64,000 bases of DNA from Actinomycetota bacterium (GTDB lineage Bacteria; Actinomycetota; Actinomycetes; S36-B12). The notes under the pieces are model-generated. The model made no database searches, was not told where the DNA came from, and was given only the letters and a program-made list of their open reading frames with translations. The stretch lies in NCBI GenBank assembly GCA_030650795.1, contig JAUSDJ010000031.1, positions 283,413-347,412 of the forward strand, written 5' to 3'. The position numbers and the translations under genes were made by a program. Positions 1-64,000 of the stretch are shown piece by piece (positions within the stretch are counted from its first letter, which is position 1; each line of letters opens with the position of its first letter).

Positions 1-541
<541 letters not shown>

Positions 542-561
542 CTAGGAATCGCTCTGAGGTA

Positions 562-3500
562 CTAGAGCTCTTCAACGCTGCTGCGCTCTGGGCGTGACAG
601 GTCAATGCCGAGTTCCTCGGCGGTGCGGAAGACATCCTCATCGGTGTCACGAAGTTCAATGGCCTGCCCGTTGCTGGACAACACCTCGACATTCAGACAC
701 AGCGACTGCATCTCCTTGACGAGCACCTTGAAGGATTCAGGGATACCCGGCTCAGGGACGTTCTCGCCCTTGACGATTGCCTCGTAGACCTTGACGCGAC
801 CAAGCACGTCATCGGACTTGATGGTGAGCAACTCCTGCAGCGCATAAGCAGCGCCATAGGCCTCAAGTGCCCACACTTCCATCTCACCAAAGCGCTGGCC
901 ACCGAACTGAGCCTTACCGCCCAATGGCTGCTGAGTGATCATCGAGTACGGACCAGTTGAGCGAGCGTGGATCTTGTCGTCAACCAGGTGCAGGAGCTTG
1001 AGGATGTAGATGTAGCCAACCGTGACCCGGCCTGGGTACGGCTCGCCGCTGCGTCCGTCATACAAGGCCGCCTTGCCATCAGGACCAACGAGCGTGAACC
1101 CGTCGTCTGTTGGCAGGGTGGACTCGAGCACGAGCGCGAGCTCATCTTCGTGAGCGCCGTCGAAGACTGGCGTGGCCACCTTGGTCCAGCGTGGAGCCTC
1201 CTTGACCATGTCAGGAAGGTTCGCCGCACGTGGGTCAGAAGGATCAACCTGCCAACCTGTTGCCGCGGCCCAACCCAAGTGAGTCTCGAGAATCTGACCG
1301 ACGTTCATACGACCAGGAACACCGAGCGGGTTCAGGACGACATCAACAGGCGTGCCATCTTCAAGGAAGGGCATGTCTTCAGCAGGCAGGATCTTGGCGA
1401 TAACGCCCTTGTTGCCGTGCCGGCCAGCAAGCTTGTCGCCCTCAGTGATCTTGCGCTTCTGAGCGATGTAGACGCGAACCAGACGGTTGACGCCTGGTGG
1501 CAGCTCGTCGCCCTCTTCGCGGTCGAAGACGCGAACGCCAATGACCTTGCCGGACTCGCCGTGCGGAACCTTGAGTGAGGTGTCGCGAACTTCGCGAGCC
1601 TTCTCACCGAAGATTGCGCGCAGCAGGCGCTCTTCTGGGGTGAGCTCGGTCTCGCCCTTTGGCGTGACCTTGCCAACGAGGATGTCACCGGGAACGACAT
1701 CGGCACCGATGCGAATGATGCCGCGATCATCGAGATCGGCAAGCACTTCTTCGGCAACGTTCGGGATGTCGCGAGTGATCTCCTCTGGGCCCAGCTTGGT
1801 GTCGCGAGCATCGACTTCGTGCTCTTCGATGTGAATCGAGGAGAGCACATCGTCTTGCACAAGACGCTGGTTGAGGATGATTGCGTCCTCGTAGTTGTGG
1901 CCTTCCCATGACATGAATGCCACGAGCAGGTTCTTGCCAAGGGCCATTTCGCCAAGATCCGTTGAAGGACCATCAGCAAGCACCTGACCAACTTCGACGC
2001 GGTCGTTGGCACTGACAATCGGGCGCTGGTTGAAGCAGGTGCCCTGATTGGAACGGTGGAACTTCTCGATGCGGTAGGTCATGTACTCGCCGTCGTCCTG
2101 CATAACGGTGACCAAATCAGCAGACACTTCAGTGACCACGCCGGCAGCCTGCGCAGTGACGATGTCTCCGGCGTCGTACGCGGCGCGGAACTCCATGCCG
2201 GTGCCCACGAGTGGGGCCTCCGAGCGAAGGAGCGGAACTGCCTGACGCTGCATGTTCGAACCCATCAGGGCGCGGTTTGCATCGTCATGCTCAAGGAAGG
2301 GAATCATCGCCGTTGCGACTGACCACAGCTGGCGCGGTGAGACATCCATGTAATCGACATCCTGAGGAAGGATGTAGTCGACTTCGCCGCCCTTGCGACG
2401 CACAAGCACACGATCGTCAAGCATCTTGCCGTTGCCATCGATCGTCGTGTTGGCCTGGGCCACCACGTGCAGATCTTCTTCATCTGCAGTCAGGTAATCG
2501 ACATCGTCACTGACGCGACCGTTGATGACCTTGCGGTAGGGGGTCTCGATGAATCCGAAGGCGTTGACACGGCCATAGGTCGACAGAGATCCGATCAGGC
2601 CGATGTTCGGGCCTTCAGGTGTCTCAATCGGGCACATGCGGCCGTAGTGCGAGGGGTGAACGTCGCGGACCTCGAAGCCTGCGCGCTCACGCGAAAGACC
2701 ACCGGGGCCAAGTGCTGACAGACGACGCTTGTGGGTCAGACCGGCAAGTGGGTTGGTCTGATCCATGAACTGCGACAACTGCGAAGTTCCGAAGAACTCC
2801 TTGATCGAGGCAACGACTGGGCGAATGTTGATCAGGGTCTGCGGCGTGATGGCCTCGACGTCCTGAGTCGTCATGCGCTCGCGCACCACGCGCTCCATGC
2901 GGGAAAGACCCGTGCGAATCTGATTCTGGATCAGTTCGCCAACGGTGCGCAGGCGACGGTTGCCGAAGTGATCGATGTCGTCGGTCTCACAGCGAACTTC
3001 GCCACGAGGGCCTTCGATGGTCGTCTCACTTGCATGCAGGCGCACGAGGTACTCGATGGTCTGCACGACATCTTCAAGAGTCAAAACACTCTGTGTGAGC
3101 GGCTGGTCAAGACCCAACTTCTTGTTGATCTTGTAACGGCCAACCTTGGCGAGGTCATAACGCTTCGGGTTGAAGTAGAAATTGTCGAGCAAGTTGCGGG
3201 CGTTCTCCAGAGTTGGCGGTTCGCCGGGACGAAGCTTGCGGTAGATGTCAAGCAGGGCATCTTCCTGAGTCGCGATGTGATCCTTCTCAAGGGTGGCCAT
3301 GAAGGTCTCGTACTTACCGAAGCGCTCAATGATCTGCTCGGTGTTCATTCCCAGCGCCTTCAAGAGCACCGTGACGGGCTGCTTGCGCTTGCGGTCAACG
3401 CGAACGGCGACGAGATCCTTCTTGTCGATCTCAAACTCGAGCCAGGCGCCACGGCTGGGGATGATCTTGCAAGCAAAGACATCCTTGTCAGTGGCCTTGT

Positions 3501-4029
3501 CGACCGAGCGATCGAAGTAGACGCCGGGTGAGCGGACCAACTGCGACACCACGACACGCTCGGTGCCGTTGATGATGAAAGTGCCCTTGTTGGTCATCAG
3601 CGGGAAATCACCCATGAAGACGGTCTGGGACTTGATCTCACCAGTCTCGTTGTTCATGAACTCAGCTGTGACGAACAGCGGTGCGGAGTAGGTGAAGTCC
3701 TTGTCCTTGCACTGCTCAACGGTGTACTTGGGAGGCTCAAAGCGGTGATCGCGGAAGGACAGCGACATGGCGCCGGCGAAATCCTCGATCGGGCTGATCT
3801 CCTCGAAGATCTCAGTCAGGCCGGAAGCCTGCGGGATCTCGTGGTTACCGGCGGCGAGGGCCTCACGCACCACTTGCTGCCATTCAGTTCCACCAAGCAA
3901 CCAGTCAAAACTGGCGGTCTGCAACTTCAGCAGATCTGGCGCAGCCAATGGCTCGCGAATCTTGGCAAAGGAGGCCCGGTGCAAACCGGGGGAAAGCGGC
4001 GTGACGCTAGACGTACGCGTGGGGGCCAA
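562..4029 (-). CDS. rpoB: DNA-directed RNA polymerase subunit beta
   Basis: 1160-aa ORF with [50 protein letters not shown] start at 4029 chosen because GGAAGGA lies just upstream (ORF track start 4044). Confidence 0.98.
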
Positions 4030-4161
4030 GGTAGTTCCTTCCACAGGGCGCTAATTTCCAGCTTGCACAGACCTGAATCAATGGCAACAGTCCGGATAGT
4101 CAAGGGGCAGACCCCTAGACAACCCGGTTCAGTTTGCAATGAAATGGCAGCGCAAAGCGGC

Positions 4162-4190
4162 AGCCTACCCTACGGGCAAACCGCTGTCGA
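4162..4190 (-). promoter_or_regulatory. Putative sigmaA promoter, rpoB proximal (TCGACA-17-TAGGCT)
   Basis: Hexamers read directly on minus strand with 17-nt spacer, about 130 nt upstream of rpoB. Confidence 0.6.
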
Positions 4191-4316
4191 CCCCGACCCC
4201 TAGGCCAATTACCCTCGATGCCTTGCCCGCAAGTGCGACGTTCGACAGCTGAAGGCTCATCGACTAGCGCGGGCAGGTCCTCGGTAACCGGTCTGGTGCA
4301 CGAGACTGCGCTGCTG

Positions 4317-4345
4317 AGAATGGACCCTGGAGTGCAAAAGGTCAA
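4317..4345 (-). promoter_or_regulatory. Putative sigmaA promoter, rpoB distal (TTGACC-17-CATTCT)
   Basis: Near-consensus -35, 17-nt spacer, CANNNT -10 on minus strand. Confidence 0.5.
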
Positions 4346-4442
4346 GCGCATCGGCACAAATCATGTTCCGGATGTGGATATCGGATGGGCGTGGGAGCGC
4401 TGCGGCTGGAGCATCGAGCACGGGCTGCACCCAGACAGCACT

Positions 4443-4473
4443 GTGGGGGGCAGGCCAAAGGCCCACCCCCCAC
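4443..4473 (-). terminator. Hairpin terminator after rplL
   Basis: gtggggggtgggcc-ttt-ggcctgccccccac, 14-bp stem with two G:U pairs on the minus strand, 13 nt after the rplL stop. Confidence 0.65.
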
Positions 4474-4486
4474 GCAGCGCTGGGAG

Positions 4487-4876
4487 TTACTTGATGGTGA
4501 CGGTGGCGCCAGCTGATTCGAGCTGTGCCTTTGCCTTCTCAGCGGTCTCCTTGTTGACCTTCTCAAGAATCGCCTTCGGAGCTGCCTCGACGAGATCCTT
4601 GGCCTCCTTCAGACCCAGGCTCGTGAGTGCGCGCACCTCCTTGATGACTGGAATCTTGTTGTCGCCAGCAACCTCAAGGACGACATCGAACTCGTCCTGC
4701 TCGGCGGCTGCGCCGCCAGCGTCGCCGCCGGCCGGTGCTGCTGTGGCTGCAACGGCAACCGGTGCGGCTGCAGTCACATCAAAGGTCTCTTCGAACAATT
4801 TCACGAACTCTGAGAGTTCGAGAAGGGTCATCTCCTTGAATGCTTCAAGCAGATCATCGGTGCTCAACTTCGCCAT
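4487..4876 (-). CDS. rplL: 50S ribosomal protein L7/L12
   Basis: [26 protein letters not shown]...[11 protein letters not shown]. Confidence 0.98.
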
Positions 4877-4926
4877 GGTGGCGTCCTTTCAGGTAGAACC
4901 GGCCGAGGGCCGGGTTTTGGTGGGCT

Positions 4927-5598
4927 TTAGCCCTCGGTGGTTTCCTCAACAGCTGCCTCAGTGGCCTGCGTCTCGGGAGTGACAACTTCTTCGGCAACAG
5001 CCTCAACAGCCTCGTCGGCTGCTGGTGCTTCGGCGACTGGCGCCTCGGCTACTGGAGTCTGGGGTGCAGCCTGTGCGGACGGATCCGCCTCAAGCTTGGC
5101 TTGCAAAGCACCGAGAGCACGGGCGGCCTTGGCCAGTGGAGCTGCGAACAGCGCGACGGCGTGGGACTGCTTGGCCTTCATTGCGCCAGCAAGCTTGGAG
5201 AGCAGAACCTCACGCGATTCGAGATCGGCGATCTTCTGGATGTCAGCGGCGTCAAGCACCTTGCCATCCATGATTCCGCCCTTGATCACAAGAGCGACGT
5301 TGTCCTTGGCAAAGTTGCGAATGACCTTGGCTGCATAAACGGCATCGCCAGTGACGAACGCGATTGCGCTCGGTCCGGCCAGCAGATCATCCAGGCCAGT
5401 GACACCAGCGTCCTTGGCAGCGATCTTGGTCAAAGTGTTCTTGACGACCGCGTAGGTCACCGTTGGTCCCAGGGTGCGACGCAATTCTTTCAACTGCGCA
5501 ACGCTGAGGCCACGGTATTCAGTCAGCACTGCAGCACTGGAGGTGCGGAAGTGCTCGGCGAGCTCGGTGACGGTTGCCACCTTTGTCGCTTTAGCCAT
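4927..5598 (-). CDS. rplJ: 50S ribosomal protein L10 with acidic C-terminal tail
   Basis: [10 protein letters not shown]...[17 protein letters not shown]...VVKNTL; ATG at 5598 with AAGGAG upstream (ORF track over-extends to 5850). Confidence 0.96.
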
Positions 5599-5624
5599 GG
5601 GGCTCCTTTCAAGTGGACCCCCAC

Positions 5625-5756
5625 CATGCAAAACGCCCCGGCGCAGGCGCACGGGGCATGGCCCCAACGGGCCATTCTCAAGTGTCCTACGCGGGTCGCC
5701 CACATGCTGTGGAGCCTTCGACGAACCTTGCGGTTCGTGACCAGCGGTCTTCGGTC
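5625..5756 (-). promoter_or_regulatory. L10 leader (rplJ autoregulatory 5' UTR)
   Basis: CCGAAGACCGCTGGT...CGAAGG...CCCGCGTAGG pattern plus GC hairpins immediately upstream of rplJ, as recalled for L10 leaders; boundaries approximate. Confidence 0.7.
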
Positions 5757-5763
5757 GGGGGGA

Positions 5764-5793
5764 ACTGTAGGCCGAATCGGCCAAGATGGGCAA
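5764..5793 (-). promoter_or_regulatory. Putative rplJL promoter (TTGCCC-18-TACAGT)
   Basis: Hexamers on minus strand just upstream of the L10 leader. Confidence 0.55.
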
Positions 5794-5886
5794 ATCAAGG
5801 CTCACGCGGAGCCAAGCGGGGTACATTTGGTAACTATCAGCCGAGTTCACCCTGCATGCCCAGTGGGGACTGGAATGGAGGCGTGG

Positions 5887-7023
5887 ATGATTGAACTTGC
5901 GCAGGTGCCGGGGTGGTCAGATTGGCGCGACCTCCGGAGCAATGAGTGGCAGGCGGTGCTCAAGACAACCTCTGCATTGGCACGCTCCTCGACCGAAGAG
6001 GAACTCCTGGTATCGGTCTGCCGAGCAGTGGTTGAATCTGGAAGCGCATTCTTGGCTGTGTACTGGCGCCCTTCCAGCGAAATCCCAGGTCGATTTGCCA
6101 TCCGGGCAAGTTATGGGCCTGTTGAGCGCCTCCAGAAATCCCATCCTGAGCAAGCAGGTGGGCCAAATCCGAATTCTCCAAGCGGTGTGTGCTTCACGAC
6201 TGGCGAGATCGTCTATCTCCCTGACGCTCAGCACGACGCGAACTACCCCCATGATCGGGATCGGGCAGCCAATGCCAACATCAAATCTCTGCTTGCTGTA
6301 CCAGTGCGCGTCTACGGGGTGGTCAATGGGGTGCTGACGGTCTATGCCGATGAGCCTCTCCTATTTGACGAAGTCGCCAGCAGCTTGGCGTCGACCTTGT
6401 GCCAAGAGCTCGGGCTAGGACTGGAACGGCTGCGAAACACAGCCAAGTTGAATGACGCCCTCGAAGCCACCATCCGCGCACTGACTTCCGCTCTGGAAGC
6501 ACGGGATCCCTATACGGCTGGCCATCAAGCCGCAGTGGCCGTTATCGCAGAGCAGATTGCCGAGTGTTTAGGTTTGGATGCCCACGAGATCCAGGGCATC
6601 AGACTTGCCGCCCTCATCCATGACATCGGCAAGATCGGCGTTCCGACAGAACTGCTCTTGAAGCCCTCGCTCCTGCGCGATCCTGAAATGTCCCTCTTGC
6701 AGCAGCACGTCATCATTGGTGAAGAGATGCTCGCGGGCTTCGACTTTCCGTGGCCGCTGAAGACTGCAATCAGCCAGCATCATGAGCGCCTCGATGGTTC
6801 CGGCTATCCCCGCGGGCTGCATGGGGACGAGATTTCACTGGCTGGCCGGATCCTCGCCGTTGCGGACGTGGCAGATGCAATGTCTCGTGATCGTCCGTAT
6901 AAGCCGAGCATCGGGCAGCAGGCGACGATTGAATACTTGTGTTCGGAGCGCGGCACGCTCTTCGATCCTGCGGTGGTCGACTGCGTCGTCGAGTTGGCGC
7001 GCGCGGGCAGCCTCAAGTCTTGA
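5887..7023 (+). CDS. GAF + HD-GYP domain protein (putative cyclic di-nucleotide phosphodiesterase)
   Basis: [39 protein letters not shown]; N-terminal GAF-like segment ([20 protein letters not shown]). ATG 5887 has GGAGG upstream (alternative 5875). Confidence 0.9.
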
Positions 7024-7030
7024 CAGGGCA

Positions 7031-7083
7031 TCTAGACATGTGTAGGGGCCCGTCCTCTGGACGGGCCCCTACACATGTCTAGA
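7031..7083. terminator. Perfect 25-bp inverted repeat between convergent HD-GYP gene and rplA; likely bidirectional terminator
   Basis: tctagacatgtgtaggggcccgtcc-tct-ggacgggcccctacacatgtctaga. Confidence 0.8.
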
Positions 7084-7090
7084 ACTGGAA

Positions 7091-7801
7091 CTACTCGTCG
7101 TCAGACAGCAGGTTCTTGACGCGGTTGGGATCAACCTGGATGCCAGGGCCCATCGTCGAGGACAACACGGCCTTGCGGACGTAGCGACCCTTGGCTGCTG
7201 AAGGCTTCAAGCGAAGTACTTCGTCGAGAGCAGCTGCGTAATTCTCAACCAGCTGCACCTCGGTGAACGAAGCCTTGCCGATGGGGAACTGCAGGTTGGA
7301 GTGCTTGTCAACGCGGAACTCGATCTTGCCGCCCTTGATGTCATCGACAGCCTTGGCCACATCCATAGTGACCGTGCCGGTCTTGGGGTTGGGCATCAGA
7401 CCACGAGGTCCCAGCACCTTGCCCAAAGTGCCGACCTTGCCCATGAGGTCAGGGGTGCAGACTGCTGCATCGAAATCGGTCCAACCTCCGCGTACCTTCT
7501 CGATGAGGTCATCTGAGCCGACGAAGTCGGCGCCTGCGGCGCGGGCTTCCTCTGCCTTTTCAGCATTGGCAAACACCAGGACCCGAACGGTCTTGCCAGT
7601 GCCATGGGGCAGATTCACCGTGCCACGCACCATCTGATCGGCCTTGCGAGGGTCAACACCCAATCGCATGGAGATCTCAACGGTGGGATCGAACTTCGAC
7701 TTGGTGGTCTCCTTCACCAGTCGCACTGCAGCCAATGGCGTGTAGAGCTCATCCGCGTCGATCTTCTCTGCCGCTTCGCGGTAGACCTTGCTGCGCTTCA
7801 T
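7091..7801 (-). CDS. rplA: 50S ribosomal protein L1
   Basis: [39 protein letters not shown]. Confidence 0.98.
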
Positions 7802-7820
7802 TTCTGCTCCTTCGCAGGTT

Positions 7821-7850
7821 GTGGTTGGCGAGCCGCGCGGGCTCTCCCAC
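7821..7850 (-). promoter_or_regulatory. Putative L1-binding mRNA operator upstream of rplA
   Basis: GUGG-GAG-AGCC-cgcgc-GGCU-CGCCAA-CCAC: two helices with an asymmetric internal loop resembling L1 RNA targets. Confidence 0.65.
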
Positions 7851-7868
7851 AGGTGGGGGGTTGCGTGA

Positions 7869-8300
7869 TTACGCGGAAACGGTGATTCCCATTTGACGTG
7901 CGGTGCCCTCGATGATCTTCATCGCGGCCTCAATGTCATTGGCATTGAGGTCAGGCATCTTGGTCTCGGCAATCTGACGGACCTGATCTTGGGTGATCGA
8001 GCCAGCCTTTGAAGTCTTCGGAGTTCCCGAGCCCTTCTCCAGACCAGCGGCCTTGAGAATCAAACGGGAGGCGGGCGGTGTCTTGAGGACGAAATCGAAA
8101 GAACGATCCTCGTAGACCGTGATCTCAACAGGGATCACATTGCCTTTTTGGGATTCTGTTGCAGCGTTGTACGCCTTGCAGAACTCCATGATGTTGACGC
8201 CGTGCTGGCCAAGGGCTGGGCCCACTGGCGGCGCGGGGTTCGCTGCACCTGCCTGAATTTGCAACTTGATCAGGCCAGCGACCTTCTTCTTCGGTGCCAT
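7869..8300 (-). CDS. rplK: 50S ribosomal protein L11
   Basis: [30 protein letters not shown]. Confidence 0.98.
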
Positions 8301-8379
8301 AGTTTCGGGTCCTTACGTGTGGCGTGCTTTTAGTGTTGATACGACCCGGGAGCGGCGCTTCCGGGAATCGGCGTGGTCG

Positions 8380-9189
8380 CTAGTTCTTCACGACCTGGCT
8401 GAACGCGAGTTCAACCGGAGTCTCGCGGCCGAAGATCTCCACCAGGCCGGTGACCTTCTGCGCCTCGATATTGATTTCGGAGATGGTCGCATGCAAGGTG
8501 GCAAACGGTCCATCTACGACCGTGACCGAATCGCCGACGGCGAAATCGATCTCGGTGATCTGTGGGGTTGACGGGCTAGCGCCACCGGAACCTCCTGTGG
8601 CTCCGGACTTCTTCTCAGGTACCGGAGCGAGGATCGCGGTGACCTCATCGACTGAAAGCGGTGACGGCTGATGGCCGTGGCCCACAAAGCCGGTGACGCC
8701 CGGAGTATGCCGAACAGCTCCCCAGGATTCGTCCGTGAGATCAAGACGAACAAGGACATAGCCCGGGAACTTATTGCGCTTGATCTGCTTGCGCACGCCG
8801 CTCTTGATCTCGGTGACCTCTTCCATCGGCACCTCGACCTGGAAGATGTAGTCCTCCATGTTGAGGGAGTTCACGCGCGATTCGAGGTTCTGCTTGACCT
8901 TGTTCTCGTAGCCGGCGTAGGAGTGAATGACATACCAATCGCCAAGGGCGCGGCGCATCTGCTCGCGGAACTCCTCGATCGGATCGACTTCTTCTTCAAT
9001 CTCGGCCTCAATCTCGGCTCCGACTTCTGCCTCGACCTCGGCCACCACAATCGCCTCGACCAGTAATTCAGTCGCCTCTTCAGCCACTGCTGCATCAGCA
9101 GCATCAAGCTCGGCCTCAATCACGTCAGCGACGAGGTCGGTGTCAGTATCTGACTGGACTACAACTTCGTTCAGGTCCTGCTCGGACAC
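8380..9189 (-). CDS. nusG: Transcription termination/antitermination factor NusG with acidic N-terminal extension
   Basis: [32 protein letters not shown] ([11 protein letters not shown]), [10 protein letters not shown]; GTG at 9189 with AAGGAG RBS. Confidence 0.96.
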
Positions 9190-9232
9190 AGCGGGGTATC
9201 TCCTTGATCGGGGAAGGGCGTTGAGCGAGTGC

Positions 9233-9484
9233 TCATCCAAAGACGAACAGCACAGCCTTGGTGAAGAAGAAATCAAGGCCGGCGATGAAGCCTGCCATGA
9301 AGAGTACGAACACGAGAACAACGGTCGAGTAGGCGATGAGCTCCTTGCGCGTGGGCCAGATGACCTTGCGCAGCTCAGCGACCACCTGGCGAATGAACAG
9401 CGCCAGTCGGGCAAAGACATTCTTCTTTTTTGGGCGCGCTGGACTGCTCGAGCTGCGCTCGAGGGTGCCATCCGTGTCCGTCAT
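9233..9484 (-). CDS. secE: Preprotein translocase subunit SecE
   Basis: [20 protein letters not shown] + C-terminal TM helix; between tRNA-Trp and nusG. Confidence 0.95.
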
Positions 9485-9529
9485 GCCCTTGCCTTCACTT
9501 CGTCGAAATCGTGCATCCTGCAACGTTCG

Positions 9530-9602
9530 CAGGGCCGGAGGGAGTTGAACCCCCAACCCCCGGTGTTGGAGACCGGTGCTCTGCCAATTGAGCTACGACC
9601 CT
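9530..9602 (-). tRNA. trpT: tRNA-Trp (CCA)
   Basis: 73-nt cloverleaf AGGGTCG...CCGGT CTCCAAC ACCGG...TTCAACT...CGGCCCTG; no encoded CCA end. Confidence 0.95.
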
Positions 9603-9662
9603 AAGTCGCCCCATTGGCATGCCTGTGGGCAGGCTACCGCCAACGGTTTAACCGCGGCAGGC

Positions 9663-9692
9663 AGTCTACGGCCGCTGCGGGGTGCTGAGCAA
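9663..9692 (-). promoter_or_regulatory. Putative promoter of tRNA-Trp-secE-nusG (TTGCTC-18-TAGACT)
   Basis: Hexamers on minus strand about 60 nt upstream of the tRNA. Confidence 0.55.
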
Positions 9693-9718
9693 TTCGGGCA
9701 CAAATGCCTGCCTTGCCC

Positions 9719-10657
9719 CTAGTGGGTGTCCCAATTGGGGTCGGTATGCAGTTCAACATTGAGCCAGAAGCTCAAGCCCGGTGCCTGCAATCTGTCACGA
9801 AGTTCTGTCCTGATGCGGTCGGCATCTGTGAGGGTCCATCGATCCGGCACCACGAGGAAATCGACCTCGACGTAGATCTTTCGACCAAGTTTGCCGATGA
9901 GCACCGACTGCGGATCCGGGAGATCATGGGCCGCCGCGACTTCAGCGATCCCCTGGCGCACTGGCACTGCGACATCGGCACCTGGAGCCCCCTCAAGGAG
10001 CTCGCGAATCGTGGTGCGCAGCATGCCGATCGGGGTTGGTGCCACCAGAACCGCCGCGACGAGCACCAGAATCGGATCCACGTAGCCCGCGAACCAGGCC
10101 CATTGCGAATCATTGAGCAGGATCGCTGCTGAGAAGCCGACGAGCATCGCTAGCCCAAGAAGCACCGCAGCCGCCCACTGGGCCGCCTCGGCAGCAACCA
10201 GTTCTGAGTCGGTGCTCATCCGACGAAGCACGAGATACACCGCCAGCGAGCCAATCAACGCGATGATTGCGTAGACGAGGGCAGCTCCGAGCTCGGTCTG
10301 TCCACCGCCATCCAAAATGATCTGGATCGCATCGATCACAGCGAAGCTGAAGGCTCCCAGCAGAACAAGCCCCTGGACACCCAGCACCAATGGTCCAAGG
10401 GCCTCGCGCCCAAAGGGATACCGGCTCGAAGGCCCGCGCTTCACCAGATTTGAGGCGTGCAGAGTCAGCGCCGAGAGCCCCACCCCGATGACGCCGTAGG
10501 CACCGTCGAACAAGATGATCTGCGAGGAGACTGCAAGTCCCCAGGCGATGCCCACGACCGACATCACTCCGGCAGCTGTAAGGGATAAGACGAGTGATCG
10601 CTGCTCGGCCTTCAGGACCTGGGTGTAGTGATCAGTTGCTCCCAGCTCATGTGACAT
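9719..10657 (-). CDS. Cation diffusion facilitator (CDF) family transporter, atypical metal site
   Basis: Six TM segments, S..ILFDGAY, P..RYPFG, YVDPIL and C-terminal cytosolic domain (YVEVDFLV); ATG 10657 (alternative 10669). Confidence 0.85.
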
Positions 10658-10725
10658 GTCGGCATTCAATCAGCCAGCGTGAGGCTGCTGCTTGTGGAGC
10701 CACGGCGCGCTGGAAGAATGCTCAT

Positions 10726-11928
10726 ATGACTGCACGCGTTTCTGCCCGCATTGCCGCAATCACCGAATCGGCCACTTTGGCCGTTGATGCAAAGGCCAAG
10801 GCCCTGAAGGCCGCCGGCCGTCCCGTCATTGGATTTGGTGCGGGCGAGCCGGATTTCCCGACTCCTGACTACATCGTTGCCGCGGCAATCAAGGCCTGTT
10901 CGAATCCGAAATGGCATCGCTACACACCTGCGGGCGGTCTGCCTGAGTTAAAAGAGGCTGTGGCATTCAAGACCAGGCGTGACTCTGGCTATGAGGTCAC
11001 TGCGAATCAGGTTCTGATCACTAATGGTGGAAAGCAGGCGCTCTACAACGCCTTTGCCACATTGCTTGATCCAGGCGACGAAGTGCTGCTGCCCGCGCCC
11101 TACTGGACTACATACCCAGAATCCATTCGCTTGGCTGGTGGACTTCCGATTGAAATCCTGACCGATGAAACTTCCGGCTATCGCGCAACTATCGATCAAC
11201 TGGAAGCTGCACGCACAGCGCGCACCAAGGTGCTCGTCTTCGTCTCGCCGTCGAACCCGACTGGCGCGGTCTACTCCCCCGCTGAGGTCAAAGCCATTGG
11301 CGAGTGGGCAGTCGAGCACGGCATTTGGGTTGTGACTGACGAGATCTACGAGCACCTCGTGTACGGCGATGCAGAGTTTGCATCGATGCCCGCACTCGTG
11401 CCTGCGCTCGCCGACACCTGTGTCGTCGTCAACGGTGTGGCCAAGACCTATGCCATGACCGGCTGGCGGGTGGGCTGGATGATCGGGCCTGCAGACATCG
11501 TGAAGGCAGCAACCAACCTTCAGTCACACGCAACATCAAACGTCGCCAACGTCTCGCAGATTGCTGCGCTCGCTGCAGTCACTGGCGATTTGTCGGCGGT
11601 TGCCGAAATGAGGGCGGCCTTTGACCGACGACGCAAATTGATCACCGGCATACTCGATGCGATTCCCGGAGTCACCTGTCCGCTGCCGGAGGGCGCGTTC
11701 TACGTGTATCCATCCGTCAAGGCACTGTTCGGCAAGAGCCTTCGCGGGCAGCAACTGACCTCGTCGGCACAACTTGCCGGGTTGATCTTGGACGAGGTAG
11801 AGGTTGCTGTTGTACCCGGCGAAGCCTTTGGCACTCCTGGATATCTGCGTCTGTCCTATGCCACCAGTGATGCCGACATCACTGAAGGCGCCGCCCGGAT
11901 AGCCGCACTACTGGACGAGCTCAACTAG
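10726..11928 (+). CDS. aspC: PLP-dependent aminotransferase class I/II (aspartate aminotransferase-like)
   Basis: [45 protein letters not shown]. Confidence 0.9.
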
Positions 11929-12941
11929 TCGAGCGAACAGCCAACCAGTCGGACCTCAGGCTGAAGTTCAATGGCGAAAGCTGCCAGCACTCGTTCGCGC
12001 ACAACACGTGCAAGTTCAAGAATGTCGGCGGCAGTTGCCTCACCCCGGTTGGTCAAAGCCAAGGTGTGCTTGTTCGAAATGCGCGCTCGCTCGTTGAGTC
12101 CAAAGCCAGGTTCAATGCCAGCGTGTTGAATCAGCCATGCTGCACTGAGCTTCACGCCATTGCGCGCCGGGTAACGCGGACAGTCAGCAGGCAGTTGTGC
12201 CGCAACTTCATCGGACACTATTGGATTGGTGAAGAAGGAGCCCGCACTCCAGGTGTCGTAATCAGTTTCGTCGAGCACCATTCCTTTGGATCTGCGCAAG
12301 CGCACTACGGATTCACGGATGCGCGAGGGCAGCGCGGTATCCCCGACTTCGAGATCAAGCAGTTCGGCAAGTTGGTCGTAGCTGATGCGACTCAAGCCCG
12401 TGCGCGCCAGGGCAAAAGTCACAGCCAAGACAACCCAGCGATCAGGCAGTTCTTTGAAGATGCTGCCGCGATATGTGAAGCAACATTCTTGTGGAGACAG
12501 ATCACGCTGCTGTTGTTCCTGGCGATCCCAGACGCGCACACTTGCGATGAGATTGCCGACCTCAACTCCGTAGGCACCGACATTCTGAATAGGCGTTGCC
12601 CCGACATCTCCGGGGATTCCAGACAGAGCTTCCAGCCCGTGAGCACCAGAGCTCAAGCAAACAGACACAAGTCCATCCCAGGGTTCACCGCATGCAGCAG
12701 TCACAAACACTAGATCGCCGATGTCCTGGTGATGGATACCGCGGAGTCTGGTGTGGACTGCTAGCCCAGCAAAGCCCTCGTCAGCGACGAGCAGGTTGCT
12801 CCCCCCACCAAGGAGCAGCACTGGTGTCCCAACGGCATCAGCCTGTTGAACGGCTTCGATCAGTTCTGCTTCATTGGCAGCGACCACGAATCCGGCTGCC
12901 ATGCCACCTACGCGCAGGGTGGTGTGATCCGCAAAACGCAT
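11925..12941 (-). CDS. murB: UDP-N-acetylenolpyruvoylglucosamine reductase
   Basis: [50 protein letters not shown]. Confidence 0.95.
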
Positions 12942-12960
12942 GGGCCAAGACTAGAGACCG

Positions 12961-13383
12961 CTAGGCAAGACGAACGATGGCCTGCGCGCGTCCGAGGACA
13001 GTTTGATCCTGGCTCTTGCATGTGATGGCGATCTTCACGCAGCGATCATCGAGCAACTCGGTGATCTTCGCGGATACCGCCAGCACAGTTCCGACATCGT
13101 CATTGGCTACGACGACAGGGCGGGTGAAGCGCACGCCGTATTCGATCACTGCCCCGGGATCACCAATCCAGTCAGTGACCACGCGAACGGCCTCAGCCAT
13201 CGTCAGCATGCCGTGGGCGATCACATTTGGCAGGCCAACCTCAAGGGCAATGCGCTCGTTCCAGTGAATGGTGTTGAAATCGCCAGACGCGCCCGCGTAC
13301 TTGACCAAGGTAAGACGATCGACCGTGTACTCGGCTTCTGGCAGTTCAGTGCCAACGGCGATGCTGTCAAAGCTCACGCTCAT
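12961..13383 (-). CDS. MaoC-like dehydratase (HadB-like)
   Basis: YAGASGDFNTIHWNE...VIAHGMLTM; conserved position downstream of rpmG. Confidence 0.88.
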   Translation of the reverse strand: MSVSFDSIAVGTELPEAEYTVDRLTLVKYAGASGDFNTIHWNERIALEVGLPNVIAHGMLTMAEAVRVVTDWIGDPGAVIEYGVRFTRPVVVANDDVGTVLAVSAKITELLDDRCVKIAITCKSQDQTVLGRAQAIVRLA

Positions 13384-13829
13384 GATTCTTCGCCCCGCGA
13401 GACGAGCATGGACGTCGCGGTGGCCACCGGCTCGCCGGCAACGGTCGTGATGATGCCCTTGGTGGTGATCATGTCGTTACCAGCCATTGAGCGAATATTC
13501 TCAATGACTGTTGTCACGATCAACTCATCTCCGGCGCAGATCGGGCGGGTGTAGGCAAAGGATTGCTCGCCGTGGACGACGCGTGAATAGTCCAGGCCAA
13601 GTTCTGGATCAAAGAGAGCCGCATTTGCGGCTTCCAGTGAGAGCACGATTGCGAATGTGGGTGGCGCAATGACATCGGCGTAGCCCAAGGCTCGCGCGGC
13701 GTCAGGGTCAAGATAGGCAGGGTTGGAGTCACCCACTGCCCGCGCAAATTCGCGGATCTTCTCGCGGCCAACCAAATATGAGGGGCCTGCTGGATAGGTC
13801 CGCCCGATGAATTCGGGATTCAGCGCCAT
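13380..13829 (-). CDS. MaoC-like dehydratase N-terminal family (HadA-like, UPF0336)
   Basis: VGREKIREFARAVG, APPTF, VVHGEQSFAYTRPI; ATGA overlap with HadB-like gene. Confidence 0.88.
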   Translation of the reverse strand: MALNPEFIGRTYPAGPSYLVGREKIREFARAVGDSNPAYLDPDAARALGYADVIAPPTFAIVLSLEAANAALFDPELGLDYSRVVHGEQSFAYTRPICAGDELIVTTVIENIRSMAGNDMITTKGIITTVAGEPVATATSMLVSRGEES

Positions 13830-13850
13830 GAGTTGCTGAACGAAATCCGG

Positions 13851-14018
13851 TTAGCGGGTTTCCTTGTGAACAGTGTGCTTGTTGCAGTTCATGCAGTGCT
13901 TCTTCATCTCCATGCGGTCAGGATCGTTACGACGATTCTTCTTGGTGATGTAGTTGCGGTGCTTGCAGTCCTCGCACGCCAAGGTGATCTTGGGTCGAAC
14001 GTCGGAAGCCTTAGCCAT
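13851..14018 (-). CDS. rpmG: 50S ribosomal protein L33 (zinc-binding CxxC form)
   Basis: [55 protein letters not shown]. Confidence 0.97.
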
Positions 14019-14091
14019 GATCGTCTCTTTCTGACTGGTCGTGCCTTGTCGAACCTGAATCGTACGTTGCAATGAGCATGGAGCTCACCAG

Positions 14092-14164
14092 TAGCGAGGG
14101 CCGGACTTGAACCGGCGACACAGCGATTATGAGCCGCTTGCTCTACCAACTGAGCTACCCCGCT
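14092..14164 (-). tRNA. tRNA-Met (CAT), probably elongator (Ile2 not excluded)
   Basis: Cloverleaf AGCGGGG...AGCGG CTCATAA TCGCT...TTCAAGT...CCTCGCTA; Thr-Met-rpmG cluster. Confidence 0.9.
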
Positions 14165-14200
14165 TTAGGCGGCAAAGACGGGAGTCGATGCTGCCTTACG

Positions 14201-14273
14201 GGCCCCCATACGGAATCGAACCGTAGACCTTCTCCTTACCATGGAGACGCTCTACCAACTGAGCTATGGGGGC
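14201..14273 (-). tRNA. tRNA-Thr (GGT)
   Basis: Cloverleaf GCCCCCA...TCTCC ATGGTAA GGAGA...TTCGATT...TGGGGGC. Confidence 0.95.
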
Positions 14274-14286
14274 ACAAAGCCCCGCA

Positions 14287-14315
14287 AGCCTACACGGCGA
14301 TATGAGCCAGTCGAA
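14287..14315 (-). promoter_or_regulatory. Putative promoter of tRNA-Thr-tRNA-Met-rpmG (TTCGAC-17-TAGGCT)
   Basis: Hexamers on minus strand 13 nt upstream of tRNA-Thr. Confidence 0.5.
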
Positions 14316-14374
14316 ATCGTGCCTCAACCCGATGCGATCACGTGGATCCAAGGTCAAGGCCTCACACTATGCAC

Positions 14375-15304
14375 ATGCCTTGGACCGCCGCAGACATGCC
14401 AGATCTGCACGGTCGTCGAGCTGTGGTGACCGGATCCAATGGCGGTATCGGCTACTTCACAGCACTTGAGTTGAGCAAGCACGGAGCTGCGGTGACTCTG
14501 GCCGTGCGCGATGTGGCCAAGGGCCAATCCGCCGCGACGCGTATGCATGCTTCTGGAGCCAGTGGGCTTGTCGTGCAAGAACTCGATCTGGCCAGTCAGG
14601 CAAGCGTGCGCAGATTCGCTGATCGATGGAGCCAGGACAATCCGAGCGGCTTGGATTTACTGATCAACAATGCCGGAGTCATGGCGATCCCCCGCAAACT
14701 GAGCCGCGACGGCTTTGAGTTGCAGTTCGCTACCAACTATCTGGGCCACTTCACCCTCACTGCGCTGTTGATGCCAGCCCTGCTGGCTCAACCACAGGCT
14801 CGCATCGTCAATGTCACGTCCAATGCTCACCGATTTGCTCGATCGATCGACTTTGACGACCTCCAGGGTGAGCGCAGATACCGGCGCTGGACGGCCTACG
14901 GACAATCCAAATTGGCACAACTGCTCTTCACCAATGAGCTTCAGACTCGCCTGGATCGTCTTGGCAGTTCTGCAAAGGCGATGGCTGCCCATCCCGGCTA
15001 TGCGGCAACGGCTTTGTACGTGGCCCCGCTGCACTTGGGAAAGTTTCCCTTCGTCACCAGCGCCATGACGCAGGTGGGCTCAGTCATCGGACAATCAGCC
15101 GCGATGGGCGCTTTGCCAAGCCTGTATGCGGCCACCGCCTCAGATCTCCACGGCGACAGCTGCATCGGTCCCAATGGCGCGGGTCAGTGGAAGGGCAATC
15201 CCCAACTCGTTGATCGCTCGGCTGCTGCGATGGATGTGAACGCAGCAATGCGGCTTTGGAATGTCAGTGAAGAAATCACCGGCATTCACTTTCCTTTGGA
15301 CTAG
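14375..15304 (+). CDS. Short-chain dehydrogenase/reductase (retinol dehydrogenase-like)
   Basis: VTGSNGGIG, LINNAGVM, YGQSK (YxxxK), AHPGYAAT; start uncertain (14342/14369/14375). Confidence 0.9.
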   Translation: MPWTAADMPDLHGRRAVVTGSNGGIGYFTALELSKHGAAVTLAVRDVAKGQSAATRMHASGASGLVVQELDLASQASVRRFADRWSQDNPSGLDLLINNAGVMAIPRKLSRDGFELQFATNYLGHFTLTALLMPALLAQPQARIVNVTSNAHRFARSIDFDDLQGERRYRRWTAYGQSKLAQLLFTNELQTRLDRLGSSAKAMAAHPGYAATALYVAPLHLGKFPFVTSAMTQVGSVIGQSAAMGALPSLYAATASDLHGDSCIGPNGAGQWKGNPQLVDRSAAAMDVNAAMRLWNVSEEITGIHFPLD

Positions 15305-15565
15305 TCAGACCTTGCGGCAGAAGAACTCCACGGCAATGCCGTCTGGATCGCGAGCCGTCACTGCCCAGCCGTAGTCGACATCCTCAACGGGATCGTGGGG
15401 GAACTCGAGCTCATCGAGTCGATCGGCCCAGCCGCGCACTGCAGCTTCCGATGGGCAGGACAGCCCGATGTGATCCAAGCCCACGCGATTGTGATCAAAG
15501 CGATCTGAGAGTTGGGTGGACTCATGCTTGGTGAACACGATGATGATTCCGTTTGGCCATTGCAA
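15305..15565 (-). CDS. VOC/glyoxalase family protein, apparently N-terminally truncated (single module; possible pseudogene)
   Basis: RFDHNRVGLDHIGLSC...ARDPDGIAVEFFC; in-frame TGA 13 codons upstream of the TTG start. Confidence 0.6.
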   Translation of the reverse strand: MQWPNGIIIVFTKHESTQLSDRFDHNRVGLDHIGLSCPSEAAVRGWADRLDELEFPHDPVEDVDYGWAVTARDPDGIAVEFFCRKV

Positions 15566-15670
15566 TCGGATTCTCGACCACGTGCGTGCCTCGCGTGCAG
15601 CTCAGACATGGTTCGCGAGCATGCCATGGATTCCACCTTGGCCAGTTCCATCACCCCGTAAAGTCCAACC

Positions 15671-16384
15671 ATGAGCATCCCGGGTCGGATCGCCCTTGTA
15701 GGCAGCGGCGAATATCTGCCTGTGATGCAGGAGATTGAGGGCTGGCTTCTCGAAGGTCGGCCAAAGCGTTACGTCCAGCTCGCCACCGCCGCAGCCCCAG
15801 AGGGGGACGAATCCCTGAGCCGCTGGCACGAACTCGGGAGCTCGGCATCCCAAAGGCTTGGCGTTGAACAGGTCATTGTCGATGTTCGCGACCGCGTTGA
15901 CGCCGATGAAGACCAATGGGTGCAAGCGATCGCCGGTGCTGGACTCATCTATCTCTCCGGTGGCAATCCAGCCTACTTAGCCGACACTTTGCGCGGCTCC
16001 AATGTGTGGCAGGCCATTGTGCAGGAATGGCGCAATGGCGCTTCTCTTGCCGGGTGCAGCGCTGGAGCCATGGCAATGGGCGGTGCGGTGAATGACTTCA
16101 GACATCCCCGCAAGGGTGGGGTTGAAGGCCTAGGAGTACTTCCCGAAGTGCGCGTGCTTCCCCATTTTGATCGCTTGACCCAATGGATGCCCGACATCGC
16201 GCTGCGCCCATTCGCCGCCAAGGGAGCAATGACCTTGGGCATCGACGAGGACACCGCACTTCTTGGCGAGAGCGATGGAAGTTCCATGTGGCACTTCCGG
16301 CCGCGCGGACGCCTATCTGCTTGGCGAATTGAATCGTCAGGCAAGCATCGCATCGAGGACTCCGTGCAACTGCGCGTCAACTAG
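15671..16384 (+). CDS. Peptidase S51 family (cyanophycinase/dipeptidase E-like)
   Basis: IYLSGGNP, GCSAGAM (Ser), LPHFD (His), GIDEDTA (Glu). Confidence 0.85.
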   Translation: MSIPGRIALVGSGEYLPVMQEIEGWLLEGRPKRYVQLATAAAPEGDESLSRWHELGSSASQRLGVEQVIVDVRDRVDADEDQWVQAIAGAGLIYLSGGNPAYLADTLRGSNVWQAIVQEWRNGASLAGCSAGAMAMGGAVNDFRHPRKGGVEGLGVLPEVRVLPHFDRLTQWMPDIALRPFAAKGAMTLGIDEDTALLGESDGSSMWHFRPRGRLSAWRIESSGKHRIEDSVQLRVN

Positions 16385-17651
16385 CTCCCTCGACCCTGCC
16401 CCGAACCTCTCGCTCACGCTGAGCATGCGCGTCGGTCTGGACGTTGTACTTCCATAGAGTCGGCGTAAGCACCGCCGCGATTATCACGCCAGCCACACAC
16501 AGCAGTCCGCCGCTGGCAAAGGAGAAGCGCAGGGAAGTGACCGACGCAACCGTGCTGCTGCGGACTTGGCCAAGCAACGGACCGACCGAATAGCTCAGCA
16601 TCTCGATGCCAGCCATCCGGCCGCGCACTCCGTCGGGAATTGTCTGATTCCAGATCAGTGTGCGGAACAGACCACTGACCATGTCTGCCGCCCCCGCTAA
16701 CACCAGCAGAATCAGAACCCACCAGATACCGGGGGCCACGCCGATCAAAGCGATGCACAGTCCCCAAAGCGCAGCGGAGAAGACCACCAGGCGTCCATGT
16801 CGATTGACACGTGAGGTCCAGCCACTGGTCAAAGTGACGAGCAGCGCACCCACAGCTGTTGCTGCATAGAGGAAGCCGAGCGACCAAGGCGCATCGAACT
16901 GCTCGGCGACAAAAGGGAACATCGCCACCGGAAAGGCGAAGATCATGGCGATCAGATCGATGATGTATGTGCCAAGAAGATCACGCCTGCCGTAGGCATA
17001 CTTCACTCCTTCGAGAATATGGCCAATGCTCGCCTTCTCAACAACCTCCAACAACGGTCCAAGGCTCCGCAGCCGGAACAGGAAGATGGCAGAGACTGCG
17101 TAGGAGATCACATCGACCCCATAGGCGAAGCCGACGCCAGCAACGGCGATCAGCAAGCCGCCAATGGCTGGTCCGATGATCGAACCGAGCGTGTACTGCA
17201 CCATGCGCAGAGCACCTGCCGCAGGCAATTCTTCATGCGATACCACCCTCGGGATGATCGCATTCATGGACGGACGCTGGATTCCTTGATTAGCTGCCAG
17301 CACAAAAGCCACGAAGTAGATCACCCAGAGATGCGGATCAGACATCAACGAGTTCAGGCACAAGACGCTCAGCAGCAACAGCGCGACCACTTCGGTGATC
17401 AACACGATCCGACGTCGATCAAGGGTGTCCGCCAGCGCACCGCCATACAGACCGAAGACGACTAGCGGCACGAGTTGCACCAGGCCTACGGCACCAACGG
17501 CAAAGAAGGATCCCGTCAGATCAGCAATCTGGAAGGGGATGGCGACATAACTGATCATCGAGCCCAGGTAGGTGACCATCCCGCTCACGAACAGGTTGCG
17601 GAAGTCCTTGGAGGTACGCAAGGGCGTGATGTCGATACTCAACTTGGGCAC
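16377..17651 (-). CDS. MFS transporter (DHA3/EntS-like)
   Basis: About 12 TM; GGALADTLDRRR motif A; IPDGVRGR. Confidence 0.88.
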   Translation of the reverse strand: MPKLSIDITPLRTSKDFRNLFVSGMVTYLGSMISYVAIPFQIADLTGSFFAVGAVGLVQLVPLVVFGLYGGALADTLDRRRIVLITEVVALLLLSVLCLNSLMSDPHLWVIYFVAFVLAANQGIQRPSMNAIIPRVVSHEELPAAGALRMVQYTLGSIIGPAIGGLLIAVAGVGFAYGVDVISYAVSAIFLFRLRSLGPLLEVVEKASIGHILEGVKYAYGRRDLLGTYIIDLIAMIFAFPVAMFPFVAEQFDAPWSLGFLYAATAVGALLVTLTSGWTSRVNRHGRLVVFSAALWGLCIALIGVAPGIWWVLILLVLAGAADMVSGLFRTLIWNQTIPDGVRGRMAGIEMLSYSVGPLLGQVRSSTVASVTSLRFSFASGGLLCVAGVIIAAVLTPTLWKYNVQTDAHAQREREVRGRVEGAS

Positions 17652-17683
17652 TCGCGCAGTCTGTCAGTTCGCCCGAGAATGCA

Positions 17684-17719
17684 CTGTGGGGTCCGTCAGA
17701 ATTTCGACGAACCCCACAG
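17684..17719 (-). terminator. Hairpin terminator downstream of tRNA-Tyr
   Basis: ctgtggggttcgtc-gaaattct-gacggaccccacag, 14-bp stem with one G:U. Confidence 0.7.
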
Positions 17720-17726
17720 CCTTGTG

Positions 17727-17809
17727 TGGCAGGTGAAGGATTCGAACCTTCGGAGGTATTAACCGGCGGATTTACAGTCCGCTCCCATTGGCCGCTCGGG
17801 CAACCTGCC
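17727..17809 (-). tRNA. tRNA-Tyr (GTA)
   Basis: 83-nt cloverleaf with long variable arm; GCGGA CTGTAAA TCCGC. Confidence 0.96.
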
Positions 17810-17918
17810 ATGCTCCCCTTGCGGGCAGCGCGGGAAACAATACACGCGCATGTTTCTGGGCGGGACCATGCAGGATGGCACTCGCGATTCGGCACAATGG
17901 CGGGGTTGAGGAGGAGCT

Positions 17919-18410
17919 ATGGCAGACAGCAGTTTTGACATCGTGTCGAAGGTGGATCGGCAAGAGGCCGACAACGCCTTGAATCAGACGGCAAAGGAAT
18001 TGGCGCAACGATTCGACTTCAAGAACACCGATACCACCATTGAGTGGAAGGGTGAACTCGGCGTTGAAATCACTTCGGGAACTGAAGAGCGAGCCAAAGC
18101 CGCCCTTGATGTCTTCAAGGAGAAGATCATCAAGCGTGGCATGAGTTTGAAGAGCTTTGAAGCTGAGGATCCTCGCTCCTCGGGCAAGGAGTACAAGATC
18201 ACCGGAACCTTCAAGGCCGGGATCAATCAGGAGCAGGCCAAGAAGCTCGGAAAACTGATCCGTGACGAGGGGCCCAAGGCCGTCAAGGCTCAGGTGATCG
18301 GCGAGGAGCTGCGCATCACCAGCAAGAGTCGTGATGATCTTCAGGCCGTGCAGGAGTTAGTGCGAACAGCCGAGCTGGATTTCGCAACTCAGTTCGTGAA
18401 CTACCGCTAG
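17919..18410 (+). CDS. yajQ: YajQ family nucleotide-binding protein
   Basis: [23 protein letters not shown]...RFDFK...KSRDDLQAV...FVNYR. Confidence 0.95.
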
Positions 18411-18722
18411 CTACAGCGCTCGACGAGCCAGATCCTCGCGATCACTGACGAGTTCCGCGCGCGAATGCACCGACAGTCCTGCAACCTGGCTCCAGCTGAG
18501 TGCATCGGTTGGGCAGACGTCAATGCAGATGCCGCAGTACATGCACAGCGCGTAATCGATGCGGAAGGCATCGAGCACGTGCACGGTCTTTGGCCTGCGG
18601 CCTTCCGTGAGCTGCTCGGTATGCCGCTCGATTTCGATGCACACGCTGGGACAGTCACGCACGCAAATCAAGCATGAAGTGCAGGAATCCTCATGCAGGC
18701 CAATGGATTCTCGGACACTCAT
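18411..18722 (-). CDS. nuoI2: NuoI-like 2x[4Fe-4S] protein (short paralog)
   Basis: CTSCLICVRDCP and CMYCGICIDVCP; LDAFRIDY. Confidence 0.85.
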   Translation of the reverse strand: MSVRESIGLHEDSCTSCLICVRDCPSVCIEIERHTEQLTEGRRPKTVHVLDAFRIDYALCMYCGICIDVCPTDALSWSQVAGLSVHSRAELVSDREDLARRAL

Positions 18723-19063
18723 GACGGCACTGACTTACGCAAGGGCGGCGGGTCGGGGAAGAATCGGTGCAGAAGCGGACGTTGATCAGTGAGACCAGCG
18801 AAGCCAATGCCGAACATCTCCAGAGTCTCGCGCTCATACCAAGCTGCGCCGGCATACAGGCTCGTCAGTGATGCAACTTCGACCGAGACTGCTGTGGTGA
18901 CCAATGCCGACCGAGACTGTGACTGGTCCGTGACGCGTGCGACAACATCGACGTGGTCCCCACGATCGATGGCAGTCAGAAAGTCGAACCAGCCCAGGCC
19001 TTCAGACTTCAGTTGCGCGAAATGCTGCAGCCACACCTCTGAATCAATCCTTGTCGGCATCAC
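18719..19063 (-). CDS. nuoC2: NuoC-like protein (short paralog)
   Basis: FDFLTAID, SLTSLYAGAAWYERETLEMFGI, RPLL, PLRK. Confidence 0.85.
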   Translation of the reverse strand: MMPTRIDSEVWLQHFAQLKSEGLGWFDFLTAIDRGDHVDVVARVTDQSQSRSALVTTAVSVEVASLTSLYAGAAWYERETLEMFGIGFAGLTDQRPLLHRFFPDPPPLRKSVPS

Positions 19064-19473
19064 AGCGTTGGCACCAAGGCGAGCACACCATCAATAATTC
19101 GCCGGGGATCAGGTGGACAACCTGCGACATAGCCAGAGGTCTCCACGAGATCGGTGATGCCCTTGCGGACGGGCAGCGCATCCCAATACGGTCCGCCCGA
19201 GCTTGCGCAGGCGCCCACGGCAATGGCCAGCCGGGGCTCCCGGATTGACTCCCATTGAGCCTGTACCGCAGGCGCCAGAAGCTCAGTGACCGTGCCTGCA
19301 ACCAGAAGCACATCTATCCGGGCAACGCAGTCCTGAGGACTCTCGCGCGAAAGCAAACCCAAAGTCACAGCTGAGCCCACTTCGAGTGCGCAGCAGGCCA
19401 GTTCGCTCACATGGATGCGGATGGTCGGATCAGCGACAACGCGATACATCTCGGGGGCGAGTTCGGCGAGCAT
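19060..19473 (-). CDS. nuoB2: NuoB-like Fe-S protein (short divergent paralog)
   Basis: LACCALE, VAGTVT, GACASSGGPYWD, GCPP. Confidence 0.85.
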   Translation of the reverse strand: MLAELAPEMYRVVADPTIRIHVSELACCALEVGSAVTLGLLSRESPQDCVARIDVLLVAGTVTELLAPAVQAQWESIREPRLAIAVGACASSGGPYWDALPVRKGITDLVETSGYVAGCPPDPRRIIDGVLALVPTL

Positions 19474-19503
19474 CCACCGAGCGTAGCGAGGTGGTGGAGG
19501 GGA

Positions 19504-20499
19504 TCAGCCCGTGCGCGAAACGACGTAGTCGCACAGTTGCTCAAGGGCTTCCCGAGGAGCGCCCGCGGGCAATTCCACCAAGGACTTACGCGCATCATCG
19601 GCCCACCGACGAGCCTCAACCTGAGCCTCCTCCAAAGCGCTGTGCTGGCGCAGCAGTGCGAGCGCCTCGGCGTGCTCAATCGGATCCGGAAGTGGTCGCG
19701 AGAGCAGTTGTTGCAGTCTGCTGTCCGCAGTATCTGTGCTCGACAGTGCGATAAGCACCGCAAGAGTTGGAACTCCCTCGCGCAGGTCGGTTCCCGGAGT
19801 CTTGCCCGACTGCTCAGATTCAGAAGTGATGTCGACAAGATCGTCAGCGAGCTGGAATGCCACACCGATGCACTCGCCAAACTTGGTGAGCACCTCAACG
19901 GTCAGTTCGTCAGCACCGGAAAGCATCGCGCCGAACTGGCCAGCAGTTGCAATCAACGAACCAGTCTTGTCGGCCAGCACCTGCAAGTGATGCTGCACCG
20001 GATCAGCGCCATCGATCGGACCGACCGTCTCGCGAATCTGTCCGATGCACAGCCGTTCGAAGGTGCGGGCTTGGATGCGAACTGCCGAAGGACCGAGGTC
20101 GGCGAGGATGTCAGAGGCACGAGCAAAGAGAAAATCACCAGTGAGAATCGCGATCGAGTTGTCCCAACGAGCATTGGCCGAATCAGCACCGCGGCGCATC
20201 TTGGCCTCGTCCATCACATCATCGTGATAAAGCGTTGCCAGATGAGTCAGTTCAACAACCACGGCCGCTTCGATGACTTCTTTGCGCCTTGGATCCCCGA
20301 ACTGCGCAGCCAGCAAAGTCAGCAGTGGGCGGAAGCGCTTGCCACCCGCATCGACTAGGTGCGTTGAAGTCTCTGTGACAAATGGGTAGTCGCTCTTGAT
20401 CGCCTCATGCAGGGCGGACTCCACCTGCGCCATGGCCGAGGTGAGGGATGCCTCCAGCTCAGGATCGCCCGAAAGCAGATCCATGGGTTGAGAACTCAT
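19504..20499 (-). CDS. Polyprenyl diphosphate synthase (menaquinone side chain)
   Basis: GGKRFRP, HDDVMD (FARM), FQLADDLVD (SARM), GKTPGTDLREG. Confidence 0.93.
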   Translation of the reverse strand: MSSQPMDLLSGDPELEASLTSAMAQVESALHEAIKSDYPFVTETSTHLVDAGGKRFRPLLTLLAAQFGDPRRKEVIEAAVVVELTHLATLYHDDVMDEAKMRRGADSANARWDNSIAILTGDFLFARASDILADLGPSAVRIQARTFERLCIGQIRETVGPIDGADPVQHHLQVLADKTGSLIATAGQFGAMLSGADELTVEVLTKFGECIGVAFQLADDLVDITSESEQSGKTPGTDLREGVPTLAVLIALSSTDTADSRLQQLLSRPLPDPIEHAEALALLRQHSALEEAQVEARRWADDARKSLVELPAGAPREALEQLCDYVVSRTG

Positions 20500-20511
20500 G
20501 GTTACACGCTA

Positions 20512-22083
20512 CTAGCGAACGAAAACGCCGGCGTTGACGATCAGCTCGAGCAGCGGTTGCGGCACGATTCCCAGAAGGATGGTCACGGTGGCACCGGCAG
20601 CCAGAGCAATGGTCGTGAAGACGGAGGGGACGGCCACTGTGGCGGTGTCCTCCGTCGGATCGGTGAAGAACATCAAGACCACGACGCGAAGGTAGAAGAA
20701 GGCAGCGATCAACGAGGCGACTACGGCCACGATTACCAGCCAGGTATTGCCTGAGGCGATTGCCGCAGTGAACACGCTGAATTTCCCGATGAAACCGCTG
20801 GTCAGGGGGATGCCGGCCAGCGACAGCATGAACAGGGCGAAGACAGAAGCCACGAAGGGTGATTTGCGTCCCAAGCCAGCCCACTTGGAAAGGTGGGTAG
20901 CTTCGCCTGTGTCATCGCGCACCAACATGATGATGGCGAAGGCGCCGATGGTTGTGAAGGAGTAAGAGATCAAGTAGAAGATCGAACCTGCCAAACCTGC
21001 AGGCGATGCCGCGATGACACCCAGCAGGATGAAGCCAGCTTGCGCAATCGAGGAATAGGCCAGCATCCGCTTGATGTCGCTCTGGGTGAGCGCGATGATC
21101 GAGCCGACGAGCATGGTGAGAATCGCGATGACCCACATCATCGGAATCCAGTCCCAACGCATGCCGCCAAGGGCAACGTAGAACAGACGCAAGAGGGCAC
21201 CAAAGGCCGCGATCTTCACTGCGGCCGCCATGAAGCCCGTCAACGGGGTCGGCGCACCCTGGTAGACGTCTGGCGTCCACTGGTGGAAGGGCACGGCGCC
21301 GATCTTGAAGAGCAGACCAGCTGCAACAAGTGCAATGGCGATCAGGACGAGCGAACTCTGCCCCGGGATGGCCGAGAGCTTTTCGGCGATCACTGGGAAG
21401 GAGATCGAGCCGGAGAAGCCGTAGAGCAACGCTGACCCGTACAGGAAGAAGGCTGAAGAGAAGGCGCCAAGAACGAAGTACTTCAACGCAGCTTCCTGGG
21501 AGAGCAGGCGACGGCGACGGGCCATGCCGGCGAGCAGGTAGAGCGGCAAGGACATGACTTCAAGGGCCACGAACATCATCAGCAGGTCATTGGCTACCGG
21601 GAACAGCAGCATGCCGCCAACGGCAAACAGGAAGAAGGCCCAGATTTCGGTCTGGAAATAGCCGCGCGCAGTGAATTGACGCTCATCCTCAGACCCCGGG
21701 AGGGCGGAGGCCCGCGGGGCAAAGGCATCGCCGCTTGGATCAAGCCCGCGCTCAGCCATCAGCAGCGCACCAAGGATCGCGATGACCACGATCGTGGCCT
21801 GCATGATCAAGCCGGGACCATCAACAACCAGTGCACCTTGGCCGACGACTGCCCGATCGCCATGCAGGCTGATGATCGCGATCAGTGCGGCAATGAGCGT
21901 TGTGAACACCAGGATCAACTGCGTTGGGCGTCGTGCTGCTCGCGGCAGGAAGGCCTCGATGAGAACCGAGACAACGCCAGCGCCGAGCACGATCAGGATC
22001 GGAGCCAGCAGTCGATACTCGATCGTTGGCATCACCCAAGTAGTGGTGTCGGCCGCCTGGACCACGGCACTCACGGCGATCAC
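20512..22083 (-). CDS. nuoN: NADH-quinone oxidoreductase subunit N
   Basis: EAALKYFVLGAFSS, FKIGAVPFHQWTPDVYQGAP, KRMLAYSSI. Confidence 0.96.
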   Translation of the reverse strand: MIAVSAVVQAADTTTWVMPTIEYRLLAPILIVLGAGVVSVLIEAFLPRAARRPTQLILVFTTLIAALIAIISLHGDRAVVGQGALVVDGPGLIMQATIVVIAILGALLMAERGLDPSGDAFAPRASALPGSEDERQFTARGYFQTEIWAFFLFAVGGMLLFPVANDLLMMFVALEVMSLPLYLLAGMARRRRLLSQEAALKYFVLGAFSSAFFLYGSALLYGFSGSISFPVIAEKLSAIPGQSSLVLIAIALVAAGLLFKIGAVPFHQWTPDVYQGAPTPLTGFMAAAVKIAAFGALLRLFYVALGGMRWDWIPMMWVIAILTMLVGSIIALTQSDIKRMLAYSSIAQAGFILLGVIAASPAGLAGSIFYLISYSFTTIGAFAIIMLVRDDTGEATHLSKWAGLGRKSPFVASVFALFMLSLAGIPLTSGFIGKFSVFTAAIASGNTWLVIVAVVASLIAAFFYLRVVVLMFFTDPTEDTATVAVPSVFTTIALAAGATVTILLGIVPQPLLELIVNAGVFVR

Positions 22084-23645
22084 GGTTGGGTCCCTTCAGT
22101 GGTGGTGCTCGTCACGCCAATAGTCGGAGGCGGATCGGTTTGACCCGTGATGGACATGACGGTGTCGACGGCGGGATTGATGACATTCAGCAGAGGCGTC
22201 GGGTACAGCCCGAGGAAGATCGTCAAGGCAACAATCGGAATCAAGGCAGTGAACTCTCGCACCCCAAGATCCCTGATGCCTGCTAGGCCTTCACCAACTG
22301 AACCGGTCATCGACTTCTGGTAAACGCGCAGCACATAGGCAGCCGTGATGACGATGCCGAGAGTGGCGACGCCGCCCACCCACAAATACCGCTGGAAAGT
22401 GCCCAGCAGCACCATGAACTCGCCGATGAATGACACCAGCCCAGGCAGGGCCAAGGAGGACAGCGCGGCAAACAGGAAGAAGCCCGCCAAGACTGGTGCC
22501 GGCTTGTTCACACCGGAGTAATCCGACAGCAGGCTCGAACCGCGATGACGCTGCATCAGGAAGCCAGCAGTCAAGAAGAGCGCGGCGGTGGACAACCCAT
22601 GCGCCACCATGTACACAACGGAGCCGCTGATGCCGATCGTGGTGAAGGCGAAGATACCCAGCGCTATGAAGCCAAAGTGCGACATCGACGAGTAGGCGAA
22701 CAAGCGCTTCATGTCGTTTTGACCCAGCGCCACAAATGCGCCATAGAAGATGCCTACCAAAGCCATGCCAATGATCACCGGCGCATAGAACTCACTTGCG
22801 GCAGGGAAGATCGGCAGGCAGTAGCGGATCATGCCGAAGGTGCCGACCTTGTCGAGTACGCCAATCAGCAGTACCGCGGTGCCGGGCTTTGCCGCACTCG
22901 CTGCATCGGGAAGCCAGGTATGGAATGGCCACAAGGGAGCCTTGATTGCAAAGGCAAAGAAGAATCCAAGGAAGAGGATCTTCTGCGTTGCCGGATCAAT
23001 GTCGAGGCCAACGAGTTGGAACCAATTGAAGGTCCCCTGTCCTGAGATCTGGCCAGAGACAACGAACAAACCAATCATCGCTGCGAGCATGAACAAGCCG
23101 CCGAGGAGGCTGTAGATCAGGAACTTCATTGCCGCGTACGAACGCTCCGGGCCGCCGTAGCGCCCGATCATGAAGTAGACCGGAATCAGCATGGCTTCGA
23201 AGAAGACGTAGAAGAGGAATACGTCGGTGGCTGCGAAGACGCCGATCATCAAGGTCTCCAGCACCAAGATCAGAGCGAAGTAGCCCTTGACGCTGCCGAC
23301 CGTCTCGGAGTTCGGCTCTTCGACATCGTTCCACCCAGCAAGGATCGTGATCGGCACCAGAATTGCCGCCAGCGCAATCAGCACAAGGCCGATGCCATCG
23401 ACTCCCATGGAGTAGGTGATGCCAAAGGCCGGGATCCACTCGTGATATTCGACGAGCTGGAACGGCTCACTGGTGGAGCCGTTGAACTGCAAGGCAATGA
23501 CAACGGTCAACCCCAGAGCCACGACGGAGATGGCCAGCGCGAGTTGCTTCGCCAACAGCGGGCGCGATTTGGGCAGCAAGGCCACCACAACACTGCCGAC
23601 AAGCGGCACGGCTGCGAGAACGGTCAGCCAGGGGAACTCGTTCAC
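22080..23645 (-). CDS. nuoM: NADH-quinone oxidoreductase subunit M
   Basis: FYVFFEAMLIP, KAPLWPFHTWLPDA, KRLFAYSS; GTG at 23645 overlaps nuoL stop. Confidence 0.96.
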   Translation of the reverse strand: MNEFPWLTVLAAVPLVGSVVVALLPKSRPLLAKQLALAISVVALGLTVVIALQFNGSTSEPFQLVEYHEWIPAFGITYSMGVDGIGLVLIALAAILVPITILAGWNDVEEPNSETVGSVKGYFALILVLETLMIGVFAATDVFLFYVFFEAMLIPVYFMIGRYGGPERSYAAMKFLIYSLLGGLFMLAAMIGLFVVSGQISGQGTFNWFQLVGLDIDPATQKILFLGFFFAFAIKAPLWPFHTWLPDAASAAKPGTAVLLIGVLDKVGTFGMIRYCLPIFPAASEFYAPVIIGMALVGIFYGAFVALGQNDMKRLFAYSSMSHFGFIALGIFAFTTIGISGSVVYMVAHGLSTAALFLTAGFLMQRHRGSSLLSDYSGVNKPAPVLAGFFLFAALSSLALPGLVSFIGEFMVLLGTFQRYLWVGGVATLGIVITAAYVLRVYQKSMTGSVGEGLAGIRDLGVREFTALIPIVALTIFLGLYPTPLLNVINPAVDTVMSITGQTDPPPTIGVTSTTTEGTQP

Positions 23646-25537
23646 GAAAGCCTCACCAGTACCAGTGCCAGGACAACCAAGACGGCGCCACCGACCATCG
23701 AAAGTGCATAGGAACGGATGAAGCCGGTCTGGTACTTGCGCATGCGTCCTGACAATCCGCCAACTGCAGCTGCACTGCCATTGACGAAGCCGTCGACCCA
23801 GGCGTTGTCGAACCACACCAGGAAGCGCGACAACCAGAAGGAGGGCTGCACGACCAGGACATCATTGATCGCATTGCCATACAGCTCGGCACGAGCCGCA
23901 CGTGTGAGCAGGTTGCCATGCGGCTCGGCGACGGGGACCTCCCGGCGGGCGTACTGAATCCATCCGAACGCAGCACCAGCGAGGACGACCGCCAGCGTGA
24001 TGACCATCAACAGGATTTCTGGGATCGCGATTTCGTGCTCCTGGTAGCCGACAACAGGCTCAAGCCAAGTTTCGATATTCCCCCAGAACAGCAGCGCCAT
24101 GCCCAGGAAGGTCGCCCCGATGGCCAAGATGATCAACGGGATGGTCATCACAGCCGGTGACTCATGCGGATGCGCATCGTCTTCCCAGCGCGCCTTGCCG
24201 AAGAAGGTCATCGCGACCATGCGAGTCATGTAGAAGCCTGTGATGCCAGCAGCAAGCACGGTGCACACGCCAACCAGGTTGTTGCTCTCAAATGCCGCGT
24301 GAACGATGCTGTCTTTAGACCAGAAGCCCGAGAACGGCGGGATGCCCATGATCGACAAGGTGCAGATCAAGAAGGTGCCGAAGGTAATCACCATCAGCGC
24401 GCGCAATGCACCATAACGACGCATGTTCACGTTGTCCTTCATTCCGTGCATGACCGAGCCCGCACCAAGGAAGAGTCCAGCTTTGAACACACCGTGGGTC
24501 AGCAGGTGGAAGATGGCGAAGACGTAGCCGACCGGCCCCAGGCCGGCCGCGATCACCATGTAACCGATCTGGCTCATCGTGGAACCCGCAAGAGACTTCT
24601 TGATGTCGTCTTTGGCGCAACCGATGATCGCGCCCATGAACATAGTGATCACCCCAATCACGACAACAGCTGTCGCAGCCCAGGCAGCAGCATCGAAGAT
24701 CGCATTGCTACGCGTGATCAAGTACACGCCAGCGGTGACCATGGTCGCCGCGTGAATCAGTGCCGAGACCGGAGTTGGGCCCTCCATTGCATCAAGCAAC
24801 CAAGCCTGCAGCGGGAACTGCGCAGACTTGCCGCAAGCAGCCAAGAGAAACAGCAGGCCAATGGCCGTGAGCGTGCCTTCACTTGCCTGTCCGGTGCTGC
24901 TGAAGACATCCTGGAAGGAGACCGACCCGAAGGTCACGAACAGGACCATGATCGCCAGACTCAGGCCGACGTCACCAACTCGGTTGATGATGAATGCCTT
25001 CTTGGCGGCAGCTGCCGCAGCCGGCTTGTACTGCCAGAAGCCGATGAGCAGATAACTCGCAAGACCAACGCCTTCCCAGCCGACATACATCAGCAGGTAG
25101 TTGTTGGCCAGAACGAGCAAGAGCATCGCTGCAACGAAGAGATTCAGGTAGCCGAAGAACTTGCGACGATCAGGGTCGTGGCTCATGTAGCCAAGTGAGT
25201 AGATGTGAATCAGCGAACCGACAATGGTGATCAGCAGCACGAAGACCATTGAGAGCTGATCAAGTTGGAAGGCCATGTCGACCTTGAAACTTCCCGCAAA
25301 GACCCAGCTGTAGATGTTGTCGTTGAAAGTCCGATCTTCAGCGCCTTGGCCCATCATCTCCACGAGCATCCAGATCGCCAGGCAGGCGTCGACCACAACA
25401 GTGAAGACGCCCAGATATGGCCCCCACTTATTGGTCGTGCGCCCACCGAGCAGCAGGATCGCCGCGCCAACCAGTGGCAGCGCAATCAGCAACCACAGCA
25501 GCGAGAACACGCCGGTCGCCGGCATCAACTCTTGCAC
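23642..25537 (-). CDS. nuoL: NADH-quinone oxidoreductase subunit L
   Basis: GWEGVGLASYLLIGFW, GKSAQFPLQAWLLDAMEGPTPVSALIHAATMV. Confidence 0.97.
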   Translation of the reverse strand: MQELMPATGVFSLLWLLIALPLVGAAILLLGGRTTNKWGPYLGVFTVVVDACLAIWMLVEMMGQGAEDRTFNDNIYSWVFAGSFKVDMAFQLDQLSMVFVLLITIVGSLIHIYSLGYMSHDPDRRKFFGYLNLFVAAMLLLVLANNYLLMYVGWEGVGLASYLLIGFWQYKPAAAAAAKKAFIINRVGDVGLSLAIMVLFVTFGSVSFQDVFSSTGQASEGTLTAIGLLFLLAACGKSAQFPLQAWLLDAMEGPTPVSALIHAATMVTAGVYLITRSNAIFDAAAWAATAVVVIGVITMFMGAIIGCAKDDIKKSLAGSTMSQIGYMVIAAGLGPVGYVFAIFHLLTHGVFKAGLFLGAGSVMHGMKDNVNMRRYGALRALMVITFGTFLICTLSIMGIPPFSGFWSKDSIVHAAFESNNLVGVCTVLAAGITGFYMTRMVAMTFFGKARWEDDAHPHESPAVMTIPLIILAIGATFLGMALLFWGNIETWLEPVVGYQEHEIAIPEILLMVITLAVVLAGAAFGWIQYARREVPVAEPHGNLLTRAARAELYGNAINDVLVVQPSFWLSRFLVWFDNAWVDGFVNGSAAAVGGLSGRMRKYQTGFIRSYALSMVGGAVLVVLALVLVRLS

Positions 25538-25552
25538 GTGAGTTTCCTTGTC

Positions 25553-25852
25553 CTAGTACTTCAGCAGATTGGGTTCGTCGATGGACGCAGAACGGCGCGA
25601 TCGGAAGATCTGGACGATTATCGCCAGACCAACCACGACCTCGGCAGCGGCAACCACCATCACAAAGAAGGCGACCACCTGACCATCGAGATTGCCGTTC
25701 ATGCGAGCGAAGGCAACGAACGCCAGGTTCGAGGCGTTCAACATGAGTTCCACACTCATGAACACCACGATCGCGTTGCGTCGTACCAGCACGCCCAGTG
25801 CTCCGATACCGAACAGCAGAGCCGAAAGAACGACGTAATTGGAGGGATTCAC
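25553..25852 (-). CDS. nuoK: NADH-quinone oxidoreductase subunit K
   Basis: [28 protein letters not shown]. Confidence 0.97.
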
Positions 25853-26619
25853 AGCGAATCAGCCTCCTCGATTGCGTGAACGTCCTCGATATCAACTGGC
25901 GCTATGTCGCCGCGCGCGCGCAGCGCCCCAGGGATGCTGAGTTCGGTTGGCGAGCCATCCGGAAGCAATGCGGGAGTATCGACGGCGTTGTGGCGCGCGT
26001 AAATACCGGGGTTGGGACGATTGCCCGGATGCTCATCGCCCAGGAATCGAGCCTTCGACAGCTCTGCCTGAGTTGGCTTGGGCTTCCAGTGTTCGCGGTG
26101 CGCCAGAACCATAGCGCCAAGGGCCGCGGTGATGAGCAGAGCCGAAGTGACCTCGAAGACCACCAGAAAGTCAGTGAAGATCAGACGCGCGACACCCGGC
26201 ACGTTGCCGCCGTCTGTTCGGTTCGCAAACTCCAGACCCGTCGCCGGAATTCCAGCGAGCGAGCTGCCCACGCCCCAGACCAAAATAAGGATCAAAGCCA
26301 AGCCAAGCAGCATGGCTGCCCAGCGCTGGCCCTTTATGGTCTCAATGAGCGAGTCAGAAGCATCAACTCCAACGACCATGATGACGAATAGGAACAGCAT
26401 CATCACGGCGCCGGTGTAGACGATGATCTGCGCCATACCCAGGAACGGTGCTGAGTTCGTGATGTACAGAACGGCCAAGGTGATCATTGTCAGCGCCATC
26501 CACAACGCGCTGTGCACTGCCTTGCGCGAGGTGATCAAGCCAATGGCTCCAAGAACCGAGAGCACTGCGCAGACCCAGAAGACAACGGCTTCTCCGGTGT
26601 TGGTCGGGGTGTCGATCAC
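25849..26619 (-). CDS. nuoJ: NADH-quinone oxidoreductase subunit J
   Basis: [32 protein letters not shown]. Confidence 0.95.
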
Positions 26620-27158
26620 GGGTTCACCCCCTGATCAACAACGTCAGCTCCCTTGATCCGATTCGCGTAGTAATCCTGCTCCGTTGATCCCTCGACCATG
26701 GCGTGTGGCGGGGCGACCATGCCCGGCAGCATTGGAGCCAGAAGGTCCTTCTTCTCAAAGATGAGATCTGCGCGATTGTTGTCAGCAAGTTCAAAGACAT
26801 TGGTCATCGTCAGCGCACGAGTTGGGCAGGCCTCAATGCACAGGCCGCAGAAGATGCAGCGGGTGTAGTTGATCTGGTAGACGCGGCCATAGCGCTCCCC
26901 TGGCGAGAATCGCTCGTCTTCGGTATTGGCGGCACCCTCGACCAGAATCGCATCGGCCGGGCAAGCCCACGCACACAACTCGCAGCCCACGCACTTCTCC
27001 AGGCCATCTGACCAGCGGTTGAGCTGATGACGACCATGGAAGCGGGGCTTGGGCGGGAACTTCGCAGCATCCTCGGGGTACTGCTCTGTGACCACCTTCT
27101 TGAACATGGTGCGGAAGGTGACCCAGAATCCCCGGACTGCTTGGGGCAGCTCAGCCAT
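26616..27158 (-). CDS. nuoI: NADH-quinone oxidoreductase subunit I
   Basis: [12 protein letters not shown] and [12 protein letters not shown]; ATG at 27158. Confidence 0.97.
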
Positions 27159-28452
27159 CGATGGCCTCCTGCGTAGTGATGGTTGACGGGCCACGGCGGC
27201 TGGTCAGATTCGACTCCTGGCCCGGCATTGGAGGTATTGGGTAGCCGCCGGCCATCGCATCAAATGGTTGAACTGCGGTCTCGGCGGCATCCAGTTCATC
27301 AGCTGCAGCCTTGCGATCGGCTCGGGCTTGCAGCAACCAAGAAGCCGCGAGCAGGACGCCGATGACGATCGCTCCGCTCACCAGAATCTCGGTCGTATTC
27401 AACGTGACCTCATTGCGCAATGCGCGTGCGGTGGCAACAATCAGGATCCACGCGATCGAGACTGGGATCAGCACCTTCCAGCCAAACTTCATGAACTGGT
27501 CGTAGCGCAGGCGAGGCAAAGTGCCGCGCAGCCAGATGAAGATGAAGATGAAGATCTGCACCTTGGCCAGCCACCAAAGGATTGGCCAATAGTCAGTATT
27601 CGAGGCCTCCCACAAAGACAATGGCCATGGAGCCCGCCAGCCACCCAAGAACAAGGTGGTCGCCAATGCCGAGACCGTCACCATGTTGATGTACTCGGCC
27701 AAGAAGAAGAGCGCGAACTTCATCGAGGAGTACTCAGTGTGGAAACCGCCGACGAGCTCGCCTTCTGCCTCGGGAAGGTCGAAGGGTGCGCGGTTGGTCT
27801 CACCCACCATTGCCGTGACGTAGATCAAGAAGGAAGGCAGCAGGATGACCGCGAACCAGACTGGCTCCTGCGCGCTCACAATTTCAGAGGTAGACATTGA
27901 ACCCGCGTAGAGGAACACCGCGACGAAGGACAAGCCCATCGCGATCTCGTAGGAGATCATCTGTGCGCTGGAGCGCAGCCCACCAAGCAGTGGATAGGTG
28001 GAGCCGGATGCCCAGCCAGCCAGGACGATGCCGTAGATGCCAATTGACGCAATCGCAAGCACGTACAGCACGGAGACCGGGAAATCGGTGAGTTGCAGCG
28101 GGGTGTAGACGCCAAACATATTCACGACCGGGCCGAACGGAATCACTGCGAAAGCGACAAAGGCCATCGTCGCTGAGATGATCGGCGCGATCCAATACAC
28201 CGCAAGGTGCACACCCTTGGGAACGATCTCTTCCTTCAATGCGAGCTTCACGCCGTCCATCAAGGACTGCAGCAGCCCGAAGGGACCAACGCGGTTTGGT
28301 CCGATGCGGTTCTGCATGCGAGACACCACGCGACGTTCCCACCAGATCGTGAACAAGGTGAGCAGCACGAGCATCACGAAGATGCCAAGCACCTTGACGA
28401 TCACGATCCACCAAGGATCAGTGCCGAAGAATCCGAACTGGCCGTCGGTCAT
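27151..28452 (-). CDS. nuoH: NADH-quinone oxidoreductase subunit H
   Basis: [49 protein letters not shown]. Confidence 0.97.
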
Positions 28453-30806
28453 GCCGCACCTCCAGCAGTGACGTCAACAGCAGCGCCAACGCGCGCGCCG
28501 AGATCTGTGTAGATCGAGCAGCCAGGAGCATTCATCGGGACGAAGACGACATTGTCGAGAACATCACCGACTTCAACTGGCAAGTGCACTGAGCCAAGGG
28601 GGCCGGTGACCATGACTCTGGCTGGCGACCCGAGCTTGGCGAACGCTGAGGCAGAAAGAACGGCCGCGACTGGACGCGCTGTGGCAGCGAGATGTGGTTC
28701 GCCCTCTTGCATGACACCGGCATCGAGCAGTTCTCGCCACGAGGCAAGACGGAATCCGGATTCGGATGCTGCGGGCGAGGCGAGATTTGGAGCCTCGGCG
28801 CGGGGGCCGGCCCATGAGCCAAGTCCCGCGAGTTCGCGTCGAATGCCCGGGCCATCCCAAGCACCAGCAGTGACTCCCATTGCCCGAGCGATCATGCCGA
28901 GCACGGTGGCGTCGCTCATCGCCAATGCGTCCTTGAATACTTGGGCGAAGGGACGAGCGCGACCTTCCCAGTCAACGAAGGTGCCTGACTTCTCGGTGAC
29001 CAGAGCAACAGGAAGCACCACATCAGCGAACTCAGTGATCTCCGAGTGATGGTGGTCCAAAGACACGATGAACGATGTTCGCTCAAGAGCCGCGTCGGTG
29101 ACAAACGGCGAGGGTATATCGGCGGGATCAACTCCTGCGATAATCAGCGCCTTCAAAGCGCGACGGCTTGCGGCGTCAAGAACTTCAGCTGCAGCAGCGC
29201 TAGGCAAGGCATCAGCGCTGATACCCCAAGCTGCGGCAACTTCATTTCGCGCTTGCGAATCGGTGAGCGGACGTCCGCCGGGCAACAGGCCCGCAAGTGC
29301 TCCGGCATCCAGTGCTCCGCGCTCGCCGGCGCGACGAGGCACCCAAGCCAGCGCAGCACCGGTAGCCGCAGCCAACTCACTTACGGCCGAGGGGGCACCC
29401 ACACTTGCAGCGATGCGCTCGCCGACAAGAATGACAGCGCCTGGTTGTGCAAGAGCCTCGCGAATGTCTGCTGAGAGTTCACGGATTGCCAATGCTTCTT
29501 CACCAGGTACGACAGACAGCAGAGTGCCGCCGAGCTTGGCCAGGCCCTTGGAGCCTCGAGTAGCAATGCTGGTCACGCGAGTGACGGACTTGCGAAGGCG
29601 CAGAAAGACGATCGGCGACTCATCTTCAGGCTCGAAGGCAATGAGCAGAACGAACGGTGCCTGCTCAAGAGACGCATATGTCGTGGTGAGCGACGAGCCA
29701 GCAACAAGGGCGCGAAGGAACTGGGCTTCTTCTTCGGAATGCGCACGCGAACGGAAGTCAATGTGATCAGTGCCCAGAACTCCACGCGCAAACTTCGCGT
29801 AGCCGTAGGCGTCTTCTTGAGTGAGCCGACCGCCGGTGAGAACACCAGTTGCCGAACCCGCTGCTGCGAGCCCACGCGCCGCAACATCGATCGCCTCTGG
29901 CCACGAAGCGGGACGAAGTTCGCCATCCTCGCGAATGAGGGGCGTGGTGATGCGGCTCTCGGTGAGGTAGGCGAAGGCGAAACGACCCTTGTCGCAGTTC
30001 CAGTCTTCGTTGACTTCTGGGGTTTCCCAAGCCAGGCGGCGGGTGACTTCACCACGTCGGGAGTCTGTGCGCAAGGAGCAACCCGAAGCGCAGTGCTCAC
30101 ATGTGGTGGGCGTGGACACAAGGTCAAAGGGACGCGATCGGAATCGGTACTCGGCGCTGGTCAAAGCGCCGACCGGGCAAATCTGAATGGTGTTGCCAGA
30201 GAAGTAGGAATTGAAGGGCTCACCGGTGGCAATGCCGACCTGCTGATTCGAGCCACGCTCGAGCAGCTCGATCATCGGGTCACCAGCGATCTGCCCAGAG
30301 AATCGCGTGCATCGGGCGCATGAAACACAGCGCTCGCGGTCGAGCAGGATCTGTGCGCTGATGGGGATTGGCTTGTCGAAGGTGCGCTTCTCGCCATCGA
30401 AGCGTGACTCTGCACGACCCGCTGACATTGCTTGGTTCTGCAGTGGGCATTCGCCGCCCTTGTCACAGACCGGGCAATCAAGTGGGTGGTTGAGAAGCAG
30501 GAATTCGAGCACGCCCTCTTGCGCGTCACGAGCAACGGGCGAGGATTGCTGGGTGCGGATGGTCATGCCGTCGCTGACCACCTGCGCGCACGCTGGCTGC
30601 GGCTTGGGCATGCCCTCGACCTCGATGAGGCAGGCTCGACAGGCGGCTACTGGCTCAAGCAATGGGTGATCGCAGAAGCGTGGAATTTCAACGCCGATCA
30701 TCTCCGCGGCACGAATTGCCAGAGTTCCCTTAGGAACCTGCAACTCCACGCCATCGATGGTGACACTGATGGTCGCCACTACTTCTTGCTTGAGAATTTC
30801 AGTCAT
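28449..30806 (-). CDS. nuoG: NADH-quinone oxidoreductase subunit G
   Basis: [56 protein letters not shown]. Confidence 0.97.
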
Positions 30807-32107
30807 CGCGCAACGGCTCCCGCAAAGACATAAGAGGCCACCGGATCGAACTGCTCGTCAACCGGGGTCTGGGTGGCCGCGATGAATTCATCACGGAAGT
30901 ACTGCAGTGCTGCAGGAAACGGCGTTGCCGCAGCGTCACCAAGGGCGCAGAAGGATCGACCAGCAATCTGATTGCATGCACTGACGAGCAGATCCAGATC
31001 GGATTCCGCGCCGTGTCCGTGCTCAAAGGTTTCCAAGATGCCGGTGATCCAGTAGGTGCCCTCGCGACAGGGAGTGCACTTGCCGCAGGACTCATGCTTG
31101 TAGAACTCCAACCATCGACTGACGGCCTTGACCACACTGACCGTGGTGTCGAAGATCATCGGTGTGCCCGTGCCGAGCATGGTTCCGGCGGCGGCCATTT
31201 CTTCGTAGGCCATTGGGATGTCAAGGTGATCGGGAGTCAGCATCGGCACTGAAGATCCACCCGGCAGCCAGAACTTCACCTCGCCGCCATTGCGAACCCC
31301 GCCGGCGTAGTCCAAGAGTTCGCGCATCGTGATGCCCAGCGGAGCTTCGTAGATGCCTGGACGATTCACATGGCCCGAAACCGCCCACACCTTGAAACCA
31401 GGTGACTTTTCAGTGCCGAACTGACGGAACCAATCGACACCGCGATCAAGGATGTAGGGGATATTGCAGATGGTCTCGACGTTGTTGATCACTGTTGGCG
31501 ATGCGTACAGGCCCGCGACTGCTGGAAACGGTGGCTTCAAGCGCGGCTGACCGCGGAAGCCCTCGAGAGAATCCAAGAGCGCTGTTTCTTCGCCACAGAT
31601 GTATGCACCCGCACCGGCGTGCACCACGAGCTCGAGATCGAAACCACTACCGAGGATGTTCTTGCCGAGATAGCCAGCACGACGTGCTTCGGCTGCTGCG
31701 CTTGCAACCTTGCGCAGAGCATTGGGCACCTCACCACGGATGTAGATGAAGGCATGACTGGCACGAATGGCAAAAGCAGAGATGATGACGCCTTCAACCA
31801 GCGCATGCGGGTTGGCCATCATGATCGGAATGTCCTTGCAGGCACCCGGCTCTGACTCATCGGCGTTGACCACCAAGTAGTGCGGCTTGCCGTCGTTCTG
31901 CGGAACGAAACTCCACTTCAAGCCGGTAGGGAAGCCAGCGCCTCCGCGTCCGCGAAGTCCGGAATCCTTGATCGTGGTGACGATCGAGTCAGGATCAAGA
32001 GTGAGTGCATTCTGCAGGGCTCGGTAGCCACCAAAGCGCTTGTAGCCATCGATCGTGTAGAGATCTGGAACATCCCAGTGCTCAGTGATGACTGGAGTCA
32101 GCGACAT
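30803..32107 (-). CDS. nuoF: NADH-quinone oxidoreductase subunit F
   Basis: GLRGRGGAGFPTG, NADESEPG, GAYICGEETAL, CGKCTPCREG. Confidence 0.97.
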   Translation of the reverse strand: MSLTPVITEHWDVPDLYTIDGYKRFGGYRALQNALTLDPDSIVTTIKDSGLRGRGGAGFPTGLKWSFVPQNDGKPHYLVVNADESEPGACKDIPIMMANPHALVEGVIISAFAIRASHAFIYIRGEVPNALRKVASAAAEARRAGYLGKNILGSGFDLELVVHAGAGAYICGEETALLDSLEGFRGQPRLKPPFPAVAGLYASPTVINNVETICNIPYILDRGVDWFRQFGTEKSPGFKVWAVSGHVNRPGIYEAPLGITMRELLDYAGGVRNGGEVKFWLPGGSSVPMLTPDHLDIPMAYEEMAAAGTMLGTGTPMIFDTTVSVVKAVSRWLEFYKHESCGKCTPCREGTYWITGILETFEHGHGAESDLDLLVSACNQIAGRSFCALGDAAATPFPAALQYFRDEFIAATQTPVDEQFDPVASYVFAGAVAR

Positions 32108-32109
32108 GT

Positions 32110-32763
32110 TCAGCTCTCCTGTCCGGGCGTTGGGGCAGACATGTTGTGCTCCTTGGCATAGCGCAATCCGGCGAGCATCTTGTCGTCAACTGAGTTGCCT
32201 TCACCGGCCAGTCCGTCATCGGGAAAGGCCAAGCTGAACTGAGTTGCCCGAAAATCGCGGATGACTGGACCGCGAGTGGATTCAACTTGCTCGCCCCGAG
32301 CCAGTCGCTCGACCACCCCAACGGCAGAAGTAGGAGTGACGTCGTCCATGAACTCCCAGTCGACTGTCATCACTGGTGCATGTGTGCAAGCGGCTTGGCA
32401 TTCGATGCGCTCAAGAGAGAAGCCGCCATCGGCAGTGGGTTCGTTGTGGCCAACGCCGAGATGCTCTGACAGGGCGTCGTAGACAGCGTCGCCTCCAAGC
32501 AATGCGCACAGGGTGTTCGTGCACACGCCGATATGGTGCTTGCCGACCGGCTTGCGCTTGTACATCGTGTAGAAGGTCGAGACGCTAGTGACCTCGGCAG
32601 GTGTGAGGCCAAGAACTTCGGCACAGATCGCGATGCCTTCAGTCGTGACCTCGCCTTGTTCGCTTTGCACAAGGTGCAGCATCGGCAGCAGCGCTGAACG
32701 CGATTTCGGGTAGAGCCCGGCAAGCTCGCGCAGGCGCTCAATGGTCTGTTCGCTGATGGCCAT
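32110..32763 (-). CDS. nuoE: NADH-quinone oxidoreductase subunit E
   Basis: STFYTMY, VCTNTLC, ECQAAC [2Fe-2S] ligands. Confidence 0.96.
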   Translation of the reverse strand: MAISEQTIERLRELAGLYPKSRSALLPMLHLVQSEQGEVTTEGIAICAEVLGLTPAEVTSVSTFYTMYKRKPVGKHHIGVCTNTLCALLGGDAVYDALSEHLGVGHNEPTADGGFSLERIECQAACTHAPVMTVDWEFMDDVTPTSAVGVVERLARGEQVESTRGPVIRDFRATQFSLAFPDDGLAGEGNSVDDKMLAGLRYAKEHNMSAPTPGQES

Positions 32764-32783
32764 GTCTCTTCCTCTCGATCGCG

Positions 32784-34145
32784 TTAGCGATCGACTCCGC
32801 CCATGACGGGATCGATGCTTGCGACCGCAGCGATGACGTCAGCGATCTGACCGCCCTCGCACATTGCCGCGACAGACTGCAGATTCGTGAACGAGGGATC
32901 GCGGAAGTGCACGCGGTATGGCCGAGTTCCGCCAGAGCTCACGAGATGACAGCCAAGCTCGCCTCGGGGTGACTCGATGGCGGTGTAGACCTGCCCAGCG
33001 GGAACACGGAAGCCTTCAGTGACCAGCTTGAAATGATGGATCAGGGCTTCCATTGACTCAGACATGATTTCGCGAATGTGATCCAGCGAATTGCCTTGGC
33101 CGTCGCTGCCAACGGAAAGCTGTGACGGCCAAGCGATCTTCTTGTCCTCGATCATGACCGGCCCGGGCTCTAAACGATCGAGGGCTTGTTCGACGATGCG
33201 CAATGATTGCTCCATCTCACGGATTCGAATGAGGAATCGACCGTAAGCATCCGAAGTATCGGCAGTGACGACATCGAACTCGTAGTTCTCGTAGCCGCAG
33301 TACGGCTGAGTCTTGCGAAGATCATGTGGGAAGCCAGTTGCGCGCAGAATCGGTCCGCTGATGCCCAAGGCCATGCAGCCCGTCAGATCCAGAAAGCCAA
33401 TGCCTGAAGTGCGGCCCATCCAAATGTTGTTGTCAATAAGCAGATTGCCCGTGTCCTTCAAACGAGAGCGCAGTAGCGGAATCGTGTCGCGGATCTGCTG
33501 GACACCATCGGCCGGGAAATCAGTTGCAACGCCGCCGGGCCGGATGTACGCATTGTTCATGCGCAAGCCGGTGATCAATTCAAAGAGTTCAAGTACCAAT
33601 TCACGTTCGCGGAATCCGAAGGTCATCGCTGTCAGGGCACCAAGTTCCATCCCACCTGTTGCAAGTGCGACAAGGTGCGAGGAGATGCGATTGAGCTCCA
33701 TCATGATCACGCGAATAATCGTTGCGCGCTCAGGTATTTGCTCGGTTACGCCGAGCAATTTCTCTATTGCCAGGCAGTAGACCGCTTCGTTGTAGAAGGG
33801 CGCAAGGTAGTCCATGCGCGTGGCATAGGTGACGCCCTGCACGAACGAGCGGTACTCCATGTTCTTCTCGATGCCGGTGTGTAGGTAGCCGATGCCACAG
33901 CGGGCTTCAGTGACAGTTTCGCCATCGATCTCAAGGATGAGTCGGAGCACGCCATGAGTCGAAGGGTGCTGAGGTCCCATGTTGACCACGATGCGCTCGG
34001 TTTCGCCCTCGGGAGCAACGGTGATGGAATCCCAATCGCCGCCGCCGATATTGAATATGCGCCCTTCGGAATCGTCATTGGCGCCCGCGTAGGCATCATT
34101 GGACTGCGAGGGGGCGCTCGTGTATTTGACGTCTTCTGCGGTCAT
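32784..34145 (-). CDS. nuoD: NADH-quinone oxidoreductase subunit D
   Basis: [45 protein letters not shown]. Confidence 0.97.
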
Positions 34146-34888
34146 GAGTTGTACGACCTCCGCTGATCTGGTGGCGGAATGGTCGCACCCTTGTATTCAA
34201 CTGGGATGCCACCGAGTGGGTAGTCCTTGCGCTGCGGATGCCCGGGCCAATCATCAGGCATCAGGATTCGAGTCAACACTGGGTGGCCGTCGAACACGAT
34301 GCCGAAAAGATCGAAAGTCTCGCGCTCATGCCAGTCGTTCGTGGGGTAGACACCAACAGATGAAGGGATGTGCGGATCGCTGTCGGGCGCTGTGACTTCA
34401 ACACGGACGCGGCGGTTATGCGTGATGGAAAGCAGGTGGTAGACCGCGTGAAATTCGCGGGTCAGATCGCTTGGGTAGTGAACGCCGCTAACTCCACTTG
34501 AGAATTCGAAGCGAAGCCCCGGCTCATCGCGCAGTGCGGACAGCACGCCGACCAGCAGATCGCGGCGAATGAAGAAACTGATCTCTTCACGATCAACGAC
34601 GACCTTCTCAATTGCGCTGCCAGAGTCGATGCCGCGTGCCGTCAGGGAAAGTTCGAGTTCATCGGCGACTTCGTCGAACCAGCCGCCGTAGGGACGAGCG
34701 CTCGGCTCTGGCATGTGCATGAGTTCAACGAGTCCACCAAAACCACTGGTGTCACCTGAACCTTCAACTCCGAAGGCACCCTCGCGGACGTGAAATACTT
34801 CGAACTGGCTGACTCCCTCTGGTACTACAGGGACAGGCACTACAGGGACAGGCACTACTGACACCGGCGCAGCCGGCGTATCGGTCAT
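34142..34888 (-). CDS. nuoC: NADH-quinone oxidoreductase subunit C
   Basis: [37 protein letters not shown]. Confidence 0.96.
34824..34858. repeat. 15-nt tandem repeat (2.3 copies) in nuoC 5' region
   Basis: actacagggacaggc x2 + actac; encodes [12 protein letters not shown]. Confidence 0.9.
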
Positions 34889-35439
34889 CGCAGAAGCCCC
34901 TTGCTTTCCAAGGTGGTGGGAGCAACAAGGGCGTGTGCCTCGAGTTCACGCATCTGCTCGCGTCGGTGTGCGCCGAGCTTCATGTCCTGGATCTCCTCAT
35001 GCAGCTTGAGAATTGCGTCGATCAGCATTTCTGGGCGAGGAGGGCAGCCGGGCAGATAGATATCGACCGGCACGACGTGGTCAACGCCTTGCACGATTGC
35101 GTAGTTGTTGAACATGCCACCGCTTGAGGCACAGACGCCCATGGCTAGCACCCACTTGGGGTTGGGCATCTGGTCGTAGATCTGGCGCAGAACAGGAGCC
35201 ATCTTCTGGCTGACACGACCGGCGACAATCATGAGATCGGCCTGGCGTGGCGAAGCCCGGAAAACCTCCATGCCAAAGCGCGCGATGTCGAAGCGAGGAC
35301 CACCGACGGCCATCATTTCAATTGCACAGCAGGCCAGTCCAAAAGTGGCGGGCCAAAGGGAGCCCTTGCGGGCATAGCCGGCAACCTTTTCAACCGTCGT
35401 CAGCAAGACCCCCGACGGCAGATTCTCTTCAAGGCCCAT
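34885..35439 (-). CDS. nuoB: NADH-quinone oxidoreductase subunit B
   Basis: [34 protein letters not shown]. Confidence 0.97.
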
Positions 35440-35451
35440 GACTACTCCCGG

Positions 35452-35811
35452 TCAATCCCACTCAAGACCACGTCGACGCCATACGTAGGCGTACACAACG
35501 AGGACGGTTGCGATGAACAGCACCATTTCAACCAAGCCAAAAATGGCCATGTGATCAAAGGCGACTGCCCAGGGATACAAGAACACAATCTCAATGTCGA
35601 ACACGATGAACAGCATCGCCGTCAGGTAGTACTTCACCGGAAATCGACCACCACCAACAGGTTGCGGGGTCGGTTCAATACCGCATTCGTAGGCATCAAC
35701 CTTTGCGCGGTTGTAGCGCTTTGGGCCGGTCAGCGGTGCGATGACCGCTGAGAACAGTGCGAAGGCGAAAGCCAGTGCGCCCAATACCAGGATTGGGGTA
35801 TAGACGTTCAC
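35452..35811 (-). CDS. nuoA: NADH-quinone oxidoreductase subunit A
   Basis: YECGIEP, KYYLTAMLFIVFDIEIVFLYPWA. Confidence 0.97.
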   Translation of the reverse strand: MNVYTPILVLGALAFAFALFSAVIAPLTGPKRYNRAKVDAYECGIEPTPQPVGGGRFPVKYYLTAMLFIVFDIEIVFLYPWAVAFDHMAIFGLVEMVLFIATVLVVYAYVWRRRGLEWD

Positions 35812-35854
35812 CTACGACTCCTCACATTCAGAACTCGGCGGCCAGATTGCGCGA

Positions 35855-35872
35855 TTGTGAACACATTTACGA
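35855..35872. promoter_or_regulatory. Putative Rex operator upstream of nuoA
   Basis: TTGTGAACACATTTACGA vs consensus TTGTGAA-N4-TTCACAA (2 mismatches); rex gene present in window. Confidence 0.7.
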
Positions 35873-35907
35873 CCTTCGTAAGCATAGTGGCGAGCCAATA
35901 CTCCGTG

Positions 35908-36600
35908 TTAAGGGTTCACTGCACGATGGATGGCCACGATGCCGCCGGTCAAGTTGCGCCATTGCACGCCCAGAAATCCGCTGGCCAGCAACTCATCTGC
36001 TAACTCAGCTTGAACTGGCCACGCGCGAATCGACTCAGCCAAGTACACGTACGCCTCTGGGTTACTTGCGACCTTGGTAGCAACTGCAGGCAGTGCGCGC
36101 ATCAGATATTCGGTATAGACCTTGCGAATCGGTGCCACCGTTGGATGCGAGAACTCGCAGATGACGAGCCGACCGCCTGGTCGAAGCACCCGTCGAAATT
36201 CAGCCAGCCCCGCCGCGCGATCAGAGAGGTTGCGAAGCCCAAAGGAGATCGTGGCCGCGTCGAAGGAATCATCGCGGTACGGCAGATGCAGCCCATCACC
36301 AGCGACAAAGGGAAGATTCGGCTGGCGTTGGCGTCCAACGCGGAGCATTCCAAGCGAGAAATCCGTCGGGAATACGTGCGCGCCAGCCTCGGCAAAGGGC
36401 ACGCTTGATGTGCCCGTTCCGGCGGCAAGATCAAGAATCAGCTCACCTGGCTGCGGGCGAACGGCTGAGACCACAGCTCGTCGCCAGATTCGGGTCTGCC
36501 CCAGGGCCAACACGTCATTGGTGATGTCGTAGCGCTGAGCCACTCCGTCGAACATGGCCGCTACGTCGGTCGGCGTTTTGGTCAGGTCGGCTCTTATCAC
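35908..36600 (-). CDS. menG: Demethylmenaquinone methyltransferase
   Basis: [41 protein letters not shown]. Confidence 0.95.
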
Positions 36601-36650
36601 GCCCGCATCCTTGCACCGCCAGCTCGCATCACCACATCTAGGCTGGTGTC

Positions 36651-37937
36651 ATGCCAGAACCTCACGCCGATCCGGCCAAGTCCGTCCCGCGTGCACCTGA
36701 GCGGCACGGAGCACCACTCCAAGTGCGCACTCGTCCTCTCGATGATCCACGCAATCTGTTTTCGCTATTGCCCTCGGGCGACGCGGTCACGTGGGTTCGC
36801 AATGGCGAGGGAATGGTCGGCTGGGGCGTGGCTGCAAGCCTTGAAGTCAGCGGCGCAGAGCGCTTCAGTCGAGCTCAGCGTTGGTGGTCACAATTGTGTG
36901 CCAGTGCCGCGATCGACGACACCGTTGCGATGCCCGGAACGGGGCCAGTTGCCTTCGCATCATTCGCCTTTGACCCCGAGCCCGGCAGCTCGATCATGAT
37001 CGTTCCTCGCGTGCTGATTGGTCGTCGGCGCGGACAGTCGTGGATCACCGTCATCGGCTCCGATGGCGATCCACGCAGTGAACTGCGCGCCGTCAGCGTT
37101 CCGAATCAACCGCAGAACGTTCAATGGACACAGGGAACTCGCTCGCCACTGGAATGGCAGCAAGCAGTCGAAGAGGCCATCGCACGCATCGATCGCCGCG
37201 AACTCGACAAAGTCGTGCTCGCGCGCGATGTCTTTGCCACAGTCGACGCACCTCTAGATGCACGAGCAATGCTGAGTTCTCTGGCGAACTCATATCCCTC
37301 GTGCTGGACCTTCGGTGTCGGCGGCTTGATTGGTGCAACCCCAGAACTTCTCGTTCGGCGCACTGGCGACCTCGTCACCAGCCGAGTGTTGGCCGGAACC
37401 GTGCGCCGTCAAGGCGACGCCGCCGCCGACGCGAGCATGGCCGAAGCCCTACTGGCCAGCCCGAAGGATCTGTCTGAACATGAGTACGCCGTGCGCTCAG
37501 TTGCGCGAGCACTGGCCGCGCACTGCACTGACCTCGAAGTGCCTGATGGACCTCATGTGCTGCAACTTCCGAATGTTCAACATCTCAGCACAGACGTCAC
37601 TGGTCGATTAGCTGACGACGTTCCAGTCTTGGCTCTAGCGGCCCTCCTGCATCCGACCGCCGCAGTGTGTGGCACACCAACGGAACGCGCGCTTGAAGTC
37701 ATTCGTGAGCTGGAGGGCATGGATCGTGGACGCTACGCCGGACCGGTTGGTTGGTGCGATGCGCACGGCGACGGTGAATTCGGCATCGCCTTGCGATGCG
37801 CACAAGTAGATCAGGAGCAGGGCCGCATCCGCGCGTTCGCTGGGTGCGGCATCGTCTCGGGATCCGATGCCGCACAAGAACTGGCGGAATCAAGCGCCAA
37901 ACTTGTGCCGATCAGAGATTCACTCGCCGGGGACTGA
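36651..37937 (+). CDS. menF: Isochorismate synthase
   Basis: KVVLAR, GATPELL, LAGT, KDLSEH, LHPTAAVCG, RGRYAGPVGW, AGCGIV; located among men genes. Confidence 0.9.
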   Translation: MPEPHADPAKSVPRAPERHGAPLQVRTRPLDDPRNLFSLLPSGDAVTWVRNGEGMVGWGVAASLEVSGAERFSRAQRWWSQLCASAAIDDTVAMPGTGPVAFASFAFDPEPGSSIMIVPRVLIGRRRGQSWITVIGSDGDPRSELRAVSVPNQPQNVQWTQGTRSPLEWQQAVEEAIARIDRRELDKVVLARDVFATVDAPLDARAMLSSLANSYPSCWTFGVGGLIGATPELLVRRTGDLVTSRVLAGTVRRQGDAAADASMAEALLASPKDLSEHEYAVRSVARALAAHCTDLEVPDGPHVLQLPNVQHLSTDVTGRLADDVPVLALAALLHPTAAVCGTPTERALEVIRELEGMDRGRYAGPVGWCDAHGDGEFGIALRCAQVDQEQGRIRAFAGCGIVSGSDAAQELAESSAKLVPIRDSLAGD

Positions 37938-37942
37938 CGCAA

Positions 37943-39733
37943 TCACGCTGTTGCAAGAGTCTGATCTATCGCAGTCTTCACCTGGCTGAGAATCGCGGCC
38001 TCATGATCGCGCGCGCAGGTGCGAGCAACAATCACGTGGACTCCCCCAACTTCAAGTGCAGCTTTCAAGGCTTCGTCTATTTCGGAAACTGAGGTAGCCA
38101 CAACGCATGGGAAGCCCAAGGCCGCCACGCTCGCCGGGATGTCTGCATCAAGAGGGGTGCCGAATACGCGATCAAATGCCGCAGCGAACTGCGGTTGTCC
38201 TTGCTCGAGTTGCGAGAAGATTCCGCCGCCGTTGTTATCACTGACGACGAACACGAGATCAGGAATGTCCTCGCTGGCCGGGACGCGCAAGGCATTGAGG
38301 TCATAGAGAAAAGTGAGATCTCCAACGAGTGCAACGCATCCGGCTTCACTCTCGCGTTGCGCAGCGATCGCCGCACCCCACGCGGTTGAGATGCATCCAT
38401 CAATGCCGGACGTGCCTCTGTTAGCAAGGGTCACCGCACTGCCCGTGGCATTCGCGGCGAAGTTGAAAACATGGCGAGCTGGCCAGGAAGGCCCAACAAA
38501 GAACAGGCCATCCTCCGGGACGGCTTGACCACAAGCCCGTGCCACATGCATGCCCGTCAGCTGCATCGATGGGCCAGCGAGCACGGTCTCGATTGCTGCT
38601 GCTGCCAACAGGTCGGCGCGCTGCCATGACTCCAGCCAGTCAGTGCCCAAATCGGCAATGGTTGGAGGCAGCGGGCAAGCAGCAACCACTACATCTGCAG
38701 AGCGCATCGGATCGCTCCATTGCGGTTGCGGATCAACTGCAATATGCACTTTGGCCGCAAGGATGTGCTTGTTGATATCTCGGCTGAGCCCTACGTGACC
38801 AACAGTGATGAGCACATCGGGGACATGAGCCTCAGCGAATGCCGAGCTGGCGAGCAAGAGTGCGCCGTGGGCGAGTGCCGTGTCACAGGTCGAGACGTTG
38901 CCGCTGGGCTCACCGATGATCGGCCAACCCAATGCATCTCCGAGTTCATCGACCAGATCGCTGGCCTCACCATCAGCATGATCGCCAACAATGATGAGCC
39001 CCCGTTCGGGAATGGTCGGATCATCGAGCAGCATTTCAAGAATCTCATCGATCGGCAGACCCATGCCTGCCATCAATCGGGCGTCGGCCGTCCATGGACG
39101 GCCGTCAGCTCTGCCAGCAAGCGGGCCGGACTTCATCATCTCCCGTTGTTCCTCAGGAGTCTGTTCGGAGTCGGGGACCAGCGGCTCGTTGAATTGCACA
39201 TTGACGTGCACCGGACCGGAGCGCATGACATCTGTCGTGGAGGCCACGGCTCGCGAAACAGTTGACCGCCACACGCGAACCTGTGCGCTGAGGTTCGCAT
39301 CGCTCATGTCAGTCGAAGGTGCAGCAATGTCGATCAGTTCGCGCACGCTGGTGCCGAACACGCCGACCTGATTTATCGTCTGATTTGCACCGATGCCGCG
39401 AAGGGCCGCAGGCCGATCAGCCGTCAGCGCAATCATCGGCACATTGGAATGATCGGCTTCCACCATCGCTGGATGCAGGTTCACCACGGCGGTGCCTGAA
39501 GTCGTGACAATCACGGCTGGCACCCCGCTGACCTTGCCAAGTCCGAGGGCTAGGAAACCAGCTGATCGCTCATCAACGCGCACGTGCAATGTGAGATCGC
39601 CGCGGCCTTCAGCAGCCGCCAAGGCCAGTGCGAGTGCGGCTGAGCGCGAGCCTGGTGCAAGCACAACGTCTGTGATTCCGCAGCGAATGAGCTCATCGAC
39701 GATGACTCGAGCCATCGCGGTTGCTGGGTTCAC
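37943..39733 (-). CDS. menD: SEPHCHC synthase
   Basis: APGSRSAAL, VDERSAGFLALG, TTSGTA, NRGTSGIDG, GDLTFLYD, NNGGGIF. Confidence 0.96.
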   Translation of the reverse strand: MNPATAMARVIVDELIRCGITDVVLAPGSRSAALALALAAAEGRGDLTLHVRVDERSAGFLALGLGKVSGVPAVIVTTSGTAVVNLHPAMVEADHSNVPMIALTADRPAALRGIGANQTINQVGVFGTSVRELIDIAAPSTDMSDANLSAQVRVWRSTVSRAVASTTDVMRSGPVHVNVQFNEPLVPDSEQTPEEQREMMKSGPLAGRADGRPWTADARLMAGMGLPIDEILEMLLDDPTIPERGLIIVGDHADGEASDLVDELGDALGWPIIGEPSGNVSTCDTALAHGALLLASSAFAEAHVPDVLITVGHVGLSRDINKHILAAKVHIAVDPQPQWSDPMRSADVVVAACPLPPTIADLGTDWLESWQRADLLAAAAIETVLAGPSMQLTGMHVARACGQAVPEDGLFFVGPSWPARHVFNFAANATGSAVTLANRGTSGIDGCISTAWGAAIAAQRESEAGCVALVGDLTFLYDLNALRVPASEDIPDLVFVVSDNNGGGIFSQLEQGQPQFAAAFDRVFGTPLDADIPASVAALGFPCVVATSVSEIDEALKAALEVGGVHVIVARTCARDHEAAILSQVKTAIDQTLATA

Positions 39734-39762
39734 CGGCTCACCATTGCACGTCTGAGTTCAGC

Positions 39763-40791
39763 TCATGCACTTGAGGTGATCACTTTCTGCCAAGCCTCGG
39801 ATGCTCCCGCCTCCCAAGCACGGCCGACGCGCTCGTGCCAGAACTGCACGCGTTCTGGCACAAGAAGTTGCTGCGCAGCCTGGAGGGAACCTGCGTCCGG
39901 GGACAGCCGCTGAACCCGCATCACCCCGCCCACTGGAACCAGAGGATTCACGACCAGGTCAGTGGCAAGAAGCGCACCTGTGCCCAAGCCGCAAGCGCGA
40001 TCAACGTCAAGGGCAGCAGCCAGTGCGAGAGCGGCACAAAGTCCGATCGAGGAATCCATCGAACTACTGACAACAACAGGTAATTTGACCAACTCAGCAA
40101 TCTCCAGCGCACGCCGAACCCCACCTACTGGCGATGGCTTGATGATTGCCACGTCCGCAATCTCTGCCAACTCGCTCAATGCCCGGGGGTCGATGCCACG
40201 ATCACTTCGGATGGACTCATCCACAGCGATCGGCACATCCACTGCCGCCCTGACCGTGCGCAGTTCTTCCTTGCTGGGTACCGGCTGCTCTACATATTCC
40301 AGACCGTAGGCAGCCAGCCGGTGCAGCGAGCTGATGGCCTGCGGGGCATTCCAACAGGCATTGGCGTCGATGCGAATCAACCCAACTCCGTAGCCAAGGG
40401 TGGCGTCCAGGGCTTCGCGGATTGCCGCCACTCGAGCCTCGTCGGAGGTGTCCTCGCCAGTGATCTTGACCTTGATGGTCGTGCAGCCATCGCGAACGAC
40501 AGCTTGTTCAGCGAGCTCTCGTGCGACTGCGGGACTGACCGCGGGAATGATCGCATTCACGTTGATCGTTGACCGCTGCGCTTGCGGCCACGTTCCGAAG
40601 GCTGACTCGATCGCAGCACCCAGCCAACGGCTCGCCGCTTGGTCGTCGTAATCCTCAAAGGGTGAGAATTCGCCCCATCCCGAAGGACCCTGAATCAGCA
40701 TGCCCTCGCGAACTGTGACTCCGCGAAACTCACGGTGCAGCCGAACTGCGAAGGGCACCGCACCTTGCAGGAGTGAGCCCAGTGCGGTCAC
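39763..40791 (-). CDS. menC: o-succinylbenzoate synthase
   Basis: [41 protein letters not shown]. Confidence 0.92.
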
Positions 40792-41720
40792 GGGCGCTTT
40801 GGGAACTTCGAGAAGTCTGGCTGACGCTTCTCCTTGTAGGCGTCGCGGCCTTCCTGGGCTTCCTCGCTCATATAGAAGAGCAGGGTGGCATCGCCCGCGA
40901 GTTGCTGAATGCCAGCCAAGCCATCATCGGCAGCATTGTGCGAGGCCTTGAGCATGCGAAGAGCCAATGGCGAGAGGGCGAGCATCTCTTTGGCGATATC
41001 AACGGTGGCAATCTCAAGATCCTCCAGCGGCACGACCTCGTTGACCAGTCCCCAGTCATAGGCCTGAGCAGCGCCGTACTGACGGCACAGATACCAGATT
41101 TCGCGGGCACGCTTTTGTCCGATGATTCGCGCGAGCAAACCCGAGCCATAGCCACCGTCGAAGGAACCGACCTTGGGACCGGTCTGGCCAAAGCGCGCAT
41201 TATCGGCAGCAATGGTCATATCGCAGACGACGTGAAGCACATGCCCGCCGCCAATGGAGTACCCAGCAACCATCGCGATCACTGGCTTGGGGATTCGCCG
41301 GATGAGAATTTGCAGATCGAGAACATTCAGTCGGCCGACTCCAGCCTGAGCGACAGCATCGTCGCCGATATAGCCATCGTCTCCGCGAATGATCTGATCG
41401 CCACCAGAGCAAAAGGCCCAATCTCCTTGGCCGGTGAGAATGATGACGCCAATACGGCCGTCGTCGCGGGCCAAAGTGAAGGCTTCGATCAGCTCAATGA
41501 TGGTCTGGGGCCGAAAGGCGTTGCGCTTGTCTGGGCGGTTGATCGTGATCTTGGCGATGCCTGCCGCGTGACCTGTAGACAACTCGTACTTGATGTCGCG
41601 AAAAGCCCGTCCAGATTCCCATTCGCAAGCCGCCACCGCCGAGGAGTGCTCGGGATTTGTTAAGGCTGGTGAGTTGGCCGCAACGACCGGTGGCAGGGTG
41701 TAACGCGTACGGGTATCCAT
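40788..41720 (-). CDS. menB: 1,4-dihydroxy-2-naphthoyl-CoA synthase
   Basis: [41 protein letters not shown]; start 41720 supported by TACCGT -10 7 nt upstream. Confidence 0.95.
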
Positions 41721-41753
41721 GACCGGAACGGTATCGCGACTACGCTTCACGGA

Positions 41754-42980
41754 ATGCCTGACCGACCACTCGCTCGCATCCCGGTGCCACCTGGAGCAGA
41801 CGGGGTAGTCGCGTTGATCGAGCCTCTGCGCAGGGCTCTGGATGGCACTGGTCCAGCAATTGCGCCAATTCCCATCGTCAGTGCCACCACCTCCAATGAG
41901 TACGTCAGCCAACTGCTCCGCGCAACGCGCCCAGCCGATTCTTCGCAGCCGCTTGAGTCAGACGAAATCGCCGTGGTGATGGCCACCTCTGGCTCGACTC
42001 AGAACCCAAAAGGGGTCATGCACAGCGCTTCTACCCTCACCGCGCTGACGCGCGCAGCACTTGGCCCTGTGAACTCTGTTCCTCAGTGGATTGCCGCCTT
42101 GCCGGTGACGTCCATGGGTGGCATCAATGTGCTGATCCGCTCGTCAGGCACCGGGCTGGACCCCATTGCGGTCAGCAGTGTCGGAGGGGCTGCGCCCTTC
42201 ACTCCGAAGGCATTCAATGAGGCTTTCGTCGCAGCGCTCATACGGTCACCAGATGTGCGCGTCTCATTGGTAGCCGCGCAATTGCGAAGGCTGCTTGCGG
42301 ATCCAGCAGCCGCTGCGGCGCTACAACAGTGCTCGCAGATTCTGATCGGTGGCGGTCCGCTGCCACTGCAGACTGCAGAAGCAGCGCGCGCAGCCAAAGT
42401 CGATCTCACCACCACCTATGGGGCCACCGAGACTGCTGGTGGTTGCGTATTCAACGGTCATCCACTCGCTGGCGTCGACATAGCAATTGACGAACACGAC
42501 GCCCAGATCATCCTTTCCGGACCGATGGTGGCCTTGGGCTATCGCTGCGAGCCTGAGCTCACCGCACGACAATTCGTCAACGGCGCGTACCTGACCGGAG
42601 ACACCGGCATATTCGCAAAGCTGCTCAGCGTGACCGGCCGGCTCGACGATGTGGCAACGATCAATGGTGTCAATGTCTCCGTGCACGCCGTTGAGGAAGG
42701 CCTCAACAGCCACGCGGCTGTGCACTCATGCGCCGTCATGATTGAGACTGACGGCAGCGGGGACACTCAACTCTTCGCGGCCATCACCCTTGGGCAAGTG
42801 GAAGTTGATGCAGAAGAGCTGAAGACTCAATTGCGCGCGGCTATTCGCCAGAACCTCGGAACAGCAGCAGTGCCGAGGTTCTTTGCAATCCTCGAGAGCC
42901 TGCCGATGCTGCCCAATGGAAAGGTTGACCGACGAGTCCTCAAAGGACTCATCGGTGATGGAGCGACATGGCAACGCTGA
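41754..42980 (+). CDS. menE: o-succinylbenzoate-CoA ligase
   Basis: [34 protein letters not shown]; men cluster context. Confidence 0.88.
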
Positions 42981-43843
42981 ACCAATGGATTGCCGGCTCT
43001 CGGCCGCGCACCCTTCCGTCAGCAATCGCGCCCGTGGCCATTGGCGCGGGATTGGTCGCTCGGCAGGATTCCTTCATCGCAGTGCGCGCACTTCTCGCAT
43101 TGATCGTCGCCCTCGCCTTGCAAGTCGGGGTCAACTACGCCAACGACTACAGCGACGGCATCAAGGGGACCGATGAAATTCGCATTGGGCCTGTGCGGCT
43201 GGTCGGGCAGGGGCTAGTTGCGCCTGGGCTGGTCAAGATGGCTGCCTTCGCAAGCTTCGGGCTTGCCATGCTTGCCGGACTTGCGCTTGTGCTGATCACA
43301 TCGGAGTGGTGGCTGCTCCTTGTCGGAGCGGCATCGATTGCGGCCGCATGGTTCTACACCGGCGGCAAGCATCCGTATGGCTATTTCGGTCTAGGTGAGA
43401 TTTTCGTCTTCATCTTCTTTGGAATAGTTCCAGTGTTGGGCACGGTCTACGTCCAGGCGCTGAGCATCGCTGCACCCGATGTCGTTGCAGCATGTGCAGT
43501 GGGCTTCTTGATCTGCACCTTGCTCATCGTCAACAACCTGCGCGACATCCCAACTGATCGCATCGCCGGGAAGCGAACCTTGGCTGTCGCTCTCGGAGAT
43601 AAGCGCACTCGTGCGATGTACGCCTTGTTCATGCTGCTCACATTTGCGCTGACGATTTTTCTCGCGGCGATGACAAGTTGGTGGGTGCTGCTTGCGCTGC
43701 TCGCATTTGTGCTCGCACTCCGCCCGCTGCGGATCGTTCTAGGTGGCGGTGTCGGTTCGGTGCTCGTCACCGTCTTGAAGATGACTGGGATCCTGGTGCT
43801 CGACTACGGCTTGCTCACTGCTGGCCTGCTCGCCTGGTCGTGA
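42968..43843 (+). CDS. menA: 1,4-dihydroxy-2-naphthoate polyprenyltransferase
   Basis: SRPRTLP, NYANDYSDG, YTGG..PYGY, NNLRD..TD..AGKRTL. Confidence 0.95.
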   Translation: MATLNQWIAGSRPRTLPSAIAPVAIGAGLVARQDSFIAVRALLALIVALALQVGVNYANDYSDGIKGTDEIRIGPVRLVGQGLVAPGLVKMAAFASFGLAMLAGLALVLITSEWWLLLVGAASIAAAWFYTGGKHPYGYFGLGEIFVFIFFGIVPVLGTVYVQALSIAAPDVVAACAVGFLICTLLIVNNLRDIPTDRIAGKRTLAVALGDKRTRAMYALFMLLTFALTIFLAAMTSWWVLLALLAFVLALRPLRIVLGGGVGSVLVTVLKMTGILVLDYGLLTAGLLAWS

Positions 43844-44122
43844 GCTCTCCGGCTCCTCCCAGTAGTCCTCTGCCGCTGCAGACTTTTCAATCCGGTCGTT
43901 GATCCGACCGAAGAAGGCACCTACGCCTTCGCTCATCGAATCTCGCTGCCGGTCAAGCACGACAATGCTGATCGCGCCAGAGAGCAGCAACGAGATCGCG
44001 AGCGCAAGCACACCCTTGACTGGAGTCAAGAACTGGAGGATCGCCCAGACTCCAAGCCAGAGCAGGACTCGAAGTCCGGTGTAGATGGCGAGGTTCTTGG
44101 CTCGAGTGCGGTCAACGGTCAC
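43739..44122 (-). CDS. DUF4229-like small membrane protein
   Basis: YTGLR, two TM helices, LD.QR; TACGGT -10 six nt upstream of GTG. Confidence 0.7.
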   Translation of the reverse strand: MTVDRTRAKNLAIYTGLRVLLWLGVWAILQFLTPVKGVLALAISLLLSGAISIVVLDRQRDSMSEGVGAFFGRINDRIEKSAAAEDYWEEPESSRPGEQASSEQAVVEHQDPSHLQDGDEHRTDTAT

Positions 44123-44188
44123 GGCTCAACCGTATGCGAAGAACGAAAGGGGAGTTCACGGGAGTTAGGCTGACTGCTGGAGGTTGCA

Positions 44189-44494
44189 GTGCTGAGAGTT
44201 GCCGGCATCATCGTGTTACTCGCGGTGTACATCTGGTTCGTGGTCGATGTGGCGAGCTCTCCCAAGTCTGCTGTCCGGAACCTGCCCAAGGGCATCTGGT
44301 TCCTCATCGTTGTCGTCATCCCGATCATTGGTGGCGCCATCTGGGTGCTGTTTGGCCGAACCAAGCCGATCGGCGGCGGCGGACGGCGGCTTCGCCGCAC
44401 CCCCAGCGCCCCTGACGATGATCCACGATTCCTGGCCAAGCTCGACGAAGACGCTTGGAAGCGACGCATGCGAGAGCGCCGCGGAGAGAACTAG
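44189..44494 (+). CDS. PLDc N-terminal domain membrane protein
   Basis: IWFVVDV...VRNLPKGIW...PIIG..W..FGR, PDDDPRFL. Confidence 0.8.
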   Translation: MLRVAGIIVLLAVYIWFVVDVASSPKSAVRNLPKGIWFLIVVVIPIIGGAIWVLFGRTKPIGGGGRRLRRTPSAPDDDPRFLAKLDEDAWKRRMRERRGEN

Positions 44495-44507
44495 ATTCTC
44501 ACAAGAG

Positions 44508-45476
44508 CTAGGAAGACACCCCTGCGTACGAATGCAGGCTGCTTGCCAGGAAGTTGACGCCGAAGTAGTTGATCAAGAACACCAGCCAGCCAGCCAGGGC
44601 AATCCACGAGGCCTTGTTCTTACGCCATCCAGCGGTAGAACGGGCGTGCAGGTACGCGGCATAAACGACCCAGGTGATGAAGGCCCAAGTCTCCTTGGGA
44701 TCCCAGCCCCAGTAGCGACCCCAGGCGTTCTCAGCCCAGATTGCGCCAGCAACCACCGCGAATGTCCACAGCGGAAAGGCGAAGGCGAGGATGCGATTGG
44801 TGATCGTGCGCAGCCGCTCAGCGTCTGGGATGCGCGAGCTCAATGGCCCAGTTGGGGTGCTGCCAGGTTCGGCGCGCCGCTCTGCTCGATCTTTGACGAG
44901 CGAAAGGCCAGCAGTCGCCGCGGCCAGAGTGAAGGCCCCAGAGCAGATGATCGCTGCCAGCACGTGGATCACCAGCCAGTAGGACTTCAAGGCCGGAACC
45001 AATTGCGCCGCCTCGGTGTAGAGCACGGTGACGGCCATCCCGAGGGTCAGCAGAACCGGGATGACGACAAACAATCCGAGCCAACGCAAATCCATGCGCA
45101 GGTTCAAGAAGAGATAGACACCCAAGGTTCCGAGGGCTGCTGTGATCGAGAACTCGTACATGTTGCCCCAGGGCGCACGACCTGCCCAAATGCCGCGCAG
45201 CACAACTCCAGCAAGCAACAAGACGAAGGCGAGCCAGGTCAGCGACATCGCGATATTGGCTGCGCGACGACCAGGATCTTCAGCCGGCTTCGACTTCTGC
45301 TTTGTCAGCAGGGCGGCACCACCAGCACTCATCTTTGACTCTTGAGTCGCAACGCTGACGACGCGTCGTTGACCATTGGCAAAGGAGGCCGCGAAGGCGA
45401 TCATCGCCATCGCCAGAGTCAGCATCGATGAATAGATCGCCGCATTGCTCATCTGAGCCAGGGACTCTGGATTCAC
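44508..45476 (-). CDS. ccsB: Cytochrome c biogenesis protein CcsB/ResC (system II)
   Basis: PWGNMYE, WLVIHV, WAENAWGRYWGWDPKETW (WWD domain), YLH. Confidence 0.96.
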   Translation of the reverse strand: MNPESLAQMSNAAIYSSMLTLAMAMIAFAASFANGQRRVVSVATQESKMSAGGAALLTKQKSKPAEDPGRRAANIAMSLTWLAFVLLLAGVVLRGIWAGRAPWGNMYEFSITAALGTLGVYLFLNLRMDLRWLGLFVVIPVLLTLGMAVTVLYTEAAQLVPALKSYWLVIHVLAAIICSGAFTLAAATAGLSLVKDRAERRAEPGSTPTGPLSSRIPDAERLRTITNRILAFAFPLWTFAVVAGAIWAENAWGRYWGWDPKETWAFITWVVYAAYLHARSTAGWRKNKASWIALAGWLVFLINYFGVNFLASSLHSYAGVSS

Positions 45477-47038
45477 GATTCCTCCTTGGATGGTTCAGCG
45501 GCTTGCGCCTGCCCGGCGGATTCCAGGGCCTGCTCGACGAGGTCGAGATCCTCAGCGAGCACTCCGATGTCCTCGTCCTCGAAGGTCGAGGTGCGCATGA
45601 TTCCGGCAAGCTGGATAACGGTAACGCCATTGTGCTCAACGACCTTCACCCATACCCGTCGACGACGAATGAACAGGGACATGGTCAAGCCCAGGATTGC
45701 GGCGGCGGCGGCGAACAGCGCGAACTCCTTGCCCGGATCGGCCGCGATTTGGAAGGAGGCCCAGCGCTCGTAGCCCTCAAAGCTCACCTTTCCCGAGCCA
45801 TCAGGCAGAGTCCAACTCTGACCGGGCCGCAATTGTTCAAGGCCGATCTTCTTCATCTTGTCGGTAACGAGGCGATACACGCTTTGCGGGGTTCCAGAGT
45901 CAAGACCCAGATCGCCCTTCCACGCTGACATGAACAAAGCCGGATCGTCAGGACCGGGGAAGGTTGAGTGCGGACCGAGCACCGCATCCAGAGCCGCGGT
46001 AGGCAAGAAGAGTCCCTGAATGCCCAGCGCAGGAGTTGAGTCGGGGATCTTCACCACACCGGTGGAAGTGAAGTTGCCGTCTTGCGGAAGGAAGGTCACT
46101 GCGTCGTCGAAGACGACAGCGCCGGTCTTGTCCGTCACCTTGATGACCGGTGCATACCCGTGACCCACGAGAAATACTTTGGCCCCATTGATCTCCAGGG
46201 GCTCATTGACCTCGATCAGCGTGTGCTGAAGTGGCGCGGCGGGATCTGGTCGGTAGGACACCTCAGCTTCGAAGGCGCGCGGCGCTCCGCGTTGCGCCAC
46301 CCCACGCTCGAAGTCAGCAGTGAACTTGTCCAGAGTGAAGGAGAAGGGCGGCAGGTTTTCGGCATTCACAAATCGGCCGCCACCCCAGGCGTCGTATTGA
46401 GTCAGCGTGTTCGAGAAGCCCGAACCTTCTCGGATGATGACATTGCCCTTCCAGCCCAACAGTCCGCCCAAGGCAATAGAGACCAGCACGACAAGCAGCG
46501 ACAAGTGGAAGATCAGGTTGCCGGTCTCGCGGAGGTAACCCTTCTCGGCCGAGACCCAACGCGGCTCGTCTGCTGGTCCGGTGACCACTCGCCAGCGAGC
46601 AGAGCTCAAGGTCTTCTCCGCAGTCTGCAATACGTCAGCCGCATCCCCGGTGGCTCCCAGAGTGCGCGTGCCGGAGAGTCTTTGCAGCATTCGTGGGGCG
46701 GGAGGCGGCGCACTGCGCATCGCTCGGAAGTGCACGCCAACGCGCGGGATGACGCAACCGATCAGCGAAAGAAACAGCAGTAGATAGACCGCTGAGAACC
46801 AAGGTGAGGAGTAGACCTCGAAGAAACCGAGTCGATCAAGAATTGGTCCCCAGGTCGGGGTCTCGGTGATGTACGCCCGAACCTTGATCGGGTCGATGCC
46901 ACGTTGCGGAAGAAGCGAGCCCGGAACACTTGCCAGCGCAAGGAGGAACAGCAGAATCAATGCTGTTTTCATGCTGGTGAGCTGGCGCCAAGCCCATCGG
47001 AGCAATCCGGTGTTGCTGATCGGCGGCAGATTGCTCAT
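45473..47038 (-). CDS. resB: Cytochrome c biogenesis protein ResB
   Basis: LTSMKTAL, PGSLLPQ, GNLIFH, VNEPL; ATGA overlap with ccdA. Confidence 0.93.
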   Translation of the reverse strand: MSNLPPISNTGLLRWAWRQLTSMKTALILLFLLALASVPGSLLPQRGIDPIKVRAYITETPTWGPILDRLGFFEVYSSPWFSAVYLLLFLSLIGCVIPRVGVHFRAMRSAPPPAPRMLQRLSGTRTLGATGDAADVLQTAEKTLSSARWRVVTGPADEPRWVSAEKGYLRETGNLIFHLSLLVVLVSIALGGLLGWKGNVIIREGSGFSNTLTQYDAWGGGRFVNAENLPPFSFTLDKFTADFERGVAQRGAPRAFEAEVSYRPDPAAPLQHTLIEVNEPLEINGAKVFLVGHGYAPVIKVTDKTGAVVFDDAVTFLPQDGNFTSTGVVKIPDSTPALGIQGLFLPTAALDAVLGPHSTFPGPDDPALFMSAWKGDLGLDSGTPQSVYRLVTDKMKKIGLEQLRPGQSWTLPDGSGKVSFEGYERWASFQIAADPGKEFALFAAAAAILGLTMSLFIRRRRVWVKVVEHNGVTVIQLAGIMRTSTFEDEDIGVLAEDLDLVEQALESAGQAQAAEPSKEES

Positions 47039-47778
47039 AGCGCTGTCTCGAATCCGGGAACCAATACGCGCAGCCAAATAGTGAAATCAAGCCAGAGTCC
47101 GGTGACGAGCAGCAGGCCGACCAGCACGAGCATGCCGCCACCGATGCGCATCACGAGTTCGTAGTGACGCCGAAGGAAGCCAATGGCATGGCCCATGCGG
47201 GTGAAGAGCAAGCCCAGCAGTACGAACGGGAGTCCTAGGCCAAGGCAGTAGAACAGCGAGAGCACTGCGCCGCGAGCCGCACTGGCTTCGGTGAACGCCA
47301 GACTCTGCACGGCGGCCAAGGTCGGTCCGATGCAGGGCGACCAGCCCAAACCAAAGAGGATGCCCAGCAGAGGAGCACCAGCAACCCCCCAACGCGGGAG
47401 CTGATGGATCCGCCATTCACGTTGCAACCCGGGGATCAAACCCATGAATGCCAGACCCATGGCGATGACGAGTACGCCGAGAATCCGATCGATGGTGACC
47501 TGATACTCGAGCAAGGTTGACCCGATGGATCCGAACAGCACGCCGTAGGAGACAAAGACGACACTGAAGCCGAGAACAAAAAGCAGGCTTCCGGCGAGCA
47601 CTCGTCGACGATTGCCCCGCCCGTCGGCCAGTTCGGCACCAGTCAGTCCCGTGACGTAGGAGAGGTAGCCCGGGGCAAGTGGGAGCACGCATGGCGACGC
47701 GAAGGCGAGGAGGCCGGCGGCAAATGCCAGTGGAAGTGCGAAGGCGAGGGTGCCCTGATTGATGACGTCAGCGATCAC
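47035..47778 (-). CDS. ccdA: Cytochrome c biogenesis protein CcdA
   Basis: FASPCVLPLAPGYL, GWSPCIGP. Confidence 0.95.
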   Translation of the reverse strand: MIADVINQGTLAFALPLAFAAGLLAFASPCVLPLAPGYLSYVTGLTGAELADGRGNRRRVLAGSLLFVLGFSVVFVSYGVLFGSIGSTLLEYQVTIDRILGVLVIAMGLAFMGLIPGLQREWRIHQLPRWGVAGAPLLGILFGLGWSPCIGPTLAAVQSLAFTEASAARGAVLSLFYCLGLGLPFVLLGLLFTRMGHAIGFLRRHYELVMRIGGGMLVLVGLLLVTGLWLDFTIWLRVLVPGFETAL

Positions 47779-48368
47779 TTCGTACTCGCTCGCACGTCGT
47801 CGATGACATTGCGCAATGCAGTTGCAGTTGTTGCGCCAAGGAAGCGCGCTGCAACTTTGCCATGCGCATCAACGATCAGAGTTGATGGAATCGCTTGCGC
47901 GGGCAGAGTGTCGCGGAAGAGCAACTGCACTTGTCCATCCGTATCAATAGCCTGGGGATAGGTCAGTCCGAACCGGTTCACGAACGCCTGGGCTGATGTA
48001 CCCGAATCTCGAGTATCGAGGCCAACGAATTGCACACCCTTGTTCTTCTGCAGATCCCACACCTGTTGCAACTCCGGGGCCTCCGCGCGACAAGGGGCGC
48101 ACCAGGAGGCCCATACATTCATAACCACGACCTTGCCCAATTGCTTGCTCAAGGTGAAGGTCTTGCCATCCAGAGTCGGAAGGGTGAAGTCAGGAGCCGC
48201 TACTCGTTGATCAGCCGGAATCACGATGATGGATCCATCACCAGACACAAATCCGGTGTCACCACCACTTGATGCAGGAGAGCTCGACTGGGCGCAGGCC
48301 GCGAGCGAGGAAGACGCCAAGAGCAGCAGAGCAAGGCAACTGCCGATTCGGATGCGCAAACTAGGCAT
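47775..48368 (-). CDS. resA: TlpA/ResA thiol-disulfide oxidoreductase lipoprotein
   Basis: Lipobox-like LAAC, NVWASWCAPC, IPST. Confidence 0.9.
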   Translation of the reverse strand: MPSLRIRIGSCLALLLLASSSLAACAQSSSPASSGGDTGFVSGDGSIIVIPADQRVAAPDFTLPTLDGKTFTLSKQLGKVVVMNVWASWCAPCRAEAPELQQVWDLQKNKGVQFVGLDTRDSGTSAQAFVNRFGLTYPQAIDTDGQVQLLFRDTLPAQAIPSTLIVDAHGKVAARFLGATTATALRNVIDDVRASTK

Positions 48369-48391
48369 GGAGATTCAGGTCCTGACCTACG

Positions 48392-49039
48392 TCAGGCACC
48401 CGCAACCTTGCTGGCCTTTACGAGGAGGTCTCGCGAGGGCTCGGTATAGGTGATGGCAGCGAGTTGATCACGGCGGAAACTGAGCGAGGTGATTGAGGCA
48501 AGTGAGCACTGGCGACTTCTTGGGTCATGCCAGAGCCGACGCTTCTCAGCGGCCAGCCGGGCGACCCAGATCGGCAGTTGATGGCTGACGAGCACCACCT
48601 CGCTGCCGCGAGCAATCTCACGCGCCGCGTTGATCGCAGCCGTCATGCGTTCGGCGACTTCGGTATACGGCTCGCCCCAGGAAGGCTTGAAGGGGTTGTA
48701 CAGATGACGCCAAGCCTGCGGCTGCCTCAGGATGCCGTCGCCGACGCTGACTTTCTTCCCCTCGAAGAGATTGTCAGCCTCGATCAGCCGAGGATCGGTG
48801 CCGATCTCCAGCCCGTGCTCAGCGGCAATTGGCGCGGCAGTCTGCTGAGCCCGCTCCATCGGCGAAGAGATCACTGCCGAGATGTTGTGTACCTGCAAGG
48901 CGGCTGCTGCGCGCTGCGCCATCTCATAACCAAGCTCTGAGAGGACATAGCCAGGCAACCGTCCATATAAAACGCCTTCTGGGTTATCAACTTCACCGTG
49001 CCGCAGCAGGTGTACAACGGTGCGGTCAGTTGTTGCCAT
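48392..49039 (-). CDS. Histidine phosphatase (phosphoglycerate mutase family)
   Basis: LLRHGE, SSPMERAQQTA, VSHQ. Confidence 0.92.
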   Translation of the reverse strand: MATTDRTVVHLLRHGEVDNPEGVLYGRLPGYVLSELGYEMAQRAAAALQVHNISAVISSPMERAQQTAAPIAAEHGLEIGTDPRLIEADNLFEGKKVSVGDGILRQPQAWRHLYNPFKPSWGEPYTEVAERMTAAINAAREIARGSEVVLVSHQLPIWVARLAAEKRRLWHDPRSRQCSLASITSLSFRRDQLAAITYTEPSRDLLVKASKVAGA

Positions 49040-49045
49040 CGCGCA

Positions 49046-50761
49046 TCAGGCCTTGCGTCGCGCCGGAGTACGGCGACGACTTGGCCGCCAACTTCCTTCA
49101 CCCGCCTCTGCAGCTGCTAGGCGCAACTCTTCGCCATGAGCTGCGAGTGCATCAACCAGACCGATCAACGTGCTGGCTTCGGCCATCACGTCAACACGAA
49201 GGCCATGCTCTTCAGCTGTCTTGGCGGTCTGCGGCCCGATGCATGCAACCACAGTGGTGTGGTGCGGCTTTCCTGCAATGCCAACAAGATTGCGAACTGT
49301 GCTGCTCGAGGTGAACAGCACTGCATCGAAGCCGCCGGTCTTAATGGCTTCGCGAATCTCCGCTGGTGGCGGTGCAGCACGAACGGTGCGGAAGGCGGTG
49401 ATGTCCTCGACCTCCCAGCCAAGTTCAGTCAGACCGGCAACGAGGGACTCGGTGGCAATATCGGCGCGCGGCAAGAACACACGATTGATCGGATCTGTCA
49501 GCGAGTCATAGCCCGGCCACTCTTCGAGCAGATCAGCGGTGGTCTGATCGCCAAGTGGAACGAGATCTGGCCGCACACCGAACTCGATGAGCGCAGCAAT
49601 CGTGGCTTCGCCAACTGCAGCCACCTTGAGCCCTGCGAAAGAACGCGCATCCAGACCGTAGGAAGCCAACTTCTCACGGATGGCGCGCACCGCATTTACC
49701 GATGTGAAGCCGATCCATTCGTAGCGACCCGAAACAAGACCGTGAACAGCGCGATCAATCTGCTGAGGCGTGCGTGGTGGCTCCACAGAGATGGTCGGAA
49801 CCTCCATCGGCACGGCTCCGTGACGACGCAACAACGCGACGATCGAATCCGAGGGATCCTGAGTGCGAGGGATCAGCACGCGCCAGCCGAACAGTGGCTT
49901 GGCCTCGAACCAATCAGCCTTATCGCGCTGCGCAACAACTTCACCGACCACGACGACGCCGGGACCTGCCTGCTTGGAACGCTTGGCGATGGCGCCGATC
50001 TCGCCGAGAGTGCCAGCCAGGGTGCGCTGGTCAACGGTCGTGCCCTGACGAGTCACGGCTATCGGCGTCTTGGGATCCGCACCGGCGTTCAACAAGTTCG
50101 TCGCGATCTCGATACAGGAGTCCGCACCATTGAGGTAAACCGTGGTGACCTGCGGCTGGGCAAGCTCGGCCCACGGCAAATCTGTCGAACTGCCATCCAC
50201 CACGCGAATCTGACGCACCTTGCCACCTGTGAGGCTGAAGCCGGCGTATGCCGGAATTCCGGTGACCTCACTGACGCCAGGAGCAACCTCAAAAGGAATC
50301 TTGGCTTTGCGAAGCGCAGCGGCTTCGTGCACCAAGGTGCCATCGACGATGGGATCACCAGCAATCAAACGCACGACGTTCTTGCCTTCGCGGGCAGCAT
50401 CCAGCATCGCCTTGGAGTGATCGCCGGCCATGATGAATTCAGCATCGACGCTCATGTACTGCCGGGCAATCAACTCCGTGGCTGCATCGGCCACGATGAC
50501 ATCGGCCTCGCGCATCAAGGCAACTGCACGCAAGGTCAGCAGATCGGGATCACCCGGGCCTGCGGCAACGAGGGCGACGGTGCCCACCGGTGCTTTCTTA
50601 CGGCTCTTGACTGGTGCGGTTGCTGCGCGAATCACCGGGTTATCTCCTGCTGTTGTTGAACTAGGCGTGGGGGCTTGCTTCTTGTCCTGCGGGGTGGGCT
50701 TGGTCGTGGCCGCCGGCTTTGGAAGCTTCGGTGGCGGAGTGCTGATGGCTTTTGCGCTCAT
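49046..50761 (-). CDS. hemD: Uroporphyrinogen-III methyltransferase-like / uroporphyrinogen-III synthase fusion
   Basis: AAGPGDPDLLT and divergent AGDP (CobA-like domain); PRT, FTSVNAV, AVGEAT, FTSSSTV, CIGPQT (HemD domain). Confidence 0.92.
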   Translation of the reverse strand: MSAKAISTPPPKLPKPAATTKPTPQDKKQAPTPSSTTAGDNPVIRAATAPVKSRKKAPVGTVALVAAGPGDPDLLTLRAVALMREADVIVADAATELIARQYMSVDAEFIMAGDHSKAMLDAAREGKNVVRLIAGDPIVDGTLVHEAAALRKAKIPFEVAPGVSEVTGIPAYAGFSLTGGKVRQIRVVDGSSTDLPWAELAQPQVTTVYLNGADSCIEIATNLLNAGADPKTPIAVTRQGTTVDQRTLAGTLGEIGAIAKRSKQAGPGVVVVGEVVAQRDKADWFEAKPLFGWRVLIPRTQDPSDSIVALLRRHGAVPMEVPTISVEPPRTPQQIDRAVHGLVSGRYEWIGFTSVNAVRAIREKLASYGLDARSFAGLKVAAVGEATIAALIEFGVRPDLVPLGDQTTADLLEEWPGYDSLTDPINRVFLPRADIATESLVAGLTELGWEVEDITAFRTVRAAPPPAEIREAIKTGGFDAVLFTSSSTVRNLVGIAGKPHHTTVVACIGPQTAKTAEEHGLRVDVMAEASTLIGLVDALAAHGEELRLAAAEAGEGSWRPSRRRTPARRKA

Positions 50762-51474
50762 GCCTGCATCACCTGGGCCAGCGCGCTGGAGTCGTCAACC
50801 CGACGTTGCTCGTGAAAGGCCAGGATTTGCAGTTCTACAGCGAGATCGACCTTGCGCACTTCTACTCCTTCGGGAACTACCAGCACCATCGGTGCAAAGT
50901 TCAAAATGCTGCGGACCCCGGCAGCTACGAGTCGGTCACATACGCCCTGGGCAGCTTCAGCAGGGGTTGCGATCACTCCGATATGCGCGCCGGAACTGCG
51001 CACCACACTTTCGAGCTCCCCCATTGGCTGCACGAGCAGATCAACTCCGCTGGCACAGACTTGCTCACCGACGACGTCGGGATGCGAGTCAAGAAGGCCA
51101 ACGATTTCAAAGCCACGCGACGCAAAGCCGCGATAGGACACCAGTGCATGCCCGAGGTTGCCAACGCCAACGATCACAACGCCCCAAGGCTGGCTCAGAC
51201 CAAGTTCGCGACTGATGTGGTAGCTCAGGAAGGAGACGTCGTAGCCAACTCCGCGGGTACCGTAGGAGCCCAGTTGCGAGAGGTCCTTGCGCAATTTCGC
51301 CGAGCTCACCCCGCAGGCCAGGGCCAGGTGCTCTGAGGAAACAGTCTGTACGCCATCATCTGCCAAGTCGCGAAGTACACGGTGGTACACCGGCAATCGC
51401 GCCACGGTGGCGTCGGGGATCCCACGCCCATCGTCGCGCGTGCGACTCGGGCCAAGTTGACGGGACAGTGACAC
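50758..51474 (-). CDS. rex: Redox-sensing transcriptional repressor Rex
   Basis: IPDATVARLPVY, LRKDLSQLGSYGTRGVGY, GVGNLG, ILNFAP; start uncertain. Confidence 0.96.
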   Translation of the reverse strand: MSLSRQLGPSRTRDDGRGIPDATVARLPVYHRVLRDLADDGVQTVSSEHLALACGVSSAKLRKDLSQLGSYGTRGVGYDVSFLSYHISRELGLSQPWGVVIVGVGNLGHALVSYRGFASRGFEIVGLLDSHPDVVGEQVCASGVDLLVQPMGELESVVRSSGAHIGVIATPAEAAQGVCDRLVAAGVRSILNFAPMVLVVPEGVEVRKVDLAVELQILAFHEQRRVDDSSALAQVMQA

Positions 51475-51577
51475 AGTGCTCCAGGGTTCGTCCGGTAGGC
51501 GTCAGCATCGGGAGATGCCGTGGGAAGACCCACCGAATTCGGCCGAAGGGTGCTGGCCGCCTGCTAAGGGTAAGGAT

Positions 51578-51595
51578 TCGTGCACGAAGGCACAA
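51578..51595. promoter_or_regulatory. Degenerate putative Rex operator upstream of rex
   Basis: TCGTGCACGAAGGCACAA (minus strand TTGTGCCTTCGTGCACGA); 4 mismatches to consensus, position fits known rex autoregulation. Confidence 0.45.
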
Positions 51596-51618
51596 AGTTC
51601 ATCGGACGTAGGTGTCCG

Positions 51619-51870
51619 TTATCCGGATAACGCGCCTCGTAGGAGTTCTGGATTTACCCGCCAGAACTGTGCCACCCGCTCATCAATCAAGACCACCGGG
51701 ATGCGCTCCCAAAATTCGTCGTAAAGCGCTGGATCCTCCATGATCGATTGCTCAGTCCAAGGAATATCGAGCTCTGCGCACACTGCAGTGACGACTACGC
51801 GCGCGTCATCGCAGAGGTGACATTGCGGCTTGCTCAACAACTGCACGCGATGAGCGGCGGGCTGATCCAT
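51619..51870 (-). CDS. Glutaredoxin-like protein (DUF836)
   Basis: CHLCDDAR, IPVVLID; TAGTCT -10 7 nt upstream. Confidence 0.88.
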   Translation of the reverse strand: MDQPAAHRVQLLSKPQCHLCDDARVVVTAVCAELDIPWTEQSIMEDPALYDEFWERIPVVLIDERVAQFWRVNPELLRGALSG

Positions 51871-51893
51871 GACACGCAGACTACGCTCGCACG

Positions 51894-52754
51894 ATGGATG
51901 GGGGTGTTGACCGGGCGCGCGTTGCGGGTCTTGCGTCCGCTGCCGCAGCGCTGCTTCCAAGTGAATATGACCCGTCGCGCGCTGCAGCTTTTTTTGATGT
52001 CGACAACACGATCATGCACGGAGCAAGCCTGTTTCACCTCGCAGTGGGCATGGCTCGGCGCAAGTTCTTTTCCACTCAAGAACTCATCGGGTTTGGGATG
52101 GCTCAAGCGCGCTTTATCGTGCGCGGAACTGAAAATGCCGACGACATGGCTGAGGCAACTGAGGCCGCGCTCGCATTCGTCAAGGGTCGGAAAGTGGACG
52201 AGATCATCGCGTTCGGACAAGCGATCTTCGACGACACCATGATCGACAAGATGATTCCCGGCACCCTTGCTCTAGCGCAGGAGCATCTGGATGCTGGCCG
52301 TCAAGTGTGGCTGGTCACTGCTACGCCAATCGAACTTGCACAAGTGATCGCTCGTCGTCTTGGGCTTACAGGTGCACTTGGCACAGTGTCCGAGATATCC
52401 AATGGCGCCTATACCGGATGTCTCGTAGGAGCACCCTTGCATGGCAAGGCAAAGGCCGAGGCCGTGCTTGCCCTTGCGCAACGCGAGGGCTTGGATCTCG
52501 GCAACTGCTGGGCCTATTCGGATTCAACCAATGACTTGCCGATGCTCGGTTGCGTTGGCAATCCGGTGGCAGTGAATCCAGATCCGAAACTCCGCGCGTA
52601 TGCGCGCTTGCACTCTTGGCCCATTCAAGACTTCCGCGCACGTCGTCACATGCACAAGGCCGTAGGTTCAACGGCAGCAGTTGTCGCAGGCGGTCTTGTT
52701 GCGGGCATTGCCGTCGGCTTTCTCGCCGGACGTGCAGGTCGGCTAGCTCGCTAG
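51894..52754 (+). CDS. HAD-IB family hydrolase (SerB-like)
   Basis: FFDVDNT, VTATP, GKAK, YSDSTNDLPML. Confidence 0.9.
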   Translation: MDGGVDRARVAGLASAAAALLPSEYDPSRAAAFFDVDNTIMHGASLFHLAVGMARRKFFSTQELIGFGMAQARFIVRGTENADDMAEATEAALAFVKGRKVDEIIAFGQAIFDDTMIDKMIPGTLALAQEHLDAGRQVWLVTATPIELAQVIARRLGLTGALGTVSEISNGAYTGCLVGAPLHGKAKAEAVLALAQREGLDLGNCWAYSDSTNDLPMLGCVGNPVAVNPDPKLRAYARLHSWPIQDFRARRHMHKAVGSTAAVVAGGLVAGIAVGFLAGRAGRLAR

Positions 52755-52790
52755 CCATTCAATCCCGCACCCACGCCAGACAAGTACCTG

Positions 52791-53717
52791 TCATTCAAAA
52801 ATATCTGTCCGATGCAGCAACATTGAAATGAGCATCTGCTGAATTCGATCGCGCATGCGGTCGGCAAGTGCAAAGACCACCTCTGGATCGTCTGCCGCCT
52901 TGGATCCGTACTTGCTTGTATCAATCGGTTCGCCAAAGCGGATCGTCCATTTGCTTGGGAGCGGGATGAGTCCCAAGGGACCCAGCCAGGGAAAGAACGG
53001 GGTGATCGGGAAGTACGGCAGATCCAATAGTCGAGCCAGGCCTTTGGCATCACCGATGATCGGGTAGATCTCTTCAGATCCGACCACCGCCGTAGGGATG
53101 AGTGGGGCGCCTGTGCGCAAGGCGACAGAGATGAAGCCACCGCGACCGAATCTCTGCAGTTGATATCTCTTGTGGAATGGCTTGCCAATTCCCTTGAAGC
53201 CTTCGGGCCACACCCCAACGAGTTCTCCGCGCGACAACAAGGTCTCTGCAGTGTGAACACTTGCGCGAACGTGGCCAGCTCTGCTTGCGACATCTGCAAG
53301 CACGGGCAGGTTGAACACCAGATCAGCCACAAGCATGCGCAAATAGCGCGGAGTCGGCAGTGCATCGTGAATGGCGACCTGGGTCATCACCGCATCGACA
53401 GCGATTGCTCCTGCGTGATTGGAGACCACAAGACCCGCACCCGAACTGGGGACATGCTCGACGCCCTCGACATCAATGCGAAACCAGGATCGATATAGGG
53501 GTCGCAGCAATGGCATCAGCAGCCGAGTCGTGAACTCCGGATCGAAGCCGAACTCATCGATGGCCCCGCTGGATGAAAGCGCATCCTGAACTACTGACAA
53601 CAGTTGCAGGAAGCCGTCTTCACTTTGGGCAGGTGGAATGCGTGCTTGGAAGCTTGGACGTGAAACTGCCGGACCAGTGTTACCCGCATCACGAGCCGCT
53701 TGCGAAGCGTTGGCCAC
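52791..53717 (-). CDS. Lysophospholipid acyltransferase family protein
   Basis: SNHAGAIAVD, WPEGFKG, FGRGGF; start uncertain. Confidence 0.88.
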   Translation of the reverse strand: MANASQAARDAGNTGPAVSRPSFQARIPPAQSEDGFLQLLSVVQDALSSSGAIDEFGFDPEFTTRLLMPLLRPLYRSWFRIDVEGVEHVPSSGAGLVVSNHAGAIAVDAVMTQVAIHDALPTPRYLRMLVADLVFNLPVLADVASRAGHVRASVHTAETLLSRGELVGVWPEGFKGIGKPFHKRYQLQRFGRGGFISVALRTGAPLIPTAVVGSEEIYPIIGDAKGLARLLDLPYFPITPFFPWLGPLGLIPLPSKWTIRFGEPIDTSKYGSKAADDPEVVFALADRMRDRIQQMLISMLLHRTDIFE

Positions 53718-53732
53718 GGCCCGAATCCAGCG

Positions 53733-53831
53733 CTACTTCTTATTGCGACGCTGGACTCGAGTACGACGCAGCAGTTTGCGATGCTTCTTCTTCGCCATCC
53801 GCTTGCGACGCTTCTTGATTACTGAGCCCAT
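53733..53831 (-). CDS. 30S ribosomal protein bS22 (32 aa; not in ORF track)
   Basis: Manual translation [32 protein letters not shown]. Confidence 0.95.
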
Positions 53832-53956
53832 GGATGAAACCTCACGTAGATTGCTAACAGACTTTCGGGAAACCTGTGGTGTGGACAGCCGAGCCTAGCG
53901 CGGGTGACATTCAGGCAGACAGTTGGCTCAGAAGCCGAAAGCAGAATTCAAGGGGC

Positions 53957-54163
53957 TTAGGCGATGTCGACGAAGGAGTCGCGCAGATAATCCTGAACTG
54001 CCTGCTCGGGCACTCGGAAGGAGCGTCCGACACGCACTGCGGGGAGCTCGCCGTGATGCACGAGCCGGTAGACCGTCATCTTGGAGACGCGCATCAGTGC
54101 TGCGACCTCGGCCACAGTCAAGAACCGGACCTCGCTCAGTGACCGGTCAGTGCCTGTCGACAT
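53957..54163 (-). CDS. Excisionase-family HTH DNA-binding protein (Rv0500A/BdtA-like, chromosomal)
   Basis: FLTVAEVAALMRVSKMTVYRLVHHGELPAVRVGRSFRVPE. Confidence 0.92.
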   Translation of the reverse strand: MSTGTDRSLSEVRFLTVAEVAALMRVSKMTVYRLVHHGELPAVRVGRSFRVPEQAVQDYLRDSFVDIA

Positions 54164-54287
54164 CTCCCACCAAACTTCCTGCTTCGAAGTCGCACCAGCA
54201 CCCCGGTGACCCACGACTTGCAACGCGAAACGGCAATCTAGTGCCCACGGGCTGCATTGCAAAGATGCGGGACGTATTTGCGCTCCC

Positions 54288-55484
54288 CTAGTACCAATCC
54301 ACCGGCTCGGTCACCAGCCCCCAAGACGGATAAACGGCCTTTCGGGTGGCCAGCACGGCCTGGTCAACTCGGTCTTCAGGATCGAAGCCGAACTCGAATG
54401 GGCGAGGCCAAGGAGTCTGCCCGTCGGTCATGCGTTCCGGACTGGGCCGGTGCAGCGAATCCTGGACGAAGTCGCGGTAGACCTCTGGCACCATCGAAGC
54501 TGGATCAATCGGGTGACCAGTGACTTCGGCTATCAGATGCGTCCAGGCTCTGGGCACAACCTCAGGACAGGCGTAGCCGCCGCCACCAACTGCCAGCCAC
54601 TTGCCATCGGCATACTCATGAGCCCAGCGATGGACAAGCTCATAGGACATCCGCTGGCCATCAATGCTCATCGTCAGATGCCCGAGTGGATCCAGCAGGT
54701 GGGCATCTGCTCCTTGCTGAGTCACCAGAATCTGCGGTTGGAATGCTTGGAGAATGTCTGGGACGACCGCAGAGAAGGCACGCAGCCAACCCTGATCTCC
54801 AGTGCCCGCAGGAAGAGCCAGGTTCACAGCACTGCCTTGGGCATTCGGGCCGCCGATTTCCGCCGGGAAGCCACTGCCGGGAAAAAGAGTCACTGGGCTC
54901 TCGTGGATTGAGATCGTCACCACGCGCGGTTCATCCCAGAAGATGGCCTGCACGCCGTCACCGTGGTGCACATCAAGATCGAGGTATGCAATGCGTTCAT
55001 ATCCCTCATCCAGCAGCCACTGGATTGCGACGCCGAGATCGTTGTAGACGCAGAATCCCTCGGCCGCATCAGGCATCGCATGATGATGCCCGCCGGAAAG
55101 ACTCACCACATGCTCGAAGTTGCCGGAGAGCACTGCCCGTGCACCCATCAACGTGGCTCCGGCAACGCGAGCTGACTCACGATGCATTTCGGCGAACACG
55201 GGTACGTCAGTCGTGCCAAGGCCATGCTCGAGATCGATTGTGTTCGTGTCGGTGGATGCAGCAATTACCGCATCGACATATGTCGACGTGTGCACGCGCT
55301 CCAGCAGTTCGCGTTCAACAGGCTCGACAGAAGTGAGCACCTCGACATTCACATGCGAGAAAAGTCCGAGCTCATGAGACAAGCGCATTGCCAATTGCGC
55401 GCGCATCGGTGCCAGCGGATGCGAAGGGCCAAGGTCATAGTTGCTGAGAGCGTCATCCCACACCACTCCGACGCGAGCGCTCAT
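54288..55484 (-). CDS. acuC: AcuC / histone deacetylase family protein
   Basis: GPSHPLAP, GGHHHA, GFCVYND, DLDVHHGDG, DPL, GGGGY. Confidence 0.92.
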   Translation of the reverse strand: MSARVGVVWDDALSNYDLGPSHPLAPMRAQLAMRLSHELGLFSHVNVEVLTSVEPVERELLERVHTSTYVDAVIAASTDTNTIDLEHGLGTTDVPVFAEMHRESARVAGATLMGARAVLSGNFEHVVSLSGGHHHAMPDAAEGFCVYNDLGVAIQWLLDEGYERIAYLDLDVHHGDGVQAIFWDEPRVVTISIHESPVTLFPGSGFPAEIGGPNAQGSAVNLALPAGTGDQGWLRAFSAVVPDILQAFQPQILVTQQGADAHLLDPLGHLTMSIDGQRMSYELVHRWAHEYADGKWLAVGGGGYACPEVVPRAWTHLIAEVTGHPIDPASMVPEVYRDFVQDSLHRPSPERMTDGQTPWPRPFEFGFDPEDRVDQAVLATRKAVYPSWGLVTEPVDWY

Positions 55485-56275
55485 GAACGCGCAAGCTCTT
55501 GACTGCGATCGCGAGCTGCGAGCATCGCTTGGACGATTGCATCACCAACGGCTTGCTCGTTCAAGACGTCGATCGCCGCTGCTGTGGTGCCGTTGGGAGA
55601 GGTGACGTTTGTGCGTAGGGTCGTCGGAGATTCCGTGGATGCGGCCAGCAGTTCGGCCGAACCAAGCAGAGTCTGTACAACTGCGGCGCGGGCATCGCTC
55701 GCACTCAAACCAGCCTCCTGCGCGCCTCGAATCATTGCCTCAGCCAGGTAGAAGACATAGGCAGGGCCACTTCCAGAAGTTGCCGTGATCGCATCTTGGA
55801 GATCCTCGGGGATTTCGAGCACGAGACCGACCGCCGCCAGCAAGCTCGCGGCTTGCTCGAATTGCTCTGGACTGCAACTTGCACCAGCGCTGATCCCAAT
55901 GACCCCACGTTGAATGCGAGCCGGTGTGTTCGGCATAGCTCGCACTACTGCAGCTTGCGGAAGTATCTCGGAAATGAAAGAAGTGGTAATTCCCGCTGCG
56001 ATGGAGATCACTAGTGCTGCTGCCGGAACTGCCTCGGCAATTTCCGCAAGTGCCTCTCGCATATCTTGCGGCTTCACCACCACGATGATGACTTCCGCAT
56101 CAGCCACTGCCGTTTGGGCTGCGGAACTCTGAATTGAGTATTGAACAGTAAGTTCCTTCGCTCGCTCCGCACGCTTTTCGACCACAGTGACAGTGGGTTG
56201 CGGATCGAATTGGAGGAGTCCGGCTATCAAGGCTTCACCCATGACCCCGCCACCGAGCACGGCTATTCGAGTCAT
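55481..56275 (-). CDS. proC: Pyrroline-5-carboxylate reductase
   Basis: LGGGVMG, VKPQ, RAMPNTPA, SGSGPAY, VTSPNGTT (alternative start 56281). Confidence 0.96.
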   Translation of the reverse strand: MTRIAVLGGGVMGEALIAGLLQFDPQPTVTVVEKRAERAKELTVQYSIQSSAAQTAVADAEVIIVVVKPQDMREALAEIAEAVPAAALVISIAAGITTSFISEILPQAAVVRAMPNTPARIQRGVIGISAGASCSPEQFEQAASLLAAVGLVLEIPEDLQDAITATSGSGPAYVFYLAEAMIRGAQEAGLSASDARAAVVQTLLGSAELLAASTESPTTLRTNVTSPNGTTAAAIDVLNEQAVGDAIVQAMLAARDRSQELARS

Positions 56276-56319
56276 CCCCACCTCATCTCCAGCACCGCAA
56301 TCGAATCCGGCTGCCTGAC

Positions 56320-57108
56320 CTAGCCTGCCATGGGCGTGCTGTGCTCACGGGCGAAGGCCAAGGCCTCGCCGAGATCGCTGGCACGTTCGTCGTCATTGGC
56401 AGCCGCACGAGTGTTGACCTCGACGATGAGATTCCCGGTGAATCCGGTCGATGCCAGATGCGAGAGCACCTCAGCAACCGGTTGCGTACCGCGTCCGGGA
56501 ATCAGATGCTCATCGCGAGCCGAACCTGTTCCGTCGGCCAAATGCATATGCGCAACTCGTGAGCCGAGTTCACGAACAAGTCCCATCGCATCCGTCTTTG
56601 ACACCGCCGTATGCGAAAGATCAACGGTGGCATGCGCGTAGTCCTCATCGCGCACGTCCCAGCCCGGCGCATATGCCGTGATCTCCTGCGACAAGGCCCG
56701 CCACGGAAACATGTTCTCGACAGCGAACTGGATCTCCGTCTCGTTCTTCATTCGATCCAGACCATCGACAAAGCCCTGCGCGTAACCGCGCTGCCAGCGG
56801 AAGGGTGGATGCACGACGACCGTGCGTGCGCCAAGCTGCTCGGCCACAGATTGCGCCCGGCGCAGCTTTCCCCACGGCTCAGTCCCCCAGACGCGCTGCG
56901 TGACCAGCAGACAAGGCGAATGGATGGATAGGACGGGGACCTGATGAGTCTGAACAAGATCGAGCAGGCCGTAGGAATCCTGGCTCGTGGCATCAGTGCC
57001 GACCATGACCTCAACACCGTCATAGCCAAGGTCGGCAGCCATCTTGAAAGCCGCAGCCGTTCCCTCGGGAAAGACTGACGAGGTTGAAAGCCCGACGAGG
57101 GAACTCAT
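56320..57108 (-). CDS. Sugar phosphate isomerase/epimerase (AP endonuclease 2-like TIM barrel)
   Basis: [45 protein letters not shown]. Confidence 0.88.
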
Positions 57109-59435
57109 CGCGGAGCCCGACGCCAACGATCCGTGATGCGCGTTGCGATCGCGACCGCAACAGCACCGATCGCCCCAACTCCCAAAGCGACGACCGAATA
57201 CCGCTCTGGCGAAAGTGAGAGTGCGAAGAATTTGGACAGGAACGGAATGAAAAGCACGGCGAGGAAGGCGAGAATCATCGCGAGCACGATCAGCAGTCGA
57301 ATGAGGTTCAGCGGGCGCGCGCTCTGAACAAGAACTGCAATAGCAACGATGAACAGCGTGACCGTGGCAGCTGCCTGCGAGTTGCCGACGCTCTCACCGA
57401 GATGCAATGCCACTCCATAACTCGTGAAGGCAGCAATGGCGCAGATCGCACCGGCTGGCGCAGTGAAGAGCAGTACTCGCTTGAAGAAGCCAGGCCGGAA
57501 TCGCTCCGTGTTCGGCATCAGGGCGAGGAAGAAGCCAGGGATGCCGATGGTGAGTGCGCCAATCAGTGTCAGATGACGAGGCAGGAACGGGAACTCAACT
57601 GCGAAGAGTCCAGTGGCTACAGAGATGATGACTGCGTAGAAGGATTTCGTCAGGAAGACATCGGAGACTCGCTCGATATTGCCGAGCACGCGACGGCCTT
57701 CGGTCACCACACTTGGCATAACCGACCACTTGTTGTCGAGAAGCACCAGTTGAGCAACGGCTCGAGTGGCCGCCGAGCCTGAGCCCATCGAAATACCAAG
57801 ATCAGCTGACTTCAGCGCGAGCACGTCGTTGACTCCGTCACCGGTCATGGCCACTGTCGAGCCAGTCAGGTGAAGCGCGTCAACCATCGCCTGCTTCTGC
57901 GTTGGCGTGACTCGGCCGAAGACCGAAGCATCGGCGACAGCTTTGCTCAACTCTGCAAGATCGGCGGGTAGAGAGCGAGCGTCAACCGGTGCATCTGCGC
58001 CGGGAACACCAGCCAGTGCCGCGATCGCACCAACAGTGACGGCGTTGTCACCTGAGATCACCTTGATCTGCACGCCCTGCGCAATGAAGTAGGCGACAGT
58101 CTCTGCCGCATCAGCACGCAACTGTTGATCGATGAGCACGAGTGCTTCGGCCTGAAGGCCTTGCAGTTGTGTTTCCGGACTCAGGCTGCCTGCTCCTGTG
58201 CGCGCGAGCACCAAGACCCGTGAGCCATCCGCGGCCAATTCCTGCGCGCGGGCCAGAGCCGAATCTGTTGGGTCAAGCACCATTTCGGGGGCGCCAATAA
58301 TCCAGGTGCCGTTTTCAGCGAAACTGCCCGAGGACCACTTGCGGGCACTGGAGAAGGGCACCATCGAAGACACAGGCCAGCCTGGATCCGGATATGAAGC
58401 CGCGACAGCAGCGAGGGTCGGGTTGGGCGAGGACTCAACAGCAGCGAGAGCGCCCAGCGCAGATCCTGCGTCATGTTGAGTTCCCTGCAGCACGACCAGG
58501 TCGCGCACATGCATCCCTGGCTCGGTCAGCGTGCCGGTCTTGTCTACACAGATGGTGTCGACTCGGGCCAGCACTTCGACCGCCGGCATGTCCTGCACCA
58601 GCACTTTCTTCTGCGCAAGCCGCACAACAGAAACGGCCATGGCGATGCTGGTCAGCAGCACCAGACCTTCAGGGACCATCGTGACCATTCCAGCGATCGT
58701 GCCGCGAATGGCATCGTCCCAACTTGCATCTGCGCGAACCCGTTGCGAGTAGAGCAGCAGTGCACCTATCGGAAGCAGCAGTAACGACACGACCCTGATG
58801 AAGCCGCTGATTGCATCGCGAAGTTCAGAGTTCGTCAGGTGGAATTGTTTGGCCTGTTCGGTCAAGCCGCCGGCGAACGAATCGCGCCCAACGCGAGTTG
58901 CACGCATGAGCCCACCGCCGGCAACGACGAAGGAGCCTGACATCGCTTCGTCATCGCTTTTCTTGTCCACTGGATCCGCCTCGCCAGTGAGCAAGCTCTC
59001 GTCAATCTCCAGGCCCGCAGATTCCAGCACCACGCCGTCGACGACGAGTTGGTCTCCAGGCGAAAGGACGAGGATGTCGTCAAGAACGACCTCACTGGAG
59101 GCGACCGAGAGGTCTTGCCCATCGCGTCGAACCACGGGACGGGCAGCGCCGAGGACCGACAGTTTCTCAAGGGCTCGCGCGGCGCGATATTCCTGCACGA
59201 TGCCGATGGCGGTGTTGGCCACGATTGCAAAGCCGAACAGCGAGTCTTGAAAAGGTGCAACAAGCAGCATCACGGCCCACATTGATCCGATGACGAGGTT
59301 GAACCAGGTGAGGGTGTTGGCCCGAATGATGTCGGTGAGGCTTCGACTCGTGGCCGAGGGAGCCAGGTTTATCTGTCCCGCACCTACCCGGGCTGCCACC
59401 TCCTGCGAGGTCAGCCCCGACTGCACACCAATCAT
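57105..59435 (-). CDS. P-type cation-transporting ATPase (CtpE-like)
   Basis: [32 protein letters not shown]; ATGA overlaps at both ends. Confidence 0.93.
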
Positions 59436-60361
59436 GCGGGCAGGCCATCCATTCGATGCAGGATCACACCTTCGCGAAGTGCCCACGGACAAATGGCAAG
59501 CGCATCGACGCTCAGTAATTCCATCGCCGCTTCGGCCACCACGGCGCCGGCGAGCAATTGTTCAGCGCGACCCTCAGAGACACCAGGGATCTTGGCTCGT
59601 TCAATGGTCGGCAATTTCGCAAGATCCCGAACCAGGGTCTGCACGTCTTCCAGGGTCAGGGTGCGTCGAACGTAGAGACCCTCGCTGGATGAAGGAGCAC
59701 CGGCGATGCGTGCCAGTTGCTTGAAGGTCTTGGAAGAAGCAACGCCGATGCGTGGCTCTCCCTCACGCCGCATCCGACCAACGACGCTGGCAATTGATGC
59801 CCGCACATGCTTGCGAAGGGCGCGAAGTTCTTCCGCGCTCGGCGGATCCTGCGAGAGATAGCTGCGGGTGAGGCGCCCTGCTCCCAACGGGAGCGAGACT
59901 GCAACGTCGGGCTCCTCATCGACACCTGAGGCAAGCTCGAGAGAACCACCGCCGATGTCCATCACCAAGAGGCGCCCGGCAGACCAGCCAAACCAGCGGC
60001 GTACGGCAAGAAAGGTCATTCGGGCCTCATCTTCGCCTGAGAGCACTTCTACTTCGAGTCCGGTTTCGGTGCGCAGCCGCTGCAACACGGCTTCGCCGTT
60101 CCCAGCTTCGCGTATGGCACTCGTGGCAAATGCCATCAACTCACTAACCCCAAGATCCTCAGACAGAGCTTGCGATTTTCGGATGAATTCAACGAGTGCA
60201 TCCATCGTTGAATCAGCGACATGGCCCTCTGCAGTCAGATGCTCTGCGAGTCTGAGCGGGATCTTGAGTTTGGAAGCCGGGATAGGTGCTGCGCCGTAGT
60301 GCGCATCCACGAGCAGCAGATGAACGGTGTTGGAACCGATGTCGAGAACTCCCATGCGCAC
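59432..60361 (-). CDS. ppx: Ppx/GppA exopolyphosphatase family
   Basis: [22 protein letters not shown]-like [17 protein letters not shown]; GTG 60361 with TACCGT -10. Confidence 0.92.
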
Positions 60362-60452
60362 GTGCTCACGGTATCTAAATATGCGCGCAACCGTGCAACC
60401 GTGCATCCGCCGGTGGCGAATCCGGATGAGACTTAGCCTTAGGCTCACTCCT

Positions 60453-61217
60453 ATGGCTGAGGTGCTCTTGGAGTTCCCACGACAGTGGTTCGAATGCGCC
60501 GATCCCGCCAATGAGAATCAACGTATTCGCGCCGACCTCACTTGGCTGACGTCCAAGTGGACCTGCATTTTTGGCCGCGGTTGCCCTGGTATCTACAAGT
60601 CCTCACCTGAAGCAGGCTGCTGCACACTGGGCGCGCATTTCTCCGACAAGGACGATCGCAAGCGCACTGAGAAGTGGGTTGAGAAACTCGATGCGAGCAG
60701 CTGGCAGCATCACAAGACCGGCACCAAGGATGGCTGGCTGGTCAAGGAAGACGGAGTTTGGAAGACCCGAGTGGTCGGCAAGAAGGCAGGCAGAGCCTGC
60801 ATCTTCCACAATGATTCCGATTTTGAGGGCGGCTACGGTTGCGCGCTGCACCATCTGGCGCAAAATGAAGGCATCTCCTTCACTGAGACCAAGCCCGAGG
60901 TGTGCTGGCAGGTACCGATGCGTCGTGCATACGAAACCGTTGAACACCCTGATGAAACTGAGAAGACCGTTGTCGTCATCAGTGAATACGACCGTGGCTC
61001 CTGGGGACCAGGTGGACATGATCTGGACTGGTATTGCAGCAGCAACTCCGAAGCACATATCGCGTCAGATCCGGTCTACATCTCGGCCAAGGATGAATTG
61101 ATCGCGCTCATCGGACCCAAGGGATACGTTCTGGTCGCCGATGCGTGCAGCAAGCTCGAGCAGATGCGGGCCACCACCGGCCTCAGCATCGCGCCCCATC
61201 CGGCCGACAAGCACTAG
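60453..61217 (+). CDS. Conserved Cys-rich actinobacterial protein (Rv0495c-like; possible Fe-S/Zn binding)
   Basis: [40 protein letters not shown]; divergent from ppx. Confidence 0.8.
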
Positions 61218-61248
61218 CGCGTCAGCCCCAAGCGCTACCGTCTCGGCC

Positions 61249-62637
61249 ATGGCACGAGCCACCACCACCTACCGATGCACGGCATGCGATGCAACGACGG
61301 TCCGTTGGGCTGGTCGGTGCCCGCGATGTGGGGCATTCGCAACGATGGATCTCGACGCGCCAGCCGCCTCAAGCCCGGGCATGAAGAGCGCTCTCACGGG
61401 CACAACGCCTGTGCGGCCAGCTCGCCCGATATCTGCCATCGCCAGTTCCGGGCCTATCCCCCGACTCACCACCGGAATCTCTGAATTCGATCGAGTTCTC
61501 GGTGGTGGTCTCGTTGCCGGGCAGATGTGCCTGCTGAGCGGTGCACCCGGCTCTGGCAAGAGCACTCTTGTGCTCGCGGTTGCTGACTCATTGGCCAAAC
61601 GCCTGGGCCGCCCTGTGCTCTATATATCTGGCGAAGAGTCCGTCGAGCAGATCGCCATTCGCGCGCAGCGCATCGGTGCTACCAGCGAACACCTGTTGCT
61701 GGCTGACGACACCGAGTTGTCATCGGCCATCGGCCACATCGACGCGCACTACCCCGAACTTGCACTCGTCATCGTCGATTCTGTGCAGACCATGGCCTCT
61801 TCGGACATCGAGGGTCGCGCTGGTGGCGTAACCCAGGTGATGGAGGTCGCTCAAGCCCTCACTCGCATCGCCAAGACTCGCAATGTGCCAATCATCCTGA
61901 TCGGCCAAGTCACCAAGGATTCCAATGTGGCCGGCCCGCGAGCTCTGGAGCACATCGTTGACGCGACCCTGTCGCTGGAGGGAGACCCCCACACATCGCT
62001 GCGGCTGCTGCGGTCCGTGAAGAACCGCTATGGCTCCTTGGAAGTCGCCGCCTTCGAGCAAACAGATACCGGTATGCAAGAGGTCCTTGATCCGAGCATG
62101 CTCTTCCGCGGGCATCGCGATACTCCAGTACCCGGCACGTGCATCACCGTGACTGTGGAAGGCAACCGTGCCCTCGCAGCCGAGGTGCAAGCCCTCGTGG
62201 CCGCCACCACCAACCCAAATCCGCGTCGCGGAGTATCTGGGCTCGATAACTCGCGCATGGCGATGCTCATTGCCGTTGCCGAGCGAAGCGCGAGTCTGCG
62301 CCTGTTCGACAAGGATGTCTTTCTGGCCACCATCGGCGGAATGCGATTGTCTGATCCCGGCAGCGATCTCGCGGTCTGCCTCGCTGTGGTCTCGGCCACC
62401 CATGAGTCAGCAATCGCCCTCGATCTTGCGGCGATCGGGGAGGTCACCTTGTCTGGCGACGTCCGCCCGGTGCCGCACATGACAGAGCGTGTGAGCGAGG
62501 CAGCACGGCTTGGATTTCGTCGATTGCTCGTTCCGGTAGGCACCAAGACTCGGGTACGCGATGGCGAACTTGAACTAGTCGAAGTACCAACCCTTGCCAA
62601 GGCCATTGCCGCCTTGCAAACTGGTCGGACCCGCTAG
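61249..62637 (+). CDS. radA: DNA repair protein RadA/Sms
   Basis: C4 zinc finger CTAC...CPRC, GAPGSGKST, SGEES, DSVQT, KNRYG, GEVTLSG. Confidence 0.96.
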   Translation: MARATTTYRCTACDATTVRWAGRCPRCGAFATMDLDAPAASSPGMKSALTGTTPVRPARPISAIASSGPIPRLTTGISEFDRVLGGGLVAGQMCLLSGAPGSGKSTLVLAVADSLAKRLGRPVLYISGEESVEQIAIRAQRIGATSEHLLLADDTELSSAIGHIDAHYPELALVIVDSVQTMASSDIEGRAGGVTQVMEVAQALTRIAKTRNVPIILIGQVTKDSNVAGPRALEHIVDATLSLEGDPHTSLRLLRSVKNRYGSLEVAAFEQTDTGMQEVLDPSMLFRGHRDTPVPGTCITVTVEGNRALAAEVQALVAATTNPNPRRGVSGLDNSRMAMLIAVAERSASLRLFDKDVFLATIGGMRLSDPGSDLAVCLAVVSATHESAIALDLAAIGEVTLSGDVRPVPHMTERVSEAARLGFRRLLVPVGTKTRVRDGELELVEVPTLAKAIAALQTGRTR

Positions 62638-63266
62638 TTCTTCGACGTCAGCGCGAATGGTGTCTTGTCGCTCTGCACGAGGTCGTTGCTGCCAGTCAGG
62701 TCGTAGGAGCCGGCTTTGGCAATTGCTCCCTGCTTATTGCAGCCCTTGGTCGAGAGTCGACTATCCCAAGTGATGCTTGAGGCAACCTTCTCCCCCGCTT
62801 CCAGCACCGATAGCTTGCTCGTATTGCTTGCGTTGCAGGCATCGCTGGACCACACCGGATACCCGCCTGAGGTTATGGACAGCGAGTTCGCCTTCGGCCC
62901 GATATCGCGGGTGCAGGCGAAGCTGCCGATGTTCTGAATGGTCAGAGTCAAACGTGGGCTGGCTCCAACGGGATAAGTCGACGAATCAGTTGTTGCCGAG
63001 ACCCCAATGCTGGTGTCCGGGCACAGGTTCTTTGGATCAGGCGCCGAAACGGGCGTCGTACTTGCATCAGGCGTAGCGCTCGCAGCCGGTGCACCGCTGG
63101 GCGAACTGGTAGCACTTGGTGGAGCAGCAACTCCCGAACTTGAGCGTCCGGCGACCAGCCACCACAGTCCGGCGAGCACAGTGAGCACGACGAGCACCAA
63201 GGCAACTCGGCGCCACCAGTACACCGATGGTGGCTCTGGACCCCTTGGTGTCATCACTCCGCTCAC
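62634..63266 (-). CDS. Membrane-anchored Ser/Pro-rich protein (Rv3587c-like)
   Basis: RGPEPPSVYWWRR + TM helix + low-complexity linker + Cys-containing extracellular domain. Confidence 0.75.
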   Translation of the reverse strand: MSGVMTPRGPEPPSVYWWRRVALVLVVLTVLAGLWWLVAGRSSSGVAAPPSATSSPSGAPAASATPDASTTPVSAPDPKNLCPDTSIGVSATTDSSTYPVGASPRLTLTIQNIGSFACTRDIGPKANSLSITSGGYPVWSSDACNASNTSKLSVLEAGEKVASSITWDSRLSTKGCNKQGAIAKAGSYDLTGSNDLVQSDKTPFALTSKN

Positions 63267-63314
63267 GATGGACACGGTAGTGGCAGGCCCTGCGAGTCAT
63301 GCGACGATCCACTC

Positions 63315-64000
63315 GTGGCGCGATCATCGACGGAAGTCACCGCGGTGATCACCTGGTTTGGCGAGCATGCACGCGCACTTCCGTGGCGAGAGTCCCAAGT
63401 GACGCCCTGGGGAATCTTGGTCAGCGAATTCATGCTGCAGCAGACACAGGTGGATCGGGTGATTCCCAAATGGGAACAGTGGATGCGCGAGTGGCCAACA
63501 CCAGCAGAGCTGGCGGCGGCGCCCATTGCTGATGTCCTGCTTGCCTGGCAGGGCCTTGGATATCCGCGTCGCGCTCTGCGTTTGCACTCAGCGGCGCAGG
63601 CCATCGTCGACAACTGGCAGGGCGAAGTTCCATGCGAGGAATCAGCGCTGCTCATGCTTCCCGGAGTTGGGCACTACACCGCCGCCGCGGTAGCGGCCTT
63701 TGCCTACGGACAGCCGACGGTCGTGCTCGACACGAATATTCGAAGGGTGATCGCCAGAGCCTGGGGTGGTCAAGCCGCAATGCCTGCACATCTGACGAAT
63801 GCTGAACGGGCCCTGGCCGCGGGCCTGGTTACCGAAACAACGGGCGCGCGCTGGTCAGCAGCTGTCATGGAGCTGGGAGCAGTCGTCTGCACCGCGCGAG
63901 CGCCGAAGTGCCAGGAGTGCCCGCTGCAGGGCTCCTGCCTGTGGCTTGCAGCTGGGCAGCCTCAGAACGGACCCCAGGCCCGCAGGCAGCCACACTTCGA
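63315..64000 (+). CDS. mutY: A/G-specific adenine glycosylase (partial; runs off window edge)
   Basis: Manual translation WFGEHARALPWR...ILVSEFMLQQTQVDRV...GLGYPRRA...LPGVGHYTA...LDTN...MELGAVVCTARAPKCQECPL. Confidence 0.95.
   Translation, partial: MARSSTEVTAVITWFGEHARALPWRESQVTPWGILVSEFMLQQTQVDRVIPKWEQWMREWPTPAELAAAPIADVLLAWQGLGYPRRALRLHSAAQAIVDNWQGEVPCEESALLMLPGVGHYTAAAVAAFAYGQPTVVLDTNIRRVIARAWGGQAAMPAHLTNAERALAAGLVTETTGARWSAAVMELGAVVCTARAPKCQECPLQGSCLWLAAGQPQNGPQARRQPHF

Follow-up and report, generated by a model that had tools for sequence, protein, structure and literature searches.

A reduced nuo2 locus of Actinomycetia: three Fe-S subunit paralogs of complex I with an unlinked NuoD2 as a candidate membrane-independent module

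What can Fe-S subunits of complex I do when they are encoded without a membrane arm of their own? This question is raised by three short genes located beside the canonical nuo operon in the window (the whole stretch of 64,000 nucleotides that was analysed; Table 1). These genes, nuoB2, nuoC2 and nuoI2, together the triad, were described in the first-pass annotation as three overlapping paralogs of complex I subunits that end flush against yajQ. The ORF coordinates and the Pfam and NCBIfam matches to NuoB, NuoC and NuoI agree with this description: the ORFs are joined via the 4-nt overlaps GTGA and ATGA, which couple their translation, and the stop codon of I2 (18411-18413) abuts that of yajQ (18408-18410). 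On the other side, the polyprenyl synthase gene lies directly upstream of B2, with a gap of 30 nt. The leaderless-type promoter proposed for the triad (TACGCT, 6 nt, ATG at 19473) is upheld by comparison, since the motif TACGCT-N6-ATG/GTG is kept upstream of B2 in 9 of the 12 genomes of the genus despite differing upstream sequence; in 7 of these 9 genomes an opposite-strand transporter gene is found upstream of B2. A scan for sigma-70 consensus promoters and terminators, which is uninformative for actinobacterial leaderless promoters, returned nothing.

Table 1. Features of the triad locus and its surroundings in the window.
Feature	Position	Strand	Description
yajQ (DUF520, cyclic-di-GMP-binding family)	17919..18410	+	convergent; PF04461 182 bits, NF003819 184 bits
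nuoI2	18411..18722	-	103 aa; 2x[4Fe-4S] ferredoxin-type NuoI paralog, lacking ~60 residues at the N-terminus of NuoI
nuoC2	18719..19063	-	114 aa; minimal NuoC (30-kDa) paralog
nuoB2	19060..19473	-	137 aa; truncated NuoB/PSST paralog, four Cys of a cluster-N2-type [4Fe-4S] site
leaderless-type promoter	19474..19485	-	-10 hexamer TACGCT (19485-19480), 6-nt spacer, ATG at 19473
long-chain polyprenyl diphosphate synthase (menaquinone side chain)	19504..20499	-	PF00348 201 bits; best NCBIfam match NPPPS_Mycobact, 368 bits
canonical nuoA-N operon	20512..35811	-	the genome's only complex I membrane arm; each subunit detected once by tblastn; ORF map
menG + menF	35908-37937		directly past canonical nuoA-N

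In position, the triad is orthologous to the nuo2 operon of Streptomyces type (A2-B2-C2-H2-I2-J2..N2, D2 being unlinked; below called the full type). Its position is marked by yajQ, which in other families too lies after triad as well as full nuo2 loci, and the derivation from a Streptomyces-type second nuo cluster that had been suggested is borne out by this shared position and by the B2 tree. In this tree, the triad B2 sequences form one long-branched clade (100/99) that is placed among the full-type nuo2 B2 sequences and apart from canonical NuoB. The tree of the unlinked D2 displays the same split between triad and full types (88/96). Long branches may have produced the single triad clade artefactually; the families f27 and f33 hold both forms, and the AU tests on family monophyly were mixed (p=0.10 for f27, p=0.003 for f33).

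Judged from their sequences, B2, C2 and I2 are true paralogs of NuoB, NuoC and NuoI, although they are sub-threshold. B2 matches PF01058 with 59.3 bits (cut-off 27), over the model positions 39-128 only, and falls below the cut-offs of the NCBIfam NuoB subfamily models (79.6 vs 116 bits and 76.8 vs 142.7 bits). C2 matches PF00329 with 62.4 bits (cut-off 22.5) and its best NCBIfam match is NuoC (TIGR01961, 43.4 bits for a cut-off of 122.45, or 122 rounded); with 114 aa it is under half of the canonical NuoC (248 aa), to which it gave no tblastn match. In the host genus, C2 is also devoid of the C-terminal WPGAKEPGES..RRRxxPPGVP tail of other C2 proteins. I2 matches the Fer4 families of Pfam, and its best NCBIfam match is NuoI (TIGR01971, 66.3 bits, under the curated cut-off of 113). 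The identity to the canonical copy is of 34% for I2 and 32% for B2, and the AF2 model of B2 (pLDDT 83) gives Foldseek TM values of 0.62-0.66 to complex I NuoB/NDUFS7.

All twelve Fe-S cysteines of the triad are retained, as had been noticed for B2 and I2. The B2 ligands C27, C28, C89 and C119 (C119-P120) are invariant across 41 homologs and align with the ligand positions in solved NuoB chains, and both CxxCxxCxxxCP motifs are present in I2 (C14/17/20/24 with P25, and C60/63/66/70 with P71). In NuoI these two motifs bind clusters N6a and N6b, and the four cysteines of NuoB bind cluster N2. The N-terminal loss that had been claimed for I2 is genuine (~60 residues), but the alignment reveals it in the I2 of full-type nuo2 as well. 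On comparison of the aligned families, the I2 truncation, the short NuoD type and the Trp for Tyr87 described below are family-wide nuo2 traits and not triad traits.

The triad had been presented as being without NuoD, which is incorrect. A NuoD paralog of 372 aa (NuoD2, or D2) is encoded outside the window, 57 kb from the triad (G000:C28:359322-360440), and is co-conserved with C2. It was present in all 10 genomes tested, of both triad and full types, and never adjoins the triad. NuoD2 matches PF00346 with 149 bits and scores too low for the NuoD equivalog models (239.7 bits for a cut-off of 360, and 221.8 for one of 459); its AF2 model (pLDDT 87.8, pTM 0.89) gives Foldseek TM values of 0.82-0.87 to complex I 49-kDa chains. 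A gap of ~41 aa was considered as a special deletion and this idea was dropped, since NuoD2 can be aligned from end to end with two models of the short NuoD/FpoD type, NF008974 and NF040602. The quinone-site residues are His38, Tyr87 and Asp139 in T. thermophilus Nqo4, and their equivalents were matched by motif. The His38 equivalent is retained in NuoD2, with both His of the HPxxH loop, the Tyr87 equivalent is a Trp (W81) invariant in 43 homologs, and the loop of the Asp139 equivalent is deleted in the NuoD2 of the host genome. NuoD2 carries no Ni-Fe cysteine motifs, the sequences HPTQH and GDADR being found at those positions.

The absence of membrane subunits from the triad is confirmed at the scale of the genome. 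By tblastn, no second NuoA, H, J or K (one copy each) and no second NuoE were found in this 98.9%-complete genome, and NuoH is single in five out of five triad genomes from five families. A nuoD2 is thus encoded elsewhere in the genome, but membrane paralogs are not, and a normal second complex is absent as well. The extra NuoF and NuoG matches are distant (27% identity) and unlinked to the triad. The additional genes that resemble antiporters and NuoH are part of a Hyc/Ehr cluster on contig C40, which was rejected as a partner because it is sporadic in the genus whereas the triad is universal there. Partnership with a 2-oxoacid:ferredoxin oxidoreductase (korAB/OFOR) was rejected also: POR_N (PF01855) is absent from the whole 98.9%-complete genome, while the control search matched 10 of 14 reference genomes, and the neighbours of the triad are the polyprenyl synthase and yajQ. 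The third NuoB-like genes of family f25 genomes, candidates for a second triad, correspond to the small subunit of [NiFe] hydrogenase.

The distribution was analysed in 301 Actinomycetia genomes. A C2-like gene was detected in 215 of them at E<=1e-3 and in 174 at E<5e-7. C2 and D2 occur together in 162 genomes; 12 genomes have C2 only (10 of these being under 90% complete), 7 have D2 only and 120 have neither. Among the 162 nuo2-bearing genomes, 103 contain at least two NuoH and 57 exactly one, which indicates a reduced, membrane-less nuo2 in about 57 of the 162. The B2-C2-D2-I2 module is kept in this form in roughly one fifth of the Actinomycetia sampled, abundant freshwater plankton included. 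The best 28 C2 loci are divided into 15 triad and 13 full loci, and the triad was seen in at least eight families. The families f5 and f6 are without B2, C2, I2 and D2 all together. The complete genome G032 retains D2 without B2, C2 and I2, which leaves room for a separate role of D2. Neither the triad nor D2 was found in genomes devoid of canonical complex I, with none in families f12 and f61; this also fits a dependence on the canonical membrane arm. Five candidates for module-bearing genomes without complex I (G081, G155, G306, G053 and G157) were discarded, all being fragmented. Canonical nuoA-D is present in four of them (NuoB loci read; G053 excluded), so the missing NuoH of these four is an assembly gap. 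The search for cultured hosts of the triad returned uncultured MAGs only, followed by canonical NuoB of other phyla, and no description of the triad form was found in the literature. The triad is common among uncultured freshwater actinobacteria.

The comparison of conservation between triad and full types localizes the losses. The alignment of B2 with canonical NuoB bears out the reported loss of the N-terminal segment and of the quinone-site loop: only 24 residues precede the CC motif, and the canonical loop FRASPRQAD is replaced by SRESPQDCVARID, which is variable across the triad B2 proteins. The largest losses of B2 concern the N-terminus (RRYSLWVFN), the segment following the CC motif, the PSST loop (..PGPRQ) and the C-terminal extension; that of D2 concerns the loop YPLELGA-TPIFYAFRE, which holds the Asp139 equivalent. 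These docking and quinone-chamber segments are near-invariant in full-type nuo2 and lose conservation in the triad lineages while the Fe-S ligands stay invariant; part of the higher sequence entropy in the triad lineages may stem from differences in the taxa sampled. The earlier proposal that the triad serves the main complex I as an alternative input module is not favoured: the elements docking to NuoH/NuoA and lining the quinone chamber are precisely those that lose conservation in the triad lineages.

From these comparisons we consider it somewhat probable that B2, C2, D2 and I2 form a membrane-independent module with three [4Fe-4S] clusters that does not reduce quinone via a NuoH-type site. 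An ancestral nuo2 (A2-B2-C2-H2-I2-J2-K2-L2-M2-N2, with nuoD2 elsewhere) would have lost A2, H2 and J2-N2, and B2-C2-I2 with the unlinked NuoD2 would represent a complete four-subunit paralog of the Q-module of complex I ("connecting fragment"). I2 would bind two [4Fe-4S] clusters and B2 one, D2 and C2 serving as scaffold. The four proteins may assemble into a soluble or loosely peripheral unit, where a low-potential donor would deliver electrons at I2; these would pass along the three-cluster relay and leave to an acceptor between B2 and D2, where the former quinone pocket would be open. The module would then have stopped reducing menaquinone through the NuoH-type tunnel. A further step, that the Q-module reverted to a free-standing four-subunit Fe-S oxidoreductase whose former quinone pocket takes a new non-quinone substrate, is more tentative, and we would not yet call it probable. 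If true, it would reverse the classical order of events, in which a soluble hydrogenase became a membrane complex, and the module would be a new class of soluble redox enzyme.

Several other explanations have to be weighed against the membrane-independent module. We give almost no credence to a decaying, non-functional remnant of nuo2. The triad proteins do evolve several-fold faster than those of the flanking yajQ and polyprenyl synthase genes and are truncated relative to the canonical subunits, but the ORFs are intact and length-conserved in 12 of 12 genomes of the genus. The 4-nt overlaps are kept across these genomes (three junctions show a 1-nt overlap or a 2-nt gap), and the dN/dS within the genus is 0.05-0.15 for B2, 0.10-0.19 for C2 and 0.02-0.12 for I2, thus 0.02-0.19 overall. 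Together with the invariant ligand cysteines, the conserved promoter motif and the occurrence in at least eight families, these values contradict a sporadic triad under relaxed selection and agree with the repurposed module under purifying selection that the first-pass annotation had put forward. That the proteins assist or regulate canonical complex I, as spare or stress-specific isoforms, as a helper of Fe-S delivery or assembly, or as a redox sensor, with no substrates of their own, appears quite improbable. It would account for the strict co-occurrence with canonical complex I, for the evolution faster than that of neighbouring genes and for the lack of an identifiable substrate-binding module. 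However, none of the twelve cysteines varies (those of B2 are constant across many families) and the three-cluster relay is whole, which points to through-transfer of electrons, and the neighbouring genes give no regulatory hint.

Two further alternatives concern the partners of the triad. In one, B2-C2-I2 alone would be a three-protein Fe-S carrier, and the role of NuoD2 would be unrelated or independent. The position of D2, never beside the triad, its presence without the triad in G032 and the 12 genomes with C2 and no D2 speak for this carrier, which we hold to be improbable: most of these 12 genomes are incomplete, C2 and D2 are found together in 162 genomes, f5 and f6 lost all four genes jointly, and both the D2 tree and the relaxation of the D2 quinone site divide triad from full types just as the unlinked B2 locus does. 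To our knowledge, the cluster-N2 domain of NuoB is buried against NuoD in every solved relative (complex I, [NiFe] hydrogenases), which also argues against a carrier without NuoD. In the other, B2-C2-D2-I2 would swap for NuoB-C-D-I (and NuoEFG) on the canonical NuoA/H/J-N arm, giving an NDH-1-like, NADH-independent (for instance ferredoxin-driven) menaquinone reductase that shares the one proton-pumping arm. We regard this as unlikely, despite several points in its favour: the restriction of the module to genomes with canonical complex I, the location of the triad directly downstream of nuo and menaquinone genes, the retention of both His of the HPxxH loop in D2, the nature of four-subunit Q-modules as natural docking units, and the hybrid nuo/nuo2 machine suggested for Streptomyces (PMC9239103). 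Against it, the loss of the membrane genes was followed by deletion or weakened conservation of three parts, namely the B2 N-terminus, the PSST/PRQAD loop and the D2 Asp139 loop, and B2, just 32% identical to canonical NuoB, displays no convergence on it.

The triad form is a natural experiment in complex I modularity. The reduced form isolates the electron-transfer core of nuo2 and reveals the parts that selection keeps without a proton-pumping arm. The four-protein module is a small and probably soluble target for EPR, structure determination and partner hunting; the inclusion of NuoD2 corrects the NuoD-less interpretation and alters the construct to express. In freshwater actinobacteria, unexplained respiratory genes affect metabolic models.

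The closest known system is nuo2 itself, represented by SCO4599-4608 of Streptomyces coelicolor (nuoA2, B2, [C2], H2-N2; nuoD2 elsewhere) and also named "partial nuo operon" in Salinispora, Kocuria and marine Streptomyces; its nuoD2 is separate and its function unclear in the literature (PMC3765725, PMC8388888, PMC9239103). Like nuo2, the triad sits after nuoA-N and the polyprenyl synthase and before a convergent yajQ (in G055, the full A2-B2-C2-H2-I2-J2..N2 is followed by convergent yajQ), has a short C2 and an I2 without N-terminal helix, is accompanied by an unlinked short-type NuoD2 with Trp for Tyr87, and has no NuoE, F or G. Unlike nuo2, the triad form is without all seven membrane subunit genes (A2, H2, J2-N2), its B2 and D2 evolve much faster and have shed the segments of the quinone site and of membrane docking, and the C2 tail is lost in the host genus.

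In mitochondria, NDUFS7/S3/S2/S8 constitute the Q-module assembly intermediate of complex I. The module described here shares with the Q-module the four subunit types, the three [4Fe-4S] sites (N6a, N6b and N2 equivalents) and, according to the models, the NuoD and NuoB folds. It differs in appearing as an end product and not as an assembly intermediate, in having neither a dedicated membrane arm nor an N-module, and in the change of Tyr87 to Trp, the deletion of the Asp139 loop and the loss of the PSST loop. The 11-subunit relatives of complex I, which have no N-module (cyanobacterial NDH-1, Fpo, Bacillus-type Nuo11) similarly have no NuoEFG and possess the short NuoD/FpoD type, and a non-NADH donor at the NuoI-type subunit is likewise expected; these relatives, however, retain a full membrane arm and a quinone/methanophenazine site, and the triad module has neither. 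The systems related to group 4 [NiFe] hydrogenases (Hyc/Ehr, Mtb Rv0082-0087 type), to which the C40 cluster belongs, contain distant homologs of NuoB, C, D, H, L and M. Unlike the triad, the C40 cluster is self-contained, with its own NuoB-like and NuoCD-like genes, and unlike group 4 [NiFe] hydrogenases, D2 is without the Ni-Fe CxxC motifs.

At the sequence level, the proteins B2, C2 and I2 encoded by the nuoB2-nuoC2-nuoI2 triad are genuine but divergent paralogs of complex I subunits. The ORF junctions B2/C2 and C2/I2 consist of GTGA and ATGA overlaps, and the top-ranked NCBIfam models are NuoB, NuoC and NuoI, with every score far under the curated cut-off. ORFs, Pfam and NCBIfam thus agree with the three short overlapping paralogs proposed by the first-pass annotation. 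The Fe-S ligands that it had read as retained are indeed present: the cluster N2-type ligands CC...C...CP of B2 are invariant in 41 homologs, its core motif GGPYWD also remains invariant, and I2 contains the motif CxxCxxCxxxCP twice. The AlphaFold2 model of B2 (pLDDT 83) displays TM values of 0.62-0.66 with complex I NuoB/NDUFS7 chains.

Features of the triad region, the unlinked nuoD2 gene and the Hyc/Ehr-type cluster (bare positions count along the window; C28, the triad contig, and C40 are contigs of the source genome)
Feature	Position	Strand	Remarks
yajQ		convergent	downstream of triad; its stop abuts the I2 stop
I2 (nuoI2), 103 aa	18411-18722	minus	Pfam 4Fe-4S ferredoxin families
C2 (nuoC2), 114 aa	18719-19063	minus	PF00329 (NuoC family), 62.4 bits
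B2 (nuoB2), 137 aa	19060-19473	minus	PF01058 (NuoB family), 59.3 bits
Synthase-to-B2 gap, 30 nt	19474-19503
Long-chain polyprenyl diphosphate synthase	19504-20499	minus	upstream of B2
Canonical nuoA-N operon, complete	20512-35811	minus	upstream of the synthase
Longest nuoM ORF, 578 aa, GTG	22080-23816		runs 175 nt into nuoL end
nuoL	23642-25537
menG (demethylmenaquinone methyltransferase) and menF (isochorismate synthase)	35908-37937		just past nuoA-N, flanking its start
D2 (lone NuoD paralog), 372 aa	C28:359322-360440	plus	57 kb from triad; neighbours DUF2520, panC, folate genes
Hyc/Ehr-type cluster (Mtb Rv0082-0087-like)	C40:192880-199912 (L008:6880-13912)		outside the window

Since menG and menF lie at the start of nuoA-N, the region corresponds to a supercluster for menaquinone and complex I that ends with the synthase and the triad. 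Within nuoA-N, the true start of nuoM probably lies later than the GTG of its longest ORF. The flush end previously noticed against yajQ was recovered. A TACGCT hexamer is located 6 nt ahead of the B2 ATG, and TACGCT-N6-ATG/GTG recurs in nine of the 12 genus genomes. An EamA-type transporter gene on the opposite strand separates B2 from the synthase in seven of these nine, so that the triad has to be a transcription unit of its own there; both observations support the leaderless promoter suggested earlier. This transporter (EamA/RarD-type, 316 aa; L014:429-1379, L015-L020) is found in 7/12 genus members, where the window has only the short gap.

C2 was used to survey 301 Actinomycetia genomes. 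Among the best 28 loci, 13 display the full form A2-B2-C2-H2-I2... (complete example in genome G055) and 15 the form B2-C2-I2. A convergent yajQ follows several loci of either form, where the flank is long enough, and no genome with both forms was seen in this survey. From these observations, we conclude that the triad is the positional ortholog of nuo2 minus A2, H2 and J2-N2, which bears out the link to the Streptomyces second nuo cluster near yajQ. NuoH is single-copy in each of five triad genomes, all from different families. In family f25, what looked like a third NuoB was rejected, as it proved to be a hydrogenase small subunit. In G149, a full-type genome, two frameshifts spread nuoH2 across three reading frames (L074:2160-3145), reflecting either a membrane subunit in decay or long-read indel errors (89% completeness, 7 contigs). 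Triad-type B2 also occurs on freshwater actinobacterial MAG contigs titled e.g. "Bifidobacterium breve" or "Rubrivirga/Rubricoccaceae" (L095, L113, L146; L103, L114, L140), records that look mislabelled or mis-binned.

The triad had been described as devoid of NuoD and of any membrane subunit, and a search for a second nuoD in this genome and its relatives had been advised. The search of the whole source genome (2.64 Mb assembly, 98.9% complete) detected three NuoD-like genes: the canonical nuoD, a NuoC-D fusion belonging to the separate Hyc/Ehr-type cluster on another contig, and D2, which is co-conserved with the triad, so the first part of the description has to be abandoned. The second part stands, as tblastn with all canonical subunits found no second NuoA, H, J or K in this genome, and its sole extra antiporter-like and NuoH-like genes are members of the Hyc/Ehr cluster. 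The D2 model (pLDDT 87.8, pTM 0.89) displays TM values of 0.82-0.87 with complex I 49-kDa subunits. The gene caller predicts 274 aa for D2, versus 361-383 aa in homologs. D2 and the divergent DUF2520/Rossmann gene (minus strand) have long ORFs that overlap by ~258 nt (L007:6372-8441, i.e. C28:358371-360440), so one of the two starts later. The Hyc/Ehr cluster encodes NuoB-like, NuoL-like and NuoH-like proteins, a small membrane ORF, a NuoM-like protein and the NuoC-D fusion (NiFeSe_Hases match at its N-terminal part), next to a SulP/STAS permease and a multicopper oxidase; its extra NuoB match was found in one of 13 genus genomes, the source genome.

Wherever B2 occurs in the order, a D2 ortholog (39-86% identity) is present as well, always distant from B2. 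The four genes B2, C2, I2 and D2 are all absent together from families f5 and f6. With thresholds of E<5e-7 for C2 and E<=1e-40 for D2, 162 of the 301 genomes contain both, 12 C2 only (10 of them <90% complete), 7 D2 only and 120 neither, counts that overstate independence because the genomes are related by descent. At least two NuoH are found in 103 of the 162 genomes (full nuo2) and exactly one in 57 (triad form); two NuoH occur in only 5/108 genomes lacking C2 and D2. In the B2 tree, triad sequences form one long-branched clade (100/99) beside the short-branched full-type B2. The tree of the unlinked D2 divides in the same way (88/96), and here too the triad genomes have the longer branches; families f27 and f33 hold both forms, and AU tests were mixed. 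We regard D2 as belonging with the triad. G032, from the same order and 100% complete, retains a D2 ortholog (43% identity) with no B2, C2 or I2, and is the sole complete genome seen with D2 alone.

Some changes are traits of nuo2 as a whole, since full and triad forms share them: the loss of the N-terminal ~60 residues of I2, the short D2 type (aligned end-to-end to FpoD and short-NuoD models) and a Trp at the position of Nqo4 Tyr87. The missing N-terminal helix of I2 is therefore real but not special to the triad. In triad genomes only, conservation is lost in four parts of B2, namely the N-terminal strand and helix (full-type RRYSLWVFN), the stretch following the CC motif, the PSST loop (..PGPRQAD) and the C-terminal extension, in line with the B2 losses first noticed. 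It is also lost in the D2 loop YPLELGA-TPIFYAFRE (Asp139 equivalent), deleted in the source genome. At the genus level, the D2 beta1-beta2 loop GPQHPSTHG becomes GMLHPTQHA and the C2 tail WPGAKEPGES..RRRxxPPGVP is lost. By motif matching alone to published complex I structures, as also for the Nqo4 numbering, we take the changed B2 and D2 segments to be those docking on NuoH/NuoA and building the quinone chamber.

A decaying remnant, the alternative for which dN/dS had been proposed as a check, is very improbable. The triad ORFs are intact in 12/12 genus genomes (135-158, 114-117 and 103-108 aa for B2, C2 and I2), with a 4-nt overlap at 21 of 24 junctions (the others being one 2-nt gap and two 1-nt overlaps). 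Pairwise dN/dS, restricted to pairs with unsaturated dS, is 0.05-0.15 for B2, 0.10-0.19 for C2 and 0.02-0.12 for I2, versus <=0.05 for yajQ and 0.03-0.08 for the synthase. Identities are 49-91% for triad proteins and 77-99% for neighbours. Judged by these values, the triad proteins evolve faster than their neighbours yet are clearly under constraint.

We lean towards a free-standing unit, in which B2, C2, D2 and I2 would assemble into a Q-module-like complex with three [4Fe-4S] clusters. Electrons would enter at I2 from a low-potential donor and leave at the exposed former quinone pocket to an acceptor, with no use of a NuoH-type tunnel. As possible donor, no 2-oxoacid:ferredoxin oxidoreductase gene (korAB) was found in the source genome. 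A hybrid, with the module seated on the canonical membrane arm, would explain its strict co-occurrence with complex I, but the docking and quinone-site elements are precisely those lost, and we hold it to be rather unlikely. A three-protein carrier independent of D2 is less probable again, and an accessory or regulatory role is rated slightly lower still.

A full-text literature search, in which most subscription journals were not covered, recovered papers on nuo2 and none on the triad form. The second cluster of Streptomyces comprises nuoA2, B2 and H2-N2, with nuoD2 located apart and no N-module (PMC3765725, PMC8388888, PMC9239103), and marine actinomycetes carry this cluster too, under the name "partial nuo operon" (PMC6676996). 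Compared with Streptomyces nuo2, the triad is devoid of A2, H2 and J2-N2, whereas D2 is unlinked in both.
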